Assembly: GCA_018823045.1 (NCBI GenBank)
Contig: JAHJIX010000020.1
Coordinates: 20,370 to 84,369, forward strand
Direction of reading: 5' to 3'
Source: Patescibacteria group bacterium
GTDB lineage: Bacteria > Patescibacteriota > Patescibacteriia > Magasanikbacterales > UBA922
DNA: 64,000 bases
In this document: positions 1 to 64,000 of the stretch, in pieces
Position numbering within the stretch: the stretch's first letter is position 1
How the letters are laid out: every line of letters starts with the position of its first letter
Notes under the pieces: generated by a model
What the model saw: only the letters and a program-made list of their open reading frames with translations
The model's database searches: none
What the model was told of the DNA's origin: nothing
Translations under genes and position numbers: made by a program

Positions 1-191
1 GTCTGTTTCCTCATTCAACGTAATACTCCATTGATATATTGTTTGAGAACTTGGATTAATAATATGGCGAAAAAATTGTTCTATAGGCAATAACCACCCA
101 AGTATATGTGTAATAATAACAATAGCGATCACAACCGCAACACTCAACATGGTTTTTACATATTTTCTTTCTAAATACATAACGAGAATAA

Positions 192-845
192 TTATGCTAA
201 CCCCCCAAAATGTCTCTGTATTTGCATGTATACCATATCCCAATGTGCACAGGTTTGTGCTTGTGGATGTAAATCAGCCTCTTCATGATCAAAAACAAAT
301 ACTTGTCCTTGATATTCATGAGATAAATACTGTAACATACTTGGATTATCATCAACAATACCTACAACAGATGGGTATAAATGTTCCAATACCTGTGCTT
401 TCCATTTTGGACCATCTTGCCAATGGATTGTTTCTGGTTTTGTAATAAGTGATGCTTTTGGAAATCCATGTATATCTAACCAGGCTTTTGTTCCTTGTTC
501 TGTTGATGTTGGGCGTGCTGTAATATATGCTGTAATTGGAACAATGTCTTGAATCTTTTTGACCGTTTCAATCGCTCCCTCAATAAGAGGTAATGTTTTT
601 TGATATTCAGAAGAACAACGACGTTCTTCAACCCAGGCATGCATTTCTTGAGTAAACCATTCAGGAAGAATAGAATTTGCATAATATTTGTTATAATATT
701 CTTCTTCTGTTACTCCTTCTGGATTAGTAAATGTACGATAAAATTCGCTTGCCCAAGCACGGCCTGTACGTGACAATGTTTCATCAATATCTAAGGCCAA
801 CCCTTTACCATTAATTTTTGGTAAATTACTTAAATCCAGATTCAT
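192..845 (-). CDS. HAD-superfamily hydrolase (putative)
   Basis: N-terminal 'LALDIDETLS' matches HAD motif I (DxDxT). 217 aa with no TM segments. Family call from motif only. Confidence 0.45.
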   Translation of the reverse strand: MNLDLSNLPKINGKGLALDIDETLSRTGRAWASEFYRTFTNPEGVTEEEYYNKYYANSILPEWFTQEMHAWVEERRCSSEYQKTLPLIEGAIETVKKIQDIVPITAYITARPTSTEQGTKAWLDIHGFPKASLITKPETIHWQDGPKWKAQVLEHLYPSVVGIVDDNPSMLQYLSHEYQGQVFVFDHEEADLHPQAQTCAHWDMVYMQIQRHFGGLA

Positions 846-854
846 ACTATGATA

Positions 855-1901
855 TTATTTTATATTCCGAGCAGATGGCAACATTATTTCTTTGAGTAGT
901 TCTTCTTCTTCAAGTAAAATACCTGTTCCACGCACGACAGCAGTCAATGGATCATCCGCAATTCTTACCGGAACTTCGGTTGCTTTTGCAATAACCACAT
1001 CAATTCCACGCAAAAGAGCACCACCTCCAGTAAGTAAAAGACCCCGTTCATGAATGTCAGCAGTTAATTCAGGTGGAGTAATTTCAAGTGTTGTTTTAAT
1101 TAAATCAACAATTATCTTAATTGAACGAGATAGGGCTTCTCTAATTTGTGTATCATTAACTAAAATTTCTCTTGGAAGCCCTGTGATTACGTCTCTTCCA
1201 CGCATAGGAAATTCCATTTTTTCTTCTAATTCAATTGCTGTTCCAATTTTTTTCTTAATTTGTTCTGCATGGTGCTCACCAATAAACAAATTAAATACTT
1301 CCCGTGCATATTGAATAATGTTTCGATTCATTTCATCTCCTGCAATAGTTGTTGACTTCCATGCAACCACTCCACTCAAAGAAATAATAGCTACTTCAGT
1401 ATTTCCTCCTCCAATATCTACAATCATGTTTCCAATCGGATCTTGAATAGGCATACGAGCACCAATAGCGGCCGCCATAGGCTCTTGCACAATAAAAACC
1501 TCTCGAGCACCCGCAGCAATAGCCGCGTCTTCTACCGCCTTTGTTTCTACCTCAGTTACTTCAAGTGGAATAGCAATAACAATACGAGGGCGTGTCATAA
1601 ATGATGACCCATCCTCATGAATTTTATCAATGAAATATTTAATCATTTTTTGTGCCACCTCATAATCAGAAATAATTCCGTTTGTGAGTGGACGAGAAAC
1701 AGCAATATGAGGCGGTGTTTTCCCAAGCATCTGTTTTGCCTCATTTCCTACAGCCAAAATCTGATCAGTCCGCACATTAATAGCAACAACAGTAGGCTCA
1801 TCAATAACAATCCCTTTTTCTGGAATGTAGACTAAAGTATTTGCCGTTCCTAAGTCTATTCCCATGTCTTTACTAAAGCGTTTAAAAAATCTATCAAACA
1901 T
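855..1901 (-). CDS. mreB: Rod-shape determining actin-like protein MreB
   Basis: 'GIDLGTANTLVY' phosphate-1 motif and 'DIGGGTTEV' actin-fold motifs. 348 aa, typical MreB length. Confidence 0.9.
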   Translation of the reverse strand: MFDRFFKRFSKDMGIDLGTANTLVYIPEKGIVIDEPTVVAINVRTDQILAVGNEAKQMLGKTPPHIAVSRPLTNGIISDYEVAQKMIKYFIDKIHEDGSSFMTRPRIVIAIPLEVTEVETKAVEDAAIAAGAREVFIVQEPMAAAIGARMPIQDPIGNMIVDIGGGNTEVAIISLSGVVAWKSTTIAGDEMNRNIIQYAREVFNLFIGEHHAEQIKKKIGTAIELEEKMEFPMRGRDVITGLPREILVNDTQIREALSRSIKIIVDLIKTTLEITPPELTADIHERGLLLTGGGALLRGIDVVIAKATEVPVRIADDPLTAVVRGTGILLEEEELLKEIMLPSARNIK

Positions 1902-1925
1902 ACATTCAAAACTAAAAACTTACGC

Positions 1926-3176
1926 TTAACTTAACAATGTTTCAATCTTTTCTTTTGTGAGTTCTTTTAATAATACTAATTGACACTCATCTTGTGCACG
2001 TAATTTTATTTCAACAGCATCTTGCTCAATTGTTTTATTACTCATCACAATACGGAGTGGCAAACCAATCAAATCACTATCTGCAAATTTAGCCCCAGCA
2101 CGCATATCTCGATCATCGAACAATACTTCAATACCAGCTGCAGTTAATTCAGTATAAAGCGCTTCTGCTCGTTCATCTTGATTGAGTGAAATAAGATGAA
2201 CCTGAAATGGAGCAATTTCTTTTGGCCAGATAATTCCTTTTTCATCATGATAGACTTCTACAATTGTCCCCATTAAACGACTAATACCAATACCATATGA
2301 TCCTAAAAACACAGGGAGAGATGTTCCTTCGCTATCAACAAAATTCAATCCCATTTCTTCACATTTTTTTCTCCCAAAATTGAAAATATTTCCTACTTCT
2401 GCTGTTTTTACCTCTGTTAATTCATCACGACTCACTCCGAGTTCTTTTAGTGTCTCTTCACTCAAAACTTCTTCGTTAATTGCAATATTTTTTTCTTTAT
2501 TAATAAAGATTTTATCTTCTCCAGCCTCAGTAATCGTTTGAAATTCATGACTAAATTCAGTAAATGCTCCCCCAGATGCATAAGTAACAAATGTTTGATC
2601 TTTTAATCCAACACGAGCAAATACACGTAAATATGCTTCAATCGTAGCAGCATAAAATGCTTGGTGTTGTGCTTCATCTATGCAATATGAATACATATCT
2701 TTCATCAAAAACTCTCGCCCACGCATAATACCTGATTTTGCACGCAATTCATTTCGTAATTTTGTTTGAAATTGATATACAAATATAGGCAAATCTCGAT
2801 AACTATGAATATAATGCTTCATCATCTCAGTAATAGGCTCTTCATGAGACCAACCAAAACCAACTTCCGTCCCATTTTTTAATTCTGATTTGAACCATAC
2901 ATCAACAACCTCATCATCCCAACGATTTGTTGTTTCCCACACTTCTTTTCGTTGAAGTGCAGTCATGAGCATTTCTTGTCCACCAACAGACTCCATTTCT
3001 TCTCGCACCACTTGCTTTATTTTTTCAATAACGCGCAATCCGAGAGGAAGATATGCATATGCTCCTGCCATCTCTTTATAAATAAAACCAGCACGAGTAA
3101 GTAACTGTGCATTTTTTGACACTTCTTCTGCTGAAATATCTTTTCGGGTCTTCGTAAATAGTTGTGATTGTCTCAT
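1926..3176 (-). CDS. proS: Prolyl-tRNA synthetase (short, INS-less form)
   Basis: N-terminal 'LLTRAGFIYKEMAGAYAYLPLGLRVIEKIKQVVREEM' and class II motif 2 'RGREFLMKDMYSY'. C-terminal anticodon-binding-like segment. 416 aa. Confidence 0.8.
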   Translation of the reverse strand: MRQSQLFTKTRKDISAEEVSKNAQLLTRAGFIYKEMAGAYAYLPLGLRVIEKIKQVVREEMESVGGQEMLMTALQRKEVWETTNRWDDEVVDVWFKSELKNGTEVGFGWSHEEPITEMMKHYIHSYRDLPIFVYQFQTKLRNELRAKSGIMRGREFLMKDMYSYCIDEAQHQAFYAATIEAYLRVFARVGLKDQTFVTYASGGAFTEFSHEFQTITEAGEDKIFINKEKNIAINEEVLSEETLKELGVSRDELTEVKTAEVGNIFNFGRKKCEEMGLNFVDSEGTSLPVFLGSYGIGISRLMGTIVEVYHDEKGIIWPKEIAPFQVHLISLNQDERAEALYTELTAAGIEVLFDDRDMRAGAKFADSDLIGLPLRIVMSNKTIEQDAVEIKLRAQDECQLVLLKELTKEKIETLLS

Positions 3177-3565
3177 ACATCTTTAGAATAACTTCTCGTT
3201 GAAATACGGAATAAAATAAGAAAACAAACAATAGAAAATAATAAAAGCATGTTCCAAAGCGTTAATGCTTCTCTTGCTTGTAAATACAATAAAATACTTA
3301 AGGCAAATGATACAAATACCCCAATAATAAAAGTACGACGTACATGACGAAATACTGGTATTTCTTTTTTAGTAAATGCCAGAGATAAGGCAAAACTTAC
3401 CAAAGAACCTGTACCCACAATAGAAAAAAACAGACTCACATAGAAAAAAAGTAAGCCCAAACCAGCATCTTGAAATGGGTCAACATTGACTAAAACAACT
3501 ACAAAAGCAGCCCAACAGAGGATCGTTGCAAGTATCATGATGGTAAGATATTGTCGTAAATTCAT
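3173..3565 (-). CDS. Small integral membrane protein (4 predicted TM), unknown function
   Basis: 130 aa with four hydrophobic stretches. Its stop overlaps the proS start by 4 nt, suggesting translational coupling. Confidence 0.4.
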   Translation of the reverse strand: MNLRQYLTIMILATILCWAAFVVVLVNVDPFQDAGLGLLFFYVSLFFSIVGTGSLVSFALSLAFTKKEIPVFRHVRRTFIIGVFVSFALSILLYLQAREALTLWNMLLLFSIVCFLILFRISTRSYSKDV

Positions 3566-3648
3566 ATATGATAAAAAACATAGCCATTTATAGGTCAGGC
3601 TATGTCTATTTTATCTTGTTTTGACTCTCTTTGCAAGTAAAAAGTCCT

Positions 3649-3948
3649 TTAGAGCAGATAGCGAATACGATCTACTTCATTTCCTCCGAGGACTTTATTC
3701 ATTTTTTCTACAATTTCAGCTTGTTTTAGCCTAATTTCTTGTGCAATCGCTGAACTGCCGCATGTAACGGTTAATGTACGATTTTTCAAAAACAATGGTT
3801 TAATCTGAGCCGCGCTCTTTTCTCCAAAAATATCAACAAATACTTTTGTAGAAATCTTAACAACTTCAGCTGCTTCTAGCTGTGTTTTTAACGCACTATC
3901 TGTATCCATTTTTTTCCCCAAAGTATCATTTACTGATGTAAATCCCAT
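3649..3948 (-). CDS. DUF721/DciA-like small nucleic-acid-binding protein (putative)
   Basis: 99 aa. 'NRTLTVTCGSSAIAQEIRLKQAEIVEKMNKVLG...IRY' resembles the DUF721 consensus. Motif-level call only. Confidence 0.4.
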   Translation of the reverse strand: MGFTSVNDTLGKKMDTDSALKTQLEAAEVVKISTKVFVDIFGEKSAAQIKPLFLKNRTLTVTCGSSAIAQEIRLKQAEIVEKMNKVLGGNEVDRIRYLL

Positions 3949-3960
3949 AAAATCGCATTG

Positions 3961-4470
3961 TTAAGAAAGCTGATATACATATATCATATCATGTTTTTTG
4001 ACTATTGACCAGCCAGGAAATTGAAATATGTTCGAAACGATTCGACTTCCGGGTTTCATCTCTTTTTTAATCTTTTGATGTAATTTTTCCATTTTATCAG
4101 GCATAAAGAACAAAAACAAGACATCTATCTCAGATAAATCAGTTTTCCATAAATTTGTTTGCTCAAATATCATTTGTTTTTTATATGGAGAACATAATCG
4201 TAAAAACAATGCCCAATAGTGTAATACCGGATTAATTTCTATACCAATCGCACGCGTCACATAAGGTGCTGCAGCCCGCACAATACGCCCATCTCCTGAC
4301 CCTAAATCCATTACCACGTCATCTTTTGTTAACTCAGCTAACTGAATCATCTGTTTTACTTTTTTTCTCCCAGTAGGCCAAAATGGCGCTCCACTTTTTG
4401 TTGCGTAAATACCGTACACCACAAATAATATTGCGGTAATAATGAAGATGATACTTAATATTAAAGGCAT
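3961..4470 (-). CDS. Class I SAM-dependent methyltransferase with N-terminal TM anchor
   Basis: N-terminal hydrophobic helix, then 'VMDLGSGDGRIV' glycine-rich SAM-binding motif I. Confidence 0.55.
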   Translation of the reverse strand: MPLILSIIFIITAILFVVYGIYATKSGAPFWPTGRKKVKQMIQLAELTKDDVVMDLGSGDGRIVRAAAPYVTRAIGIEINPVLHYWALFLRLCSPYKKQMIFEQTNLWKTDLSEIDVLFLFFMPDKMEKLHQKIKKEMKPGSRIVSNIFQFPGWSIVKKHDMIYVYQLS

Positions 4471-4473
4471 AGA

Positions 4474-4974
4474 CTATTGCAATATTAATTGATCTTTTTC
4501 CAAGACTTCCTTAAACATTTTTCTTAATTCTTCTTTTTGTTTTTTATCTTGAAAAGAATGAAACGGAATCATATGAGCCTGTTTTTTATCTATAAATAAT
4601 AAAAAAGCATGTTTTGTTTCTCTCACTTTTTTAATAAAAGACCACTTAATTGTAGAATCAAAATAATCATTAGATATTCTAACACCTTCTTTATTTAATT
4701 CATAATTTTTATAAAAAAAACGATCCTTTTCTTTTTTATATAAAAAAGTTATTTTTAATACAATTAATATGGGCACCACAATAAAACTTGCAAAAGGAAG
4801 ATATAATGCCCATATAATCTGAGAAAAACTTTCTCCTTGAGTAAATCCCCATAACGCTAAAAAAAGAAGAAATATAGATAAAACATATATCATCAAAACA
4901 CTTTTTGAATGAGTAAGGTTAAATAAACTATACTTAAAAAGATCTTCTTTGGTTAGCTGTACTTTTAATTTCAT
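4474..4974 (-). CDS. YcxB-like membrane protein (bacterial PH-like domain), putative
   Basis: Two N-terminal TM helices followed by a ~90-aa soluble domain. Architecture and length fit the YcxB/DUF1648 type. Confidence 0.35.
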   Translation of the reverse strand: MKLKVQLTKEDLFKYSLFNLTHSKSVLMIYVLSIFLLFLALWGFTQGESFSQIIWALYLPFASFIVVPILIVLKITFLYKKEKDRFFYKNYELNKEGVRISNDYFDSTIKWSFIKKVRETKHAFLLFIDKKQAHMIPFHSFQDKKQKEELRKMFKEVLEKDQLILQ

Positions 4975-5003
4975 ATCTTTTAATTATTACTCGATTAATT
5001 CAA

Positions 5004-5522
5004 TTATTTTATATCAGAGGATTTAACATAAATTATATCATCAAATTCTTTATTACCGTAAGCACTAGCATTTGTTAAATAACCATCATACGGTCCTATT
5101 TTATTAATAATATTTCCCTCTTTAAAAACAATTTGAAGACCATGTTCTCTCTCCCAATCACACTCACATTCAAATGATAAATATACTTTTTTATCATATT
5201 CTCTCTTCTCTACATTTATTACATTACCAAATTGAATGTGATTTAAAATATTTTCTTTTTCAATATCTATATTTGAATATTCTAGATTATCCTGATAATA
5301 TTCATATAAAGGCTCAATAATAGAATCGAAAATATCATATTTATTTTTCAAAAACACCTTAATAGCATTATCAAAATCTATAACATCAGATTCCTCAAAT
5401 AAATATTCTAAATTAAATATTACCAATTTATCTTTTAAAAATGGAACTGAAATCGGTTTACTTGTACAATCACCACTTAAATCAACCTCACCAATACTTT
5501 CAAAATTTATTTTTTTATTCAT
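5004..5522 (-). CDS. Hypothetical acidic protein (immunity-protein-like character)
   Basis: 172 aa, acidic, no TM or signal peptide. No recognisable catalytic motif. 'ECECDWEREHGL' block. Confidence 0.4.
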   Translation of the reverse strand: MNKKINFESIGEVDLSGDCTSKPISVPFLKDKLVIFNLEYLFEESDVIDFDNAIKVFLKNKYDIFDSIIEPLYEYYQDNLEYSNIDIEKENILNHIQFGNVINVEKREYDKKVYLSFECECDWEREHGLQIVFKEGNIINKIGPYDGYLTNASAYGNKEFDDIIYVKSSDIK

Positions 5523-5557
5523 AATTTACTATATCACAACTCCTTAAACTCTTCGCC

Positions 5558-5588
5558 GGATCCATAGTCCCGATAGGGCTGTGGAGCC
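5558..5588. repeat. 31-nt palindromic repeat, copy 1 (GGATCCATAGTCCCGATAGGGCTGTGGAGCC), with partial inverted half-copy at 5643..5653
   Basis: Near-identical to copies at 7393..7423 and 17406..17436 (reverse orientation). Internal 10-nt inverted arms GGCTCCATAG/CTGTGGAGCC. Shared 5' extension GCCGGNTCC. Confidence 0.75.
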
Positions 5589-5676
5589 AAGGTACTTAAG
5601 CATATACGCTTCACAGCTTCTCCTGCCGAATCGGCGGGTCCAGACTATGGAGCGAGATATTTTGTCTTAATCTCAC

Positions 5677-6069
5677 TTAAATTAAATGACTATATTCAGG
5701 ATAGTTTTCTTTGATTAATTTTTTCCAATTGACTGTTTCGTTTCCGCTACCAAGATGATTTTTATGATATACAAGAAGTACTGCGACTTTTTTACCTTCG
5801 TTATCTACTACGAGTATACACCTATTTCCGGATGATTTCGGTGACACTTTTGTTTTTACGACACTAAACATCGTTTTTATTATCTGTATATCAGTATTAT
5901 CTACAATAACATCAGCAAGATCTGTTTTGAGCAGCATGTCGATACGCTCATACTGCCTAGTAATAGCACGAAGTGTCACATCCCATGCTCCTCGATACTT
6001 TTTTTCAAAACTTTTTATATAATGCCTACGAGCAAATGGTTCAAAGCTGACAAAGTAATTTTCCTCCAT
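5677..6069 (-). CDS. Candidate toxin partner of the Panacea-domain antitoxin (unknown fold)
   Basis: 130 aa ORF 9 nt downstream of, and on the same strand as, the HTH-Panacea gene. No recognisable family. Confidence 0.4.
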   Translation of the reverse strand: MEENYFVSFEPFARRHYIKSFEKKYRGAWDVTLRAITRQYERIDMLLKTDLADVIVDNTDIQIIKTMFSVVKTKVSPKSSGNRCILVVDNEGKKVAVLLVYHKNHLGSGNETVNWKKLIKENYPEYSHLI

Positions 6070-6077
6070 AGGCTCAA

Positions 6078-6797
6078 TTAGTAAATACCAGATGGATCTT
6101 CCTGAGTAATCAGTTCGTATGGGATGACTTCATTATCTCTACACAAAAAGTATGGCATTTGATCATGCGTAAACTTTACAATCTCTGGAGTTCGTTTCTT
6201 TTTCCACTTTCGAGCAATTGCTTTCATTAGTTTCATCTCATCTACAGAAAGACTAAAGTCTTTTTTCTTTTTCGACGCATCTGTTTCGCCAATTAATATG
6301 GAGTCTCTGTTTCTCTTTACGGTAATCAAACCTTCTTCTTCTAGCTCAGTAAGTGCTTGAAAATATGGAATAGGCACAGGACCATATGGAAGTTTTTTAT
6401 ATTTCATCCCGCTCATACTCTCTAAATGTTCGTAATACCATGCAAAATCTGCGAGGTACAATAGTTTTGCCAATTTCGTTTTTGGGATACACCCATCTCG
6501 ATCACTCCCCGCCATACGAATATAGGCCAAAAGCATTTGTTTATATTTTTCATAGTCTGGAATCATACCAGATTCTAAATCTTCAATATCAATACCAAAC
6601 ATATCTGCTAGTTTATGTGCTTCAGAAAGGGTGAGTTCACGTTTCCCCTGCTCAACAGCAAGATAAGAGGTACGAGCAATTTCTAATCGATTTGCTACCT
6701 CTTGTTGAGAAAAGCCACGCTTTTCACGTAACTCTTTGATAAATTGTGCGTATGCTTGACTCATATGTATGTTTGTTAATATACCCTTATATATCAT
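6078..6797 (-). CDS. HTH-XRE + Panacea (DUF4065/SocA-like) domain antitoxin-type protein
   Basis: N-terminal HTH_3 'FSQQEVANRLEIARTSYLAVEQGKRELTLSEAHKLADMFGI'. C-terminal 'TKLAKLLYLADFAWYYEHLESMSGMKYKKLPYGPVPIPYF' matches the DUF4065/Panacea core (KLxKLLYxAD…PxGPV). Confidence 0.6.
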   Translation of the reverse strand: MIYKGILTNIHMSQAYAQFIKELREKRGFSQQEVANRLEIARTSYLAVEQGKRELTLSEAHKLADMFGIDIEDLESGMIPDYEKYKQMLLAYIRMAGSDRDGCIPKTKLAKLLYLADFAWYYEHLESMSGMKYKKLPYGPVPIPYFQALTELEEEGLITVKRNRDSILIGETDASKKKKDFSLSVDEMKLMKAIARKWKKKRTPEIVKFTHDQMPYFLCRDNEVIPYELITQEDPSGIY

Positions 6798-6843
6798 AGT
6801 ATAGCATATTTGTCAATATCTTGACAGAGTAAGTACTAAATAT

Positions 6844-6872
6844 TGACAAATTACTGTGCATAAGTTACAATA
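6844..6872 (+). promoter_or_regulatory. Sigma70-like promoter (TTGACA-17-TACAAT)
   Basis: ttgaca 6844..6849, 17-nt spacer, tacaat 6867..6872. Lies upstream of the small ORF at 6924. A second TTGACA sits 30 nt upstream. Confidence 0.45.
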
Positions 6873-6923
6873 GCTGTGTCAGTATAGTCGAGCTGATTTA
6901 TTCATAGTTAAGTCAAGAAATAT

Positions 6924-7091
6924 ATGGCTACAAATCCTCCAAAAGGACCTGGTAGAGTTGGTGCGGTACGAGATCGCGACCAAGTTTATAACCCACACAA
7001 CAATCGTTGGGTCAAGCGAGACGAAAAAGGACGCTTCATGGACCAGAAGGCTGATAACAAGCCTTTCAAAGGTGTCCGTAAGAACAAATAG
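6924..7091 (+). CDS. Small basic protein (55 aa), hypothetical
   Basis: ATG ORF 'MATNPPKGPGRVGAVRDRDQVYNPHNNRWVKRDEKGRFMDQKADNKPFKGVRKNK'. Below the 60-aa cutoff of the ORF track. Has its own promoter and a downstream terminator. Confidence 0.3.
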   Translation: MATNPPKGPGRVGAVRDRDQVYNPHNNRWVKRDEKGRFMDQKADNKPFKGVRKNK

Positions 7092-7216
7092 AGGTCAATT
7101 GAGCAAATGTGCTGGTTTATCAAGGTCTTGCGGAGACACCAACGTGCTAACAGTGGCAGTCTCGCACGTTTATCTCTCCAACTAGCGTGAGAAAGGCACC
7201 CCTCGCTTACAAAAAA

Positions 7217-7247
7217 ACGCGCTTGTCGTGTTTTTTTGTTTTACAGC
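7217..7247. terminator. Bidirectional intrinsic terminator (A-run/ACGCG-CTTGT-CGTGT/T-run)
   Basis: aaaaaaacgcgcttgtcgtgttttttt. Short GC stem flanked by A7 and T7 tracts. Confidence 0.4.
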
Positions 7248-7392
7248 TTCCCTACAAATACTTTTTCATCATTGAAACTTTCAGATCTACCAAATCTCCT
7301 AGCTTTTTTGTATATATAGTCTCCAATTTTCTAGTTTCAGCAAAAAGTGCGTTAAATTTTGCTACAATGGATTTTTGTTCGACGACCTAGCC

Positions 7393-7423
7393 GGCTCCAT
7401 AGTCCCGCTAGGGCTGTGGAGCC
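7393..7423. repeat. 31-nt palindromic repeat, copy 2 (GGCTCCATAGTCCCGCTAGGGCTGTGGAGCC)
   Basis: 30/31 identical to copy 1. Overlaps the 3' end of ORF 7408..7782. Confidence 0.75.
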
Positions 7424-7782
7424 ACAGTGCTCCCTACATTTTCCCAAAATTTACTAATCTGTTCCCATGATTTTTTTGATTCTTCACCCAAAAAATCATA
7501 AACTTTTTCTGAATCTTTTTCCTTCCAAACATTTTGAATCCCTTCGATAAAACCAATCTTCGCAAGCTCTATGGTCTTTTGATCTATTACAAGATGTAAC
7601 TCTTCGATAAAATTTAATCCTCTTTCTAATTCACCAAAAGATTTTGATTCAAAACATTTTAACAAATACCTTGCAAAATCTCCTGCAACAATATATGGAA
7701 GATCTGAATCATCTTCATCAAAATTAAATTGAGGAAATTTTTTGACAAGTAATTTTACTACATCATCATATTTAATATTCAT
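7408..7782 (-). CDS. Small acidic hypothetical protein downstream of helicase-nuclease
   Basis: 124 aa. Starts 10 nt inside the end of the helicase-nuclease gene. The C-terminal ~8 codons run into the palindromic repeat, so the true stop is uncertain. Confidence 0.4.
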   Translation of the reverse strand: MNIKYDDVVKLLVKKFPQFNFDEDDSDLPYIVAGDFARYLLKCFESKSFGELERGLNFIEELHLVIDQKTIELAKIGFIEGIQNVWKEKDSEKVYDFLGEESKKSWEQISKFWENVGSTVAPQP

Positions 7783-7791
7783 AAATATATT

Positions 7792-10722
7792 TCACAACAA
7801 CTTAAAATCACAGACATCTTTAAAATCACAATACCCACACATATGTTTGCTTGGTTTTGCATCAAACTTTCCCGCATGGATGTTATCGATAATCTTAATC
7901 AATTTTTCACGTAACTTTTCTATATCTTTTTCTTTCCCAATAAATGTTCGTTTAATTGCATCACGCAAGTAATAAAAAGACAATTGACTCACTGAACCTA
8001 AATGACGGTATGCAGGGAGTGTTTCTGCTGCCATTTGGTAAATAAGCAACTGATCCTTATCATTTCCTTTGATCGAATCTTTGGTTTTCCCAGTTTTATA
8101 ATCAATAATTTCAAGACTTCCATCTTCTAGTTGATCTACCCGATCGATATTTCCACGAATCGTATAATCCCCAACGCGCAAGGTAAATCCTTTTTCAAGT
8201 GCAATTGGGACATTCCATTTCCCCTCTTGAGATTGATAGAGCGTCTTAATCATATTTTTTCCAGCATCATGATACTCTGTACGCTCTCGCTCTGAGCGAT
8301 ACCAATCATCTATCCATTTATCTTCATACACCGCCATCACCTCATCTAAACTTGGGGCAAGAATTTCTCCCTCTGTTTTCTTTGGTGCAGGTGCGAGATC
8401 AAAGAGTGAGGTTTGTTGCACGCTATTACGCTCTTGTATTTGCTCATAGAGCCATTGAAGTGTCGAATGCATCGTAATCCCAAAACTAATATTTCCTGTG
8501 CCACGCATAGGAATTTTGACCATGTGCCCAAGTTTATATTTATATGGACAAGTCTCATAGGTACTAATTTGAGAATAAGAAAAACTTTTTGGTGGTGTAT
8601 AGGTTACGGGTACATTAAATACTGGTGCTTCTTTCTTTTTTGGTAAATTCCCGTCTGCGACCAATTCTTCTTTATTTGTCACGACAAAACCAATCTCTGT
8701 GAGAAATCGACTCAGTTTTTTTGCGCGTGCTCCACCATAGTCTTCTGCACTGGTAAAATAAAGACGCTCTTTTGCACGGGTCATCGCTACATAAAACAAA
8801 CGCCGTTCTTCTTGCAAGTGATAATCTCCATCTGGGAGTGACTCTTTAATAAATGGTGCTGGCATTGAAATCCCCTCTCCCCTTTTTCGAGCAGGAAAGC
8901 GATCTTGTACCATGTTCACTATAAACACAAAACGATATTCCAATCCTTTTGAGCCATGCACGGTCATAATATTAATAGAATCAGGCGTATCTTTTGGCTG
9001 AAATAACTTCCCTTGATCTCCCGCTTCAATTACTTGTGCATGATATACCAAAAATGACTGCACCGTTGCATCTTCATGTTGTTTTTCAAATGATTGAAGT
9101 AATTCAAAAAATTGTTTCAATTGAAAAATTTGACGAATAACTTCTCTATTCCCTTGCAGTTCTTCTCGCACTAAATATGGCAAATAACCAGATTTATCTA
9201 AAAAGGTATACAAAAGTTCTGATGGTTTTGCTTTTTTATATTGACGAATACCGCTATCAATAATACTTGCAATCTTTCGTACTTGGTCAGCCGTTTCTTT
9301 TGAAACATGAATTTCTCCAATTTGTTTGAGTGCTGCATAATATCCCATGCTTTTTCTTCGCGCATAGTACATAATTTGCTGCAACTCATGCGGATCAATA
9401 TCAATACATGGTAAATGAAGCAAACGATACAGCGCCGTTGAATCATAACGATCATCAATCAACTTAAAAAAGTTTAAACAATCAAGCACTATTGGCTGAC
9501 GATATAACCCTGCTGACGCAATAAACTCATACGGAAGGCCCGATTCTTCAAGTGCTGCTGCAAAAGGCTCCACATGGCTATTTGCACGCACAAGAATAGC
9601 TACATCATCTAGGGTCATCTCTGGATGAATCTTTTGAAGGTCTTTAATTTCTTGCACAACCGCTTCTGCTTCTGCTTGCAATGTTTGTTTATGCAAATGA
9701 ATAACATGTCCTTTTTCTGTACTTCCTTTTGCAATAAGTTCTTTATCTATCCCTAATTTTATTTCTAAACGATCTGGATTATTTTCTTGAATTGATTTAT
9801 ACGAAATATCTAAAATCTCCTGTGCGGAACGATAATTTTCTTTCAGCACAATCTCCTGCGCTTTTGGATAATCATCTTTAAAACGCATAATATTTGATAC
9901 ACTCGCCCCACGAAATGCATAAATACTTTGATCATCATCACCTACAACTGTAATATTTCCATGTTTTGCAGAAAGTAATTGCGTCAAACGATACTGTGAC
10001 CAATTAACATCTTGAAATTCATCAACCAAAATATATTTATACCGTTCTTGAAGCGCCTCAAGTATTTTTGGTCGTTCTTCTAACAATTTTACGGTATAAA
10101 AAATCAAATCCCCAAAATCTAGCGCATTATTATCTAAAAGTAATTGATTATATTTATGATATGCCCCTGCCAGTTCACTTAGACGTGCAATTTCATCACT
10201 ATCTATATCGCTCTGCCCTTCTAACCCTTCAACATAATCAAGATAGTCTTGCGTAGAAATAAGTTCATCTTTACATTTAGAAAAATGCTGCAACAAAGCA
10301 TGGATATGACTCGTGGGATTCCCCATTGGACGATAATACTTCAATGCAAAATCATATAAATGCTGTTTTACCAATAGCCATGCATCAATTTGGGTCATCA
10401 CACGAAAATCTCGTGGCAAACCAATATCAAGCCCATATTCACCTAAAATATGCTGACAAAAGGCATGAAAGGTTTCAATACGTAAATCAAGATAACCCTC
10501 AGTCACTAAAGAATCTACCCGCTCGGTAACTTCTGCAGCAGCTTTTTCATTAAATGTTAAAGCTAAAATATTCTCTGGTGCAATTCCCTTTTTTTCTATA
10601 AAATACGCTATTTTTTTTGTCACCACAGTTGTTTTCCCAGTTCCTGCTCCTGCCACAATCAACAGTGGACCTTCTACATGATCTACCGCTTCTTGCTGTG
10701 CTTTATTTAAAGATGTTCCCAT
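7792..10722 (-). CDS. UvrD/PcrA-family SF1 helicase fused to C-terminal PD-(D/E)xK (RecB/AddA-type) nuclease with Cys cluster
   Basis: Walker A 'AGAGTGKTTV' and helicase motifs 'VDEFQD' and 'VVGDDDQSIYAFRGA'. C-terminal 'IRGNIDRVDQLEDGSLEIIDYKTGK' nuclease motif. Terminal 'CGYCDFKDVCDF' cysteine cluster. Confidence 0.8.
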   Translation of the reverse strand: MGTSLNKAQQEAVDHVEGPLLIVAGAGTGKTTVVTKKIAYFIEKKGIAPENILALTFNEKAAAEVTERVDSLVTEGYLDLRIETFHAFCQHILGEYGLDIGLPRDFRVMTQIDAWLLVKQHLYDFALKYYRPMGNPTSHIHALLQHFSKCKDELISTQDYLDYVEGLEGQSDIDSDEIARLSELAGAYHKYNQLLLDNNALDFGDLIFYTVKLLEERPKILEALQERYKYILVDEFQDVNWSQYRLTQLLSAKHGNITVVGDDDQSIYAFRGASVSNIMRFKDDYPKAQEIVLKENYRSAQEILDISYKSIQENNPDRLEIKLGIDKELIAKGSTEKGHVIHLHKQTLQAEAEAVVQEIKDLQKIHPEMTLDDVAILVRANSHVEPFAAALEESGLPYEFIASAGLYRQPIVLDCLNFFKLIDDRYDSTALYRLLHLPCIDIDPHELQQIMYYARRKSMGYYAALKQIGEIHVSKETADQVRKIASIIDSGIRQYKKAKPSELLYTFLDKSGYLPYLVREELQGNREVIRQIFQLKQFFELLQSFEKQHEDATVQSFLVYHAQVIEAGDQGKLFQPKDTPDSINIMTVHGSKGLEYRFVFIVNMVQDRFPARKRGEGISMPAPFIKESLPDGDYHLQEERRLFYVAMTRAKERLYFTSAEDYGGARAKKLSRFLTEIGFVVTNKEELVADGNLPKKKEAPVFNVPVTYTPPKSFSYSQISTYETCPYKYKLGHMVKIPMRGTGNISFGITMHSTLQWLYEQIQERNSVQQTSLFDLAPAPKKTEGEILAPSLDEVMAVYEDKWIDDWYRSERERTEYHDAGKNMIKTLYQSQEGKWNVPIALEKGFTLRVGDYTIRGNIDRVDQLEDGSLEIIDYKTGKTKDSIKGNDKDQLLIYQMAAETLPAYRHLGSVSQLSFYYLRDAIKRTFIGKEKDIEKLREKLIKIIDNIHAGKFDAKPSKHMCGYCDFKDVCDFKLL

Positions 10723-10725
10723 AGA

Positions 10726-11142
10726 CTATAACATAAGTAATACGCCCCCAATCATTAAGAGGACTCCCGTGACTAATTTCCAAGTTAATACTTCATGTAA
10801 GAATAACACAGATAATAATAAAACAAAAACAACACTCAATCGGTCAAGCACTACGACTTTTGTTGCATCACCAGTTTTTAGTGCCGCAAAATAACAAATC
10901 CACGACAATGCTCCAGCAAGGCCTGCCAACACTAAAAATAACCATTCTTTTGATGTAATGTCACTAATACTTTGTAATTCTTGTTGTTTAATCGATAATA
11001 CCACAAACACAAGCACAACCGACATAATAATAGATCTAAGTGCCGTTGCCACAGTTGAATCTATATTACTGATTCCTAATTTTCCAAATATAGCCACAAG
11101 GGCAGCAAAAAATGCTGCTCCAAGTGCGTAGAGTATCCACAT
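10726..11142 (-). CDS. EamA-like (DMT superfamily) half-size transporter, 4 TM
   Basis: 138 aa with four TM helices. Its stop and the start of the upstream gene are 4 nt apart. Confidence 0.5.
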   Translation of the reverse strand: MWILYALGAAFFAALVAIFGKLGISNIDSTVATALRSIIMSVVLVFVVLSIKQQELQSISDITSKEWLFLVLAGLAGALSWICYFAALKTGDATKVVVLDRLSVVFVLLLSVLFLHEVLTWKLVTGVLLMIGGVLLML

Positions 11143-11145
11143 AGA

Positions 11146-11640
11146 TTATTCTAAAACAGTAGCTGTTTGATAATATACAGCTTCACCATCTTTTATTTCT
11201 TTTAACTTAAAATTGAAGCATTGTGTTCCTGCACCATGTTTTTCAATATGAAATACGGTAGGCTCTCCCCCACGATATGATGGTGGCGCATACAAATAAT
11301 TATTTCGATAATTTTCATCATCTTCAGCAACATACATAAATGTTGCACAAAGTGTATATGCCTTATCACCAGTTACCTGATACTCATATGCTTTCCCTGT
11401 TTGATTATCTGTCAAATCAGTTTTATCAATATATGACAATTCATCTAACACTTGTGGTAATGATTTATTTTCATCAACATAATTTTGTATTGTATATACA
11501 ATGTTTCTTAAATCATTTACTCTATCTTGATCAAAAGCAAAATCACGGGCTTTACTTGGACTCCCCGCTTGATAAAGACCTACTCCAACAATAAGAACAA
11601 CAAGAGCAATAATTGATCCAAATACGTATTTCATATTCAT
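11146..11640 (-). CDS. Secreted/anchored hypothetical protein (N-terminal signal-like helix)
   Basis: 'MNMKYVFGSIIALVVLIVGVGLYQAG' hydrophobic N-terminus. 164 aa. Confidence 0.4.
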   Translation of the reverse strand: MNMKYVFGSIIALVVLIVGVGLYQAGSPSKARDFAFDQDRVNDLRNIVYTIQNYVDENKSLPQVLDELSYIDKTDLTDNQTGKAYEYQVTGDKAYTLCATFMYVAEDDENYRNNYLYAPPSYRGGEPTVFHIEKHGAGTQCFNFKLKEIKDGEAVYYQTATVLE

Positions 11641-11651
11641 ACATCCAAAAT

Positions 11652-12176
11652 TTAAGATTTAAAGCGTTTTAAATCATAAAAGTAGTATCCAATAGTACTC
11701 CCAGCAACAAAAAGGACACTTAATACCTTCAATGCAAAACGAAGGGTCATTTCTCCATCTAAAAATGTGTTAAAAACACTGACGAGAGTAAATAAAATAG
11801 TCGCAACACCAACAAACATAGTAAAATAGACCAACCACTTTCTAATAGCCAAATCACGAGTTTCCTTTTCTTTTTTATAAATTGAATCAAGGGTAAATAA
11901 GGTCCCAATGTACACAGGAAACATCACAATGAGAAATGAAATTGCGCTTCGTAGTGCGCTTTTATGATATGCCCCATCATAAAAACTATTTAATGTATCT
12001 GGAATGTAAATATTAATTAACTGAAAGAGTACGGTAATTAATGCTCCTGCAGAGACATATAATGCCAAAATTGACAATAAGTGTAAAAAAAACAGCTTAG
12101 GATTGCTTCCTTTTGCTTTAGTTGCCATAAAGACGAGAATTATAATAAATAAAATGAATATAGGTATAATGAACAT
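11652..12176 (-). CDS. Integral membrane protein, unknown function
   Basis: 174 aa with about five hydrophobic helices. Confidence 0.4.
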   Translation of the reverse strand: MFIIPIFILFIIILVFMATKAKGSNPKLFFLHLLSILALYVSAGALITVLFQLINIYIPDTLNSFYDGAYHKSALRSAISFLIVMFPVYIGTLFTLDSIYKKEKETRDLAIRKWLVYFTMFVGVATILFTLVSVFNTFLDGEMTLRFALKVLSVLFVAGSTIGYYFYDLKRFKS

Positions 12177-12272
12177 ACGGGGGTATTATAGCATGGTGAT
12201 GGGTGCTTGGCTAGGTTATAAAAAACACAAAAGCAGCCATATGTAGACTGCCCGTGTGATAATAAAAACACA

Positions 12273-12641
12273 TCATTTTTCTGTACCACGTGCATAAGAA
12301 ATAACTTGCTTTAATATTTGCTTGAGTGAACCAACACCTTTTTCACTAAAATAAGGTGCCATATACTCTTCTTTCCATTTATTTTCATCTAAAGAATAAA
12401 AACAAGTATTAATCCAATAGGCACTTCGAATAATCAATACACCAAAGATATCATTATGAAAAAAATCAGAAATATCTCCATCTTTAGAAAATTGAAGTCT
12501 CGTCCCAATTCTCGTAAAATGTATTGAATTCGGAAATATTTTACAAAATTCTTCCCAAATTTCTTCATTTTCTTGATATATCCCTAAGGCTTCTTCTCTA
12601 TTTCGATAATATAAAAGCGCCTTAATGTATTTTATCATCAC
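12273..12641 (-). CDS. Hypothetical small cytoplasmic protein
   Basis: 122 aa ORF with no recognisable motif. Confidence 0.35.
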   Translation of the reverse strand: MMIKYIKALLYYRNREEALGIYQENEEIWEEFCKIFPNSIHFTRIGTRLQFSKDGDISDFFHNDIFGVLIIRSAYWINTCFYSLDENKWKEEYMAPYFSEKGVGSLKQILKQVISYARGTEK

Positions 12642-13022
12642 ACACTCTCCTTATGTTGTTGAAAGAACTATTATTAGTATGGCAGTGGGGTGTTATTGTG
12701 TCAAGGAGAGAAATACCTATCCACAACAAAATTTGACAAAAAAATCAAATAGACGTACGATTTAATTATAAATACCAAGAGAAATAGTACATATAGCTAT
12801 AACCTCAAGCGAGTCAGGGTTGGTGTGAGCCTGATAGGATATACTATATCGAACGCGTCTCTTAGATAGGTAGCAACCGAAGAAATGAATACATGTATTC
12901 AAAGTAGGTGTCGCCGGAAGATGTCCGTTATCATACATCACAGTTTATCCCAAGCAGGAGAACTGATCAAGGTTGTTTTTGCAAAAAAATAACAAAGAAG
13001 AATGGTACCACGAAGTCAATAA

Positions 13023-13078
13023 GACTCTCGTTTCTTCATCTCTATTATTGAGGTGAATTGAAACGAGAGTTTTTTTAT
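13023..13078 (+). terminator. Strong intrinsic terminator (11-bp stem GACTCTCGTTTC…GAAACGAGAGT + T7)
   Basis: Perfect 11-bp inverted repeat with a ~25-nt loop, followed by ttttttt. Closes a 350–400 nt plus-strand non-coding transcript candidate. Confidence 0.55.
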
Positions 13079-13161
13079 TAGACAAAACATATGCAAAACA
13101 ACATGACACAATATAACATGTACCGTAGATGCCTCTCTGTTGAGAGTGGTCTCTATTTATA

Positions 13162-13767
13162 TTGTGTATATATGAATGTAGTTCCTTCTCAATAGAGAGG
13201 AATACCCACAGCAAGGAGGACTACTTGCAAAGACGAATCATAGAAGCAGGGCACTACTATAGTGCCAAAGGCCCAACACAGTGGAGTGTCGTTGGATGGA
13301 ATATTTTACAAGAAATCATCACCCCTCACGACACGAGCGTATTGTTTATTGATGATGTTCATCCAATTTCAGATGTACATGCACAAGAACAATTACTCCA
13401 AACAATGCCATTTACTCCCTCTGCAGATATCACAATCTTAGAATCCGATATGATGGAATCTGCTCTCCAGAGCTTATATGCCTTACAACAACTTTCCAAA
13501 AGGAAAAAAGCACGGAGAAAAAACAAACAATGGTTTTGTTCGGGTTTCCCCATTACAAATCAACAAGAAACCCCACTTTGTGTGTTGCTTGATACAGCAT
13601 TAACACAAAAAAAACATAGTCTTGGCTATAGCTCTGGCATTAATATTCTGCCCTACTACTATGAACCAGGGCAACACGCTTTGCGTCGTCTTATTGCAAA
13701 ACTTATTCCAGAATTCCAATTAGAGATTATCTTATATGATCTCAACGGAAATTACCGGAACGTATAA
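13162..13767 (+). CDS. Hypothetical protein (start uncertain; possible TTG start at 13225 after AAGGAGGA)
   Basis: The frame opens with TTG at 13162. An in-frame TTG at 13225 is preceded by a strong SD 'aaggagga' (13213..13220). No family recognised. Confidence 0.4.
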   Translation: MCIYECSSFSIERNTHSKEDYLQRRIIEAGHYYSAKGPTQWSVVGWNILQEIITPHDTSVLFIDDVHPISDVHAQEQLLQTMPFTPSADITILESDMMESALQSLYALQQLSKRKKARRKNKQWFCSGFPITNQQETPLCVLLDTALTQKKHSLGYSSGINILPYYYEPGQHALRRLIAKLIPEFQLEIILYDLNGNYRNV

Positions 13768-13819
13768 CATCAGAGGAGATGATCCCCCTCATCTCCTCTT
13801 CTATTCACATATATATTCT

Positions 13820-14518
13820 ATGAAAAAATCAATCGGCATAATCGGTGGCATGGGTATTGTTGCCACTGCATATACATTCAATAAAATCATCCAGCATGCA
13901 CAAAACATATACCAAGCACAATATGATGAAGAATACCCAGAAATATTTATTCATTCCCTTGCATTTGTAGGCTTAGATGAAACAGGAATCACAGATAAAA
14001 CACAAGTAACCCAAACCCTCATCAAATCAGCACAAAAGTTAGAACAACAAGGAGCAAATTATATTATTATCCCGTGTAATAGTGTGCATGAATATTACCA
14101 AGATATACAATCACAAATTTCTATTCCAATTATCCATATTGTAAAAGCAATGAAAGAACAAATTATTGATGAAGGCATTTCTTGTGTTGGGCTTCTTTCT
14201 TCTGAAAGCACAAATACATCTGGATTTTATTCAAACATGCTCAAAAAACATAATATTCAAGTGCTATCCGTAAGTCAAAGAGAACAACGATTGCTGAATA
14301 ATATTATTCTCAATGTTATGGGAGGAAAACAAAGTATTACCGACCAATCTGTTATGAAAAAAATCATAAATAGGCTCTATAAAGCCGGAGCTGAGGCCAT
14401 TATCCTTGGATGTACAGAACTTCCTGTTGCGTGGAAAGATCTGTCATTTCATATTCCAATCTATAATTCTGCATCTGTCCTTGCAGAAGCAGCGGTATCT
14501 TTTGCATATAATGACTAA
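13820..14518 (+). CDS. Asp/Glu/hydantoin racemase family (aspartate racemase-like)
   Basis: 'MKKSIGIIGGMGIVATAY' (GGMG motif) and 'ILGCTELPV' (second catalytic Cys). Start moved to the internal ATG at 13820. Confidence 0.7.
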   Translation: MKKSIGIIGGMGIVATAYTFNKIIQHAQNIYQAQYDEEYPEIFIHSLAFVGLDETGITDKTQVTQTLIKSAQKLEQQGANYIIIPCNSVHEYYQDIQSQISIPIIHIVKAMKEQIIDEGISCVGLLSSESTNTSGFYSNMLKKHNIQVLSVSQREQRLLNNIILNVMGGKQSITDQSVMKKIINRLYKAGAEAIILGCTELPVAWKDLSFHIPIYNSASVLAEAAVSFAYND

Positions 14519-14521
14519 TAT

Positions 14522-15514
14522 ATGAAATATACAAAACAAACATACCCAATCCAACAACTCCCCACAGGAGAAATACTATCTATTCATGCATATACATTCA
14601 CAGGATCACAAAAAAGACCAAAAATCTATCTTCAAGCCAACTTACACGGACCTGAAATTTTTGGAACCACACTCCTTGAAAAATGTATTACTTACTTAGA
14701 ATCACAAGAAGATATCTCTGGTTCTGTAACAATAGTTCCAACAGCAAACCCAATTGCAGTACAGCACACAAGCTATAATGCTCTCACTGGAAGATACAAC
14801 CCAATGACAGGGACTGATTGGAATAGAATATTTAAAGTAAATTCAAAAAATATAGAGGAACTAGGTGAACAAAAATACTATACCAAACAAGCAAAAAAAC
14901 ATGGGCAAACTATTGAAGACAAATTAGCAAATACCCTCCGATCTATCAGCGCTGGTTCTAGTCATATTTTAGATATTCATACAGCAGGAAGTAATTCAGT
15001 CCCGCATGTATTCCCATATGCAAAAAATTGGGAGGTATTTTTACCCCTCCAAGCAGAAGCTTATCTTCTTTGGGATGAAAAAAATACCATGGGGACTTTT
15101 GATGACTCTCATATTACACACTGGCATGAACATAATCCAAATCCTCCAGCTACTTGCGCCTGGGAGGTATATCATCATGGGAAAAATGATCTTGCTGTCT
15201 GTGAACAAAGATGGAAACAACTAAAAACATGGCTTGAATCTGTATGGGAAGATCAAGAAAAAAAAGAAACTCAGCCTCTTGTTTACTCTATACAACAATT
15301 ACATAATCTCCCCGCCCCAATAGCCGGCTATTACACATGGCTCGTAAAACCAGGTACAACAGTTAAACAAGGAGAAATATATGCAAGCGTATACCAACCA
15401 TGGCATCACAAAACTATTAAGTTAACCCATGATAAAGATTTTTATCTTTTGGGTAACTATGGTATTGATGCAATGAAAGAAGGAGAATGGATTGCAATGA
15501 TTATAGAACTCTAA
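14522..15514 (+). CDS. Succinylglutamate desuccinylase/aspartoacylase (AstE/AspA) family zinc deacylase, putative
   Basis: 'YLQANLHGPEIFGT' resembles the HGxE zinc-binding motif of the AstE_AspA family. 330 aa. Confidence 0.5.
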   Translation: MKYTKQTYPIQQLPTGEILSIHAYTFTGSQKRPKIYLQANLHGPEIFGTTLLEKCITYLESQEDISGSVTIVPTANPIAVQHTSYNALTGRYNPMTGTDWNRIFKVNSKNIEELGEQKYYTKQAKKHGQTIEDKLANTLRSISAGSSHILDIHTAGSNSVPHVFPYAKNWEVFLPLQAEAYLLWDEKNTMGTFDDSHITHWHEHNPNPPATCAWEVYHHGKNDLAVCEQRWKQLKTWLESVWEDQEKKETQPLVYSIQQLHNLPAPIAGYYTWLVKPGTTVKQGEIYASVYQPWHHKTIKLTHDKDFYLLGNYGIDAMKEGEWIAMIIEL

Positions 15515-15532
15515 ATAATACAAATGACAACC

Positions 15533-17293
15533 CTACTCAATAAACCCACCTGCCTGCAGTTCCCAGAGCTTTCGATACAATCCATCTTTTTTACGCACTA
15601 ATTGTTTATGTGTCCCCTCTTCTTTAATTCTTCCAGCTTCAATCACAAGGGCACGATCCATTTTCATAATTGTCGATAAACGATGCGCAATGACAATGAC
15701 TGTTTTTCCTTTCATCAATTTATCTAGTGCATCTTGAATGAGTCGTTCTGATTCTGAATCAAGACTAGACGTTGCCTCATCTAAAATGAGGATTGGCGCA
15801 TCACGCAAAATAGCACGCGCAATGGCAATACGTTGCCGTTCTCCACCAGATAATTTTACACCGCGTTCTCCAACCAAAGTATCGTAGCCTTCTGAAAAGT
15901 CTTTGATAAATTCATGACAATGAGCTGCTTTTGCTGCCTCAACAACTTCTTCATCTGTTGCTTCTGGACGACCATAGCGAATATTCTCTATTAAACTACG
16001 ATGAAACAAAATAGGATCTTGAGGAACAAAAGAAATATGCTTCCATAAACTTTCTTGAGTCACTTTTTTAATATCTTGCCCATCTATAAGCACTTTTCCA
16101 CGGGTAACATCAAATTGACGCAAAATTAGCTTAATAATCGTTGACTTTCCTGCTCCAGATGGACCAACAAGCGCATAACTTTTTCCTGCATCAAATGTGT
16201 AGTCAAAGTTTTTCATGATCGATCGTGTTTTTCTGTAGCTAAAGCTAACATCTTTAAACTCAATCATCGATTTCTTTACAACAAGATCTTCTGCTTGTTT
16301 TACATCGACAATCTCTAATGGTGTTTCAAAAATCTCTGTCATTTCTTCAGCATCTGCCAAGCGTTCATACCAATTTCGAATCACACGACCAAAATCCCAA
16401 ATACGATTAAACAACATAATCACATAACTTTGGATCAATACAAAATCTCCAATAGTAAAGATTCCCTTTTCCCACAAAATGACAGCATAGTACATCATTC
16501 CTACCTCAAGCGCAATCATAAGTAAGGCTTGTATAGCAAAATTAACACTTGCTAAATGCCAAGTAAATATAGTAATCTTCCCCCATTTTCTTGTAATTTT
16601 TGCAAAAGCTTTATTTTCTGCATCATAGCCATTAAATAATTTTACATTGGTGTTATTTGTCAGCGTATCTGCATATTGTGCACTAATTTCTGAATCTGAT
16701 TTTGATCGCTGTGTATCGTATTTTAACTTATATTTACTAAAAACAATATTTGCAAATATAAAAAAGACTAACCAAAGAACAAGAAAACTTGTTAATACTA
16801 AATTTCTCTGTGCAAGAACCACAATAATAGTTCCTACCATAAATACATTAGTAGTCAAAGAAAAAATAAGTGTATCTTGCAAGGCTTCATATGCATGAGT
16901 AAACCTGGTTGCTTTTTTTACGAGTGATCCAATAAATTGATCTTGAAAAAAAGACACACTATGCTTATGAATATAGGCAAAACAGGTCTGAAAAATACTT
17001 TCTAACGTTCGTATTTGTGCATAAGACAATGCTACCTCAATAAATCGCCAAAGTAACCAAGCAGTTAAATACAAACCACCCATTTTCAAAAGTAAAGAAA
17101 ATAATGTTGCAGTGACCAGACTAGGGTCTGTTGCTTGATAAATCAAATCAAAAAAGTCCTTATACACTAATGGAACAATAGCCTGAACAACAGAAGTTGC
17201 AATCACACTCAAAAAAATGAGCATAAATAAAAACCAACGTTTTTTTGAATGTTGAAAGTAAATAGAGAGCGTTTTTTTTGTTAAATACTTCAT
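15533..17293 (-). CDS. ABC exporter, fused permease/ATPase (MsbA-like)
   Basis: Six-TM N-terminal domain. Walker A 'GPSGAGKST', signature 'LSGGERQRIAIARA', Walker B 'ILILDEATS'. Confidence 0.85.
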   Translation of the reverse strand: MKYLTKKTLSIYFQHSKKRWFLFMLIFLSVIATSVVQAIVPLVYKDFFDLIYQATDPSLVTATLFSLLLKMGGLYLTAWLLWRFIEVALSYAQIRTLESIFQTCFAYIHKHSVSFFQDQFIGSLVKKATRFTHAYEALQDTLIFSLTTNVFMVGTIIVVLAQRNLVLTSFLVLWLVFFIFANIVFSKYKLKYDTQRSKSDSEISAQYADTLTNNTNVKLFNGYDAENKAFAKITRKWGKITIFTWHLASVNFAIQALLMIALEVGMMYYAVILWEKGIFTIGDFVLIQSYVIMLFNRIWDFGRVIRNWYERLADAEEMTEIFETPLEIVDVKQAEDLVVKKSMIEFKDVSFSYRKTRSIMKNFDYTFDAGKSYALVGPSGAGKSTIIKLILRQFDVTRGKVLIDGQDIKKVTQESLWKHISFVPQDPILFHRSLIENIRYGRPEATDEEVVEAAKAAHCHEFIKDFSEGYDTLVGERGVKLSGGERQRIAIARAILRDAPILILDEATSSLDSESERLIQDALDKLMKGKTVIVIAHRLSTIMKMDRALVIEAGRIKEEGTHKQLVRKKDGLYRKLWELQAGGFIE

Positions 17294-17405
17294 GTTTGCA
17301 CGAACATAAGCATGGTAAATTCCATGCCTTCTATATAAGAAGACGCAGAAATGGTGAAAATGTTACACTTACTATAGAAAATCATTACTCAACACTATGG
17401 CTCCA

Positions 17406-17436
17406 CAGCCCTATCGGGACTATGGAGCCAGCAAAA
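17406..17436. repeat. 31-nt palindromic repeat, copy 3 (reverse orientation: GGCTCCACAGCCCTATCGGGACTATGGAGCC)
   Basis: Reverse complement is identical to copy 1 apart from the GGATCC/GGCTCC difference. Lies in the 360-bp intergenic region between the ABC exporter and atpC. Confidence 0.75.
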
Positions 17437-17610
17437 GAAAATGTTAAAGTAACAATATTATTACCACACAAAATCCCTCCCCTATGAGTGGAGGTTAGAT
17501 GGGGTCTTTCGGAGAATATAAAGAATATTTTAGATTAAACAATTTTAATTGCAAAGATGGACCCCCTCTAACTCCCCCTCGTAGGGGGAGAATTTTTATT
17601 AGTAAAAAAA

Positions 17611-17638
17611 GATTCTTCCACGAGAGGAAGAATCTTTT
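17611..17638. terminator. Bidirectional intrinsic terminator (GATTCTTCC-ACGAGA-GGAAGAATC + T-run) ending the atp operon
   Basis: Perfect 9-bp stem flanked by A7 upstream and T4 downstream. Lies 20 nt past the atpC stop (minus strand). Confidence 0.6.
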
Positions 17639-17657
17639 ATATATTTTGTATGTAATA

Positions 17658-18068
17658 TTATCGTCGATATTTCTTTCCAACACTAATACGCGCTAATTCT
17701 TTTTCAATACTCGCTTGTATACGAGCAAAGTCCACATCAGCCATATTATCTTGTTGTTTGAGCAATTCTTCTGCACGTGCTTTTGCCGCTTCTGCACGAC
17801 TCAAATCAATGTCTTCAGCACGCTCAGCAGTATCAGCAATAATAAACAACTCTCCCGTTGGACGCATTTCCATAAATCCTGTTGAAACAGCAAGTGGGAC
17901 AACATTCCCATCTTTATGAATATGCATTTCTCCTGCTTGAATAATTGATACCATTGGTGCATGTGCTTCAAGAATAGTGATCTCCCCTGCTTGTGTTGGG
18001 ATAGTCACTTTTTCTACATCATCTTGATACAAAACACCGTTTGGTGTCACAATAGTAAATGGCATCAT
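17658..18068 (-). CDS. atpC: F1 ATP synthase epsilon subunit
   Basis: 136 aa, last gene of the atp operon. 'VTPNGVLYQDDVEKVTIPTQAGEITILEAHAPM' is an epsilon beta-sandwich signature. Confidence 0.8.
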   Translation of the reverse strand: MMPFTIVTPNGVLYQDDVEKVTIPTQAGEITILEAHAPMVSIIQAGEMHIHKDGNVVPLAVSTGFMEMRPTGELFIIADTAERAEDIDLSRAEAAKARAEELLKQQDNMADVDFARIQASIEKELARISVGKKYRR

Positions 18069-18089
18069 ATGAACTTGATATAGTAAAAA

Positions 18090-19493
<1,404 letters not shown>

Positions 19494-19501
19494 TTAAAAA
19501 A

Positions 19502-20455
19502 TTATTCAAGAGCTGCAGCTCCGCTAGAAATTTCTGCAATTTCTTGTGTAATTGCGGCCTGTCTTGCTTTATTAAATGCTAATGTTAAATCTCCGACCAT
19601 TTCATCAGCCGCCTCACTTGCGCTCTTCATAGCAACCATACGTGCACTATGCTCACTTGCTGAAGACTCAAGTATCGCTTGATACAATTGAATCTCAACT
19701 AATCGTGGCATAACGTATTCTATAATTTGCTCAAGTCCTGGTTCAAAGATATATTGCTCAATAGGAAATACTTCTACCGGTTCTGATTCTTCTCCAGGAA
19801 GATCTGCAAGCATTTTTTCAATATCTACTGCACACACGGGTAATAACTGTCTTACTTTCACTTCTTGTACGAGGCTAGATTGAAAATGCGTATAGAGAAC
19901 GACCACTTTATCATAGGTCTTATCCATGTAACGCGCGTTGACCGTATTACTAATTGATAAGACATCTTCAAAACTTGGTGTTTCAGATAATTCATCATAC
20001 ACACCTACTAAGTTGAGATCATGTCTTTTTGCAAATGCAACACTTTTCTTTCCGACACCGAGCACATCAATTTCTACATTATCCATTGACGGAATAGTTT
20101 CTTCTCCTTCTACTACTCGATGACGTGCAAGATTTTCTTTGTCATGAAATAATGCACTAGCTTTTTTAATAATACTTCCATTAAATCCACCACAAAGTCC
20201 TCGATTTGAAGAAATCACCACCATTAATATCTTTTGAACAGGTCGTTTTTCTAAAAATGCATAATTTGGATCATCAATCCCAGCAAGATGATCGAGCAAC
20301 TCAGAAGCAAAGCGAGCATACATACGTGTATTTAACGCAGCGTCTACGGCTTTTCTCATTTTTGCAGCCGAAACCATCTCCATGGCTTTGGTGATTTTTT
20401 TGGTATTCTTCACGGATTTAATCCGTGTTTTAATTGCTTTGGTACTCAGTGCCAT
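19502..20455 (-). CDS. atpG: F1 ATP synthase gamma subunit
   Basis: 317 aa. N-terminal 'IKTRIKSVKNTKKITKAMEMVSAAKMRKA' and C-terminal 'AITQEIAEISSGAAALE' coiled-coil ends. Confidence 0.85.
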   Translation of the reverse strand: MALSTKAIKTRIKSVKNTKKITKAMEMVSAAKMRKAVDAALNTRMYARFASELLDHLAGIDDPNYAFLEKRPVQKILMVVISSNRGLCGGFNGSIIKKASALFHDKENLARHRVVEGEETIPSMDNVEIDVLGVGKKSVAFAKRHDLNLVGVYDELSETPSFEDVLSISNTVNARYMDKTYDKVVVLYTHFQSSLVQEVKVRQLLPVCAVDIEKMLADLPGEESEPVEVFPIEQYIFEPGLEQIIEYVMPRLVEIQLYQAILESSASEHSARMVAMKSASEAADEMVGDLTLAFNKARQAAITQEIAEISSGAAALE

Positions 20456-20465
20456 AATTCACGGC

Positions 20466-21959
20466 TTACTGTTTTTTAAATTCTTCACAAAGTGCTTTCA
20501 GAGCAGCTTCGATCTCATCGCTCCAGCTTCCTTGTTTAATTTCTGCAAGTAAACTTGCTTTTGTTGTTCGTGCAAATTCAAGTAATTTCTTTTCAAATTC
20601 ACCAACATGCGCAATATCTACATCATCAAAATATCCTTTTCCTACCGCATAGATAGAGACAACTTGTTCTTCTACAGATAATGGAGAAAATTGAGCTTGT
20701 TTTAACATTTCAGTCACACGTCTTCCACGTTCAATACTTCTTTTTGTTTCAGGATCAAGATCACTACTAAATTGCGCAAATGCTTCTAATTCACGAAACT
20801 GTGCTAAATCAAGTTTCAAACTTCCTGCAACTTTTTTCATTGGTTTAATTTGTGCAGCTCCTCCAACACGAGAAACAGACAACCCAACATTTAACGCTGG
20901 ACGAATACCTTTATAAAATAAATCTGTCTCTAAAAAGATTTGTCCATCAGTAATAGAAATCACATTTGTTGGAACATATGCTGAAATATCTCCTGCTTGT
21001 GTTTCAATAATAGGAAGAGCGGTAATTGATCCACCACCGTATTTTTCATTTAAATTACACGCACGCTCAAGAAGACGTGAATGTAAATAAAACACATCTC
21101 CAGGATACGCTTCACGACCCGGTGGACGACGAAGGAGCAAACTCATTTCACGATATGCCCACGCTTGTTTTGTTAAATCATCATAAATAACTAAAACGTC
21201 TTTTCCTTTGTCTGCAAAATATTCTGCCATAGTTACACCAGTATATGGTGCAAGATAACTCATTGGTGCTGGTTCAGATGCCCCAGCTGAAACAACGATT
21301 GTATAATCCATTGCTCCTTCTGCTTGTAATTTTGCAACGATACGTGCTACTTTTGATTCTTTTTGACCAATAGCTACATACACACAAATCACATCTTCAC
21401 CTTTTTGGTTTAAAATAGTATCAATAGCAATTGCTGTTTTTCCTGTTTGACGATCACCAATAATTAACTCACGTTGTCCACGTCCAACTGGAATCAAGGC
21501 ATCAATTGCTTTAATACCCGTTTGCATTGGCTTAGACACCGGTTCACGACTCATCACACCTGACGCCACACGCTCTACTGGGTAAAATTCTTTTGTTTTA
21601 ATATCTCCTTTTCCATCAATTGCAATTCCAAGTGAATTAACCACACGGCCAATCATTGCATCACCGACAGGCACTGACATAATTCGTCCTGTTCTCTTTA
21701 CCGTATCACCTTCTTTAATTCCTTTATAATCTCCAAGGATAATTGCACCAACGGTTTCTTCTTCTAAATTCAATGCAAGCCCAAAAACTCCGCCTGGAAA
21801 TTCAATCATTTCTTGCGCTTGACAATTCGAGAGTCCTGTCATGCGGGCAATACCATCACCCACTTCAATCACTGTTCCTACTTCTTGAACATCGACTTGT
21901 TTCTCAAAAGAATCAATATGTTTTTTCAGTGTCGCTACGACTTGATCAGTATATGACAT
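20466..21959 (-). CDS. atpA: F1 ATP synthase alpha subunit
   Basis: Walker A '[11 protein letters not shown]', '[28 protein letters not shown]' and '[30 protein letters not shown]'. Confidence 0.95.
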
Positions 21960-21965
21960 ATCCGT

Positions 21966-22352
21966 TTAATTAATTTGTTGTTGTAATTGAATTAATTGCG
22001 CTTGAATACTTCCATCAAGCAAAGTATCTTCTGTTCGAATTTTGATTCCACCAATTAATGCAGGATCAATTTCTGTTGTTACTTCTGTTTTATCTCCAAA
22101 TGCTTGTTCAACCGTTTTTATCATTTCTTTTGATAACTCCCGAGCACTGGTGACATGTAGTGAGACAATACCACTCTGTTTTTTTGCATACATCTCATAT
22201 TCTTCCAGAATATATGGTAATTTTGATAACACTTGTTCTTTTCGAAGAAAGTCAGCCATCACAGCCATTGCGCTGTCAAGCTCTTCTCCTTCTTTTCCGA
22301 CTGTGAGATCATAGATCATCTTGCCGTATTGTTTTGGAATAAGTTTTGGCAT
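21966..22352 (-). CDS. atpH: F1 ATP synthase delta subunit (OSCP), short form
   Basis: Position between atpF and atpA. 128 aa with OSCP-like C-terminus 'EIDPALIGGIKIRTEDTLLDGSIQAQL'. Confidence 0.6.
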   Translation of the reverse strand: MPKLIPKQYGKMIYDLTVGKEGEELDSAMAVMADFLRKEQVLSKLPYILEEYEMYAKKQSGIVSLHVTSARELSKEMIKTVEQAFGDKTEVTTEIDPALIGGIKIRTEDTLLDGSIQAQLIQLQQQIN

Positions 22353-22359
22353 AGAGTAT

Positions 22360-22866
22360 TTATTTCAAACTAGCAAGAATTTCTTTAATGTATGCAGTGT
22401 CAGATGCTCCATCAATTTTATCACCAATAACTTTTTCTACTGCACGAACCACTAACTCTACTGTTTCTTTTCGAAGTGATTCTTGCATTTCTTTTTTATC
22501 AATAGCAATATTTTTCTTTGCCTGTACAATCAATGCATCAATTTCTGCTTTTGCCTTTGCTTTTAACTGTTCTCCTTGCTCTTTTGCTGCATTATGTGAT
22601 GCTTCAATTCTTTTATTTGCATCTACTTTTGCTTCGTCAATAATACCTTGTGCTTTTTGTTCTGCCATTTGCAATTCTGTCTTTGCTTTTTGAAAGTTTT
22701 CAATACTTGTTTTTTCTTTCTTTTGTCGTTCATCTACAACCGCCATAATTGGCTTAAATGCAAATCGTTTTAAAATCCAAAACACTACAAGAAAGTTTAT
22801 AAACTGAAACAACCCCATTTTCCAATCAAAACCAACTTTTGCCAATGTATCAAGTATATAATCCAT
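22360..22866 (-). CDS. atpF: Fo ATP synthase subunit b
   Basis: Single N-terminal TM followed by a long charged coiled coil. Position in the operon supports the call. Confidence 0.7.
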   Translation of the reverse strand: MDYILDTLAKVGFDWKMGLFQFINFLVVFWILKRFAFKPIMAVVDERQKKEKTSIENFQKAKTELQMAEQKAQGIIDEAKVDANKRIEASHNAAKEQGEQLKAKAKAEIDALIVQAKKNIAIDKKEMQESLRKETVELVVRAVEKVIGDKIDGASDTAYIKEILASLK

Positions 22867-22940
22867 ACTGATAAAAATAACTTATAAATAAATCTACATG
22901 ATGGCGTAGATAACACAATCTACGCTCGAATGTATATTCA

Positions 22941-23156
22941 TTATACAAGAAAGAATGCGACGAAAGCATAAATCGCAGTAGATTCTGCCAACGCAACACC
23001 AATAATCATTTTACCGAAAAGACTTCCTTCGATTTTAGGATTACGTCCCATTGCTTCAAACGCTTTACCAATAAGATATCCTTCTCCAAGCGCTGAACCA
23101 AACATCGAAATGGTACAAAGACCTTTTGCAATTAAACGTGCGGCTTCCATTTCCAT
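22941..23156 (-). CDS. atpE: Fo ATP synthase subunit c
   Basis: Two-helix hairpin with 'GIGQG'-like 'GSALGEGYLIGKA', a conserved carboxylate in helix 2 ('ALAES') and loop 'RNPK'. Start placed at an internal Met (the ORF-track start at 23201 adds 15 unlikely residues). Confidence 0.8.
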   Translation of the reverse strand: MEMEAARLIAKGLCTISMFGSALGEGYLIGKAFEAMGRNPKIEGSLFGKMIIGVALAESTAIYAFVAFFLV

Positions 23157-23271
23157 AGGAAAATACGTTAAATAATAAATAAAATATGTCTTTATAGACA
23201 TAGAAGAAAAAAGTATATTACTGTCTTCTTATATATCTATAAAGTATTGAATATGTACATAACAAAATAGA

Positions 23272-24063
23272 TTATGCATTTGTTTCTTCTCCACGATCAA
23301 CAGCTAACGCATAATATGCTGCTGTCAATGATCCAAATACTAATGCTTGAAGTAACCCAGTCAATAAATTCATAGCAAACCAAGGCGCAGGAACAATCAT
23401 GGCAAATGCTCCTAATAAAATAGCTGCTAAAACCTCTCCTGCATACATATTTCCAAATAAACGTAGAGACAATGAAATAACTTTTGCCAATTCAGAAATA
23501 ATATCAAGTAACCCAATTAAAAAATCAATAATTGCCAAAAATCCTGCACCAACACCTTCTTTAAATCCTATAATTACTTCTTTAAATTTAAAGAATTTTC
23601 CCAAATGACCAAATAAACCAAACTCTTTCATGCTGGCCACATGAGTCAAGACAATCATTGCTAGTGCAATACTAAATGTGGTATTAAAATCATTCGTTGG
23701 TGTTCTAAATAGTGCTACATCGTTATATGTTATTGCACTAATACCCGGAATTAATCCAATAATATTAGAAATACCAATATAAATAAATAATGTTCCAACA
23801 AGAGGAAAAATATTTTTCGCAAGTACTTTACTTCCTGTTAATGTTTCTAAAAAGTTTAAAATAGCCGTAAATAATATTTCAATTATCGTTTGAAATGTCC
23901 CTGGTACAATCTTAGCTTTTCTCAAAATTCCAACGCTTACAAATAAAAAAATGAGCATCACAAAAGCACTCATAATCATAGCATTGGTCACAGGTATGTT
24001 CCCTACTGAAAAGACAATCTCTGGTTGAATAAAAGGTTGTTCAGCTGCGACTTGAAATATCAT
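23272..24063 (-). CDS. atpB: Fo ATP synthase subunit a
   Basis: 263 aa, multi-TM. 'LSLRLFGNMYAGEVL' contains the conserved Arg of subunit a (LRLFGN motif). Confidence 0.85.
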   Translation of the reverse strand: MIFQVAAEQPFIQPEIVFSVGNIPVTNAMIMSAFVMLIFLFVSVGILRKAKIVPGTFQTIIEILFTAILNFLETLTGSKVLAKNIFPLVGTLFIYIGISNIIGLIPGISAITYNDVALFRTPTNDFNTTFSIALAMIVLTHVASMKEFGLFGHLGKFFKFKEVIIGFKEGVGAGFLAIIDFLIGLLDIISELAKVISLSLRLFGNMYAGEVLAAILLGAFAMIVPAPWFAMNLLTGLLQALVFGSLTAAYYALAVDRGEETNA

Positions 24064-24069
24064 ACAGTA

Positions 24070-24375
24070 TTACTTAGACGAAATATTATCTTTAAGCATT
24101 TGTTGAGTAATGTTTCTTTGTGAATCTTCTTCTTGTTTCAATACACGAAAATTTTGGCTAATAGACATATACAATCGGATTGTCATCAACCAAGAAAGAA
24201 TAAAGGTACAAGCAAGAGTCACAAGTGACCCATATGGAGATATATCATACGTTTTATCCATATATCTTCCAACAAAAAAACCAATCAATGCAGGAATACC
24301 AAAAATAAAGAGAATCTTTATCATGGATACAAATGTTTTATGGATCAATTCTTCACGTTTATCTGTAGTATTCAT
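24070..24375 (-). CDS. AtpI/AtpZ-like small membrane protein preceding atpB
   Basis: 101 aa with two TM helices. Sits at the position typical of atpI/atpZ. Confidence 0.4.
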   Translation of the reverse strand: MNTTDKREELIHKTFVSMIKILFIFGIPALIGFFVGRYMDKTYDISPYGSLVTLACTFILSWLMTIRLYMSISQNFRVLKQEEDSQRNITQQMLKDNISSK

Positions 24376-24514
24376 ATTTTTCTATCGTATAGGGCACAAA
24401 AATGTCCCTATTTGAAACGACAGTAGTATACATTATTTAGGCTATATCGTCAACTATTTTTTTAGATACGTGTGTATAAAGAAAAAAAGGACTTTTTGAT
24501 AAATGAAATTTGCC

Positions 24515-24542
24515 TTGACAACTCCCTCTATTCTTGTATATA
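24515..24542 (+). promoter_or_regulatory. Sigma70-like promoter (TTGACA-16-TATATA) for the small Cys-rich protein pair
   Basis: ttgaca 24515..24520, tatata 24537..24542. Followed by SD 'aaggag' 24588..24593 and a GTG start at 24604. Confidence 0.5.
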
Positions 24543-24603
24543 TTACATATGGACATTGGGTCCTTGCTAATTTTGACAGACATCACAAGGAGAAAAATTT
24601 AAC

Positions 24604-24786
24604 GTGGCAGCACCTAAAGCCGGTATACTATGCAATAACTGTTGTCGTAGAGATTTAACTATCCTACTGAATGGTATCGTTAATAAAGAAGGACATCTCG
24701 CCGTTTACTGCCAAAATAACCAATGTGGCTGTATCATTGGCTATTTGGACCTAAAAAAGCCAATAATGAGGAGGAGATTCTCATGA
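24604..24786 (+). CDS. Small Cys-rich protein (60 aa), GTG start
   Basis: 'GILCNNCCRR…VYCQNNQCGCIIG' contains 7 Cys. SD aaggag lies 10 nt upstream. Overlaps the next ORF by 4 nt (ATGA). Confidence 0.35.
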   Translation: MAAPKAGILCNNCCRRDLTILLNGIVNKEGHLAVYCQNNQCGCIIGYLDLKKPIMRRRFS

Positions 24787-24980
24787 AATGCGATTGCCCC
24801 AACTGTGGAAAGCCTGTCGTTCATGATCTTTATGATGAAGAGACTGGCTCATACACCTTCGTGTGCTATCACAAAAACTGTGCACACATTTGGCAGGTAA
24901 AAGGAGAACCCCCAGAAAAAAAGACCTGCCCACACTGTTGGGCACCACTTCCTTGTCCACGCCATAGACAATACAGGTAA
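24783..24980 (+). CDS. Small zinc-ribbon-like Cys-rich protein (65 aa)
   Basis: Internal ATG at 24783 preceded by a strong SD 'gaggagg' (24768..24774). 'CDCPNCGK…CYHKNC…CPHCWAPLPC' forms paired CxxC-type motifs. The ORF-track start at 24723 lacks an SD. Confidence 0.45.
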   Translation: MKCDCPNCGKPVVHDLYDEETGSYTFVCYHKNCAHIWQVKGEPPEKKTCPHCWAPLPCPRHRQYR

Positions 24981-25033
24981 GGATCATAAGATAAGCTTCA
25001 CAAAAAGAAAGATGTAACTTTAGGAGAATAAAA

Positions 25034-25070
25034 AAGCGCAGTTCCTCCAGGACTGCGCTTCACTCTTTTT
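25034..25070. terminator. Bidirectional intrinsic terminator (AAGCGCAGT…ACTGCGCTT + T5)
   Basis: 9-bp GC-rich stem between convergent genes, then 'cactcttttt'. Confidence 0.55.
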
Positions 25071-25087
25071 ATTAAGATACTTTTTGA

Positions 25088-26707
25088 TTATAGATACTTA
25101 TCAACAATCACTTCAGCTACTTTTAATCCATCCACTGCTGAAGACACTATTCCACCAGCGTAACCCGCTCCTTCTCCAGCTGGATAAAGTCCTGCAATAT
25201 TTGACTCTAAGCTCACTTTATCTCGCACAAGACGAAGTGGTGATGAACTTCTTGTTTCAATACCAGTAAGCACTGCATCTTTATGTGCAAATCCAACAAT
25301 CTTTTTATGAAAGACGGGCAATGCAGCACGAATGCTTTCTGCAACCACTTTAGGCAAACACTTATCTAATTCGGTCAATGTTACTCCTGGTTTATATGAA
25401 GGTGTCACACTGCGTGTATGTGTTGATGGTCGTTTTGCTAAAAAGTCACCAACTAATTGTGCAGGTGCCTTAAACTCAAAACCACCTAATGCAAAAGCTT
25501 TTTCTTCCCATTCTTTTTGAAATCGCATTCCTGCAAGCGGGTGATCATTTTCAAAATCTTCCGGACCAACATTCACCAAGAGTGCACTATTAGAATTATT
25601 TCCATCTTGCTTGTACTCACTCATACCATTGGTAACCAAACATCCTGCTTCTGATGCAGCTGGCACAACATACCCACCAGGACACATACAAAATGAATAC
25701 ACTGAACGCAATTCATCACTATGTGCTACTAACTTATATGTTGCAGCGCCTAATTTCTTTTGTGTATGAAATTTATCGTATTGTGCTTTATTAATCATCT
25801 CTGCAGTATGCTCAATACGCACACCCATAGAAAATCCTCTTTGCGCCATTTCAATCCCTCGTTCATAGAGCATTGTGTAGGTATCTCGCGCAGAGTAACC
25901 AATGGCTAACACCAAATCATTTGTTTCAATCGTTTCTTCTTTATTTACAACAATACCTTTCAACTGGCCTTCTTCTACAACGATATCTGTTAAACACGTT
26001 TCAAAACGAACTTCACCGCCAAGTGCAATAATTTCCTTCCGCATTTCTTTAACGACTTTTCGTAAATTATCTGTGCCAATATGTGGTTTTGCATCCCACA
26101 TAATATGCTCTGGTGCACCTGCATTTACAAATGATTCAAACACAAATTGCAAGCGTGGATTATTAATCACTGTATACAATTTCCCATCAGAAAAAGTCCC
26201 CGCTCCCCCTTCACCAAATTGAATATTTGACTCTGGATGTAATTCTCCTGTTTTTTCAAAATGATTGACGTCTTCTATTCGTGCATCTACATCTTTTCCT
26301 CTCTCAATCACTAAGGGTTTTGCTCCTGCTTTTGCAAGATAGAGTGCCGCAAACAAACCACTTGGCCCATTTCCTACCACAATTGGTCGTTTTTCTATAA
26401 TCGTTTTTTCTACTGAAGGAATGTCATACGCTTCATGCTCAACAATCCGAATACGATGTCGTTTCATGTTTTTCTTTACTGGTGGTGTACACAATAATTT
26501 TTTTGCATCCTCAACAGTTACTTCTACAGAATAACGGAAATAAATCATCTCTCGTTTTTTGCGTGAATCAATTGCTTTTTTTATAATCTTATACTCTTTT
26601 ATATCATCAGCACCAATACCCAACAACTCCATAATTACATGATGTAAATGCGTTTCTGGCTGCTCGATATTGAGTGTTAATTCATCTATACGGATAGTGT
26701 TGCTCAT
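25088..26707 (-). CDS. FAD-dependent oxidoreductase (COG2509-like NAD(FAD)-utilizing dehydrogenase)
   Basis: Rossmann dinucleotide motif 'IVVGNGPSGLFAALYLAKAGAKPLVIERG'. 539 aa. Confidence 0.7.
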   Translation of the reverse strand: MSNTIRIDELTLNIEQPETHLHHVIMELLGIGADDIKEYKIIKKAIDSRKKREMIYFRYSVEVTVEDAKKLLCTPPVKKNMKRHRIRIVEHEAYDIPSVEKTIIEKRPIVVGNGPSGLFAALYLAKAGAKPLVIERGKDVDARIEDVNHFEKTGELHPESNIQFGEGGAGTFSDGKLYTVINNPRLQFVFESFVNAGAPEHIMWDAKPHIGTDNLRKVVKEMRKEIIALGGEVRFETCLTDIVVEEGQLKGIVVNKEETIETNDLVLAIGYSARDTYTMLYERGIEMAQRGFSMGVRIEHTAEMINKAQYDKFHTQKKLGAATYKLVAHSDELRSVYSFCMCPGGYVVPAASEAGCLVTNGMSEYKQDGNNSNSALLVNVGPEDFENDHPLAGMRFQKEWEEKAFALGGFEFKAPAQLVGDFLAKRPSTHTRSVTPSYKPGVTLTELDKCLPKVVAESIRAALPVFHKKIVGFAHKDAVLTGIETRSSSPLRLVRDKVSLESNIAGLYPAGEGAGYAGGIVSSAVDGLKVAEVIVDKYL

Positions 26708-26760
26708 AATATATTTTTTATTAGTCCCCTTATATAGTTTGTAATACCCGACTTAGTAGA

Positions 26761-26786
26761 GATCCTTCGACTTCGCTCAGGATGAC
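26761..26786. repeat. GC-rich repeat unit GATCCTTCGACTTCGCTCAGGATGAC (rc GTCATCCTGAGCGAAGTCGAAGGATC)
   Basis: Same unit recurs as an inverted pair at 43836..43938. GC-rich against the AT-rich background. Lies just downstream of the uppS stop. Confidence 0.6.
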
Positions 26787-26795
26787 TACTTCGTG

Positions 26796-27476
26796 TCATT
26801 TTCCTTTATTGCGTTTTTGTAAATGAAACCAATCAATGGCTTTGTTTAGTTCTTTTTTATTAAATTCTGGCCAAAATACATCAGTGAAATAGTATTCCGC
26901 ATACGTACTTTGCCATGGTAAAAAGTTAGATAATCGTTTATGCCCACCTGTACGAATAAGTAAATCTACATCCGGCATTCCTACTGTATCTAAGTAATCT
27001 CCAAAACTCTTTTCTGTCACATCTTCTACAGAAATATTTGACTGCATTATTTTTTGTACTGCACGAGTGATTTCATCACGTCCACCATAAGCAACCGCTA
27101 ACGTAAGCACAAGTGTTGACTCTGTATAAGTACTCGTTTTCTCTACCACCTCTTGTAATTTGTCTTGTGTTTTTTGTGGAAGCAATGACATATTGCCAAT
27201 CACCCGAAATTGTACATTGTTTTCAATAAACTTATCGAGAGAATCTACGAGCTTATTAAATAAAGAAAATAAATGTGCTAATTCTTCTTCACTGCGTTTT
27301 AAATTTTCTGTAGAAAGTGCATACAATGTTAAAAACTTCACATCATGCGCCATAACTTCTTTGACCACAGACAAAATATTTTTTGCCCCTTGTGTATGCC
27401 CTAATAATTTTGGCATACCACGCTCAGTTGCCCAACGACGATTACCATCCATGATAGCTGCGATATGTTGTATCAT
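26796..27476 (-). CDS. uppS: Undecaprenyl diphosphate synthase (cis-prenyltransferase)
   Basis: 'HIAAIMDGNRRWA' and C-terminal 'LLIRTGGHKRLSNFLPWQSTYAEYYFTDVFWPEF' are hallmark UPPS motifs. Confidence 0.85.
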   Translation of the reverse strand: MIQHIAAIMDGNRRWATERGMPKLLGHTQGAKNILSVVKEVMAHDVKFLTLYALSTENLKRSEEELAHLFSLFNKLVDSLDKFIENNVQFRVIGNMSLLPQKTQDKLQEVVEKTSTYTESTLVLTLAVAYGGRDEITRAVQKIMQSNISVEDVTEKSFGDYLDTVGMPDVDLLIRTGGHKRLSNFLPWQSTYAEYYFTDVFWPEFNKKELNKAIDWFHLQKRNKGK

Positions 27477-27718
27477 ATGCTCTGAATTAATGCTAATTTT
27501 TCTTTTCGAGATAATTGTTTTATGCGATACTCTTCTTGCGTTGCTTCTTTTTTGCCAGTGTACGCTTTAATGTACACCACCTCTACTGGTTGCCTTGGGC
27601 GTGTATATTTTGCCCCAAGTTTCTTTCCATTATGTTCTTGTATTCTCCGCTCCACATCTGTTGTGACACCAGTATAAAGTGTCTTGTCTGCACACTCAAC
27701 AATATAGACATACCACAT
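27473..27718 (-). CDS. GIY-YIG nuclease superfamily protein (YhbQ/UPF0213-like)
   Basis: 'WYVYIVECADKTLYTGVTTDVERRIQEHN' carries the GIY…YIG…R…E motif. 81 aa. Overlaps uppS by 4 nt. Confidence 0.75.
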   Translation of the reverse strand: MWYVYIVECADKTLYTGVTTDVERRIQEHNGKKLGAKYTRPRQPVEVVYIKAYTGKKEATQEEYRIKQLSRKEKLALIQSI

Positions 27719-27726
27719 ATTACTAT

Positions 27727-30723
27727 TTATAACAAGCCCAAAAACTCGATTAAATCATCTGAAAAACCAACCTCTTTTAAAATAACAAGTAAATCTTTTC
27801 CTTCTGATTCATGATGATTTTTAAAATTTAATAAATTTTTTTCAAATGTTTTTTTCTTTCCAGCAGCTATAGAAATAAACTCATCATAACTCATTTTTTT
27901 ATTTGGGTAATCATAATGCGTTAAAAATTCTTTAACAGCCTTTAGTGTAGCATCATCCCCCTCAAATACTCCCTCCCATTCTATCCATGGAGTATAAAAA
28001 CTTTCAAAAAACGCCGAATAACGCTCTAATTCTTCTTTATCAATACTTGCAAATGCAACTCTCCTTTCTTGCTCTAAAATTTCTTTGGATCGTCTTTTTT
28101 TTTCCAATGGAGACATCTTTTGTTTATTTATTCTCCTTACCACAGTCTCTTTTTTGGTATCTTCATCTGTAGTTTCTTTAATCATTTCTACTTGATACCC
28201 ACCTGACTCTTCTCCTACAACTAATTCATCTAAAAATTCAGCCTCTGCACCTTCAAGCGCTTGATCTCCCCCTGCAGTCGCATCAATTGGGACAACAGAA
28301 TATGACTCACCATTTGGCCAAAGAACAAATGATATTGCATGCCCATGTTTTTTTCGCACAGAATCTCCTCCATGCACAGAAAATCCTTCCATAGTCCCAG
28401 CCAAAAAACCAGCTTTTCTTAAAAGCATACTGGTAATCAAAGCAAAATCAGCACATACCCCTGTAATTTCTTTCGACTCGGCAATACTTGGGTTCTTTTT
28501 TTGCAATTGTTTCATCCTATCTTGCGCAAATTTCAAACGAAAATTAGGTTCTCCTGTATTATTTTTTTCACTACTGACATCTCCATTATCAAAATCATAA
28601 TAGCCAATATATTTAATAAAGCTTTTTATTTCAATTAATTTTTCATGTGGTGCTAAATCTGAAATTTCCTCTAAAAATTCTTCCCAATTTGGTGCAATTT
28701 CTGTCAAAAGATCTTCAGATAGTGCTCTAAATTCTTCATGCTCTTTCTTTGCTAAAAAACTACTCTTCCAGGTATCATAATCTTCTGTTCCTAATGACTC
28801 TAAATCTGGGAAAGGACTATATTTCTCTCGAAGAATAACATCTACCAAAGATCGAGTACGACCATCTACCGTATCAATAGAATCTTCCCCAATATCAACA
28901 AAAAACCTTCCCTTATTATCTTTTTTTACAACGACTTCTTCTTTTGTTCTCCCATCATCTTTAAACGCCCGCAATTCTTCTTCATTTGTTCCTAAAAACA
29001 CAGGAATGTATATAATATGATCTTTGATTCTTTCTCCTGAAATTACAAGATCTTCCGCCATATGTGCAGTATCACTTTCCAAAGAAATATTTAAAGATCC
29101 CCACGTCTTCTTTTTCGAATCATATACTCCATATACTCCTTGCACCAGCATCTGTTCTGCAGGTAAATCTTCTCCATAACTGGATATCAACTCATGCATG
29201 ATCCCTTTTTGCTCATCGGCAATATCATCCCGAGGATTTCCACCGTCGCAAGAAGTAGTATCTTGATGAGCAAATGCATCCACATCATTAGCCTCATGTG
29301 CCTGCTCTAGTATTTCTGATACAACATCCGTCTCATAAATATCACCCTTTAAAACACCTTTTAATATCTCTGCATATGAAGACATATCTTCTTGACCAGT
29401 ATGCGCAGTCATAAACTCAAAAGGATAATCCCCTAAGGCTCTTTGTGCTTCAAATAAATCTCGTAAAACGATTTGCCCATCATCAAATAAACGAATAATG
29501 TTCCGCTTATACCACTGTTCCGCTAACTTAGACATTTGTTCATACTTTTTTAGTCGATTCAAATATAACTGATATTCTCTATATGTATCAATAGGAGCTT
29601 CAATCATGTTTAATAATTCTAATTCTCCAGTAACATCATCTTCTGATGTATTTACTTGCTCCCAAGTATCTGTACTTTCATCAAACATAATATATGCACC
29701 CTTTTTCTCAATTGCTTCTAAAACTTCTTCACGAGCCTGCTTTTCCATAATGACACTGACAACATCCCCTTTGACTCGTTTATATTTTAATTTTAAAATT
29801 TGTTCTTCAGTAATTTCAGTTGGCCACACATTTTCCAATTCTTCTAACGTTACAAATTTTTTATTAAAAAAAGATTCAATCTTTTCAAGATTCTCACTAC
29901 TGAGAGGTTGTCCATTTCCAGTAGAAGAAAACAATATTTTAAACGTAGAGTTTGGTCCATAAAAATGTTTGACTGTTTTAAATAAAGGTTCAAATATAAC
30001 TTCTTCTACAGAATGCCTATCAAAAACAAAATCACCCAACCGTTTTTTTTCATACAAAAATCTATGTGTCAAACGAAAATTATCTTCCATTAATGTTTCT
30101 CTATTTTTTTCTATATACTCGCGAATACCCCTTGGCAGTTCAAATTTCTTTGGAATCGGTCTTAATTTTTCTCTATCTCGAATCAACTCTTGAAAAAATT
30201 CATCAATAAATGCTACATATTTTTTAAAATCTATCGATACATTATGAAAACGGCTTACCATACTTTGATCCACTTCTTGAAAAGGATTTTCTAACATGCC
30301 TGCAATAACCCCCCCATGATTATAGTTCATCTCCATCCCAGGGGGGGCGCTATTCCCCCACCCCATCATTTCTTCAAATAAATCAGGATATAAAGCAACG
30401 AGTCTTTGCCCATGATGCTGTAAGGTATCCTTGAGTAATGCTTGACGCTCTGGTGTTTGCATAAAAAATTCAATCCCTTCATAGATTGAATATCCTAAAA
30501 TTTTTTCTACCACAAACATTTGCTCTTCTGCTGAAGCATTATTCAAAATATCTTCAAATCTTTCCTCAAGGTTATTAAAAAACTCTACCCTATTTTTAAT
30601 AGACTCATTATATAATACTTCTCTTTTGTTTTCTTCTTCCACTTGAGTAGAATTTTCTTGAGATCGTTTAGCCGTATCTAAATCAGGAATTCGACTATCC
30701 AAAGGCAAAAAACTATGGGGCAT
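27727..30723 (-). CDS. Large cytoplasmic protein with transglutaminase-like (papain-fold Cys-His-Asp) core; paralog of 34721..37741
   Basis: 998 aa with no signal peptide or TM. Core 'ITGVCADFALITSMLLRKAGF…HGHAISFVLWP…VVPIDATAGG' matches the GxCxxFA…H…D transglutaminase-core pattern. Long flanking regions of unknown fold. Confidence 0.6.
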   Translation of the reverse strand: MPHSFLPLDSRIPDLDTAKRSQENSTQVEEENKREVLYNESIKNRVEFFNNLEERFEDILNNASAEEQMFVVEKILGYSIYEGIEFFMQTPERQALLKDTLQHHGQRLVALYPDLFEEMMGWGNSAPPGMEMNYNHGGVIAGMLENPFQEVDQSMVSRFHNVSIDFKKYVAFIDEFFQELIRDREKLRPIPKKFELPRGIREYIEKNRETLMEDNFRLTHRFLYEKKRLGDFVFDRHSVEEVIFEPLFKTVKHFYGPNSTFKILFSSTGNGQPLSSENLEKIESFFNKKFVTLEELENVWPTEITEEQILKLKYKRVKGDVVSVIMEKQAREEVLEAIEKKGAYIMFDESTDTWEQVNTSEDDVTGELELLNMIEAPIDTYREYQLYLNRLKKYEQMSKLAEQWYKRNIIRLFDDGQIVLRDLFEAQRALGDYPFEFMTAHTGQEDMSSYAEILKGVLKGDIYETDVVSEILEQAHEANDVDAFAHQDTTSCDGGNPRDDIADEQKGIMHELISSYGEDLPAEQMLVQGVYGVYDSKKKTWGSLNISLESDTAHMAEDLVISGERIKDHIIYIPVFLGTNEEELRAFKDDGRTKEEVVVKKDNKGRFFVDIGEDSIDTVDGRTRSLVDVILREKYSPFPDLESLGTEDYDTWKSSFLAKKEHEEFRALSEDLLTEIAPNWEEFLEEISDLAPHEKLIEIKSFIKYIGYYDFDNGDVSSEKNNTGEPNFRLKFAQDRMKQLQKKNPSIAESKEITGVCADFALITSMLLRKAGFLAGTMEGFSVHGGDSVRKKHGHAISFVLWPNGESYSVVPIDATAGGDQALEGAEAEFLDELVVGEESGGYQVEMIKETTDEDTKKETVVRRINKQKMSPLEKKRRSKEILEQERRVAFASIDKEELERYSAFFESFYTPWIEWEGVFEGDDATLKAVKEFLTHYDYPNKKMSYDEFISIAAGKKKTFEKNLLNFKNHHESEGKDLLVILKEVGFSDDLIEFLGLL

Positions 30724-30793
30724 ACAATATCTATTAAAATAAATAAGCTATTACTTAATTAAGTATAGCATATTATATTATTTATGGGCATGA

Positions 30794-31585
30794 CTATTTC
30801 CCACAATGCGGACAAGTCTCTTTATCTTCTTTCTTTTGTCTTTCTCTAATTTCTTCATGAAACCCAGAGGCTAAAATCGCTGCAGGCAATACATACATAC
30901 CAACACCAAAAAGTGCAGTGATGCCACCAAATAATTTCCCTGCGGCAGTAATTGGCGCCACATCCCCATAGCCAACTGTTGTGAGCGTCACAATCCCCCA
31001 CCACATGGCTTTTGGAATAGAACCAAATGCCTCTGGTTGAATGTGAGATTCTAAAAAATAAATAATCGTTGATACAATCAAAAGCAAGACAAACCCAACA
31101 AAGGCAGTCGTAAATATTTCTTCTTTTTTCTTTTTCACCACACGAAAAATAAGTCCCCATGATTCTGAGTAACGTCCAAGCTTTAAAATTCGCAATAACT
31201 CTACAAAACGGAACAAACGGAAGACACGTAAATCAATAAAAAACATGGGAGTAAAAATTGGCAAAATCACCAATAAATCAATTAATGCCAGTGGAGTAAA
31301 AACATAGCGCAATCGCCCAATAATCGGTCGTCTAAATTCTTCTTTTGCCGTACAAGACCACAAGCGAAATAGGTATTCCGCAGAAAAAATAAAAAGGGCG
31401 ACCCACTCTATATAATCAAAAAATTGTCTATGTTTTGCATAAATACCAGCATCAGTCCCGAGTATCATTGCAGAAATAGAAACAATGATAGTCACAATAA
31501 GAAACAGGTCCATGATTTGACTTGCTCTATCTCCTTCTTCTGCCTTTTGCAGTATTAACCAAATACGTTTGCGTTTCATATGCAA
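30794..31585 (-). CDS. Voltage-gated-type K+ channel (ion_trans family)
   Basis: Selectivity filter 'TTVGYGD'. S4-like 'RVFRLFRFVELLRILKLGR'. Six TM segments. Confidence 0.7.
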   Translation of the reverse strand: MHMKRKRIWLILQKAEEGDRASQIMDLFLIVTIIVSISAMILGTDAGIYAKHRQFFDYIEWVALFIFSAEYLFRLWSCTAKEEFRRPIIGRLRYVFTPLALIDLLVILPIFTPMFFIDLRVFRLFRFVELLRILKLGRYSESWGLIFRVVKKKKEEIFTTAFVGFVLLLIVSTIIYFLESHIQPEAFGSIPKAMWWGIVTLTTVGYGDVAPITAAGKLFGGITALFGVGMYVLPAAILASGFHEEIRERQKKEDKETCPHCGK

Positions 31586-31680
31586 AGATTATAGCCGATT
31601 ATGCTATAAAAATCAAGTTTTGAGCTAAATTTAGGTATTTTAAAAGGCATCTAGTCTATACCATATGCCTTTTTTATTCT

Positions 31681-32553
31681 TCACACCCCAAACACTTTTT
31701 TAAAATTCTCCCGCACATATTTTTTCAATTCCTCCACACTCATCCCTCTCTGCTCTGCAATAAATTTAGCAACTTCTTCTGACATCCATGGATCACAACG
31801 TTTACCGCGATATTTTTGTGGTGCAAGATATGGAGCATCTGTTTCTGTCAAAATTTTATCTAATGGAACAGTATCAATCACATCTGCTAAATGCTCTTTT
31901 GTATATTTATTTCCTTTTGCAGGATAAGTAATCACCCCACCAACACCGAGATAAAAACCTAAATCAATATATGCTTGTGCATATGCACTTCCACCGGTAA
32001 AACAGTGAATCACTCCTTTTAGCTGATCACCATACTCTTCTTTATATTGTTTGAGAAGTGCAATCATGTCTTCATGGGTTGATGGTTCATCTGGATCTCT
32101 TGCATCTCGTACATGAATCACGAGTGCTAAATTATGCTTCACAGCAAATTTTACATGCTCACCAAATAATACTTTTTGTTTTTCAAACGCTTCTTTACCT
32201 GCAACTCCCTCTGGGATATGATATTTATCTAATCCTGTTTCCCCCACCCCAATGACTTGACCAGTAGCGACCAGTGTATCAAAAAAAGCTTCATCAAATA
32301 CTTCACCTCGTGATTTAAATGTACTTCCCTCTTCTTCTACTTCAATTGCCGTATGCTGAATTGGGTGAATCCCAACGGTTGCATACATCCAATCATATTT
32401 GCTTGCGAGATCCACTGCACTTTTACTTGTATCTGTATGCGTTCCAATAACATTAAGCAGCATATTTTTTTCTTTACATACGGCAATAACTGATTCACGT
32501 TCTTTTTTATATGCACGAAACTGCAAGTGACAATGACTATCTATTAACATCAT
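31681..32553 (-). CDS. tatD: TatD-family metal-dependent hydrolase/DNase
   Basis: 'MMLIDSHCHLQF', 'VIGVGETGLDKY' and 'HCFTGG' motifs. Confidence 0.8.
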   Translation of the reverse strand: MMLIDSHCHLQFRAYKKERESVIAVCKEKNMLLNVIGTHTDTSKSAVDLASKYDWMYATVGIHPIQHTAIEVEEEGSTFKSRGEVFDEAFFDTLVATGQVIGVGETGLDKYHIPEGVAGKEAFEKQKVLFGEHVKFAVKHNLALVIHVRDARDPDEPSTHEDMIALLKQYKEEYGDQLKGVIHCFTGGSAYAQAYIDLGFYLGVGGVITYPAKGNKYTKEHLADVIDTVPLDKILTETDAPYLAPQKYRGKRCDPWMSEEVAKFIAEQRGMSVEELKKYVRENFKKVFGV

Positions 32554-32556
32554 AAT

Positions 32557-33099
32557 TTATGTTGATTCAATAACTTCTTTACTGTACTCTACACTTGTTT
32601 GCACCGCTGAAATAGCATCGGGAATAAATGGAACAAGCCAGGCAACCGATGCTGAAAATATTGGTGCTAAATATGATGTTGCCATAGCAGCTGTTACTCC
32701 GTCACTAATTGGATAACGCTCTAATATATAGACACACATTCCAATCAATACAATCGCCTGAAGTACCCCAAAAACTCCCCCAAGCAAACGATTTGTCCAT
32801 CCAAGAAGCGGTATTCTATTAAACCATCGTGAAAGCATTTTAAGTACTTTAAATACAAGACTGACCCCAATCATAATAAGGAGAAAAGCAATCACAAAAA
32901 CAACAAAACGAGATAAATTGGCTGCCCACTCATATCGCTCAACCAACCATAAAGCAACGGTATCAAAATACCAACTAGCAAGTAAAACCCCAAGAATAGC
33001 ACCCACTAAAGAAACCACACCATAAAGAAATCCGCGTTTCACACCAAGACCAATTAATAATGCTGCAATGGCAATAAGAATAAGATCAAAGACAGGCAT
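32557..33099 (-). CDS. CvpA-family membrane protein (putative)
   Basis: 180 aa with four TM helices. Length and topology fit the CvpA family. Weak call. Confidence 0.45.
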   Translation of the reverse strand: MPVFDLILIAIAALLIGLGVKRGFLYGVVSLVGAILGVLLASWYFDTVALWLVERYEWAANLSRFVVFVIAFLLIMIGVSLVFKVLKMLSRWFNRIPLLGWTNRLLGGVFGVLQAIVLIGMCVYILERYPISDGVTAAMATSYLAPIFSASVAWLVPFIPDAISAVQTSVEYSKEVIEST

Positions 33100-33114
33100 A
33101 TACTTTATATTTAA

Positions 33115-34641
33115 TTATTTTTGTAATCGAGCGAAAAGGATTTCTCCTTTATGAATAGTTGTATTTTCTTGTAATAAACCCCAAACTTGTTGCTGAGATA
33201 ATACACAAGCATCTCTTTGTTCTTTTGAATATCCTAATCGCTCTAATATCTGATGCGCAGTATTTGGAATAATCGGGAGTAAAGCCAACGCAATATGGCG
33301 AAGTCCTTCTGCTAACTGATATAGCAATGCAGAAATATCTTCTCCTTGTTTTTCCTTTTCCCATGGTTTTTCTTCTGAAATTTTTGTATCTACTTGCCCA
33401 ACCAATCCATTAATTTTTTTTATAAGATCATCAAATGCGTATGATGAAAAATCTTTTTCATACGCCTGCCAAAATGTAGGTACGGCAAAACAATCCTCAG
33501 CTGTTGCAGGGACTTTTCCTTCATTATATTTTTCAAGCATAGTAAGCACACGACTGGTCAAATTACCAATACCATTTACCAAATGCGCTGTATAAAATTC
33601 TTCAAAACGCTCTTGGGCAAAATCACCATCATCAAATGCAGGGAGACCACCAAGCAAAAAGTATCGTGTGGCATCAATACCATATTCATCTACCACATCA
33701 TATGGATTGACCACATTCCCCAAGCTTTTACTCATTTTTTTTCCTTCTGATGTAATAAAACCATGGATAAAGACTTGTTTGGTGAGTGGAACGTCTGCGG
33801 CCAAGAGCATTGCTTGCCACATTGCTGACTGTTGGCGTAAATTATCTTTTCCTGCAACTTGAATCGCATTGCGTTCTTCTTTTGAACCCCAAATTGAAGC
33901 AAATGCATCTCCTTCTGGCCAATCAATGGTTGAAATATAGTTTGTGAGTGCATCAAACCACACATACATCACATGATCAGTGTCATCTGGTACTTCAATT
34001 CCCCAACTCATTTTTGTTTTTAAACGAGAAATAGAAAAATCTTGGAGTCCTCGTTCAACAAAGGCCTTAATTTCATTAAACCGATAACTTGGCACAACAA
34101 AATCTGGATTTGCTGTATAAAAATCAAGTAATTTATCTTGCAATTTTGAAAACAAAAAGAAATAATTTTCTTCTTCAATATATTCTAATTCATAATTCGT
34201 GTGAAGCGGACATTTGCCATCTACTAACTCTGAATCTGTTTTTTCCATTTCACAGCCAACACAATATTTTGCTTTATATTCTCTTTTTTCAATATAGCCA
34301 TTGTCTTTACAACGGCGCCAAAATTTTTGTGCTGCATTGATATGCTTTTCGTCAGTCGTACGAATAAAATGAGAATAACTTAAATTTAATTTTTCTTTTA
34401 AATTTTTAAACTTTTCTGCATATCCATCTACATATGTTTTTGGGTCCACCCCAGCGTCCTCTGCTTTGCGCTGAATTTTTAATCCATGTTCATCTGTTCC
34501 TGTGTTAAACACAACCTCATGCCCGAGCAAGCGTTTGTAGCGTGCAATAGCATCTGCTTGGATAATTTCTAACGCAAAGCCGATATGCGGATCTGCATTC
34601 ACATATGGCAGTGTTGTTGTAATGTAAAATTGTTTGCTCAT
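33115..34641 (-). CDS. metG: Methionyl-tRNA synthetase
   Basis: 'PYVNADPHIGFALE' (HIGH-type), 'KMSKSLGNVV' (KMSKS) and zinc knuckle 'CVGCEME…CPLH'. Confidence 0.9.
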   Translation of the reverse strand: MSKQFYITTTLPYVNADPHIGFALEIIQADAIARYKRLLGHEVVFNTGTDEHGLKIQRKAEDAGVDPKTYVDGYAEKFKNLKEKLNLSYSHFIRTTDEKHINAAQKFWRRCKDNGYIEKREYKAKYCVGCEMEKTDSELVDGKCPLHTNYELEYIEEENYFFLFSKLQDKLLDFYTANPDFVVPSYRFNEIKAFVERGLQDFSISRLKTKMSWGIEVPDDTDHVMYVWFDALTNYISTIDWPEGDAFASIWGSKEERNAIQVAGKDNLRQQSAMWQAMLLAADVPLTKQVFIHGFITSEGKKMSKSLGNVVNPYDVVDEYGIDATRYFLLGGLPAFDDGDFAQERFEEFYTAHLVNGIGNLTSRVLTMLEKYNEGKVPATAEDCFAVPTFWQAYEKDFSSYAFDDLIKKINGLVGQVDTKISEEKPWEKEKQGEDISALLYQLAEGLRHIALALLPIIPNTAHQILERLGYSKEQRDACVLSQQQVWGLLQENTTIHKGEILFARLQK

Positions 34642-34720
34642 AACATTCTATCCTAAATAATGAGTTTACTATAGCAAAAACTACGTAGATTGTCTATATA
34701 GATAATAGACAATAAAACTC

Positions 34721-37700
34721 TTATATTGGTTCATTCACCTCTGGATATGTTCTCAATCCCAAGTCATTCCATGTAAAAGCAACCCCTTTTTTTTGTGCAT
34801 TGAGAGCATCTCTTGTTCTTGTTCTAGCTGTAATACATAATAAATGTTCTGGAATCACTGTTTTTTTTCCTTCTGTTATCCGTAAATCATGGGACTCCTC
34901 TGAACAAACATTATGGAATATATCCTTTAATAAACGCATGTCTGTATTTGGCAGTATCTCATAATAAATTCCACCATATCCTTGCTCTGTAATATAAATT
35001 GGATACTTATATTTTTTAACAAATTCTTGAACAGTATCCAAAAATAATTCTTGAGCAAGCTTATCATTTATATTAAAACCACCCAATATATCTTCAAATG
35101 CAATATACAATGGTTGTTTTTTTTGTTCAGGATCTTTTACTCTTCGTGCTACTGGGTTTTTACCAGGACGTCTTACACTTGCCGACCATATAATATCTTT
35201 CATTCTATGGATATCTGGATTATATTCTTCTGGATCAGAAAGAAAATCATTTCCACCTTTTTGGATATTTGCATGTTTTTTAAGTAAAGTAAATATTTTC
35301 TTTTTTAATACTCTTTTTTGTTTTTCTGGAATATGAAACAGCATAGCTAATTCACTATATGTTGTTTCTAGTTCATACTCTTCATTATTTTCTTCATATT
35401 CTGCTAAAATCCTTCTAAGAGTTGCATTACTTGCAGGAATGTGTTTTCTTGGACTCCTATTTCGACTATAAATTGGTGCAATATTTTTCACTTCTAATCG
35501 CCAAAATTTAGAAGGAATACCAAATGTTTCTTCTAATTTTCTTTGTACTTTTTTATTTGTAAATGCTTGGTAATAGAGCCTCCAAAAAATCTTTTCTTCT
35601 AATACCAATTTTTTATCCATCGATAATGTTCCCAATTTATTTTTCAATACATCTTCAGCAAAATCTTCTAGTTCATCATCTTCTCGTTGCATTTTTTCTA
35701 AATCGTTCATATCTATCTCTTGAAATATGGTATACACAACATTTTCAAACTCTGGACTAAACGAAAAATGAGTAAAATCAATTGAAATATTTTCCTCAAT
35801 CCTATAAATCTCGCCACAATATTCTGGTGAAATACACAATGCATAAAAATCTTCAATATCTTTTATTTGCTGAATAATTTCTTCTCTTCGCTCTGAAAAA
35901 TCTTTTGCGATTATTGGATTAAACAAAAATTCACCTAGATTAGAAAGATACTCAATCTTGTCACCACGAAGTAATGCCTCAATATCTTTGATGTCATCCT
36001 GAATTGTAATAGTAGGAATGTCACCAAAAGCAATTTGTTTTTCGCTACAAATTCTTACAATATGACGAATTTCGTTCACCCGATATAATAATTCACTTAA
36101 ATCTAACTCTCTTATCAACTGTGTTCCTTTATATAAATCATGATATGCCTGTATTGTATCACCACTTATTTCTATCTGATGCGTTTTTTCTATTCTGGCA
36201 TGTTCTTCTTCAAATGAAACTGGTAAAATTTGTCCTACAAATTCTACTCCTTCCACAGGATTCTCTACCCTTGGAGCAAGATTAGCTGCTTGATTTGGAT
36301 ATTTTTCTATGACACGCATAATATCTAGACGCATATCACGCAGTAAGTGTCGTTTTTCCTGTTCATTTTCTGCTTGAGCATATTTTTTCTTAAATGCTTC
36401 AAATAACTCTTGTGGGAAATAATTATCTAGAGAAGAAGCCACTTCACAAAATGTAGTGGCATCAAATACCTGTAAATTATGATGACGATCTGGAATCTGT
36501 ACCCGCGCATGTCCACTTACCGCAAAAGCAGTTCCATCCTTTGTTGTGACTTTTTCATGTGTAATAATTGCTGGGATACCTAATTGTCTAAAATATACTG
36601 ATGAAACCCAAGAAAGATAATCACAATGCCCCATTTGTAATTCATCCATAATCAGTGGTAACTCATCACTATTATGACGCAAAAAATCACCAAGTGTTTT
36701 ATGATTGACATAATAAAAATGCTTCCGAAGATGTCCTGCAATCAAAGAAGGGATATCCTCAGGAAATTTTTTTGCATGTTCTTTTATCTGTTCTGGTAAG
36801 GGTAATACTGCTGACCAATACTCTTGTTCCGCTTGTGAAGGAGTAAATTCATTTGTATTTAATTGAATTAATCGTTTATCTTTTTCAATATAATACTCGT
36901 TTACATGTCCTTTTACTAAACGAGTAGTTAATGGGTCGCTCGGATGATTTATAATACAAGAAGCAGATTGATCTACTGCAACCAAACGTCCCCCCAATGG
37001 CATTGGAATCGTTTCTCCCTCCCAAATAGAACCTGCTGAACTTATTTTTATTTGATTAGGCAAACTATGATCTTGCTGTGGTATATTTTGAATAAATCCT
37101 TTTACAGCAGCATAATTTTCATCATATTGTAAATCTGTAGGAAGTATACGGGGTGATAAACCACGTGCTGTGGGAGTTGCAATTTCATATACAAAAGAGG
37201 TACTTGGTACTGGTGGATAAATCTTTCCTCCAGCACCTTTTCCTTCTAATTCCTCTAGATTCCGTCCGATACTATCCATAGCAGATAAAGAGGTTTCCAT
37301 TCCAGTAATCCCCATTTCTTCTGGCTGCTGAATTTTTAAAATATCCTGTGGGAGAGCCTCTCTGTATGAGACAGCAGAGGGTGTTTTTATCACACCTTTA
37401 ATCCGAGTAATTTGTATTTGTTCTTGCTGAAGTTTGTCCTGCAACTCATCAATTTGTGCTAATAACATTTCATGACTTATATCTTCTGATATAGCATACC
37501 TCTCAAAAAAGACTTTTTTTGCCGCTTCAGCATGTATTTGACTATGATCTGATTTTTTAGATATATCAGTTGTCAAAATATGACGAACATAATCCAAAAA
37601 ACTTTGTTGTGCTTCTAGTCCTTGATGAAAAACATTCTTATACCTTTCCACTTGATCTAAAAATGCAGATCCTTCAGGATTGATAACAGGAGCCACTTCT

Positions 37701-37741
37701 TTAAATGATGGTATAGAGATTCTTCCTTCAGCCAAATTCAT
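34721..37741 (-). CDS. Large cytoplasmic protein with transglutaminase-like Cys-His-Asp core; divergent partner of the T4CP-like operon
   Basis: Start set at the internal ATG at 37741 ('MNLAEGRISIPS'). The 115 N-terminal residues of the ORF-track frame are hydrophobic read-through of the intergenic region. Core 'QMGHCDYLSWVSSVYFRQLGIP…SGHARVQIPD…LQVFDATTF'. About 1006 aa. Confidence 0.6.
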   Translation of the reverse strand: MNLAEGRISIPSFKEVAPVINPEGSAFLDQVERYKNVFHQGLEAQQSFLDYVRHILTTDISKKSDHSQIHAEAAKKVFFERYAISEDISHEMLLAQIDELQDKLQQEQIQITRIKGVIKTPSAVSYREALPQDILKIQQPEEMGITGMETSLSAMDSIGRNLEELEGKGAGGKIYPPVPSTSFVYEIATPTARGLSPRILPTDLQYDENYAAVKGFIQNIPQQDHSLPNQIKISSAGSIWEGETIPMPLGGRLVAVDQSASCIINHPSDPLTTRLVKGHVNEYYIEKDKRLIQLNTNEFTPSQAEQEYWSAVLPLPEQIKEHAKKFPEDIPSLIAGHLRKHFYYVNHKTLGDFLRHNSDELPLIMDELQMGHCDYLSWVSSVYFRQLGIPAIITHEKVTTKDGTAFAVSGHARVQIPDRHHNLQVFDATTFCEVASSLDNYFPQELFEAFKKKYAQAENEQEKRHLLRDMRLDIMRVIEKYPNQAANLAPRVENPVEGVEFVGQILPVSFEEEHARIEKTHQIEISGDTIQAYHDLYKGTQLIRELDLSELLYRVNEIRHIVRICSEKQIAFGDIPTITIQDDIKDIEALLRGDKIEYLSNLGEFLFNPIIAKDFSERREEIIQQIKDIEDFYALCISPEYCGEIYRIEENISIDFTHFSFSPEFENVVYTIFQEIDMNDLEKMQREDDELEDFAEDVLKNKLGTLSMDKKLVLEEKIFWRLYYQAFTNKKVQRKLEETFGIPSKFWRLEVKNIAPIYSRNRSPRKHIPASNATLRRILAEYEENNEEYELETTYSELAMLFHIPEKQKRVLKKKIFTLLKKHANIQKGGNDFLSDPEEYNPDIHRMKDIIWSASVRRPGKNPVARRVKDPEQKKQPLYIAFEDILGGFNINDKLAQELFLDTVQEFVKKYKYPIYITEQGYGGIYYEILPNTDMRLLKDIFHNVCSEESHDLRITEGKKTVIPEHLLCITARTRTRDALNAQKKGVAFTWNDLGLRTYPEVNEPI

Positions 37742-37878
37742 AAAATAAAAAATATTGAAATAAATAAACTTTCTTAGAGTATAGCATATTATATTTTTTA
37801 TAAAAACAACAAATTGCAAATTGAAAGATATAGTACATTTCTCATTTTTTTGATATAATAAAAGAGACTTCTTTTCTT

Positions 37879-38439
37879 TTGTTATATATGCCATCTTTTT
37901 TGCAAAAAAATGATCAAGAATCTCCAGGGATTCCTTTTGAACAAACACCACAATCACTGGAATACATCCCACAACAACCAGAACAGCCCATCCAAGAACT
38001 TGGGCCTGAATTTGAATTGACCAAAGAAAACATTCCTCAACCACAAGAACAAGAAGAAACTGTTGATTCAGCAATTCACTCACTCAAGAAAAAACTTCGT
38101 CGTCAAAAAAAGGCAAAACCAACGAGCATTCCGATTGTGCGCGACAAGCTCACTCTTGAAGTAGAGCATATTATGGAAGAAGGGCTCAAAGAAGCCTTTA
38201 CTTCTCTCTCCCCTATTGAACGACAAGAATTTAAAATAAAAGGAGAACAAACAGCAATTCAAATTAGACAATTACTCAAAAAAACACATGTAAAAGTAAA
38301 ATCAATTTTCAAACTCCTTTTTGAATGGTTAAAATTACTTCCAGGGGTCAATCGATTCTTCTTAGAACAAGAAGCAAAAATTAAAACAGAAAAAATACTT
38401 GGTCTCCACGAAAAACACAAAGCCATGAACAAATTTTAA
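37879..38439 (+). CDS. Hypothetical protein with P/Q/E-rich disordered N-terminus and basic helical C-terminus
   Basis: 186 aa. 'PQQPEQPIQELGPEFELTKENIPQPQEQEE' low complexity. 18 nt upstream of the T4CP-like gene, so probably co-transcribed. Confidence 0.4.
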   Translation: MLYMPSFLQKNDQESPGIPFEQTPQSLEYIPQQPEQPIQELGPEFELTKENIPQPQEQEETVDSAIHSLKKKLRRQKKAKPTSIPIVRDKLTLEVEHIMEEGLKEAFTSLSPIERQEFKIKGEQTAIQIRQLLKKTHVKVKSIFKLLFEWLKLLPGVNRFFLEQEAKIKTEKILGLHEKHKAMNKF

Positions 38440-38457
38440 ATCGCATTTCCATACAAT

Positions 38458-41028
38458 ATGCTTTTTCAATTAACGATTAATCCCTACGGCCAATCTCCTG
38501 TTGCGGGTGTACAAATTACAGAACAAATGCTCATGATTGGGTTATTTATTCTTTTTATTGTCACTATTCTTTTAGCGGGACTCTTTATCCTCCGCGCAAT
38601 ACTTCATAGTAAAAATGAAAAATTAGCCGCATTTAACCGAGTGGTCATGCAAATACAAGTGCCAAAAGAGAGAAAGTCCGAAGGACAAGGCGGGCAAGCA
38701 GGAAGTGATGATCGATTAGAGCATATTAAAGAAGAAATTGGAATTACTGAAACATTTTTTTCTACTGTAGCAGGGCTAAAAGCAAAAAAAGGATTCCTAC
38801 ATTGGTTTAATGGAAAATCAGAAGATATCGCATTTGAAATCGTCATGCACAATGGCCTTATTTATTTTTATATTGATGTCCCAAAAAAGATTCAGTCATT
38901 TATTGAACAACAAATTCATGCGCAATACCCACATGCAGAAATTGACATCATGACTGACTATAATATTTTTACCGAACAAAGTACTATTTTAGGTGCTTAC
39001 CTATATGCAGAAAACAAACATGTCTTTCCGTTTAAAACATACAAAACAATGGACTCTGACCCATTGTCGGCGATATTAAATGTTCTTGCAAAAATTAGAG
39101 AGCATAATAGTAGTGCGGCAATTCAATTTGTGGTACGTAGTGCAAAAAAATCATGGCGTAGTGAAGGAATTCGGATTGTGCGAGAAGTAAAACAAGGAAA
39201 AAAGTTTGAAGATGTCACAGAAAAATCAGCACTCAAAAGTTTTTTCAAAAATAGTGGAAAAACAATGGGTGAACTTCTTCGAGACAAAAAGAAAGATGAA
39301 GCACCAGAAAAACAATACCAACTCTCTGGCATGGAAGAAGAAATGTTAAAAGGGGTAGAAGAAAAACTCAGCAAAGGTGGAATTGAAGTCACTTTACGTG
39401 TTATGACAGCGTCAGACAACCCGATACTCGCACAAAGTCATTTAGATAATCTGCTCAATTCATTTAGTCAATACAACCTCTATCGCTACGGAAATAGTTT
39501 TAAAGCAGCGGTTCCTCGAAATCAAAAAAGATTAATCCAAGATTTTATTTATCGAACATTTGAACCAAAATGGGGCATGACGTTTAATACAGAAGAAATG
39601 GCTTCTGTCTGGCACTTACCTCTTCATTCAACTGAAGCCCCAAATATTAAATGGCTATCAGGAAGAAGTGCACCACCACCACCGAATTTGCCAGATTCAG
39701 GATTACTTATGGGTTTTGTTGACTATCGTGGGCAAAGAAATGATGTTTTTCTAAAAGAAGCAGACAGACGACGCCATCTCTATATTATCGGAAAATCTGG
39801 AAGTGGTAAATCAGTAACAATTGCAAACTTAGCTATTCAAGATATTCAAGATGGCAAAGGAGTATGTATTGTTGACCCACATGGAGATTTAGTTGAAGCA
39901 GTACTCCAACATGTTCCAAAACACCGTGCTGATGATGTTATTATTTTTAATCCATCTGATTTAGATCGTCCAATTGGACTAAACATGCTTGAACCAAAAA
40001 CAGAAGACCAACGAGATTTTGCTGTACAAGAAATGATTGGAATTTTTTATAAACTCTTCCCGCCTGAAATGATTGGACCAATGTTTGAACATCAAATGAG
40101 AAACGTCATGTTAACGCTCATGGCCGACATCAATGATCCTGGAACAATTATTGATATTCCACGGATGTTTACTGATGATGATTATGTCAAAATTTATCTT
40201 GATCGCGTGACAGACCCAGTTGTGCGTGCATTTTGGGAAAAAGAAATGGCAAAAACAAGTGACCATACCAAATCTGAAATGCTTGGATATTTGGTTTCTA
40301 AAGTTGGACGTTTTGTTGGGAATGAAATGATGAGAAACATTATGGGACAACAAAAATCTGCGCTTGACTTCCGTGATATCATGGATAATGAAAAAATATT
40401 ACTCGTCAATCTTGCAAAAGGAAAAACAGGAGAAGTCAACTCAAAACTTCTTGGATTAATTATTGTAGCAAAACTTCAAATGGCTGCAATGGGGCGAGCT
40501 GACATGGAAGAAGCAGATCGAAAAGATTTTTATCTCTATATAGACGAGTTCCAAAACTTTATTACAGACTCTATTTCAACTATCTTATCTGAGGCACGAA
40601 AATACAAACTCGATTTAATTGTTGCCCACCAATATATGGGACAACTCGTTGATGATAAAGGAAAAGCAGACGTACGCGACGCAATTCTTGGAAATGTAGG
40701 TACAATACTGTCTGGACGTATTGGTCCTGATGATGCAGAAATTTTAGCAAAAGAATTTGCACCAGTGTTTGGATCATATGATCTCATCAATGCACCACAA
40801 TATTCTTTTTATGCAAAGATGTTAATTGACAATCAAGCAAGTAAACCCTTCCTCATGCGTGCTTATCCACCAAAAGAAGGAAACAAAGAACTTGCTGCAG
40901 CAATTACTCAACTCTCTCGTTTAAAATATGGACGAAATAAACAAATTGTTTCTGCTGAAATTATTGAACGGTCAAAACTTGGTGAAATCACAAAAGGAGA
41001 CACATCACTATCTGAAGCAAGTTTGTAA
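38458..41028 (+). CDS. Membrane-anchored type IV coupling protein-like ATPase (VirD4/TrwB/TraG family) with ~390-aa unique N-terminal domain
   Basis: N-terminal TM 'MLMIGLFILFIVTILLAGLFILRAIL'. Walker A 'RRRHLYIIGKSGSGKSVTIANL…GKGVCIVDPHGDL' (TrwB_AAD_bind-like). Walker B 'FYLYIDEFQNF'. C-terminal 'LDLIVAHQYMGQL…ILGNVGTILSGRIG' (TraG-D_C-like). Confidence 0.65.
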   Translation: MLFQLTINPYGQSPVAGVQITEQMLMIGLFILFIVTILLAGLFILRAILHSKNEKLAAFNRVVMQIQVPKERKSEGQGGQAGSDDRLEHIKEEIGITETFFSTVAGLKAKKGFLHWFNGKSEDIAFEIVMHNGLIYFYIDVPKKIQSFIEQQIHAQYPHAEIDIMTDYNIFTEQSTILGAYLYAENKHVFPFKTYKTMDSDPLSAILNVLAKIREHNSSAAIQFVVRSAKKSWRSEGIRIVREVKQGKKFEDVTEKSALKSFFKNSGKTMGELLRDKKKDEAPEKQYQLSGMEEEMLKGVEEKLSKGGIEVTLRVMTASDNPILAQSHLDNLLNSFSQYNLYRYGNSFKAAVPRNQKRLIQDFIYRTFEPKWGMTFNTEEMASVWHLPLHSTEAPNIKWLSGRSAPPPPNLPDSGLLMGFVDYRGQRNDVFLKEADRRRHLYIIGKSGSGKSVTIANLAIQDIQDGKGVCIVDPHGDLVEAVLQHVPKHRADDVIIFNPSDLDRPIGLNMLEPKTEDQRDFAVQEMIGIFYKLFPPEMIGPMFEHQMRNVMLTLMADINDPGTIIDIPRMFTDDDYVKIYLDRVTDPVVRAFWEKEMAKTSDHTKSEMLGYLVSKVGRFVGNEMMRNIMGQQKSALDFRDIMDNEKILLVNLAKGKTGEVNSKLLGLIIVAKLQMAAMGRADMEEADRKDFYLYIDEFQNFITDSISTILSEARKYKLDLIVAHQYMGQLVDDKGKADVRDAILGNVGTILSGRIGPDDAEILAKEFAPVFGSYDLINAPQYSFYAKMLIDNQASKPFLMRAYPPKEGNKELAAAITQLSRLKYGRNKQIVSAEIIERSKLGEITKGDTSLSEASL

Positions 41029-41082
41029 AATAGAAACAACTACGCTATAATATACTTTCTATTCACAAAAATAAATATACAT

Positions 41083-41703
41083 ATGGATCATATTGGATCA
41101 ATTTTACAACCACCTGCAGGACAAAAAATTGTCAATCAAGAAGAAAACACATTCCATCTTGATCTTGACACAATCGATATGCAAGATACAGAACAAATTT
41201 CTGCAGGAACAACAGAATTAAAAAAAATGATCTATCATATGCAAGAGCAACTCAACACAATGCTCTCATTGATTGAATCTGGTATTCCACTTCCAACAGC
41301 AGTCAAACCTATATTAAACAACACAGAAGACGACTCAAACGCAATTGAAGGAGTGTTTAATGGTGAAGCAATGATTGGAGAAGATGGCAATACATATACC
41401 ATTCCACCAAACTACGCAAGTAAATCTAAACTCATTGAAGGCGACTTACTAAAAGTAACCGTTGACCCTACTGGTCGCTACATCTTTAAACAAATAATGA
41501 AGACCGCACGCAAGCTTGTTAAAGGATCACTGATTAAAGGAAATGACGAACACAAATGGCAAGTACTTGTTGATGGTCGCATATATAAAGTGCTGACTGC
41601 CGCAGTAACATTCCACAAAGGTATAGAGGGTGCAGAAGTAACACTCATTATTCCAGAAAATGGAGAAAGTGACTGGGGATCAATTGAACGCATTATTTCT
41701 TAA
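41083..41703 (+). CDS. Hypothetical protein, last gene of the T4CP-like operon
   Basis: 206 aa with no TM or signal peptide. 54 nt downstream of the ATPase gene. Followed by terminator 41740..41767. Confidence 0.45.
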   Translation: MDHIGSILQPPAGQKIVNQEENTFHLDLDTIDMQDTEQISAGTTELKKMIYHMQEQLNTMLSLIESGIPLPTAVKPILNNTEDDSNAIEGVFNGEAMIGEDGNTYTIPPNYASKSKLIEGDLLKVTVDPTGRYIFKQIMKTARKLVKGSLIKGNDEHKWQVLVDGRIYKVLTAAVTFHKGIEGAEVTLIIPENGESDWGSIERIIS

Positions 41704-41739
41704 ACTATTAAAACTAGCTAAATACCATCAATAAAAAAA

Positions 41740-41767
41740 GAAGTACTTTATTAGTACTTCTTTTTTT
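41740..41767. terminator. Bidirectional intrinsic terminator (GAAGTACT-TTATT-AGTACTTC + T7)
   Basis: Perfect 8-bp palindrome flanked by A-run and T-run. Lies between the convergent 41083..41703 (+) and SWIB (-) genes. Confidence 0.6.
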
Positions 41768-41779
41768 ATATAATATATT

Positions 41780-42049
41780 TTACGCTTTATCTGGATCAGT
41801 TAAATGTCCTGATACTAATTTTGTCATTTCAAACATAGTAACTTCATCTTTACCAAAGATAGGACGTAAAAGATCATCTGCAAAAATATTTCTTTTGTTC
41901 TCTGGATTTTGAAGATTATGTTTTTTAATGTATTCCCAAATCTTCTTAACAACTTGTGTTCTTGGAGTTGGACCTTTTCCAATAACCGCTTCTAACTCTG
42001 GTGAGAGGTTAAGTGGCTTAGCCAATGCTGGATTTAATTTTCGTACCAT
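41780..42049 (-). CDS. SWIB/MDM2-domain protein
   Basis: 'LSPELEAVIGKGPTPRTQVVKKIWEYIKKHNLQNPENKRNIFADDLLRPIFG' is a canonical SWIB domain. Start moved to 'MVRKLNP' at 42049. Confidence 0.7.
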   Translation of the reverse strand: MVRKLNPALAKPLNLSPELEAVIGKGPTPRTQVVKKIWEYIKKHNLQNPENKRNIFADDLLRPIFGKDEVTMFEMTKLVSGHLTDPDKA

Positions 42050-42186
42050 ATGTGTGCTACTATTAAGAATAGATAAGTAACTTACACTGAGTATAGCATA
42101 CCCTGAAAAAAGAGGCAACACCTTCTCCTTTACCTCTCCTCCATTCTACGCTATACTATACGAGATATATTTGATTTGAATTTGAT

Positions 42187-43806
42187 ATGGCACTTTACCA
42201 CACCCACCGACCACAAACTTTTGATGATATTTTAGGACAAAAACACATCATTCAAACAATCACGAACCAAATCCTACAAGAAAAAGTAGCCCATGCATAC
42301 TTATTTTTTGGTCCTCGAGGTATTGGAAAAACTACCACAGCAAGACTACTAGCAAAAGCTGTTAATTGTACAGAAAAGAAAAAAGACACATATGAGCCAT
42401 GTAACACTTGTGCGGCCTGTACAAGCATTACACAGGGGTCTGCTATTGATGTGATTGAGATTGATGCAGCAAGCCACACTGGTGTTGATCACGTTCGTGA
42501 ACACATTATTGAAAACGCTCAATTTAAACCAACAACTTGTGCCAAAAAAGTATTTATTATCGACGAGGTGCACATGCTTTCAACCAGTGCATTTAATGCG
42601 CTCTTAAAAACACTCGAGGAACCACCGGCACACGTCATGTTTATTTTAGCTACAACAGAATTACATAAACTTCCTGCAACCATTATTTCTCGCTGTCAAC
42701 GATTTACGTATGAATCAATTAGCCACGACGACTTACATGGCTATTTAAAAAATATTGCAAAAAAAGAAGGGCGAACACTTGATGAAGATGTCATTGAGCG
42801 CATTATTATAAAAAGTGATGGCTGTGTGCGTGACGCAGTAAGCTTACTTGAACAAGTTCTTTCTTTTGGAAGTGAACATATTACAATTAACGATGTACTT
42901 CATATACTTCCTCCCGTATTTTCAGAAGATACACGAGAACTGGTATTTTCTATCCTTGAAAATAATCCAACAGAAGCACTTCACAAATTGCACCACATGT
43001 ATGCACAAAATATGCATATGATTGAATGCATCGATACATTAATTGATGTACTACGCACACTCATGATTACTTCTGTGAATCCAACAGCAATATCAAACTA
43101 TGGTTTTGATAAAGAAATTACAAAAAAAATCAAATCCTTCCATAAACAATATAAACCAAATTACTACATTACACTTATCGAATCAGCAATGAAACGTAGA
43201 GGTCTCATTAAACAAAGCCCAATTGAGACACTTCCATTGGAATTATTTATTATCGAATGGACAGACACGACAAAAGCAACTACTGTTATTTCAGAAGAGC
43301 CAGTTCCTACTCCCCCACAAGAAAAAGCGCCAAAGCTAATAGTAGAAACACCTGCTCCAGCAGCTCCTAAAAAAGTTGAAGAAGAAATACCTACACCAGA
43401 AGAACCGGCCCCTGTAGCAGAAAAAAAAGCGCCACAAGAAACTCCTGCACCTCTACCAGAAACATCTTCTGAACCAATGGCAATCACAAAAGCAAATATT
43501 TTATCTATCTGGAATGCCTTTTTAGAACGAGTAGAAAAAGAATCCGCATCACTTGTCTATATTGTAAAAACACTCGAAGTGGTATCAATAAAAGATCAAC
43601 TTATTACCTTTACGGTTCCATTTGCGTTTCATAAAGACAAACTTACTGATACAAATTGCCAAGCAAGTCTGACACAAGCACTCTCTGATTTGCTACAAAC
43701 CCCTGTTTCATTTGAAATCGATGTTGTTAAAAAAGAAGGAGATGGGACAGCCCCTGCAAAAGACATTCAACAAGTTGCAGATGCATTTGGTGGTGAAGTC
43801 ATGTAA
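42187..43806 (+). CDS. dnaX: DNA polymerase III subunit gamma/tau
   Basis: 'HAYLFFGPRGIGKTTTARLLAKAVNC', zinc module 'CNTCAACTSI', 'IIDEVHMLS' and sensor 'SRCQRF'. P/E/A-rich linker before the C-terminal domain. Confidence 0.85.
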   Translation: MALYHTHRPQTFDDILGQKHIIQTITNQILQEKVAHAYLFFGPRGIGKTTTARLLAKAVNCTEKKKDTYEPCNTCAACTSITQGSAIDVIEIDAASHTGVDHVREHIIENAQFKPTTCAKKVFIIDEVHMLSTSAFNALLKTLEEPPAHVMFILATTELHKLPATIISRCQRFTYESISHDDLHGYLKNIAKKEGRTLDEDVIERIIIKSDGCVRDAVSLLEQVLSFGSEHITINDVLHILPPVFSEDTRELVFSILENNPTEALHKLHHMYAQNMHMIECIDTLIDVLRTLMITSVNPTAISNYGFDKEITKKIKSFHKQYKPNYYITLIESAMKRRGLIKQSPIETLPLELFIIEWTDTTKATTVISEEPVPTPPQEKAPKLIVETPAPAAPKKVEEEIPTPEEPAPVAEKKAPQETPAPLPETSSEPMAITKANILSIWNAFLERVEKESASLVYIVKTLEVVSIKDQLITFTVPFAFHKDKLTDTNCQASLTQALSDLLQTPVSFEIDVVKKEGDGTAPAKDIQQVADAFGGEVM

Positions 43807-43835
43807 TAATTGTAAAAATATTTATCACTACACAC

Positions 43836-43938
43836 TGTCATCCTGGGCGTAGTGTAACGGAGTCGAAGGATTCCATCCTCAAGCACAATAGACATTCCCA
43901 CGGGATACTTCGACTTACTTCATTCGCCCAGCATGACA
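43836..43938. repeat. Inverted pair of the GTCATCCTGGGCG…GTCGAAGGA repeat unit forming a ~100-nt imperfect hairpin
   Basis: Left arm TGTCATCCTGGGCG…GGAGTCGAAGGA (43836..43870). Right arm ACTTCGACT…CGCCCAGCATGACA (43908..43938). Same unit family as 26761..26786. Confidence 0.6.
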
Positions 43939-44020
43939 ACAGTAAACAACCTTGTCGATAATTGACTTTTTCTAACAATTCAGTACAATATATGAGAGCC
44001 TTATCAGCTCTCATATTTAT

Positions 44021-44092
44021 TCGGAGATCGTCTAATGGTAGGACACTTGGTTCTGGTCCAAGGTATCAGGGTTCGAATCCTTGTCTCCGAGC
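44021..44092 (+). tRNA. tRNA-Gln (anticodon CUG)
   Basis: Cloverleaf: acceptor TCGGAGA/TCTCCGA; anticodon stem CTTGG/CCAAG with loop TTCTGGT (anticodon CTG); T-arm CAGGG-TTCGAAT-CCTTG. CCA not encoded. Terminator hairpin at 44107..44127. Confidence 0.8.
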
Positions 44093-44106
44093 AGATTGCA
44101 ACAAAA

Positions 44107-44127
44107 AGAGGTGTAAGCCTCTTTTTG
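44107..44127 (+). terminator. Intrinsic terminator after tRNA-Gln (AGAGG-TGTAAG-CCTCT + T5)
   Basis: 5-bp GC stem plus T-run immediately 3' of the tRNA. Confidence 0.45.
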
Positions 44128-44568
44128 TGTTGGTTTTAAAGGGTTTTTTTCCAGTTCGAGCCTGTAAAATTCAGCTTCAATACCCTTTACTATGGATGGA
44201 AATTACAACGAGCTGCGCGCAACAACACTTGAAATGAAAAATGAAGGAAATTTTTCTATCATTCTTAATTATAAAGACCCTATTGGCATGATTACTTTTG
44301 CTGAACTAAAAGAACCTGTTGAAGGACAACCACAAAGCCAATACCGAGGACAAGATGGTGTAGGTGCTCCAAATATGAATTTCATACCTGGGAAAGATAT
44401 ATAAAAGTAATTCTCAAATAAAAAAACACGACCCCGTATAAACCCAATACAAACATGTCGACTATTGAACAGGCAGGTTTTTTATATTGACAAAATAACT
44501 AAATTAGCATACTATTCTTTCAGAAATGATAAGATCCCCTTGTCATACTCACAAAGGAAAGCAATAGA

Positions 44569-45042
44569 ATGCTCATCCGTATGATCTTTTTGATCATTCT
44601 CTCGTTCTTTATGAGCTCATGTCGATGCTCAAGCCCAACCGAACAACCACAAAGGAAAACACGAAGCGCTCAAAAAAGAAAAGATTCAAGACAAGCACAG
44701 GCTGTTTATCATATTGAAAAACACAAAATACATGGTGACGTATATGTGTTTGATATTGATAGACGCTACCCTGGTAAAGAAAAAATATTTATGGATGAAT
44801 CAGGTATAACAGCTGTTACATCTCATCCACATAAATTTCTTTATCACCGAATTGGATGCCAAGCAACTTTTTATGTAACTAAAATTCTTGGTGTTGTTGA
44901 AAAAAATGGAAAATTAGGAATAAAAATACATGTTTTTTCTTCAAATCCAGAAGGATCTATGGAACGTGAAGAAACCTGTTGGGCACCTGAAGATATAAAT
45001 GATGAAAGCTTTTACTGCATTGAAGGAAAAACCCGCTACTAA
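44569..45042 (+). CDS. Lipoprotein, unknown function
   Basis: Signal peptide plus lipobox 'LSFFMSSC'. 157 aa. Promoter-like TTGACA-17-TACTAT lies upstream (44487..44515). Confidence 0.5.
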   Translation: MLIRMIFLIILSFFMSSCRCSSPTEQPQRKTRSAQKRKDSRQAQAVYHIEKHKIHGDVYVFDIDRRYPGKEKIFMDESGITAVTSHPHKFLYHRIGCQATFYVTKILGVVEKNGKLGIKIHVFSSNPEGSMEREETCWAPEDINDESFYCIEGKTRY

Positions 45043-45203
45043 TATATTTTTTATATTAACCCCACCTCACCCACTCTAATCCAGAGTAACATCCCCAAAG
45101 AACTTGCTTCAGTTCTAAAACAGAAGCAAAACCACAATGTCCCCACCTTTCGGAAACAGGTGGGTTTTTTACGTCTATATAGCCAAATTAACAGCCTAGC
45201 ACT

Positions 45204-45232
45204 TGACAAAACCCTTATTTTGTGCTATAGTA
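45204..45232 (+). promoter_or_regulatory. Sigma70-like promoter TTGACA-17-TATAGT for DEAD-box helicase 1
   Basis: ttgaca 45204..45209; tatagt 45227..45232. Leaves a ~100-nt 5' UTR containing hairpins. Confidence 0.55.
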
Positions 45233-45331
45233 TGCTATTCAATTAGGTCTGGTAGACACCTATCAGATGACTCGACTTTGTATATGTCATGTGTATGACC
45301 TCGAAGCGTTCGGGTCTTACATAACAACTAT

Positions 45332-46621
45332 ATGACAAATACAGCACAAACTGGTCATTTTCGTGACCTTGGAATTGGAAAAAACTTCTTAGAAATCCTT
45401 GAACAAAAAGGATTCACTACCCCAACTCCTATTCAACACCAAATCATCCCTGGTGCAATCACTGGGAAAGATGTTATTGGTATTGCACAAACTGGAACTG
45501 GGAAAACCCTTGCATTTGGAATCCCAATGATCCAACGTCTTGCCGTTGGCAAAGGACAAGGCCTTATTTTAGTACCTACACGTGAACTTGCCCTCCAAGT
45601 AGATGCCTCACTTAAAAAAATTGGTGGACCACTTGGATTACGCACTGTTGTCGTTATTGGTGGAACAAGTGCTCAACCACAAATAAGAGCACTCAAAGCA
45701 AATCCACATATTGTGATTGCTACTCCAGGTCGTTTAGTTGACCTCATGAATCAAGGAGCATACAAGCTTGATCGCGTAAGTATTATTACCTTAGACGAAG
45801 CAGATCGTATGCTTGATGTTGGGTTTTTACCACAAATTAAACGTATTTTACAAACAGCACCAAAGCCAAGACAAACCATGCTATTTTCTGCTACTATGCC
45901 AAAAACTATTTCATCTTTGGCAAGTGCATTTATGCACCTTCCACTTCGTATTGAAATTGCGCCACAAGGAACCTCTGCAAAAAATGTAGAACAAGAAATC
46001 TTTGTTATTCGCAAAAAAGATAAAATGCGTTTACTTGATTCATTACTTGAACAATACAAAAAAGACACTATTATTATCTTTTCTCGTACAAAGCATGGAG
46101 CAAAACGTATTGCGCGAGACATTCGCAATATGGGGCATACTGCTACAGAAATTCATGGAAATCGTTCTCTTCCACAAAGAAAAGCAGCTTTATCTGGATT
46201 TACCAACGGAAAATTCCGTATTATGGTAGCGACCGATATTGCCGCACGTGGGATTGATGTACAAGATATTACGGTAGTTCTTAACTTTGACCTTCCTGAT
46301 AATTCAGAAGACTATGTTCATCGTATTGGACGCACTGGTCGTGCAGGACGATTTGGAAAAGCAATTTCTTTTGTAACACCAGAACAGTCAGATGATATTC
46401 GCAAGATTGAACGATTAATTCGTAAAACATTGCCAATTCTTGATTTACCAAAACTTCCACAAGAAAGACCTAAAGCTCCTCCATCACCACAAACACAACA
46501 AAATCGCCGAAGACATAGTACTTCTGGTGCTGAACAAGGAAATAAAGCCCGTCCACAACACAAACACAACAAACGACAGTATAAAGGAAAAAGGAAAAAT
46601 ACGACAAAAAAAGAACAATAA
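45332..46621 (+). CDS. DEAD-box ATP-dependent RNA helicase (RhlE-like) with basic C-terminal tail
   Basis: Q-motif region, 'AQTGTGKT', 'PTRELA', 'LDEADRMLD', 'SAT', 'HRIGRTGRAG'. Lys/Arg-rich C-terminal tail. Confidence 0.9.
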   Translation: MTNTAQTGHFRDLGIGKNFLEILEQKGFTTPTPIQHQIIPGAITGKDVIGIAQTGTGKTLAFGIPMIQRLAVGKGQGLILVPTRELALQVDASLKKIGGPLGLRTVVVIGGTSAQPQIRALKANPHIVIATPGRLVDLMNQGAYKLDRVSIITLDEADRMLDVGFLPQIKRILQTAPKPRQTMLFSATMPKTISSLASAFMHLPLRIEIAPQGTSAKNVEQEIFVIRKKDKMRLLDSLLEQYKKDTIIIFSRTKHGAKRIARDIRNMGHTATEIHGNRSLPQRKAALSGFTNGKFRIMVATDIAARGIDVQDITVVLNFDLPDNSEDYVHRIGRTGRAGRFGKAISFVTPEQSDDIRKIERLIRKTLPILDLPKLPQERPKAPPSPQTQQNRRRHSTSGAEQGNKARPQHKHNKRQYKGKRKNTTKKEQ

Positions 46622-46626
46622 ATAAC

Positions 46627-46660
46627 AAAACAGCATGAATCCCATGCTGTTTTGTCTTTT
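46627..46660 (+). terminator. Intrinsic terminator (AAAACAGCATG-AATCCC-CATGCTGTTTT)
   Basis: 11-bp perfect stem then 'gtcttttt'. Directly after the helicase stop. Confidence 0.6.
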
Positions 46661-46706
46661 TCTATGACAAATTCGCTTATTTTAGAGAAGAAAATATTCT
46701 TTTTTC

Positions 46707-46735
46707 TTGACAAATATCTATAAACGTGCTAGAAT
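46707..46735 (+). promoter_or_regulatory. Sigma70-like promoter TTGACA-17-TAGAAT for DEAD-box helicase 2
   Basis: ttgaca 46707..46712; tagaat 46730..46735. Leaves a ~150-nt 5' UTR with a perfect 21-nt palindrome at 46782..46802. Confidence 0.55.
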
Positions 46736-46885
46736 AGAGCATCCCTAATAAACGGGACGGGAATACCTCATACGGTATCTTGATACTAGATCATCTAGTA
46801 TCTTATTTACATGAAGGGTTGATGTCATAATGATAATGCAATCTTTTCGTAAATAAACGTTAACTTAAAGATAAGCGCATACACT

Positions 46886-48625
46886 ATGACCACATTTAGA
46901 GACTTAGGACTCAGCCCAAACATCCTTAAAAGCCTTGACGCCCTTGGCTTTGAAACCCCGTCACCGATTCAAGAACAATCGATTCCTTTTCTTCTCGAAT
47001 CAAAACAAGACCTTATTGCCCTTGCGCAAACAGGTACTGGTAAAACAGCAGCATTTAGTTTGCCTATTTTAGAACAACTTGATCCAAATAAAAGAGATAT
47101 TCAAGCTATTATTCTTTGCCCTACCCGGGAACTTGCACTCCAAACAACACGTGGAATACAAAGCTTCGCAAAAGAATCTCGCGTTCGTGTTACAGCCGTC
47201 TATGGTGGAGAAAGCATTACCACACAAATTAGATCACTCAAACGTGGTACTGATATTGTAGTTGGTACACCAGGACGTATACACGACCTTATTCGTAGAA
47301 ACATGTTAAAACTCAATGCAATTGACTGGCTCGTTCTTGATGAAGCTGATGAAATGCTTGATATGGGGTTTAAAGAAGATTTAGACGCAGTACTGAGTCA
47401 AAGCCCTGAAACCAAGCAAACACTTCTCTTTTCTGCAACCATGTCTCGACAAGTACTCTCTATTGCAAAAAAATACATGAAAAGCTACAAAGAAATTAGC
47501 GTAGGAGAAAGAAATATCGGTGCAGACAATGTTAGTCATGAATATTATGTTGTACGCGGTAGAGACCGTTTTGAGGCCTTACAGCGTATTTTAGACCACC
47601 TACCAGGCGTGTATGGTATTCTTTTTTGTCGCACAAGAAATGAAACCCAAGAAGTAGCAAATTTACTCAAACAAGCCAACTACGATACAGAAGCTATACA
47701 TGGTGATGTTTCTCAACAAATGCGTACAAAAATTATGGATCGTTTTCGTCGTAAAGAAACACGCTTGCTCGTAGCAACTGATGTGGCTGCGCGTGGTATT
47801 GATGTCACTGATTTAACACACGTTATTAACTACAATCTTCCTGATCAAAATGAAGCATACGTCCACAGAAGTGGTCGTACAGGACGTGCACAAAAAAGTG
47901 GTGTATCTATTTCAATTTTGGCACCAAGAGAAGTACGAAAAACAAGAGAATTAGAACGACTCGTACAAAAAAAGTTTGAATTAAAACAAATTCCAAGTAA
48001 AAAAGATATTTGTCAAAAACAATCAATGACATTTCTTGAAGAACTACGAGCACATGCAGAAAAAGACATCAATCATGATGAACATTTTGCTAGCATTGCA
48101 AAAGAACTAGAAAAAGTTGACAAAACTGATTTAATTACATATCTTATTTCAGATAAATTCAAACACCTCATTGAAGGAAAAACAAATAATCGTAATTTAA
48201 ATGCACAAGCAGAAGCCTCATCAGACCGATTTGATCGCGGAAGCGATCGCCATGGACGAGAACGTGGCAATGGAAGAGAAAGAGGAAATAGAAATATTAA
48301 TGGTGATAGTATTGAATTAACGATTGACCTCGGGAAAAGACACGGATTTGGCATTAAAGACTTCTTTGCCCTTATCAATGCAAACAAAAATATTAAAGGA
48401 GCTCAAATTGGAGAAATTCACTTAAGTCCTGAAAGTTGTGTGTTTTCTGTTGATCGAAGATATGGAGATAAAATATTGACATCTCTGCAAGGAAAAAATA
48501 TCAAAGGAAAAAGTATCAACATTAGTAAAAATGAAATTTCTGGTGGATATAGCGAAAAAAAACGAGGAGGAAGCAGTAAGCCAACAGAAAAAAGATTTAA
48601 CCGAACAAAAAAATATAAACGCTAA
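46886..48625 (+). CDS. DEAD-box RNA helicase, DeaD/CsdA-like with C-terminal DbpA-type RNA-binding domain
   Basis: 'AQTGTGKT', 'LDEADEMLD', 'SAT', 'HRSGRTGRAQ'. C-terminal 'GFGIKDFFALINANKNIKGAQIGEIHLSPESCVFSV' is a DbpA-like RRM. RG/RE-rich tail. Confidence 0.9.
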   Translation: MTTFRDLGLSPNILKSLDALGFETPSPIQEQSIPFLLESKQDLIALAQTGTGKTAAFSLPILEQLDPNKRDIQAIILCPTRELALQTTRGIQSFAKESRVRVTAVYGGESITTQIRSLKRGTDIVVGTPGRIHDLIRRNMLKLNAIDWLVLDEADEMLDMGFKEDLDAVLSQSPETKQTLLFSATMSRQVLSIAKKYMKSYKEISVGERNIGADNVSHEYYVVRGRDRFEALQRILDHLPGVYGILFCRTRNETQEVANLLKQANYDTEAIHGDVSQQMRTKIMDRFRRKETRLLVATDVAARGIDVTDLTHVINYNLPDQNEAYVHRSGRTGRAQKSGVSISILAPREVRKTRELERLVQKKFELKQIPSKKDICQKQSMTFLEELRAHAEKDINHDEHFASIAKELEKVDKTDLITYLISDKFKHLIEGKTNNRNLNAQAEASSDRFDRGSDRHGRERGNGRERGNRNINGDSIELTIDLGKRHGFGIKDFFALINANKNIKGAQIGEIHLSPESCVFSVDRRYGDKILTSLQGKNIKGKSINISKNEISGGYSEKKRGGSSKPTEKRFNRTKKYKR

Positions 48626-48642
48626 ACCACTCAATATAAAAA

Positions 48643-48672
48643 AGAAGCAGAATAATATCTGTTTCTTTTTTT
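48643..48672 (+). terminator. Intrinsic terminator (GAAGCAGA…TCTGTTTC + T7)
   Basis: 8-bp stem with one G·U pair, followed by ttttttt. Confidence 0.5.
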
Positions 48673-48769
48673 GTCTAATAGATATAATAAACAATTCTAT
48701 TATTTCATCTTTTCAAGCTATTCTGCTATAATAATATTACGATGTATTTCATATTTAATAGATAGTTAT

Positions 48770-49177
48770 ATGTATTTAAAATGGTCCCCTATTTATTCTG
48801 TCAATGTAGCAAAACTTGATGAGCAGCACAAAACGATCTTTGGCCTTATTAATGATTTATTTGAATTAAAAGACCATCTTTCAAAAAAAGAAGAGCTTGC
48901 TATTATACACAAATTAATAGATTATGCCAATGAGCATCTTAAAACAGAAGAGACATATTTCAAAGAACTAAATTACCCAAATACCATATCACATACAAAA
49001 CAACATGATAACTATAGAAAACAGGTAAAAGCCTTTGAGACCAAAATAGAAAAAAGTGATGAACTCGAAAAAGATCACGATGAATTAATTGACTTTTTAA
49101 AACATTGGTGGCTTAACCATATACAAAAAATTGACCAAGAATACGTAGATTTTTTTAATGAACATGGCATTCACTAA
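48770..49177 (+). CDS. Hemerythrin-like metal-binding protein (bacteriohemerythrin family)
   Basis: 'WSPIYSVNVAKLDEQHKTIFGLINDL', 'HLKTEETYF', 'HTKQHDNYRKQV' and 'HWWLNHIQKIDQEY' give the His/Glu/Asp ligand spacing. Start moved to the ATG at 48770. Extended -10 'tgctataat' at 48724..48732. Confidence 0.65.
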   Translation: MYLKWSPIYSVNVAKLDEQHKTIFGLINDLFELKDHLSKKEELAIIHKLIDYANEHLKTEETYFKELNYPNTISHTKQHDNYRKQVKAFETKIEKSDELEKDHDELIDFLKHWWLNHIQKIDQEYVDFFNEHGIH

Positions 49178-49191
49178 TATATAAACGCTCT

Positions 49192-50010
49192 ATGAACAAA
49201 TCATTAGCGGTACTCTCTGTCATAGGCATTATATTTTTCTCGGGCTGTAATCTTATCGATAACCTTAATTCACTTTCTCCGCCAAAAGAAATTCCCCCGA
49301 TGACAATAAGTACCAGTGTATACCCATTAGAATTACTTACAAGAGAAATAAGTGGAGACACCATTGATATAGCAACAATACTCCCTAAAAATACAGATCC
49401 AAAAATATACACACTTTCAAAAGAAAATCTAACACAACTAAAAAATAGTACCATTACCTTAGGTATTGGTCATGGTCTTGACACCTGGATATCAGAAGCA
49501 CAAAAAGTTGATCCTGAAATGAATATCATAATACTTGATCAACATATTGATATACATATTGATGAATATACAGATGAAGAAAATCCATACTACTGGCTTT
49601 CTTCATTCAATACAGAAGAGATCATTTATTCTATTCGTGACATCTTGATCGATCAAGACCCCAAACAAACAACATTTTATGAAGAGAATGCGGAAAGGCT
49701 TCTCCAAAAAATATCTGATCAATCAGAACGTTGGGATGAACAGATGATGATACTTGAAGATAAGCAAATTATTGTTTGTCAAAATATATGGAGTTATCTT
49801 AAAGAAGAATATGGATTTGAAACATATACATTAGAACATAATCCATCAACTTCCTCAATACAATATATATTTGATGATCCATTTTGTAGCACAGAACAAA
49901 GTGATGCAATTGTATATACACTTGACCCTATAGGACAATATAGCAATGCACAAAATTATATTGAACTCATAGATTATAACGTTCAAACACTCATAAACGC
50001 CCACAATTAA
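49192..50010 (+). CDS. Lipoprotein, unknown function (possibly solute-binding-like)
   Basis: Signal peptide plus lipobox 'IFFSGC'. 272 aa. Confidence 0.45.
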   Translation: MNKSLAVLSVIGIIFFSGCNLIDNLNSLSPPKEIPPMTISTSVYPLELLTREISGDTIDIATILPKNTDPKIYTLSKENLTQLKNSTITLGIGHGLDTWISEAQKVDPEMNIIILDQHIDIHIDEYTDEENPYYWLSSFNTEEIIYSIRDILIDQDPKQTTFYEENAERLLQKISDQSERWDEQMMILEDKQIIVCQNIWSYLKEEYGFETYTLEHNPSTSSIQYIFDDPFCSTEQSDAIVYTLDPIGQYSNAQNYIELIDYNVQTLINAHN

Positions 50011-50034
50011 AAAAGAGCCTTTCGGCTCTTTTTT
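50010..50034. terminator. Bidirectional intrinsic terminator (AAAAAGAGCC-TTTC-GGCTCTTTTTT)
   Basis: 6-bp GC stem flanked by A5/T6. Lies between the convergent lipoprotein (+) and histidine kinase (-) genes. Confidence 0.6.
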
Positions 50035-50036
50035 AA

Positions 50037-53000
50037 TTACTGCAATGGCAAAGAAATAATAACCCTTGTTCCTTTATGTTCAGTACTCTTTACGCTCATA
50101 CTTCCTCCATGTCCTTCGACAATATATTTGACAATATATAACCCAATACCTGATTGGTCAGGAGCAATAGCAAAGGCATTTGATGCACGAAAAAATTTAT
50201 CACAAATCATATCTTGTTCGGCTTTAGGAACACCAATACCCGTGTCTTTTAATTCAAACTGTATTGCGGCTTTTGTCTTTATAAACCGTGCCGTGATTTG
50301 CCCTTTCTCAGTATACAAAAAGGCATTTTGTAATAAATGATGCATAACCAATACCATCTTTTCTCTATCAATTTTTATACTTGATAATGATTTTTTTGGC
50401 ATTCCTCTCATAAATTTCACTCCTTTTGCCTTTATTTTATCTTCAAATTCATTGCTCACCGCTCCCCAAATTGTTTCAAGTGATGCTTTTTCTTTTATGA
50501 CTGTTTCCTTTCCCTCTTCAATATCTAATACCAACAACAAATCACTCAAACGATGAATAATATCTTCCTCAGTATTGAGTGTTGACTCAACAAATAATGC
50601 TTGCTCTTTATTGAGTTCCCCCATATCACCAGAAGCAAGTGTTTCTAAATTCCAACGGATAGAAGAAAGTGGTGTTCGTAATTGATGAGAAACAATTTTA
50701 ATAAATCTATTCTTCAATTCATTTAATCCCTCATTTCTTTCTTCAAATTCTTTTTTCTCTGTAATATCTCGAACCGTAGCTTGAAGTAACACCGTGCCAT
50801 TTACTTCTAGACGTGTCAACAATACTGTCGCGGCAAACTCTTCACCATCCATACGACGATGTACCCATTCAAAAAAGTTTGTTCCTTCTTTTAATGCTAT
50901 TTTTATTTGTGTCTCTACCAAGGGCCCTGATAAATCACCATTTGGCTGATGTTTTGGTGATAATTCTGATGGATGCACTCCAATAAACTCTTTTTCTTTT
51001 TTAAATCGAAACATTGTTAAAGTAGCAGAGTTTCCGGCAACAAAATTCCCTGTTTTTCCATCAAGAATCATAATAGCATCCCGAGATGATTCAAAAATAG
51101 ATTGATACCTTTTTTGATTTTCTTCAGCTTGTCTATTAGATTCTTTTTGCTCACTAATATCATTAAATGCTATACCAATTTTATCTTCATCCAAAGAAAA
51201 TACAGTTAACTGAAACCATCCTTCTATATGTGCATCTTTATAAAAAAATTCACTTAAAAATAACGATTCTTTACTATCCATAACTTGATCTACTGCCGCA
51301 AAAAAATCAGTCTTTTTTAAAGCAGGAAATAATGTGTCAAGTGCTGCCCCACTAACAGACTTTTCTTTTAATTTTAAAATATTTTTAGCAGCGCCATTAA
51401 TAAAATCAAGATGAAATATATTCTTTTTTGTTCGAGTAAAGATAAAGAAACCCAACGGACTATTTGATACAAGATCAAGCGATTGCTTCATAAGCATTTC
51501 AGCATTTCGTGATTCAGTAATATCTTGAATTTGTGAAATAAAAAATAATGGACTACCCTCTTTATCACGCACAAGAGAAGCGCTCAAAAGGACCCAAACA
51601 ATATTCCCATCTTTTTGTATACAACGTTTTTCTAAACGTACAGTCTTAATTTCTTCTGCCAAAAGCTGTTTAATTTGTTTTTTACTTTGTTTTACATCTT
51701 CTTTCGCTGTAATATCACTAAACTTCTTTTTTAATAACTCCGTACGAGTATATTGAAGAATATGTAATAATTTTCTGTTTACTGTAATAAACTTTCCTTC
51801 TACAGATACCAAAGCCATTCCAATTGGAGAATCATCAAATGCACTTTTAAATTGCACTTCACTTTGTTTTAATGCATCTTCTTTTTCATGCAATGTATCA
51901 ATCATACTATTAAATGAATTCGCAAGATCTCCCATTTCATCTTGAGAACTGATCTGAATATGAGTCGTATAATCCCCTTGTTTAATTTTATACATCCCCT
52001 CTAGTAGCTTTATAATTGGTTTTCGTAGATGATCCACAAATAATAACTGTATCATTAAAAATACAATTACCATTGCTGTATTAAAGAGTAATAATTCCTT
52101 CCAAAAATCTTCAAACTGAATAAAAAATTCTTTTTCTTCTATGACTTTTGCTAATATTAAAAATTGATCATCACTTAAAAATACTTTATAAAATGATTCA
52201 ATATGCCGATGTCCATCAAGCGTGGTATCTATATCTGTAAAAAATACAGTATCCGGTTGAAAAACAGTCTCTCGAATATCTTCAAAATCAGTTAAATGTT
52301 CATATAATTCACCCACAAGCAAAGTAACCGTTGTTTCATCTCCTTTTCTCGTTGGATTAGACATAACTCGTCCTTGTGCATCTAATATATATAAATCTTT
52401 ATCAAGAGATCGAACGATATCAAAAAAATCTTCTATAGTCACATGCAATTTTACATACCCTTCCAATGTTTTTTCTTCAAATACCCCTGCAATAAACTGA
52501 ATAACAGGTTTCTCTAAAGATATAGCATTCTTTTTTTGTGCATCAATTTCTACTCCTGAAAAATAAACTTCGCCTGGTTGAATATGTAAAAATTGTTGAG
52601 ATAATTCATGAATATGTTCTTTTGTTTCGGTAACGATATTTTGAGAAATACTATCTTTATATACACGAACAACTTCTTTGCCTTGTGTATCAATATAATA
52701 CATATCAACATACAACGGCTTCCTTTCTGCAAATGCTTGAAACATTTCTGCTACTTGCTCTACAAATAAACCATCATGTCCATGACCTAATTCATCAGAA
52801 ACTTCTTCAATACTTGCCTGATGGCTCAGGACAATATTTGATAATACCAATATATCTCCACTCACTTCATCAATCACATCAGGCATGCGATCAGCAATAA
52901 TTTCAAATTCTTTTTCTAAATTTTGTATCTCATTATCAATAAAACGTGGCTGCACAAAAAAACGAGAAAAAAATACATTCCCCACAACAAATAATATACC

Positions 53001-53048
53001 GACTAACAATGTAATTGATAAAAATTTTGTGAGAAATGTAATTTTCAT
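50037..53048 (-). CDS. Multi-PAS sensor histidine kinase (TM–periplasmic sensor–TM–HAMP–3×PAS–HisKA–HATPase_c)
   Basis: Two TM helices flank a ~290-aa extracytoplasmic region. HAMP-like 'GDLANSFNSMIDTL'. Phospho-His box 'VSHQLRTPLSSI'. ATPase G-boxes 'DTGIGVP…GIGLYIVKYIVEGHGGSMSV'. Confidence 0.8.
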   Translation of the reverse strand: MKITFLTKFLSITLLVGILFVVGNVFFSRFFVQPRFIDNEIQNLEKEFEIIADRMPDVIDEVSGDILVLSNIVLSHQASIEEVSDELGHGHDGLFVEQVAEMFQAFAERKPLYVDMYYIDTQGKEVVRVYKDSISQNIVTETKEHIHELSQQFLHIQPGEVYFSGVEIDAQKKNAISLEKPVIQFIAGVFEEKTLEGYVKLHVTIEDFFDIVRSLDKDLYILDAQGRVMSNPTRKGDETTVTLLVGELYEHLTDFEDIRETVFQPDTVFFTDIDTTLDGHRHIESFYKVFLSDDQFLILAKVIEEKEFFIQFEDFWKELLLFNTAMVIVFLMIQLLFVDHLRKPIIKLLEGMYKIKQGDYTTHIQISSQDEMGDLANSFNSMIDTLHEKEDALKQSEVQFKSAFDDSPIGMALVSVEGKFITVNRKLLHILQYTRTELLKKKFSDITAKEDVKQSKKQIKQLLAEEIKTVRLEKRCIQKDGNIVWVLLSASLVRDKEGSPLFFISQIQDITESRNAEMLMKQSLDLVSNSPLGFFIFTRTKKNIFHLDFINGAAKNILKLKEKSVSGAALDTLFPALKKTDFFAAVDQVMDSKESLFLSEFFYKDAHIEGWFQLTVFSLDEDKIGIAFNDISEQKESNRQAEENQKRYQSIFESSRDAIMILDGKTGNFVAGNSATLTMFRFKKEKEFIGVHPSELSPKHQPNGDLSGPLVETQIKIALKEGTNFFEWVHRRMDGEEFAATVLLTRLEVNGTVLLQATVRDITEKKEFEERNEGLNELKNRFIKIVSHQLRTPLSSIRWNLETLASGDMGELNKEQALFVESTLNTEEDIIHRLSDLLLVLDIEEGKETVIKEKASLETIWGAVSNEFEDKIKAKGVKFMRGMPKKSLSSIKIDREKMVLVMHHLLQNAFLYTEKGQITARFIKTKAAIQFELKDTGIGVPKAEQDMICDKFFRASNAFAIAPDQSGIGLYIVKYIVEGHGGSMSVKSTEHKGTRVIISLPLQ

Positions 53049-53093
53049 ATAATGTATATTAAACCTCCTTAGAACTATAGTATACCAAAAAAA

Positions 53094-53124
53094 AAGAAAA
53101 TCGTATAATTGATTTTCTTTTTTT
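53094..53124. terminator. Intrinsic terminator (AAGAAAATC…GATTTTCTT + T-run)
   Basis: 9-bp perfect stem. Lies between the end of the 105-aa gene and the HK promoter region. Confidence 0.5.
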
Positions 53125-53126
53125 AT

Positions 53127-53444
53127 TTATTTCTTCATTTCTTTTTGAATGTTTTTCCACTGAGCTGACACCACTTTTACTAATAAACTCTTTACTCGCT
53201 CAGCAAGACCATTTTTTACGGCATACATATCAACAACTTCTTGTACTTTTTTGATATATTCATGCTGACTTAATTCTTTTATTTTTTTACTATTAACAAG
53301 CTGTTCTTTTACTTCAGCATATACCTCAGCAGCTTGCTCAAGTAACTGTTCTTTTACTTCTCTCCCCTTTTTGGTTGTAGACATCCACATGAGCCCCGCT
53401 CCTAAAACTCCCCCAAATAATACCCCCTTATTAAATTTCCCCAT
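53127..53444 (-). CDS. YtxH/DUF948-like small protein
   Basis: N-terminal 'GVLFGGVLGAGLMWMS' glycine-zipper helix, then a charged coiled coil. 105 aa. Confidence 0.4.
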   Translation of the reverse strand: MGKFNKGVLFGGVLGAGLMWMSTTKKGREVKEQLLEQAAEVYAEVKEQLVNSKKIKELSQHEYIKKVQEVVDMYAVKNGLAERVKSLLVKVVSAQWKNIQKEMKK

Positions 53445-53519
53445 ATGTATGTTTCTATTAAAAATACAAATAACTCATCGGTGTAAATAGTATAACACAA
53501 GTAGTAAAGATAGGTCTAG

Positions 53520-54704
53520 CTACAACATATTAGTATAAATACATTCTAATTGTTCTCCAATACTTTCCCAATTATATACGGTCTCTGCTGCCTGTCTTGC
53601 TTGTTCTTTTAATGGTTTTTTATCTTTCAATTCAATATAATCTTGTATAGCTTGCGCAAGTGCATAAACATTCTTCGGCTGCACGACTACTCCGGCACGC
53701 TCAGCCACAGTCCTCACACCCGCAAGATCACTGGCAATAACCGGAACACCACTAGCAAATGCTTCAAGCAATACCATGCCAAAGGCCTCTCCCCGATGAA
53801 TTGATGGTAATACAAACAAATCCGCAAGATTATAATATAATGGCAGATCATCTTCTGACACTCGCCCAACAAAACGGACCATACCCTCAACACCTAATGC
53901 ACGTGCTTGCAATTCAAATTGTTCTTTCAACTCTCCCTCACCCAGTAATACTACTTGCAACTCCCCTAATGATTTTTTTAATAATACCAGTGATTTAAGT
54001 AACACCGGAATTCCTTTAAAATGATGGGCTTCATCCATTCCCCCCACAAAAAGAATGGTCGAAATGTTTGGATCAAGAGTATGTTTTTTTAATAAAAGAT
54101 CATCCTTTTTTCTTGGAGCAAAACGATCAGTATCTACGCCAAAAGGTAATTCATGCCACATGTCTTTTTGTTTAGCATAAAGTAATGCAGCTTCTGAAGA
54201 CTCAGCATAGTCAAAAGAACTCACACAAATAGCATCAGCTGCCGCCAAGACTTTCGGCATAACAAACTTTGCATACAAGGAAAAAACCAAACCACGCCAC
54301 CCTTGTGACCGTGGATCCATATGATACGTAATCACCAAACCTTTTTCAGGATGTTTTTTCTTCCACTTCCGAACCAAATTGGCGGTGCCATAAAAAGGAT
54401 AATGCAAATGTACAATATCAGCAGCATCTAATTCTTCGGCAATCGTTGGCAAATACGCAGCATTGCCATATTGAAATGCTGGGGCAATTCTTTTTACATC
54501 AGCTTCTTGTTTTTCTAGCTCAGGTGCATGTTCTTCTTCTACTTTCTCTTCTGCTCCCTTTATTTCTTTTCGTTCATGATATCCGGGTGTAAGTACTGTC
54601 ACATTATGCCCACGATCAAGCAAGGCTTTTGCTGTCTGAAACACAACATTCCCCATGCCACCATAATATGGTGGATATGTACACACGATATGCGTAATAT
54701 TCAT
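53520..54704 (-). CDS. GT4-family glycosyltransferase
   Basis: 'LPSIHRGEAFGMVLLEAFASGVPVIASDLAGVRTV' carries the E-x7-E retaining GT-B motif. Confidence 0.8.
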   Translation of the reverse strand: MNITHIVCTYPPYYGGMGNVVFQTAKALLDRGHNVTVLTPGYHERKEIKGAEEKVEEEHAPELEKQEADVKRIAPAFQYGNAAYLPTIAEELDAADIVHLHYPFYGTANLVRKWKKKHPEKGLVITYHMDPRSQGWRGLVFSLYAKFVMPKVLAAADAICVSSFDYAESSEAALLYAKQKDMWHELPFGVDTDRFAPRKKDDLLLKKHTLDPNISTILFVGGMDEAHHFKGIPVLLKSLVLLKKSLGELQVVLLGEGELKEQFELQARALGVEGMVRFVGRVSEDDLPLYYNLADLFVLPSIHRGEAFGMVLLEAFASGVPVIASDLAGVRTVAERAGVVVQPKNVYALAQAIQDYIELKDKKPLKEQARQAAETVYNWESIGEQLECIYTNML

Positions 54705-55045
54705 AATTTACTATTCTTTTTTTCATCCATTAATGCCATTTCTCTTGTCAAAAAAGTAATATCTCTCCCAATTGATTCTATCTTTATATGCAAATGAAAC
54801 AAGAGAAAAAAGATAATGACAAGTGCTGAATAAATAACAACATCTACTCCACGTCCAATTCCCATAAAAGAAGCCAATTGTGACATGCTCTCTGGCCAAA
54901 AAACAGCCAACAATGCTATCATCCAAAAGACCACCCAAAACAAAAATCCTTTTTTCCCGAGAAGACCTTGTTTCTTTTTTTGTACAATGGTACTTAAAAC
55001 AAACAAGACAAAAATACTAAATAACGCTTGAAAAATAATAATCAT
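54701..55045 (-). CDS. DUF2304-type small membrane protein (GT-associated)
   Basis: 114 aa with 3–4 TM helices. 'WPESMSQLASFMGIGRGVDVVIYSALVIIFFLLFHLHIKIESIGRDITFLTREMALMD' matches the DUF2304 pattern. Overlaps the GT4 start by 4 nt. Confidence 0.5.
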   Translation of the reverse strand: MIIIFQALFSIFVLFVLSTIVQKKKQGLLGKKGFLFWVVFWMIALLAVFWPESMSQLASFMGIGRGVDVVIYSALVIIFFLLFHLHIKIESIGRDITFLTREMALMDEKKNSKL

Positions 55046-55048
55046 ACA

Positions 55049-56266
55049 CTATGAAAACATCAACCATTGTGGTTTAAATACAAGTAACAATCCCAAAACA
55101 AACATAAGAATTCCTCCTGCAAGATTTGCATACTTTGCATACTTTGACCCGACAGTCTTTGACTGCAAAGTAATCATAGCAAGAATAAAAATAATCATGT
55201 CATCGAGCATGTAGAAAATAATATATCCAAACATGTACAGATAGCGTTTCCACTGTGGCAGATCATTTAATGATAATACTTGCGTAAAGATTGCCGGAAA
55301 TCCTGCAGAACAAGCAAGTTCTACTAAATTGACAGAAAAACCAAGAAGCACAATACCAAATACTGCCCACCAGATACTTTTTTTATAAACAATTTCTTTA
55401 ATTTTATCAAAGGTTTTTGTAGCTCCTTTTTTATTAGATACTTTACACACCAATCCATCATTTTTTCTATTATCCCAATAATCTTTTAAACTATGTACTC
55501 CAATACCAACAGCTACAACACCAATAATCAGACGAACTGCAAATACCATTCCCACAAACATAAGAAACTTTAACCATGCTGCCATGAAAAAGAAATAAAC
55601 AATCCCTGAAGAAAAAATAAATATTGTCCCAAGTAACCACATGCGTTTTCTGTCTTCAATACCCAACAAGAGTGAAATCAAGAACAGCAACACCCACATG
55701 GCACATGGATTAAATCCATCTAAAATTCCAAGAATGACAGTTAATAATGGTAAAGAAAATGTCTCTGGTTGTATGTCTCCAATTAAAGGAATCGTCATTG
55801 TTCTTTCTTCTTCACCAGCAAAACTTACATATTTAGATGTAAATTCAGGAAATTTTTCAGCTATTTGCCTATCTAAAGTACGAAGAATTTCTTTTCCAGT
55901 GGTTTTTTCACTTCCAAAACCACTAATGACTTCTCCATCGATAAAAGTCATTGGCACACCTTTAATGTCTGCATCATGAAAAAAAGCATATTGTTGCCAC
56001 AATGCTAAATTATCAGGGTCATTCACCTCATACAGATGAAAATCAACATACTCTCCATATTGTTTAAATAACCTATCTTCAATAAATTCAATTTCATCTT
56101 TACAATGTGGACAAGTTTCACTATGAAATAAAGAAAAATCTATTTTTTTTATTTCAGCAACTGACACCACTTCTTGATCAGTACTTGTCACAGCCTGTGC
56201 TTGAGAGACAAATCCTAAACACAAGATGGGAAGTAATAACACTACAGCAAAAAAACGTTTCATCAT
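55049..56266 (-). CDS. Thioredoxin-fold domain fused to CcdA/DsbD-type thiol-disulfide transporter
   Basis: Signal peptide. 'SETCPHCKD' thioredoxin CxxC. Multi-TM C-terminus with 'FNPCAMWVLLF' (DsbD_2 Cys). 405 aa. Confidence 0.6.
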   Translation of the reverse strand: MMKRFFAVVLLLPILCLGFVSQAQAVTSTDQEVVSVAEIKKIDFSLFHSETCPHCKDEIEFIEDRLFKQYGEYVDFHLYEVNDPDNLALWQQYAFFHDADIKGVPMTFIDGEVISGFGSEKTTGKEILRTLDRQIAEKFPEFTSKYVSFAGEEERTMTIPLIGDIQPETFSLPLLTVILGILDGFNPCAMWVLLFLISLLLGIEDRKRMWLLGTIFIFSSGIVYFFFMAAWLKFLMFVGMVFAVRLIIGVVAVGIGVHSLKDYWDNRKNDGLVCKVSNKKGATKTFDKIKEIVYKKSIWWAVFGIVLLGFSVNLVELACSAGFPAIFTQVLSLNDLPQWKRYLYMFGYIIFYMLDDMIIFILAMITLQSKTVGSKYAKYANLAGGILMFVLGLLLVFKPQWLMFS

Positions 56267-56301
56267 ATTTGTAAATAATTATATATAGTTTTGTTTCTTT
56301 T

Positions 56302-56961
56302 TTAAGAAATAAATTTAGAAAATAACAAGTCTTTTAATATAGTAAATCCCCCACGTGCACTTTGCCCATATTCATGATAGGTCACTTTTATAGGAAATTC
56401 AACATACGGGAGGTTCAGCGCAATAACTTTTGCAGGAATTTCTGTAGCATGGGCCATACGATCTTGCTCGATGACCATAACGGCTAATACCTGCGCGTGA
56501 AATAAACGAAAACCATTATGCACATCACTTAAATGCGCTCGTACAAATAAAAAATTAATCATCTTGCCAATTGGCAATAAAATCATTCGTTTAAACCAAG
56601 GAAGTGTCGATCGTCCATCAAGTAATCTTGATCCAAATAATACTAACGCTTTCTGCTCTTTCATATGCGCGAGCGCAGGTGCAATGTCTTCTGGATGCAT
56701 TTGATCATCTCCGTCAAAATGAAGAATATATTCAGCACCGACCAAACGTGCATATTCATGCCCTGTTTCAAGTGCAGCCCCTTGACCCCGATTAATTTTA
56801 TGTTCAAGCACCGTTGCACCTGCAAGACGTGCCACCTTTACCGTATTATCTTTTGATGCATCATCAATAACTACAATATGATCCACATGATCCTGTAATT
56901 TTTTAATAACGCATGCAATACGCTCTTCTTCATTGTATGCAGGAACTACCGCTAAAAGCAT
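56302..56961 (-). CDS. GT2-family glycosyltransferase (Dpm1/polyprenyl-phosphate sugar synthase-like)
   Basis: 'AVVPAYNEEERIACVI…IVVIDDASKDNT' gives the GT-A DxD context. 219 aa. Confidence 0.75.
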   Translation of the reverse strand: MLLAVVPAYNEEERIACVIKKLQDHVDHIVVIDDASKDNTVKVARLAGATVLEHKINRGQGAALETGHEYARLVGAEYILHFDGDDQMHPEDIAPALAHMKEQKALVLFGSRLLDGRSTLPWFKRMILLPIGKMINFLFVRAHLSDVHNGFRLFHAQVLAVMVIEQDRMAHATEIPAKVIALNLPYVEFPIKVTYHEYGQSARGGFTILKDLLFSKFIS

Positions 56962-56962
56962 A

Positions 56963-57976
56963 TTAATAGATCATTTCTTTATTTGCAATCGTGTAATCAA
57001 TCGTTTTACGCAAACCATCTTCAAGACGAACAAGAGGAATCCACTGCAAAACATCTTTTGCTCGTGTTAAATCTGGTACACCTTTTTTTGTTAAAAACAC
57101 TAGTGGTTTTTCAAATACTACAGATGAACGTGATTGTGTCATCATTATAATCATTTGCGCAACATCTACCATACGCATCATCTGATCTGAACCAATATTA
57201 ACAACCCATGTTTGTTCTCCTGTATGCATAAGTCGCAAAAGTCCATCAATAACATCATCAACATAACACAGAGACTGAGATAGTTCAGAATCACCATACA
57301 CAGTAATAGGCTCTCCTGCAAGTGCATTCATAATGAAATCAGGAATAAGCAATCCATCACGCAAAGGCATTCTTGGCCCATATGCAGTAAATATCCGTGC
57401 AATTTTAGCATCAATACCATAGACTTGTCTATAGGTACTTACACACGTTTCTGCAAAACGCTTTCCTTCATCATAGCACCCTCTTGGTGATAGATGTTGT
57501 ACAATTCCTTCATCTTCTTCAGAAAATGTTATATGCTGTTCTGTAGGCATACCATATACAACAGAACTTGACGCAAAAATGTACCGTGCATTTGATTTTA
57601 CCGCTAAATCAAGCGTAGCTAACATTGCAGATGAATTTGCCGCTAATGAATGTAATTTTAATTGTTCAAAGTTTTTTGGACTGGTTGGACAAGCTAAATG
57701 ATATATTTCTTGAACTCCCTGAAATTTGACTTTAAATTTATCTAATTCTGGAAAATCATTTAAATCAATAGGCTGTGTTATATCATATTTAATAAATTCA
57801 AAATCAGGATATTGTAAGAGATGTTCAATATTCTGTAAATTTGAATGCGATAAATCATCAATACAAATAACGTTTGCCTCTCGAAGTAAACGCTCACATA
57901 AATGTGATCCCAAAAAACCAGCACCACCAGTTACGACCACATTTTTTTTTTCAAATATAGGTGTTTGCTCTTGCAT
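56963..57976 (-). CDS. NAD-dependent epimerase/dehydratase (UDP-glucuronate decarboxylase/UXS-like SDR)
   Basis: 'VVVTGGAGFLGSHLCERL' Rossmann motif and YxxxK-type catalytic region. 337 aa. Confidence 0.8.
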   Translation of the reverse strand: MQEQTPIFEKKNVVVTGGAGFLGSHLCERLLREANVICIDDLSHSNLQNIEHLLQYPDFEFIKYDITQPIDLNDFPELDKFKVKFQGVQEIYHLACPTSPKNFEQLKLHSLAANSSAMLATLDLAVKSNARYIFASSSVVYGMPTEQHITFSEEDEGIVQHLSPRGCYDEGKRFAETCVSTYRQVYGIDAKIARIFTAYGPRMPLRDGLLIPDFIMNALAGEPITVYGDSELSQSLCYVDDVIDGLLRLMHTGEQTWVVNIGSDQMMRMVDVAQMIIMMTQSRSSVVFEKPLVFLTKKGVPDLTRAKDVLQWIPLVRLEDGLRKTIDYTIANKEMIY

Positions 57977-58003
57977 ATACTTGTCAAGATAAAATAATTA
58001 ATA

Positions 58004-59983
58004 TTACCACGCAAAAAGTGTTTGAACAGGACCATATATGCCCCTAATTTTTGCAATACGATCTTCATCAAAACTATACACATACACTTCCTTACCATTT
58101 GCCGGTGCAACAATAAGTTCTGCCTTTCCATTATGCGTATAATCCCCCAAAGCTATAGTTCTTTTTGTTTTTTTGTCATACGATAGAGGATATATCGTAT
58201 TTATCCATACTCCCTCATAATTATATCTTTCTATCGCAGACCAATCATTTCCTCCTGGAATCAACACCACTTCAAATATACCATTTCCATTCGTATCAGC
58301 AAGTACAAGCTCTTCTGCATGTTTTTTAATCACCACATGTTTTACTGCTTCTTCATGAAAAGTATATATATCAATAACAGTTTCTTGCTCTTCACTTGAC
58401 CACAATACGACTTGTTCTTTTTGGCTTACAGCATCATACACTGAAGTAAGCAAGACATTTGTATATACTATATTTCCTTTTTGTTCAAATAATAATACAC
58501 CAGACAAAGAATACACTTGATATACTATTCCCTCTTTCTTTGGTGAAAATAATACAATTTCAGGTTCAAATCCATCAAGCACATCAATCAACTGTAACTG
58601 ATCCACAGAAGAAATCATCATATCAATGGCAAGAGGAATTTCCATACCACCATACTGAATAGACACTTGATCATTTTTTGCAAACAAATAATACTCTTTA
58701 TCATCTCTATCTCTATATACATCTACCAGTGATGCGAAGTCTTCTCCATCAACACTTGCAGAAATATTTCCTTTTTTATATGTTGATAAAGTTCCATTTG
58801 TCGCAATACCTGATACTTTTTGTATTTTTTTGTCAGAAACGATTTGTTTTTGTGCATACAACAATGCATCATCAATTTGTAGTAATCCCTTTCCAAATAA
58901 ATGCGCATACGTTTCTTCATCTTCTGGGGGTGTTTTATGTGCTGTTTTAAGTAATGCCGCATAAATTTCTTTCGCTCCCCATGTTGGTTGTACTGATTTA
59001 ATTAATCCAGCAGCAGCACTAATATATGGAGCCGCAAAAGAAGTTCCACTCCAACCACTACCATATGCTTCGGTAAAACCATCTTTTGGTGCATAACGCA
59101 ATACACCCGAAATTTCTTCTCCTGGTGCGGTCAAATCAATAGAAGAAGAACCAAAATTAGAAAAAACGGTAATATGATGTTGTTTATCTATTGCACTCAC
59201 ACCTAATACTTTTTGCACAGCACTCCCCTGATCTGCAGAAATTGGATAACGTGGACTATCATCTAAAAAGAGATTGTCATTCCCAGCCGCAGCAACAACA
59301 ACAACTCCATGCTCATAGGCATAATCAATTGCTTGAGTAATCATTTCTTCTTCTCCAGTGCCCACTAAACTCATGTTAATTACATCTGCACCATTATCTA
59401 CCGCATAATGAATAGCTTCATCCATAGCATCAAGTACACCAAAACCAGAATTATCTACTACACGAATATTCATAAGAGAAACGCGTTGCATTATACCACT
59501 CCCTAGATAATTATTATTTCCACGTGCACCAATAATACCTGCAACAATAGAACCATGATTTAATACCTCGGGATACGCATCATAAGAATATGCGGCCGCT
59601 GTTTCTGGAAGAACACGATTATTTCCTTTTTTTTCTTCTGCATCAATTTCACCATCTCCATTTATATCTACATGAAGAAAGCTCCAACCCCAAACATCAT
59701 CAATATAACCATTATGATCATCATCTATACCATTTTTATCTATTTCATCTACATTTTTCCAAACATTTGGTCGTAAATCAAGATGATGCATGTCAAATCC
59801 ATTATCAATCACAGCAATAATCACATCACGAGAACCAACAAAACCATGTTCCCACGCCTCATATACTTGTGTATCTTCATATCCCCACTGCCGAGCAAAT
59901 GGATCATTTGGAAATGCAGCATAAACACTCAAAGGGGTGACCATTGCAGCACAAACAAGGCAGACGAGTAATAATTTTTTCAT
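58004..59983 (-). CDS. Secreted subtilisin-like (S8) serine protease with C-terminal extension
   Basis: Signal peptide 'MKKLLLVCLVCAAMVTPLSVYA' (start moved to 59983). Catalytic Asp 'AVIDNGFDMHH', His 'HGSIVAGIIGA', Ser 'GTSFAAPYISAAAGLI'. ~250-aa C-terminal domain. Confidence 0.85.
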   Translation of the reverse strand: MKKLLLVCLVCAAMVTPLSVYAAFPNDPFARQWGYEDTQVYEAWEHGFVGSRDVIIAVIDNGFDMHHLDLRPNVWKNVDEIDKNGIDDDHNGYIDDVWGWSFLHVDINGDGEIDAEEKKGNNRVLPETAAAYSYDAYPEVLNHGSIVAGIIGARGNNNYLGSGIMQRVSLMNIRVVDNSGFGVLDAMDEAIHYAVDNGADVINMSLVGTGEEEMITQAIDYAYEHGVVVVAAAGNDNLFLDDSPRYPISADQGSAVQKVLGVSAIDKQHHITVFSNFGSSSIDLTAPGEEISGVLRYAPKDGFTEAYGSGWSGTSFAAPYISAAAGLIKSVQPTWGAKEIYAALLKTAHKTPPEDEETYAHLFGKGLLQIDDALLYAQKQIVSDKKIQKVSGIATNGTLSTYKKGNISASVDGEDFASLVDVYRDRDDKEYYLFAKNDQVSIQYGGMEIPLAIDMMISSVDQLQLIDVLDGFEPEIVLFSPKKEGIVYQVYSLSGVLLFEQKGNIVYTNVLLTSVYDAVSQKEQVVLWSSEEQETVIDIYTFHEEAVKHVVIKKHAEELVLADTNGNGIFEVVLIPGGNDWSAIERYNYEGVWINTIYPLSYDKKTKRTIALGDYTHNGKAELIVAPANGKEVYVYSFDEDRIAKIRGIYGPVQTLFAW

Positions 59984-59984
59984 A

Positions 59985-61490
59985 TTATAATGGAATAACT
60001 GACCCATATTGGGTACTTAAGGGATCTCTAATATACTCACTTGATTCTAAAATATACCACTTATTCCTTGGAGTAAATGGCAGTTTAAATGGAGGTGTAA
60101 TTACAAAACGTAATTGAAAATTATTTCCCTCGAATGCTTTCCCATGAATATTATCACTTAGATACAATATATCATTACTTTGGTGAAAATAATAGAATTT
60201 TTTATCACTCCACCATTTATAAACAACACTCCCATACGGAAAACTATAGGTATTTTCTGGAATCGCTATTAATTCACCAAAACCATTCGGACTTTGTCTA
60301 AGCAATATTTCATCACCATCACCAATTCCATCTTCATCTGTATCTACTTTTTTGGGATCAGTAAACCAATACATAATTTCTTCATAATCACTCAGACCGT
60401 CCCCATCACTATCATCTTTTGTATCACTTGATCCATACCACTTTTCTGTTTCTTTATCAATACCATCACGATCAGCATCATTTGCCCTTGATTCTGTAGT
60501 AAGTGAATGAATATTATACCCACCCATGACATATGGAGGTACTTCTAAAATACGTTCTTGCCATGTTTCTCCATATAAGATAAATGCTTCTGATTGAGAG
60601 CGCAATGGTCGCAACATACATCCCGGCTCTGGGGCATAAATTCTTGGAGATTGAGAAAATTTTAATAACCATGTCCCTGGACGCATACACACCATTGAAC
60701 CAACAAAATATTCCTGTAATTTAGTATCACTTACATGCATAACACTTGCAAATCCAGGCAAATATGACTGATATACAGCACTATTTGGCACAGGATGCAT
60801 TCTTCCACCATATCCAATGTAATATACAGTCGTACCTTGTCCTTTTACAAAACTTCCTTCAGAAAGTGTTCGTTCTGGAGCATTAAATTGTATTGCCTTT
60901 TGCATATTTTTTATTGTTCCTTGTGCATCACGAAAACGAAAATAAACAATCTTTTCTCCAGAACCACTAGAAAGCACCCATTGTATTTTTTTAGCTATTG
61001 GACGATAAGATACACCCGTAAATGTTGGTTCATTACTCACCATCATATCATCAACTCCAATACTCGCCTCAATATCAATGGTCACATAGCGTGAATCAGT
61101 CTGGCGTTTATCATTATCAATAGCAACACTAACAGACATATTCGTCTGTGCCGATAATTGTATACTATCAGTATATACCCCACTTAAACTTGCATTTGCA
61201 TATTGAAACTGAACATATGCTGTTTTTACTCCATTGCCAAATGGTAATTCCCAAGAAGAAACATGCTGGCGCACAGCAACCCACGTATCATCTTCCATAT
61301 TACTATCGTCTGAAATACGCATATATTTTGCTCCACTTGTTGGAACAATATAGAGATGGACATAATGTGACTGTACTGATGAATCACCACCGTTTATGGT
61401 GACTCCTGGCTCTGCGGCAGAAACAAGTGAAACCACAAAAAATAAAGAAAATACAGTACAAATACTAAAGATATATTGAATTCTTCGCAT
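59985..61490 (-). CDS. Secreted protein with thrombospondin-type-3/dockerin-like Ca-binding Asp-rich repeats
   Basis: Signal peptide 'MRRIQYIFSICTVFSLFFVVSLVSAAEP' (start moved to 61490). 'DADRDGIDKETE', 'DSDGDGLSDYEE' and 'DTDEDGIGDGDE' repeats. Its stop codon is 1 nt from the subtilisin ATG. Confidence 0.5.
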   Translation of the reverse strand: MRRIQYIFSICTVFSLFFVVSLVSAAEPGVTINGGDSSVQSHYVHLYIVPTSGAKYMRISDDSNMEDDTWVAVRQHVSSWELPFGNGVKTAYVQFQYANASLSGVYTDSIQLSAQTNMSVSVAIDNDKRQTDSRYVTIDIEASIGVDDMMVSNEPTFTGVSYRPIAKKIQWVLSSGSGEKIVYFRFRDAQGTIKNMQKAIQFNAPERTLSEGSFVKGQGTTVYYIGYGGRMHPVPNSAVYQSYLPGFASVMHVSDTKLQEYFVGSMVCMRPGTWLLKFSQSPRIYAPEPGCMLRPLRSQSEAFILYGETWQERILEVPPYVMGGYNIHSLTTESRANDADRDGIDKETEKWYGSSDTKDDSDGDGLSDYEEIMYWFTDPKKVDTDEDGIGDGDEILLRQSPNGFGELIAIPENTYSFPYGSVVYKWWSDKKFYYFHQSNDILYLSDNIHGKAFEGNNFQLRFVITPPFKLPFTPRNKWYILESSEYIRDPLSTQYGSVIPL

Positions 61491-61561
61491 AAATATGGTA
61501 CAAATATAATGAATTACTTCCTTTAGTATACAAAAATCTAACAATAAACGCAATAAAGACT

Positions 61562-62938
61562 ATGCGCTTTTTATATCGCCTTAAACAACTCATCATTTTA
61601 TCAGGAGATTTGCTTTCATATCTTCTTGGTTTTTATCTTGCATTAGTCCTTCGTGGATGGAATATCCCAAATATAGAACGAGTCAGCAAGCACATCAACA
61701 TGTTTATCATTCTCACCCTTATCTGGGTAGTGATTAACTATATTAGTGGTCTCTATGACATTGGCTACATTTCTCAAAAAAACAGAAAAAGCCGCCGAGC
61801 AGTAGAAACGGCATTTCTCGCTTTTGTCGCAGGAATTATTTATCTCTATCTTCGTCCAAATACAGATGTAACACCAAAAACAATTTTAGCCATTGGTATT
61901 GCCCTTGGATTCATTATTAGTAGTCTTTGGCGCTGGCTTGCATTGCATATAATCAATATCAAAACACTCCAAAAAGCAGTGCTTTTTATTGGCTATTCTC
62001 CAGAAATAACTGAATTACTACCACAATTACATACCAAAAGTTATTGTCCAAAGGCAATTCTTGATCAACAAGACATTTCAGTTAAAGATAAAAATATTGA
62101 GTTATTTCACACAATAAAAAGTATCCGATCAATTGTAAATACCTACAACATTAAAACAGTAGTTATTGCAGAACACATGCAAAAAGACCCTGATGTCATT
62201 AAAGAAGTGTATGAACTACTCTTTTGGTCAGTACACATTTACTCTCTTTCAGAATTTTACGAAGAAATGACGGGAAGAGTTCCTCCATGCACCTTTTCTG
62301 AAAGTTGGTTTTTATCTCATTTAAAAAGTACCGAAAATCCAGTTTACAATAAATGGAGAAATCTTCTTGATATATTAACTATCATTTTTGTTGGCGCATG
62401 GTTTCTGTGTATCCTTCCCTTTGTTGCCCTTGCCATTCGTCTCACCTCACCAGGACCAATATTTTTTACACAAAAAAGAACAGGGCTTGGAAATAAAACA
62501 TTTCATCTCTATAAATTTAGATCAATGTATGCCCTCGCAAAAGATGGCAGTGCGGAAGTAAATGGCTACCAATTTGCAAAGAAAAATGATGATCGCATTA
62601 CACCGGTTGGACGTTTTTTACGCAAAACACGCATTGATGAGTTACCACAAATTCTCAATCTCATCAAAGGAGATATTTCTCTTATCGGCCCAAGACCTGA
62701 ACGACCTGAGATTGTTCAAAATCTCACAGAACACATGCCCTACTACCCACTCCGCCATGTGATAAAACCAGGACTCACTGGTTGGGCAGTTCTTCACCAA
62801 AACTATACCGATACAATTGAAACGTCACTACAAAAACTTCAGTATGATCTCTACTATATTAAAAACAAATCAATACTTGTTGATGTTTCTATTATGCTCA
62901 AAACGATAAATCTCATTCTCCGAGGCATGGGTCAATAA
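61562..62938 (+). CDS. Polyprenyl-phosphate hexose-1-phosphate transferase (WbaP/bacterial sugar transferase family)
   Basis: Five N-terminal TM helices. C-terminal 'GPIFFTQKRTGLGNKTFHLYKFRSM…RIDELPQILNLIKGDISLIGPRPERPE' is the Bac_transf signature. Confidence 0.85.
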   Translation: MRFLYRLKQLIILSGDLLSYLLGFYLALVLRGWNIPNIERVSKHINMFIILTLIWVVINYISGLYDIGYISQKNRKSRRAVETAFLAFVAGIIYLYLRPNTDVTPKTILAIGIALGFIISSLWRWLALHIINIKTLQKAVLFIGYSPEITELLPQLHTKSYCPKAILDQQDISVKDKNIELFHTIKSIRSIVNTYNIKTVVIAEHMQKDPDVIKEVYELLFWSVHIYSLSEFYEEMTGRVPPCTFSESWFLSHLKSTENPVYNKWRNLLDILTIIFVGAWFLCILPFVALAIRLTSPGPIFFTQKRTGLGNKTFHLYKFRSMYALAKDGSAEVNGYQFAKKNDDRITPVGRFLRKTRIDELPQILNLIKGDISLIGPRPERPEIVQNLTEHMPYYPLRHVIKPGLTGWAVLHQNYTDTIETSLQKLQYDLYYIKNKSILVDVSIMLKTINLILRGMGQ

Positions 62939-62953
62939 TAATTAATAACAAAA

Positions 62954-62983
62954 AAACAAACCTAGATGTAGGTTTGTTTTTTT
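62954..62983. terminator. Bidirectional intrinsic terminator (AAACAAACCTA-GATG-TAGGTTTGTTT + T-run)
   Basis: 11-bp perfect stem between the convergent WbaP-like (+) and uvrA (-) genes. Confidence 0.6.
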
Positions 62984-62995
62984 ATCTAAATATTA

Positions 62996-64000
62996 TTATG
63001 ATACATCTAAATACTTTTTTAAGTACTTTCCGGTATAACTTATTGTACTCTTTCGTGCAATTTCTTCAGGAGTTCCCGCAGCGATAAGCTCTCCTCCTTT
63101 GTCTCCCCCATCTGGCCCGAGATCAATCAACCAATCAGCTGACTTAATTACATCTAAATTATGCTCAATGACCATCAGTGTATTTCCTTGGTTCACCAAA
63201 CGTTGTAATACTTCAATTAATTTTTTTACATCTGCATAATGCAAGCCTGTTGTTGGCTCATCGAGCAAATACAGTGTTTTTGTTGTGTTTCTTTTTGATA
63301 ATTCTCGAGAAAGTTTAATCCGTTGCGCTTCGCCACCAGATAATGTTTTTGATGATTGACCGAGACGCAAATAACTCAATCCTACATCATTTAACACTTT
63401 TAATTTGTCATGAATCGTTGGAATATCTTTAAAAAACACTTCCGCTTCTTCTATCGTCATTTCCAACACATCTGAAATATTTTTTCCATTATAATGCACT
63501 TGAAGTGTTTCTTGATTAAATCGTTTTCCTTTACATACTTCACACACAACAGAAACACTTGGCAAAAAGTGCATTTCAATGTCAAGCATTCCTTTTCCTT
63601 CGCAATGCTCACAACGACCACCAGGACGATTAAAACTAAAACGTCCAACGTTATATCCACGAATACGTGCTTCTGCTGTAAGTGAAAAAATTTGACGAAT
63701 ATGATCGTATGCTTTGGTGTATGTTGCAGGATTACTTCGAGGAGATCTTCCAATGGCGCTTTGATCAATACGAATAACCTTATCTAAATATTCAATACCT
63801 GTAATTTTTTTATGCTTTCCGATTGATTTATCAACATGATTAAATTTATTTGCAATAGCCCGATACAAAATACGATGCATAAGTGTTGACTTTCCTGAAC
63901 CAGATACACCAGTCAAACAAACAAAACGACGCAAAGGAATTTGTACATTTACATTTTTTAAATTATGCTCTGTTGCACCATAAATTTTTAAAAATGGAGT
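62996..64000 (-). CDS. uvrA: Excinuclease ABC subunit A, C-terminal portion (gene continues past window end)
   Basis: '[14 protein letters not shown]' Walker A, zinc finger 'CEHCEGKG…CEVCKGKRF', '[11 protein letters not shown]' signature and '[12 protein letters not shown]'. The frame stays open to position 64000 ('…[18 protein letters not shown]…'). Confidence 0.85.

Follow-up and report, generated by a model that had tools for sequence, protein, structure and literature searches.

A PanAT-type toxin–antitoxin pair with a predicted RelE/HigB2-like toxin in a variable region of a Patescibacteria genome

In described PanAT systems, an N-terminal HTH precedes the Panacea domain of the antitoxin (343 catalogued PanAs show this order), the antitoxin gene precedes the toxin gene in a bicistronic operon and the toxin is a small protein without sequence kinship to other PanTs (Kurata et al., 2022, PMC8832971; Ernits et al., 2023, PMC10440598). 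All of these traits recur in the locus described here, which lies in a stretch of 64,000 nt from a Patescibacteria genome (the window, i.e., the whole DNA analysed; Table 1). The present toxin family differs from them in having no Pfam model and in its carrier loci, which are mostly labelled Patescibacteria, a group without entries in the text part of the PanAT catalogue. The pairing itself is not new: the text part of the catalogue already lists Panacea together with HigB2/RelE/ParE-like toxins, including the clusters T14, T28 and T59, putative toxins with HHpred matches to HigB-2, RelE, YoeB or ParE (Kurata et al., 2022, PMC8832971).

Overall, the locus is best explained as a type II PanAT system with a RelE/HigB2-like PanT, moved to a variable hotspot on an hsdS–panA–panT fragment, a reading to which we assign a probability of roughly 0.7. 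It is a fairly ordinary toxin–antitoxin pair of a known class and does not overturn current understanding.

Table 1. Features of the panA–panT region (positions in the window)
Feature	Position	Strand	Basis
3.3-kb accessory block: YcxB-like, DUF6985, panT, panA, small ORF, hsdS relic, DUF7674	4474..7782		synteny
Hairpin repeat copy 1, left boundary	5555..5596	(+)	repeat search
Partial inverted copy of repeat left arm (GCTCCATAGTC)	5640..5653	(-)	inverted-repeat search (I3)
panT, 130-aa divergent RelE/HigB2-like (BECR-fold) putative ribosome-dependent mRNA endonuclease	5677..6069	(-)	fold, profile, conservation
panA, HTH (XRE) + Panacea antitoxin, probable autorepressor	6078..6797	(-)	Pfam; maximal ORF, 239 aa
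Promoter-like site for panA–panT, CTGTCA-18-TATACT	6798..6827	(-)	motif reading
Operator-like inverted repeat ATTTGTCAATAT / ATATTGACAAAT in divergent promoter region	6808..6851		inverted-repeat search (I17)
Promoter-like site for small ORF, TTGACA-17-TACAAT, 11/12 positions	6843..6871	(+)	motif scoring
Small basic protein, 55 aa, PADLOC candidate defence family PDC-S38	6924..7091	(+)	PADLOC, phrog
Terminator-like hairpin (13-nt arms, 5-nt loop) + T-run, end of small-ORF unit	7209..7247	(+)	inverted-repeat search (I18)
hsdS relic (3' end of type I restriction specificity gene), 44 codons + stop	7252..7386	(-)	blastx, blastn, tblastn
Hairpin repeat copy 2, right boundary	7390..7431	(+)	repeat search
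Hairpin repeat copy 3, between atpC-like gene and ABC-transporter gene	17391..17432	(-)	repeat search

The panA–panT pair and its divergent promoter region

The product of panA matches HTH_3 at aa 20–74 (E 1.6e-12, 47.7 bits) and SocA_Panacea (PF13274) at aa 109–215 (E 2e-13, 51.7 bits, gathering cut-off 25.7), the latter over model positions 1–111 of 113, which bears out the assignment of this gene as an XRE-type HTH plus Panacea antitoxin in the initial annotation. Translation probably begins at the ATG at 6764, yielding a product of 228 aa, since gene callers pick this codon, homologues measure 224–233 aa and a promoter-like −10 box falls downstream of 6797. The coordinates previously given for the 130-aa ORF are correct, but panT starts 8 nt rather than 9 nt past the panA stop codon.

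That the two genes are partners, as had been proposed from their arrangement, is well supported by their conservation. Of 82 loci taken from different genomes, 81 have an HTH–Panacea gene directly upstream of the panT homologue, and no third conserved gene accompanies the pair, the largest neighbour cluster being present in 9 of 81 loci. At the junction the two genes overlap by 11 nt or are separated by 2–8 nt, and they are predicted to be translationally coupled. Defence genes found near such loci include hsdS/hsdR and genes for an EcoRI-type methylase, Fic, a MazG-like protein and a Schlafen-type helicase. The core of the cassette is best read as a type II PanAT toxin–antitoxin module.

The operator-like repeat in front of panA has 12-nt arms of 100% complementarity and a 20-nt spacer. 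In 47 of 78 loci (60%), an inverted repeat of the TGTCAA...TTGACA type lies in the 120 nt that precede panA, compared with 0.8% of random windows, and a homologous TTGACT/TTGACA ... TATACT arrangement recurs across panA–panT loci. By means of its XRE-type HTH, PanA would bind this repeat, which overlaps the −35 box, and repress the operon; the antitoxin, with its HTH and Panacea parts, would moreover bind and neutralise PanT. In PanA of B. fungorum, the one HTH-containing PanA that has been dissected, HTH–Panacea alone fails to neutralise its MqsR-like toxin. An alternative promoter-like site for panA–panT, TTGACA-17-TATATA, is found a few bases downstream of the one given in Table 1.

On the opposite strand, a unit of promoter, small ORF and terminator had been described at 6844..7247, and all three elements were recovered. 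The 55-aa product matches PDC-S38 (E 3.1e-26, residues 1–54 on model positions 1–56 of 57) as well as phrog_12550 (E 2e-17), and belongs to a highly conserved family of mini-genes with 910 homologues, of which 45 aligned ones are 72–96% identical to the window copy. PDC-S38, a candidate single-gene defence family, finds no mention in the literature, and the model of the 55-aa protein is of low confidence (pLDDT 58). The small ORF takes its −35 box from the distal half-site of the panA operator; since homology to the related locus L003 stops at 6848, the −10 box is part of the inserted unit. The unit as a whole comprises about 410 bp (6849..7260) and is flanked by the hsdS relic and the panA promoter. 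It is missing in the otherwise collinear L003, is likewise divergent from panA in L173, L177 and L023, and DNA homology between the window and L173 ends at 7241. Judged from these alignments, it is a separate and independent insertion. A search for structured RNA at 7088–7260 revealed a stability no better than that of shuffles, bar the terminator hairpin (z −1.06).

Predicted fold and putative active site of PanT

PanT has no match in Pfam, NCBIfam or PADLOC, and a comparison with Pfam superfamily models (PF06296, PF05973, PF05016, PF06769, PF15738 and others) gave nothing at E ≤ 1. To this extent, the initial annotation was right to call it a protein without a recognisable family. In an exhaustive profile search, the PanT family turned out to be compact and isolated, with 225 representative clusters. 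Further searches yielded 313 homologues and 354 species genomes, the majority of these roughly 350 genomes being labelled Patescibacteria. Scanning of 79 diverse members gave no consistent match that would form a bridge to the Pfam RelE families; just one of the 79 touched PF06296 (E 0.014).

By fold, however, PanT is recognisable, and the idea of a novel toxin fold is not supported. The AlphaFold (AF2) model (pLDDT 91.6, pTM 0.85) has a beta-alpha-alpha-beta4-alpha topology, in agreement with RelE-type folds, in which an N-terminal strand and an alpha-hairpin are followed by an antiparallel beta-sheet and a C-terminal helix. Its best Foldseek match in the PDB is HigB2 (8a0x_D, E 3e-4); archaeal RelE (1wmi_A) reaches E 3.9e-4 with a target-normalised TM-score of 0.73, and RelE2 and YoeB come next in the list. 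For HigB2, aRelE and RelE2 the Foldseek probability is 1.00, and a viral structure library contained no significant relative. PanT belongs by fold to the RelE/ParE superfamily, outside every existing Pfam sequence family, and the model places it as a highly divergent member of this (BECR) superfamily nearest to HigB2/RelE. At the sequence level the similarity to HigB2 is marginal: HigB-2 is the top PDB sequence match of the family profile at E 0.016, a value reached from E 0.68 as the profile was broadened.

In this weak alignment (E 0.016), R83, Y101 and K103 of PanT align with Arg64, Tyr82 and Lys84 of VcHigB2, catalytic residues on strands beta3/beta4 whose substitution by Ala lowers activity 350- to 3000-fold (PMC5416850). 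The three PanT residues are invariant in one set of family members (A1) and conserved to at least 90% in a second (A2). The putative active site likely lies on the beta-sheet and consists of K65, R83, Y101 and K103, possibly together with the invariant E111. Apart from the fold, PanT has in common with VcHigB2 and E. coli RelE the motif G-x-R-x-I ... L-x-x-Y-x-K, in which Arg, Tyr and Lys fall on the putative catalytic sites, a basic beta2–beta3 loop and a C-terminal helix following the sheet. In contrast, sequence identity is only about 15–20%, and PanT has 130 aa with two C-terminal helices and the Glu at position 111, whereas HigB2 and RelE measure 95–110 aa. At position 69, the window protein has Ser where most of the family have K/R; the equivalent in VcHigB2 is Arg51 on beta2, the fourth catalytic position. 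The partner antitoxin is an HTH–Panacea protein instead of HigA or RelB, and its gene comes first, unlike in higBA, where the toxin gene leads. Most likely, free PanT would enter the ribosomal A site and cleave mRNA.

Alternatively, PanT could be a ParE-type toxin of the same fold, which would poison DNA gyrase rather than cleave mRNA on the ribosome. The BECR fold is indeed common to RelE and ParE, known PanT partners include ParE domains, and the ParE-type complexes PrpT (7ycs) and PfiT (9w3a) appear further down the Foldseek list. We nevertheless regard this as very unlikely, as every match at E < 0.01 is a RelE-family mRNase (HigB2, aRelE, RelE2 or YoeB), HigB-2 is the only PDB sequence family found with the PanT profile, and the residues that align with Arg, Tyr and Lys of the HigB2/RelE active site are (nearly) invariant among 79 diverse members, a set unexpected in ParE-type toxins.

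With PanT read as an mRNase, a family that lacks a Pfam model acquires a fold and a testable mechanism, i.e., RelE/HigB2-like mRNase toxins held by HTH–Panacea antitoxins, and the PanAT catalogue thereby extends into the candidate phyla radiation. Ribosomes of the candidate phyla radiation are unusual, and PanT toxins could serve as probes of translation in these organisms.

The hsdS relic and the accessory block

In EcoprrI, prrC lies between hsdS and hsdR and is thus a defence/toxin gene embedded in a type I restriction-modification operon. Similarly, panA–panT fills exactly the hsdS–hsdR interval in six other, related genomes, whose HsdR proteins are 67–71% identical, and L177 shows a similar arrangement. 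A trace of this order is kept in the window as the hsdS relic, which is identical to L003 HsdS (residues 365–406) at 26 of 42 positions (E 2e-14, blastx) and 69% identical to L003 at the nucleotide level (7261–7381, blastn). A tblastn search with the relic detected HsdS C-termini in exactly six loci, all of the order hsdS–panA–panT–hsdR, and HsdS and HsdR of L003 were confirmed by Pfam. Further hsdS or hsdR sequence is absent from the window. Ancestrally, panA–panT would have separated hsdS from hsdR in a type I restriction-modification operon, from which a fragment with the last 44 hsdS codons, panA and panT would have landed in the variable hotspot that follows a UvrD-like helicase gene.

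Given the operon order in these genomes, the pair could also, in the manner of PrrC, serve type I restriction-modification as a defence accessory, with Panacea sensing restriction failure, and be orphaned and possibly inert in the present genome. A sensory role of Panacea has in fact been proposed by the NetFlax authors. We consider this explanation rather improbable: only about 7 of 80 panA–panT loci are embedded in restriction-modification operons and most lie elsewhere, which argues for an autonomous module, and both genes are intact here with all family-invariant residues retained. In comparison with prrC, the RelE-like effector comes with its own protein antitoxin, whereas PrrC is an anticodon nuclease checked by the restriction-modification complex, and the restriction-modification genes, unlike in prrC-type loci, are gone from the present genome.

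The panA–panT pair sits in an accessory block at a variable hotspot that reaches from a UvrD/PDDEXK helicase gene to a methyltransferase/DciA gene. The block is missing from about 60 related metagenome contigs, whose helicase gene is directly followed by the gene for the methyltransferase or DciA and then by those for memb130, (ProRS) and MreB. A few relatives have different cargo at the hotspot. The GC content is 0.23–0.28 for the YcxB, DUF6985 and DUF7674 genes and 0.34–0.37 for the toxin–antitoxin genes, compared with 0.35 for the window; no relative of DUF6985 exceeds 45% identity. Comparison with these relatives supports an insertion of the region, as does the hsdS relic. The initial annotation had suggested that the 1.8-kb cassette between the repeats was inserted or is mobile. 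Insertion remains supported, with the inserted unit relative to these contigs being the entire 3.3-kb block; a strict empty-site allele was not found, exact-protein searches with the two flanking genes having retrieved the present strain alone. Between the repeats, the DNA is a composite of toxin, antitoxin, an independently inserted mini-gene and the hsdS relic.

The locus offers a worked example of accessory-gene gain in a small, streamlined genome at a hotspot behind a conserved helicase gene, including a toxin–antitoxin pair apparently torn from a type I restriction operon and a mini-gene that borrows the antitoxin operator as its −35 box.

A dispersed hairpin repeat at the cassette ends

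The palindromic repeats reported on both sides of the cassette are real: copies 1 and 2 comprise 42 nt in direct orientation, are 88% identical and contain a 31-nt hairpin, with 0 matches in a control of 100 shuffles. They are, however, not exclusive to the cassette, since a third, full copy lies in an intergenic region of unrelated context. The repeat is a dispersed, genome-specific element and no dedicated cassette boundary. The probability that chance alone would place two of three copies within 1.8 kb of each other is roughly estimated at about 0.17, which is no more than mildly unlikely.

The cassette junctions lie at, or at most 80 nt from, the two direct copies. It is conceivable, and to be taken seriously although we hold it for somewhat less than an even bet, that the hairpins are REP-like palindromes or transcript-end hairpins that spread independently, so that the bracketing would be coincidental and the cassette would have arrived by illegitimate recombination. 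The third copy is in opposite orientation, all three copies are located at gene ends, and the repeat occurs neither in 80 other PanAT loci nor in 2 Mb of sequence from related genomes. Likewise, two independent short-read assemblies break inside copy 2, as a multi-copy repeat predicts, and these contig breaks suggest further copies beyond the three in 64 kb. A purely coincidental bracketing is harder to reconcile with the right junction. There, the hsdS relic breaks off 3 nt away from copy 2, and the DUF7674 ORF extends into this copy, which supplies its last 7 codons and stop. Both flanks thus switch identity right at the hairpin. At the left junction, no relic is present to fix its position. 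In addition, GC content steps from 0.23–0.28 to 0.34–0.47 at the copies, and the direct orientation of copies 1 and 2 is that expected from a one-copy circle recombining with a chromosomal copy.

The latter could be taken further, with the 42-nt hairpin as the recombination site of an undescribed cassette exchange in a Patescibacteria genome, attC-like in function and lacking an attC core and a recognisable integrase. Circles with one hairpin, here carrying hsdS–panAT, would integrate at chromosomal hairpins and leave flanking direct copies. We look upon this proposal as highly doubtful. The repeat resembles REP/BIME palindromes and attC sites as a short GC-rich imperfect palindrome at gene ends in an AT-rich genome, and, as in chromosomal integrons, two direct copies flank an accessory cassette with a toxin–antitoxin pair. 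It differs from REP elements and integrons in that only three copies were seen (64 kb) and in that the present cassette has its own promoters and a gene relic. REP elements typically occur in many extragenic copies per genome, often with a RAYT transposase. No integrase/recombinase or RAYT-type gene occurs among the Pfam-annotated neighbours. Reading the copies as integron attC sites was rejected: GTTRRRY is absent from copies 1 and 2, and the copies share no conserved GTTRRRY / RYYYAAC core of the kind found in attC sites.

Rfam searches of the repeat and the left intergenic region gave nothing relevant at gathering or permissive thresholds, ARAGORN detected no tRNA in either, and region 5545–5670 has no homologue outside the present genome. 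This region folds better than shuffles on both strands (z −3.8 on (+), −2.8 on (−)), and copy 1 together with the partial arm at its right could form a branched structure across 5558–5655.

The panA-panT pair and its family

Both ORFs of the pair were found where the initial annotation had placed them (see table), with panT downstream of panA on the same strand as described there, but at a spacing of 8 nt instead of nine. The call of panA as an HTH plus Panacea antitoxin gene was likewise confirmed by HMM search against Pfam, in which the protein matched HTH_3 (XRE-type HTH; aa 20-74, E 1.6e-12) and the Panacea/SocA-like family PF13274 (aa 109-215, E 2e-13, 51.7 bits at a cut-off of 25.7). The true start of panA is probably the ATG at 6764, giving 228 aa, since independent gene calls used this codon, PanA homologues span 224-233 aa and a promoter-like -10 box sits downstream of 6797. 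The organism belongs to the Patescibacteria (CPR); the proteins are identical to KKG22_00880 and KKG22_00875 of NCBI, for which the annotation reads 'Patescibacteria group bacterium'.

Features of the panA-panT cassette and of the 42-nt repeat in the window
Feature	Position	Strand	Description
Block between helicase and methyltransferase/DciA gene	4474..7782		YcxB-like, DUF6985, panT, panA, mini-gene, hsdS relic, DUF7674
Repeat copy 1	5555-5596
panT	5677..6069	-	130 aa; begins eight nt past panA stop
panA	6078..6797	-	239 aa as maximal ORF
Inverted repeat	6808-6819, 6840-6851		ATTTGTCAATAT / ATATTGACAAAT
Promoter-like site of small-ORF unit	6843-6871
Small ORF (mini-gene)	6924..7091		55 aa
Hairpin and T-run of small-ORF unit	7209-7247
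hsdS relic	7252-7386	-	44 residues and stop; 62% identical to HsdS residues 365-406 of locus L003, E 2e-14
Repeat copy 2	7390-7431
Repeat copy 3	17391-17432	-

The 130-aa protein is conserved, and its partnership with HTH-Panacea proteins is obligate. An HTH-Panacea gene lies directly upstream and on the same strand in 81 of 82 panT loci, the lone exception being a locus cut by a contig end; an 11-nt overlap is the most frequent arrangement (34 loci), and about 30 more show a gap of 2-8 nt. The protein itself gave no match in Pfam, NCBIfam or PADLOC and a weak one to a single uncharacterised PHROG. Its homologues, 313 at E <= 0.01 in a collection of 5.8 billion proteins, are all about 130 aa long and carry no Pfam domain, and relatives are encoded in 354 species-representative genomes. 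The family is compact (225 clusters at 50% identity in an exhaustive profile search), and an alignment of 38 sequences from many CPR lineages has a mean column identity of 63% with 20 invariant positions. None of the window's flanking genes recurs beside the pair in other genomes and no conserved third gene was found at panA-panT loci (the biggest neighbour cluster comprises 9 loci); the recurrent neighbours are of defence type, i.e., HsdS, HsdR, an EcoRI-type methylase, Fic, a MazG-like protein and a Schlafen-type helicase with Peptidase_S24.

The panT family is largely confined to Patescibacteria. Several contigs with the pair (L006, L007, L024, L027, L051, L055, L059, L062, L074, L077) have records that assign them to Gammaproteobacteria, Verrucomicrobiota, Bacteroidia or Methanosarcinales, probably through mislabelling or mis-binning and not because of a wider host range.

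In the divergent promoter region, we observed a perfect 12-nt inverted repeat (see table). Inverted repeats of this TGTCAA...TTGACA type lie in the 120 nt preceding panA at 47 of 78 loci, as compared to 0.8% of random windows from the same loci, and as a rule overlap the -35 box. This matches the expectation for an operator, to which the HTH domain of PanA could bind. For B. fungorum, an HTH-Panacea protein by itself was reported to fail in neutralising an MqsR-like toxin, and a sensory role was suggested for Panacea by the authors.

Predicted fold and likely chemistry of PanT

The 130-aa protein had initially been put forward as a candidate novel toxin; structure prediction gave a RelE fold and no new one. 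The AlphaFold2 model, with the family alignment as input (pLDDT 91.6, pTM 0.85), comprises beta1, alpha1, alpha2, a four-stranded antiparallel sheet and two C-terminal helices. In a Foldseek comparison to the PDB, RelE-family mRNases rank first, led by V. cholerae HigB2 (8a0x_D, E 3e-4), and include P. horikoshii RelE (1wmi_A, E 3.9e-4, target-normalised TM-score 0.73, rmsd 2.9), with M. tuberculosis RelE2, S. aureus YoeB and E. coli RelE as further leading matches. HigB-2 was also the sole family found in the PDB with the panT sequence profile, the E-value going from 0.68 to 0.016 on profile broadening. The latter alignment sets PanT R83, Y101 and K103, all invariant or nearly so in the family, opposite HigB2 Arg64, Tyr82 and Lys84, at which alanine substitutions decrease activity 350-, 1200- and 3000-fold (PMC5416850). 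Position 69, equivalent to a fourth residue, HigB2 Arg51, is Ser here and K/R in most family members, and all of 79 diverse members share K65 and E111.

Based on these fold matches, the HigB-2 profile match and the aligned conserved residues, we read PanT as a putative RelE/HigB2-type endonuclease that would cleave mRNA in a ribosome-dependent manner. By its modelled fold it belongs to the RelE/ParE superfamily, and it fits no existing Pfam sequence family. Partner toxins described for PanA antitoxins in general include MqsR-like, ParE and PemK domains; an action of PanT as ParE-type gyrase poison is less likely, because the catalytic-type residue set is conserved in the family.

PanAT pairs are an established class of type II TA modules, commonly with an HTH-Panacea antitoxin, and among the entries of Dataset S1 of the PanAT catalogue are untested PanT clusters with HHpred matches to HigB-2, RelE, YoeB or ParE. 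Next to the HigB-2/RelE-like PanTs listed there, the PanT described here represents a toxin family that has the RelE fold and is new by sequence. As both the modules and such clusters are already known, the pair represents neither a new fold nor a new principle; its value lies in the annotation of a widespread CPR protein family, in a history of the cassette that can be read clearly from a relic, and in the description of the hotspot in which it resides.

The hsdS relic and the PDC-S38 mini-gene

The nearest PanAT locus, L003 (Magasanikbacteria), shares 75% DNA identity with window 5684-6848, covering toxin, antitoxin and promoter, and, past a jump, 69% with window 7261-7381, a block which corresponds to the 3' end of the hsdS gene preceding panA in L003. 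The relic peptide matches HsdS C-termini in exactly six loci, all of the order hsdS-panA-panT-hsdR (L003, L016, L039, L041, L049 and L081), whose HsdR proteins are 67-71% identical; the HsdS and HsdR domains of L003 were confirmed, and no other hsdS or hsdR sequence was found in the window. In these six genomes, the TA pair lies between the genes for the specificity and the restriction subunit of a type I R-M operon; L177 is similar. The hsdS-hsdR interval of EcoprrI is occupied by prrC, the same position as that of panA-panT in the six genomes.

The 412 nt between the two L003 homology blocks (6849-7260) hold the small-ORF unit, whereas the equivalent interval in L003 measures 37 nt; the mini-gene is therefore regarded as having been inserted separately, between hsdS and the promoter of panA. 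All parts of this unit, annotated before as promoter, small ORF and terminator, were found again as promoter-like site, ORF and hairpin with T-run, and the distal half-site of the putative panA operator doubles as the unit's -35 box (6843-6848). The 55-aa protein matches PADLOC PDC-S38 (E 3e-26) and phrog_12550 and has 910 homologues, of which 45 aligned sequences, from sources including Patescibacteria and Gammaproteobacteria, share 72-96% identity with it. PDC-S38 mini-genes occupy restriction/defence neighbourhoods, lying elsewhere after hsdS, beside HTH and ImmA genes or beside a Dam-type methylase gene. Divergent orientation from an HTH-Panacea gene was seen in two of the three closest relatives examined (L173, 96%; L177, 85%) and also in L023; in L177, a 132-aa ORF of toxin size, Smr and HsdR come after the HTH-Panacea gene. 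Structure prediction for the 55-aa protein was of low confidence (pLDDT 58), and no mention of PDC-S38 was found in the literature.

The mini-protein family is unusually conserved and catalogued solely as PADLOC candidate PDC-S38. Its homologue beside panA in L023 (4012-4164) shows an apparent frameshift near the C-terminus relative to the family consensus, which could represent a pseudogene or an assembly error.

The helicase-downstream hotspot and the 42-nt repeat

That the cassette was inserted, as had been proposed, was upheld on a larger scale. Among 80 metagenome contigs (loci L085-L164) with the neighbouring UvrD/PDDEXK helicase (50-58% identical), about 60 lack the 3.3-kb block and lead from the helicase directly to the methyltransferase or DciA gene, then to a 130-aa membrane protein, (ProRS) and MreB. 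A few relatives carry unrelated cargo there, judged by eye as Nudix-, MazG-, GNAT- and NYN-like. With cargo thus varied or absent, the site downstream of the helicase (window 4474-7792) is a variable hotspot in related Patescibacteria. Larger inserts were also seen there in some relatives. No strict empty-site allele turned up, and exact look-ups of the flanking genes gave this strain alone. DUF6985 has no relatives above 45% identity, the nearest (41-45%) including Mesorhizobium proteins, and the genes at 4474..5522 and 7408..7782 have a GC content of 0.23-0.28 vs. 0.35 in the rest of the window. In view of this, YcxB-like, DUF6985 and DUF7674 look like separately acquired accessory genes.

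The palindromic repeats reported to bracket the cassette do flank it, as a 42-nt direct repeat (copies 88% identical) that includes a bulged hairpin of 31 nt, but are not exclusive to it: the 64-kb window holds exactly three copies, the third between atpC-like and ABC-transporter genes. No copy occurs in the 80 other PanAT loci or, save for this organism's own contigs, in 2 Mb of related sequence. Consequently, it is considered a genome-specific, REP-like element and no part of the TA family. Even so, its copies fall at true breaks in the locus: between the repeats GC is 0.34-0.47, as against 0.23-0.28 in the genes flanking them on the outside (YcxB-like, DUF6985, DUF7674), the DUF7674 ORF takes its last codons and stop from copy 2, and the hsdS relic ends 3 nt short of it. 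The 42-nt hairpin may be no more than a REP-like element, or it could act as a recombination site. Two independent short-read assemblies both break inside copy 2, which fits additional copies elsewhere in the genome. Logan contigs from two sequencing runs end in copy 2 (window 7395-7422), reaching it from either side and overlapping by 28 nt (starts of L001/L002, end of L083), suggesting more identical copies elsewhere or strain heterogeneity at the junction.

A branched fold is predicted for window 5558-5655 (z-score -3.8, + strand), made up of copy 1, an incomplete inverted repetition of that copy's left arm (5640-5653) and an internal GC-rich hairpin (CCTGCCG-AAT-CGGCGGG). It matches nothing in Rfam, and no homologue was seen beyond this genome. 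The intergenic region of copy 3 (17470-17600) holds a second GC-rich hairpin, CTCCCCCTCGTAGGGGGAG, at 17572-17590, which is unique in the window; GC-rich hairpins are otherwise scarce in the window, a strict scan having returned just one, at 25035-25059.

Follow-up and report, generated by a model that had tools for sequence, protein, structure and literature searches.

A large transglutaminase-like protein of a Patescibacteria family and a separate orphan, preceded by a common, probably generic, extended −10 promoter block

The window analysed here, a stretch of 64,000 nucleotides from a Patescibacteria group bacterium, contains two large genes, referred to hereafter as A and B, that are preceded by an identical 18-nt block. 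We consider it probable, and the best overall explanation of what follows, that A belongs to a family of large Patescibacteria proteins to which B has no detectable link, B being an orphan, and that the 18-mer is for the most part the standard strong promoter of the organism, generic rather than particular to these two genes. A preliminary description had instead taken A and B for co-regulated giant paralogues of the same core architecture.

The features of gene A are as follows.

27727..30723, minus strand: gene A, a 998-aa open reading frame with an ATG start, member of the Patescibacteria family of large transglutaminase-like proteins
29587..30657, minus strand: N-terminal region of A (residues 23–379), matching the N-terminal conserved part of the family
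28120..29328, minus strand: TgpA-like module of A (residues 466–868), comprising a beta-sandwich, a helical linker and a transglutaminase-like (papain-fold) core
28453..28455, minus strand: codon of the predicted catalytic Cys757, within GVCADFA, from the family alignment columns
28339..28341, minus strand: codon of the predicted catalytic His795, from the family alignment columns
28282..28284, minus strand: codon of the predicted catalytic Asp814, from the family alignment columns

The 998-aa reading frame at 27727..30723 and its ATG start are borne out (KKG22_01000 is the identical NCBI protein), and the motifs ITGVCADFALITSMLL, HGHAISFV and PIDATAGG singled out in the preliminary description are all found in the translation, which is very acidic (net charge −71) and contains two cysteines in total. 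Word-indexed homologue searches with A returned the query itself or nothing, a limit of their sensitivity, as an exhaustive HMMER search gave 217 distant homologues (cluster representatives) at E ≤ 1e−3, 186 of them at E ≤ 1e−10. All of these matches fall on A residues ~460–980, and mostly 520–870; the proteins are mostly 1000–1500 aa in length (median ~1230, or 1234 among the matches; maximum 3489), and those with a named source come from Patescibacteria/Parcubacteria or are labelled just “bacterium”. Scored with a family profile from which it had been left out, A reaches an overall E of 1.6e−80 through two stretches, residues 466–868 (240 bits) and residues 23–379, the latter against HMM positions 12–336 (hmmsearch, 24.1 bits, E 7.6e−10) and without a known domain in Pfam. 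Judged by these profile matches, A is a family member over more than its catalytic core.

Assignment of A to the transglutaminase-like superfamily is indirect at the level of Pfam. The whole protein gives no PF01841 match and its core fragment reaches 18.3 bits (E 0.0028), short of the 23-bit gathering threshold. Of 33 family members, however, 23 match PF01841 at E ≤ 1e−3, and four of the eight scanned singly pass the gathering score (P0003, 32.7 bits; P0005, 34.0; P0044, 27.9; P0011, 25.2). Since A lies below the threshold and its homologues above it, A's membership of PF01841 is by transitive homology. Cys757 and His795 are invariant in both family alignments (21 and 33 sequences), and Asp814 is invariant in the former and at least 90% conserved in the latter.

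The modelled fold agrees with this placement. An AF2 model of A has a pTM of 0.65, with residues 480–820 mostly confident (pLDDT ~75–94, with short dips), and Foldseek matches it in the PDB to the periplasmic domain of TgpA (6g4h and 6g49, E 6e−6 and 8e−6, probability 1.0; TM-score normalized to the target 0.55–0.57), then to 3isr, a putative cysteine protease of Cytophaga hutchinsonii (E 4e−3), and weakly to TglA and animal transglutaminases. By sequence the same database yields less: PDB searches with A, B, the B core and the B C-terminus returned nothing relevant, and the A1 profile reached 3isr at an E of 0.5 only. On the model, the A module resembles the TgpA domain and its predicted fold is transglutaminase-like. 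The transglutaminase-like label given to A in the preliminary description is thereby upheld, with homologues that pass PF01841, a triad that is invariant or nearly so, and a modelled TgpA-like fold. A is most likely a cysteine-dependent protein-modifying enzyme, predicted to be a protease, transglutaminase or deamidase.

In neither A nor B was a hydrophobic (transmembrane or signal) segment found, which fits a soluble protein and is not proof of one. Because it lacks a signal peptide and a membrane segment, A most likely acts inside the cell. Searches of NCBIfam, PADLOC and PHROGs gave no match for A, and for B nothing beyond a negligible PADLOC match (ZacB, E 0.03); these searches do not point to a known role of either protein in defence or phage biology. 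In five other genomes, the neighbours of A-family genes include no operon partner that is conserved; ClpB, L33 and a methyltransferase occur in the neighbourhood at L042, L046 and L047. A is, in short, a real but ordinary, compact member of a large and unstudied Patescibacteria family.

Gene B stands apart from this family.

34721..37741, minus strand: gene B, a 1006-aa soluble orphan (KKG22_01025 at NCBI) with a candidate transglutaminase-like signature
36623..36625, minus strand: codon of B C373, candidate signature residue
36509..36511, minus strand: codon of B H411, candidate signature residue
36461..36463, minus strand: codon of B D427, candidate signature residue

The candidate signature of B, GHCDY...RQLGIPA...GHA...FDAT, has a Cys-to-His spacing of 38 and a His-to-Asp spacing of 16 in this single sequence. 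The whole protein has no Pfam match, and the core fragment matches PF01841 alone, with a sub-threshold score of 14.3 bits (E 0.052; cut-off 23); a PDB sequence search returned no transglutaminase-like entry for B. Word-indexed searches with B and with B residues 181–481 gave no homologues, by a method that had also missed the distant relatives of A, and of the 58 pattern matches obtained when metagenome contigs were scanned for B relatives, not one was confirmed. The single-sequence AlphaFold model of B is unusable (pLDDT 36). The C-terminus, EEYNPD..R..DIIWSASVRR, may resemble the DUF58 motif; Pfam lends DUF58 no support here.

The paralogy of A and B was to be checked, in the preliminary description's own terms, by pairwise alignment, and this does not rise beyond chance: BLASTP of A against B gives best E values of 0.1 and 0.13, in regions without either core. 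The A-family profile scores B at −1.1 and −4.6 bits (hmmsearch), ranking it 18th among the 135 open reading frames of the window; phmmer of B against 150 A-family members finds nothing at E ≤ 10, and hhalign of the A family with B returns a probability of 0.27%. What had been called the same core architecture reduces to a ~70-aa Cys...His...Asp signature, common in pattern, outside which nothing aligns, and which lies at 76% of the length of A (C757/H795/D814) and at 37% of that of B (C373/H411/D427).

An old duplication could nonetheless have diverged beyond recognition while keeping the catalytic core and its Cys-to-His spacing, which would make A and B true paralogues. Both proteins carry G-x-C-x2-[FL]-[AS]...R-x2-G-[FI]-x-A...H-A...D-A-T with 38 residues from Cys to His, the single stretch that hhalign aligns runs from core to core, and PF01841 is the only Pfam match of the B core fragment; in a syntenic relative (L047), moreover, an A-family gene lies between the T4CP-like and metG blocks, which is the place of B in the window. 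The regular-expression test is circular, however, as the pattern was composed after viewing A and B, and the signature is common to the entire superfamily. None of the statistics (BLASTP, family HMM, hhalign) is significant, the cores differ in relative position, and the family-specific N-terminal domain, beta-sandwich and linker of A go undetected in B. We regard paralogy as unlikely: as far as sequence comparison reaches, B is not a demonstrable paralogue, or detectable relative, of A beyond a possible common catalytic motif. B is a separate orphan that shares with A at most a very broad superfamily, by way of one sub-threshold motif.

The block upstream of the two genes, and the further occurrences of its core, lie at the following positions.

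30762..30779, minus strand: 18-mer AATATAATATGCTATACT before A, in the 70-nt gap that follows the K+ channel gene
30762..30770, minus strand: likely extended −10 element TGCTATACT before A, 38 nt before the ATG
37778..37795, minus strand: 18-mer AATATAATATGCTATACT before B, whose ATG (at 37741) is 36 nt away
42090..42100, minus strand: third site of the 11-nt core TATGCTATACT, upstream of a SWIB-domain gene (41780..42049) whose ATG is 40 nt away
6798..6808, minus strand: fourth site of the 11-nt core TATGCTATACT, upstream of an HTH/SocA_Panacea gene whose ATG is 33 nt away

The identity of the block before A and B is as claimed: the window has exactly two copies of AATATAATATGCTATACT, each on the minus strand, and no further site with up to three mismatches is found there (0.2 expected by chance). 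Its location needs a small correction, in that the coordinates first given were 2–3 nt off, and the distance of 47–50 nt to the ATG describes roughly the middle of a block whose 3′ end lies 38 nt (A) or 36 nt (B), and whose 5′ end lies 56 or 54 nt, before the start codon. The reported TATAAT and TG-n-TATACT are both within it. The 18-mer is built of the 11-nt core TATGCTATACT, which contains the TG-extended −10, and seven AT-rich spacer bases, and the reading of it as a promoter is supported. Before A, the −35 position matches TTGACA at 3 of 6 bases. The leaders that follow (~30 nt) are AT-rich and unstructured and have no Shine–Dalgarno sequence; a riboswitch or structured leader was considered and rejected, with no Rfam match and folding no better than that of shuffled sequence.

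Several observations indicate that this element is a generic one. TATGCTATACT is present four times in the window against ~0.085 expected from base composition (by our own arithmetic), each time on the coding strand and 33–40 nt before the ATG of functionally unrelated genes. The looser TGnTAnAnT stands upstream in 11 of the 34 upstream regions listed, including those of metG and a histidine kinase, with B in addition, and TGnTATAAT also precedes A-family genes in two other genomes. A generic promoter scanner was uninformative (60 sites against 64 expected). In a genome collection without the window's own genome, the full 18-mer occurs at 41 foreign loci in unrelated genomes, most often with a TTGACA-like box 17 nt upstream; at 24 of the 37 distinct loci at least 4 of the 6 TTGACA bases are present at a spacing of 16–18 nt, against a background of 14%. 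Its recurrence in 41 unrelated genomes, mostly near such a box, therefore marks the 18-mer as a generic sigma-70 promoter segment. The motif search envisaged in the preliminary description was in this way realised in part: it places the 18-mer in promoter-like settings in unrelated genomes, and its coverage of the own genome extends to the 64 kb window and a further ~15 kb.

The genes downstream of A point in the same direction.

27473..27718, minus strand: GIY-YIG gene (Pfam), following A after a gap of 8 nt
26796..27476, minus strand: uppS (Pfam Prenyltransf), overlapping the GIY-YIG gene by 4 nt

Given this spacing, the GIY-YIG gene and uppS are probably transcribed together with A from the A promoter, and a promoter that also drives the essential uppS fits constitutive, housekeeping expression better than a special regulon. 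Promoter function and operon structure are predicted here from the DNA itself; A and B would each be transcribed from a promoter that the genome uses repeatedly, with a TG-extended −10 (TATGCTATACT) and no good −35 box.

The likeness between the two upstream regions does go further than the core. Their local alignment scores 33, the highest of 378 pairs (mean 10.1, sd 2.9, next best 24); 24 of 25 bases around the −10 element are identical, and TTATTTATTT is found in both leaders. This likeness appears to exceed what a generic consensus predicts, and promoter copying or common control could account for it. The additional identity is best read as that of two near-consensus promoters, one possibly copied from the other.

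In its stronger form, copying would have moved a promoter–leader cassette of ~55 nt across the 7 kb between A and B, through gene conversion or local recombination, and the likeness would be historical rather than functional. The near-perfect identity over 25 nt, its resumption in the leader after an indel, and its end at the ATG, with unrelated coding sequences beyond, are all as such an event would leave them. The stretch is nevertheless short, AT-rich and gapped, neither flanking repeats nor signs of a mobile element turned up (the repeat search covering this motif only), and there is no close relative by which to date the event, so that we hold this account to be improbable. The promoter-plus-leader pattern had 0 matches among the metagenome contigs scanned. 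As to horizontal transfer of either gene, GC content is 0.29–0.37 across the region with no sharp break, and on composition we reject it.

Specific co-regulation would assign the extra bases (ATAAAnAATATAA ahead of TATGCTATACT, and TTATTTATTTnAATA within the leader) to the site of a dedicated regulator or to the promoter of a small regulon, perhaps including the SWIB and HTH genes. It would explain why the A–B pair ranks first, and the A–SWIB pair second, among the 378 upstream pairs, why TA precedes TG in all four exact 11-mers, and why the SWIB gene and the genes at 48770 and 53127 also have part of the leader motif. The four genes with the 11-mer, however, have no evident functional link, the extra common bases are AT-rich spacer in a genome of 35% GC, and no operator-like inverted or direct repeat is seen; the A promoter probably serves uppS as well, the same 18-mer is a plain sigma-70 promoter in many unrelated bacteria, and the block is not conserved before A-family genes elsewhere. 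We judge co-regulation of this kind distinctly unlikely, and the specific A/B co-regulation put forward earlier is not supported, given the further two unrelated genes that the core precedes and the 41 unrelated genomes that contain the 18-mer.

Nor is the surmise of alternative partners, drawn from the nearness of B to the T4CP-like operon, supported. The T4CP-like cluster begins with a small gene that is divergent from B, with 146 nt of intergenic sequence between the two; in the syntenic relative L047 this adjacency is not conserved, the corresponding operon having CysRS upstream and no B-like gene. The most ambitious combination is very improbable: the A family, large, very acidic and signal-less, would be an enzyme that defines a Patescibacteria lineage, modifying proteins in the cytoplasm or exported as an effector against the host; A and B would be a functionally linked pair on a deliberately matched promoter–leader cassette; and B would be an extremely diverged second copy, at the chromosomal place that in a syntenic relative belongs to an A-family gene.

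Had the proposal been true as posed, it would have revealed a dedicated two-gene regulon of unusual enzymes, perhaps linked to a secretion-type ATPase, which the evidence does not support. On the generic-promoter reading, the window offers a clean example of the organism's promoters, in which a TG-extended −10 stands without a −35 box and the leader is AT-rich and has no Shine–Dalgarno sequence; this could aid the calling of gene starts and operons in genomes of this kind. The A family, with at least 186 clusters at 50% identity and no studied member, in a phylum whose proteome is mostly unannotated, can now be described by its domain layout and predicted catalytic residues, with TgpA as structural analogue, as a basis for biochemistry.

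Compared with known promoters, TGCTATACT agrees with the extended −10 element TGnTATAAT at 8 of 9 positions, which would compensate for the poor −35, and lies at 33–40 nt before start codons; a point of difference is the unusually faithful repetition of the exact 11-mer TATGCTATACT, of which 64 kb contain four copies. Among proteins, the true family of A comprises Patescibacteria entries annotated as “transglutaminase-like domain-containing” or “HEAT repeat domain-containing” (MBU0647997.1, MFC1616164.1, MEN9647757.1, HKY64626.1), with which it has the N-terminal region and the TgpA-like module in common. A is shorter than these relatives (998 aa against a median of ~1230), with ~460 middle positions of the profile missing, and is without the conserved NGELE...LN...VK..H tail that most members have. 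A and its family resemble the PF01841/COG1305 superfamily in catalytic signature and fold. Typical COG1305 proteins are ~300–700 aa long; the A family is much bigger and has conserved N- and C-terminal regions of its own.

The best structural match of the A module is TgpA (PA2873 of Pseudomonas aeruginosa; PDB 6g49/6g4h), a 688-aa inner-membrane protein with six transmembrane helices, whose domain is periplasmic and whose transglutaminase activity has been shown in vitro (PMC3507681). A differs from TgpA in having no transmembrane or signal segment, in carrying ~465 aa before the module and ~130 aa after it, and in a sequence identity of just ~11–12%, and its enzymatic activity is predicted. 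Common to A and TgpA are an N-subdomain rich in beta structure and, after it, a core of the PF01841 type that bears the Cys–His–Asp triad.

The window encodes two large proteins, A and B, which the preliminary description had presented as co-regulated paralogs sharing a promoter block. The principal features are as follows.

27727..30723, minus strand: gene A, 998 aa, ATG start; the identical NCBI protein is hypothetical protein KKG22_01000 (source 'Patescibacteria group bacterium', 115-kb contig)
34721..37741, minus strand: gene B, 1006 aa, the 'first' gene of the preliminary description; NCBI KKG22_01025
30762..30779 and 37778..37795, on the coding strand in each case: exact matches to the 18-mer AATATAATATGCTATACT
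37888..43806: T4CP-like cluster, consisting of a small gene (183 aa), a T4CP/HerA-like ATPase (856 aa, N-terminal membrane segment), a 206-aa gene and dnaX

Translation confirmed that the ORF of A is real and carries the motifs originally quoted for it; A and B, by contrast with the proposed paralogy, are not detectably related by BLASTP, HMMER, phmmer, family profiles or hhalign. The best BLASTP match between them has an E value of 0.1, and the aligned stretches contain neither putative core. B is absent from the best 150 of the 217 relatives of A recovered by HMMER, and phmmer of B against these best 150 gives no match at E ≤ 10. Against profiles of the A family, B reaches only −1.1 and −4.6 bits, which ranks it 18th of the 135 ORFs of the window and leaves it indistinguishable from unrelated genes. 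Comparison of the A-family alignment with B by hhalign returns a probability of 0.27% (E 0.22); the sole stretch involved runs core to core, and the putative core sits at 76% of the length of A versus 37% of that of B. On these comparisons the two proteins do not align beyond chance, an outcome that the preliminary description had itself named as refuting its claim, and paralogy is not supported.

B is an orphan: no relatives were found by word-indexed searches or in metagenome contigs, there is no match in Pfam, NCBIfam or PHROGs, PADLOC gives only a negligible match (E 0.03) and the PDB nothing meaningful. The stretch GHCDYLSWVSSVYFRQLGIPA...GHARV...FDATT is nevertheless canonical for a transglutaminase-like core, in its signature as in its spacing, and the sole Pfam family touched by a core fragment is Transglut_core (14.3 bits, E 0.052). 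A signature pattern written post hoc, which makes the test circular, matches only A, B and one known family member in 860,000 translated residues, and nothing in 200,000 shuffles of B; a single-sequence structure model of B is useless (pLDDT 36). B may, judging by its sequence, belong to the same broad superfamily as A. The C-terminus of B (residues about 790–1006; window 34721..35370) presents EEYNPDIHRMKDIIWSASVRRPG followed by a beta-alpha pattern. We take EEYNPDIHRMKDIIWSASVRRPG to resemble the motif of DUF58 (VWA-like), a frequent companion of transglutaminase-like proteins; this likeness found no confirmation in searches of Pfam and the PDB.

The identical 18-mer does precede both genes, 2–3 nt away from the coordinates first assigned to it, ending 38 nt before the start codon of A and 36 nt before that of B. 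It occurs exactly twice in the 64-kb window, where allowing up to three mismatches reveals no further sites. Its 11-nt core, TATGCTATACT, is present in four copies against about 0.085 expected (our arithmetic, from base composition), all on the coding strand and 33–40 nt before the start codon of A, B, a SWIB-domain gene (41780..42049) or an HTH/Panacea-domain gene (6078..6761). The looser TGnTAnAnT is found in 11 of 34 listed upstream regions (metG and a histidine kinase among them), the promoter of B being an additional case. Elsewhere, the exact 18-mer occurs at 41 loci in unrelated genomes, including Clostridia, Bacteroidia and several Patescibacteria, ahead of unrelated genes. A TTGACA-like hexamer (at least 4 of 6 matches) lies 16–18 nt upstream in 24 of 37 distinct foreign cases versus a 14% background, eight of the 24 being perfect TTGACA; the block is accordingly read as a predicted strong sigma-70 promoter segment of the ordinary type, made up of spacer and extended −10. 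The −35 of both window copies is poor (3/6 matches), such that the promoters of A and B would depend on their TG extension. Ahead of A-family genes in other lineages there is no conservation of the block, although TGnTATAAT is seen.

The block is largely generic, and specific co-regulation of A and B, though possible, is unsupported, yet their upstream regions are unusually alike: they form the most similar of 378 pairs tested (score 33; mean 10.1, sd 2.9), the second best being A with the SWIB gene (24). Around the −10 element 24 of 25 bases are identical, and the leaders, which are AT-rich, unstructured, devoid of a Shine-Dalgarno sequence and without a match to any Rfam family, have a 14/15 stretch, TTATTTATTTnAATA, in common. 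This likeness could have arisen because both promoters are close to consensus, because a cassette was copied or because the two genes share an operator, readings that rest on ~79 kb of this genome without a close relative for comparison.

Several other elements of the window were observed. TTAATAG or TTTAATAGA lies ~8–20 nt before the ATG of several genes lacking a Shine-Dalgarno sequence, inside a TTATTTnTTT-like leader (30726..30745; 42053..42075; 48745..48765; 53448..53470), and may act in this organism as a signal for translation initiation or in the leader, or be mere AT-rich chance. An inverted repeat, TGTCAAGATATTGACA (6809..6840, minus), directly upstream of the TATGCTATACT of the HTH_19 and SocA_Panacea gene 6078..6761, could plausibly be the operator through which a Panacea-type toxin–antitoxin-like regulator controls its own gene. 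At gathering score, Rfam matches nothing in the 64 kb but a single tRNA gene (44021..44091).

A and B are separated by four ordinary genes (K+ channel, tatD, cvpA and metG). On the 3' side of A, an 8-nt gap is followed by a GIY-YIG gene (27473..27718) that overlaps uppS by 4 nt; given this spacing, the promoter block of A probably serves the GIY-YIG gene and probably also drives uppS, an essential cell-wall gene. Two Magasanikbacteria MAGs carry the identical 18-mer ~48 nt upstream of a small, homologous-looking GIY-YIG gene (L019 3238..3255; L020 2246..2263). The pairing may be coincidence, or a hint that insertion of A separated the GIY-YIG/uppS genes from an old promoter.

Adjacency of only one large gene, B, to the T4CP-like cluster had suggested alternative partners. 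Both the cluster and the metG-cvpA-tatD block are conserved in L047, a locus of a 59% GC relative (1290..6857 and 20759..23655), the ATPases sharing 46% identity over 844 aa; the precomputed Pfam list for the L047 copy includes DUF8128. The cluster has the appearance of a chromosomal feature that these bacteria conserve, and not of a component of a mobile conjugation system. Upstream of it L047 has cysS and no B-like gene; the adjacency is therefore not conserved, leaving the idea of alternative partners without support. Between its two conserved blocks, the place of B in the window, L047 has an A-family gene, which is not interpretable. On the plus strand of the window, the small gene heading the cluster has TGnTATAAT (37851..37859) 28 nt ahead of its ATG. 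This element stands back-to-back with the promoter of B, ~70 nt away, so that two divergent extended −10 promoters are predicted within the 146-nt gap.

The transglutaminase-like assignment of A was correct, and now rests on family, predicted catalytic triad and modeled fold. Exhaustive HMMER search of 1.84 billion cluster representatives yields 217 relatives at E ≤ 1e-3 (186 at E ≤ 1e-10), large proteins (median 1234 aa, maximum 3489) of which few are named: 'transglutaminase-like domain-containing protein [Patescibacteria group bacterium]', Patescibacteria/Parcubacteria hypotheticals and HEAT-repeat proteins. Transglut_core is matched at E ≤ 1e-3 by 23 of 33 family members, and four of eight scanned individually pass its Pfam gathering score; A itself matches as a fragment only, below threshold (18.3 bits versus 23), and no other domain recurs in Pfam among the members scanned. 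Cys757 and His795 never vary in the family alignments, and Asp814 is either invariant as well or conserved to at least 90%. When A is left out of the family profile, the profile still matches it twice, at residues 23–379 (E 7.6e-10) and 466–868 (240 bits), with ~460 intervening profile positions missing, a pattern that marks A as a compact full-length member. No conserved operon partner is seen around five family members in other genomes. In three other genomes, family genes adjoin clpB and/or precede a ~50-aa tiny gene (L33 in L046) and then a UbiE-type methyltransferase (L042 7189..8267; L046 5806..8499 and 13875..15060; L047 14052..16691), which suggests an ancestral neighborhood that the A of the window has left.

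An AlphaFold model of residues 480–998, built with 20 homologues (pTM 0.65), is mostly confident over 480–820 (pLDDT about 75–94, with short dips), where it predicts a beta-sandwich, helical linker and core; the tail is unreliable. In the PDB, Foldseek ranks first TgpA of P. aeruginosa, represented by its periplasmic domain (6g4h, E 6e-6; 6g49, E 8e-6; probability 1.0), and next the putative cysteine protease 3isr. TgpA itself is essential and located in the inner membrane, and transglutaminase activity has been shown in vitro for its periplasmic domain (PMC3507681). Unlike this membrane protein, A and 134 of 149 relatives have no hydrophobic segment; A is also very acidic (net charge −71), and one of its only two cysteines is the predicted nucleophile. 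A joins an already recognized kind of protein as a new member.
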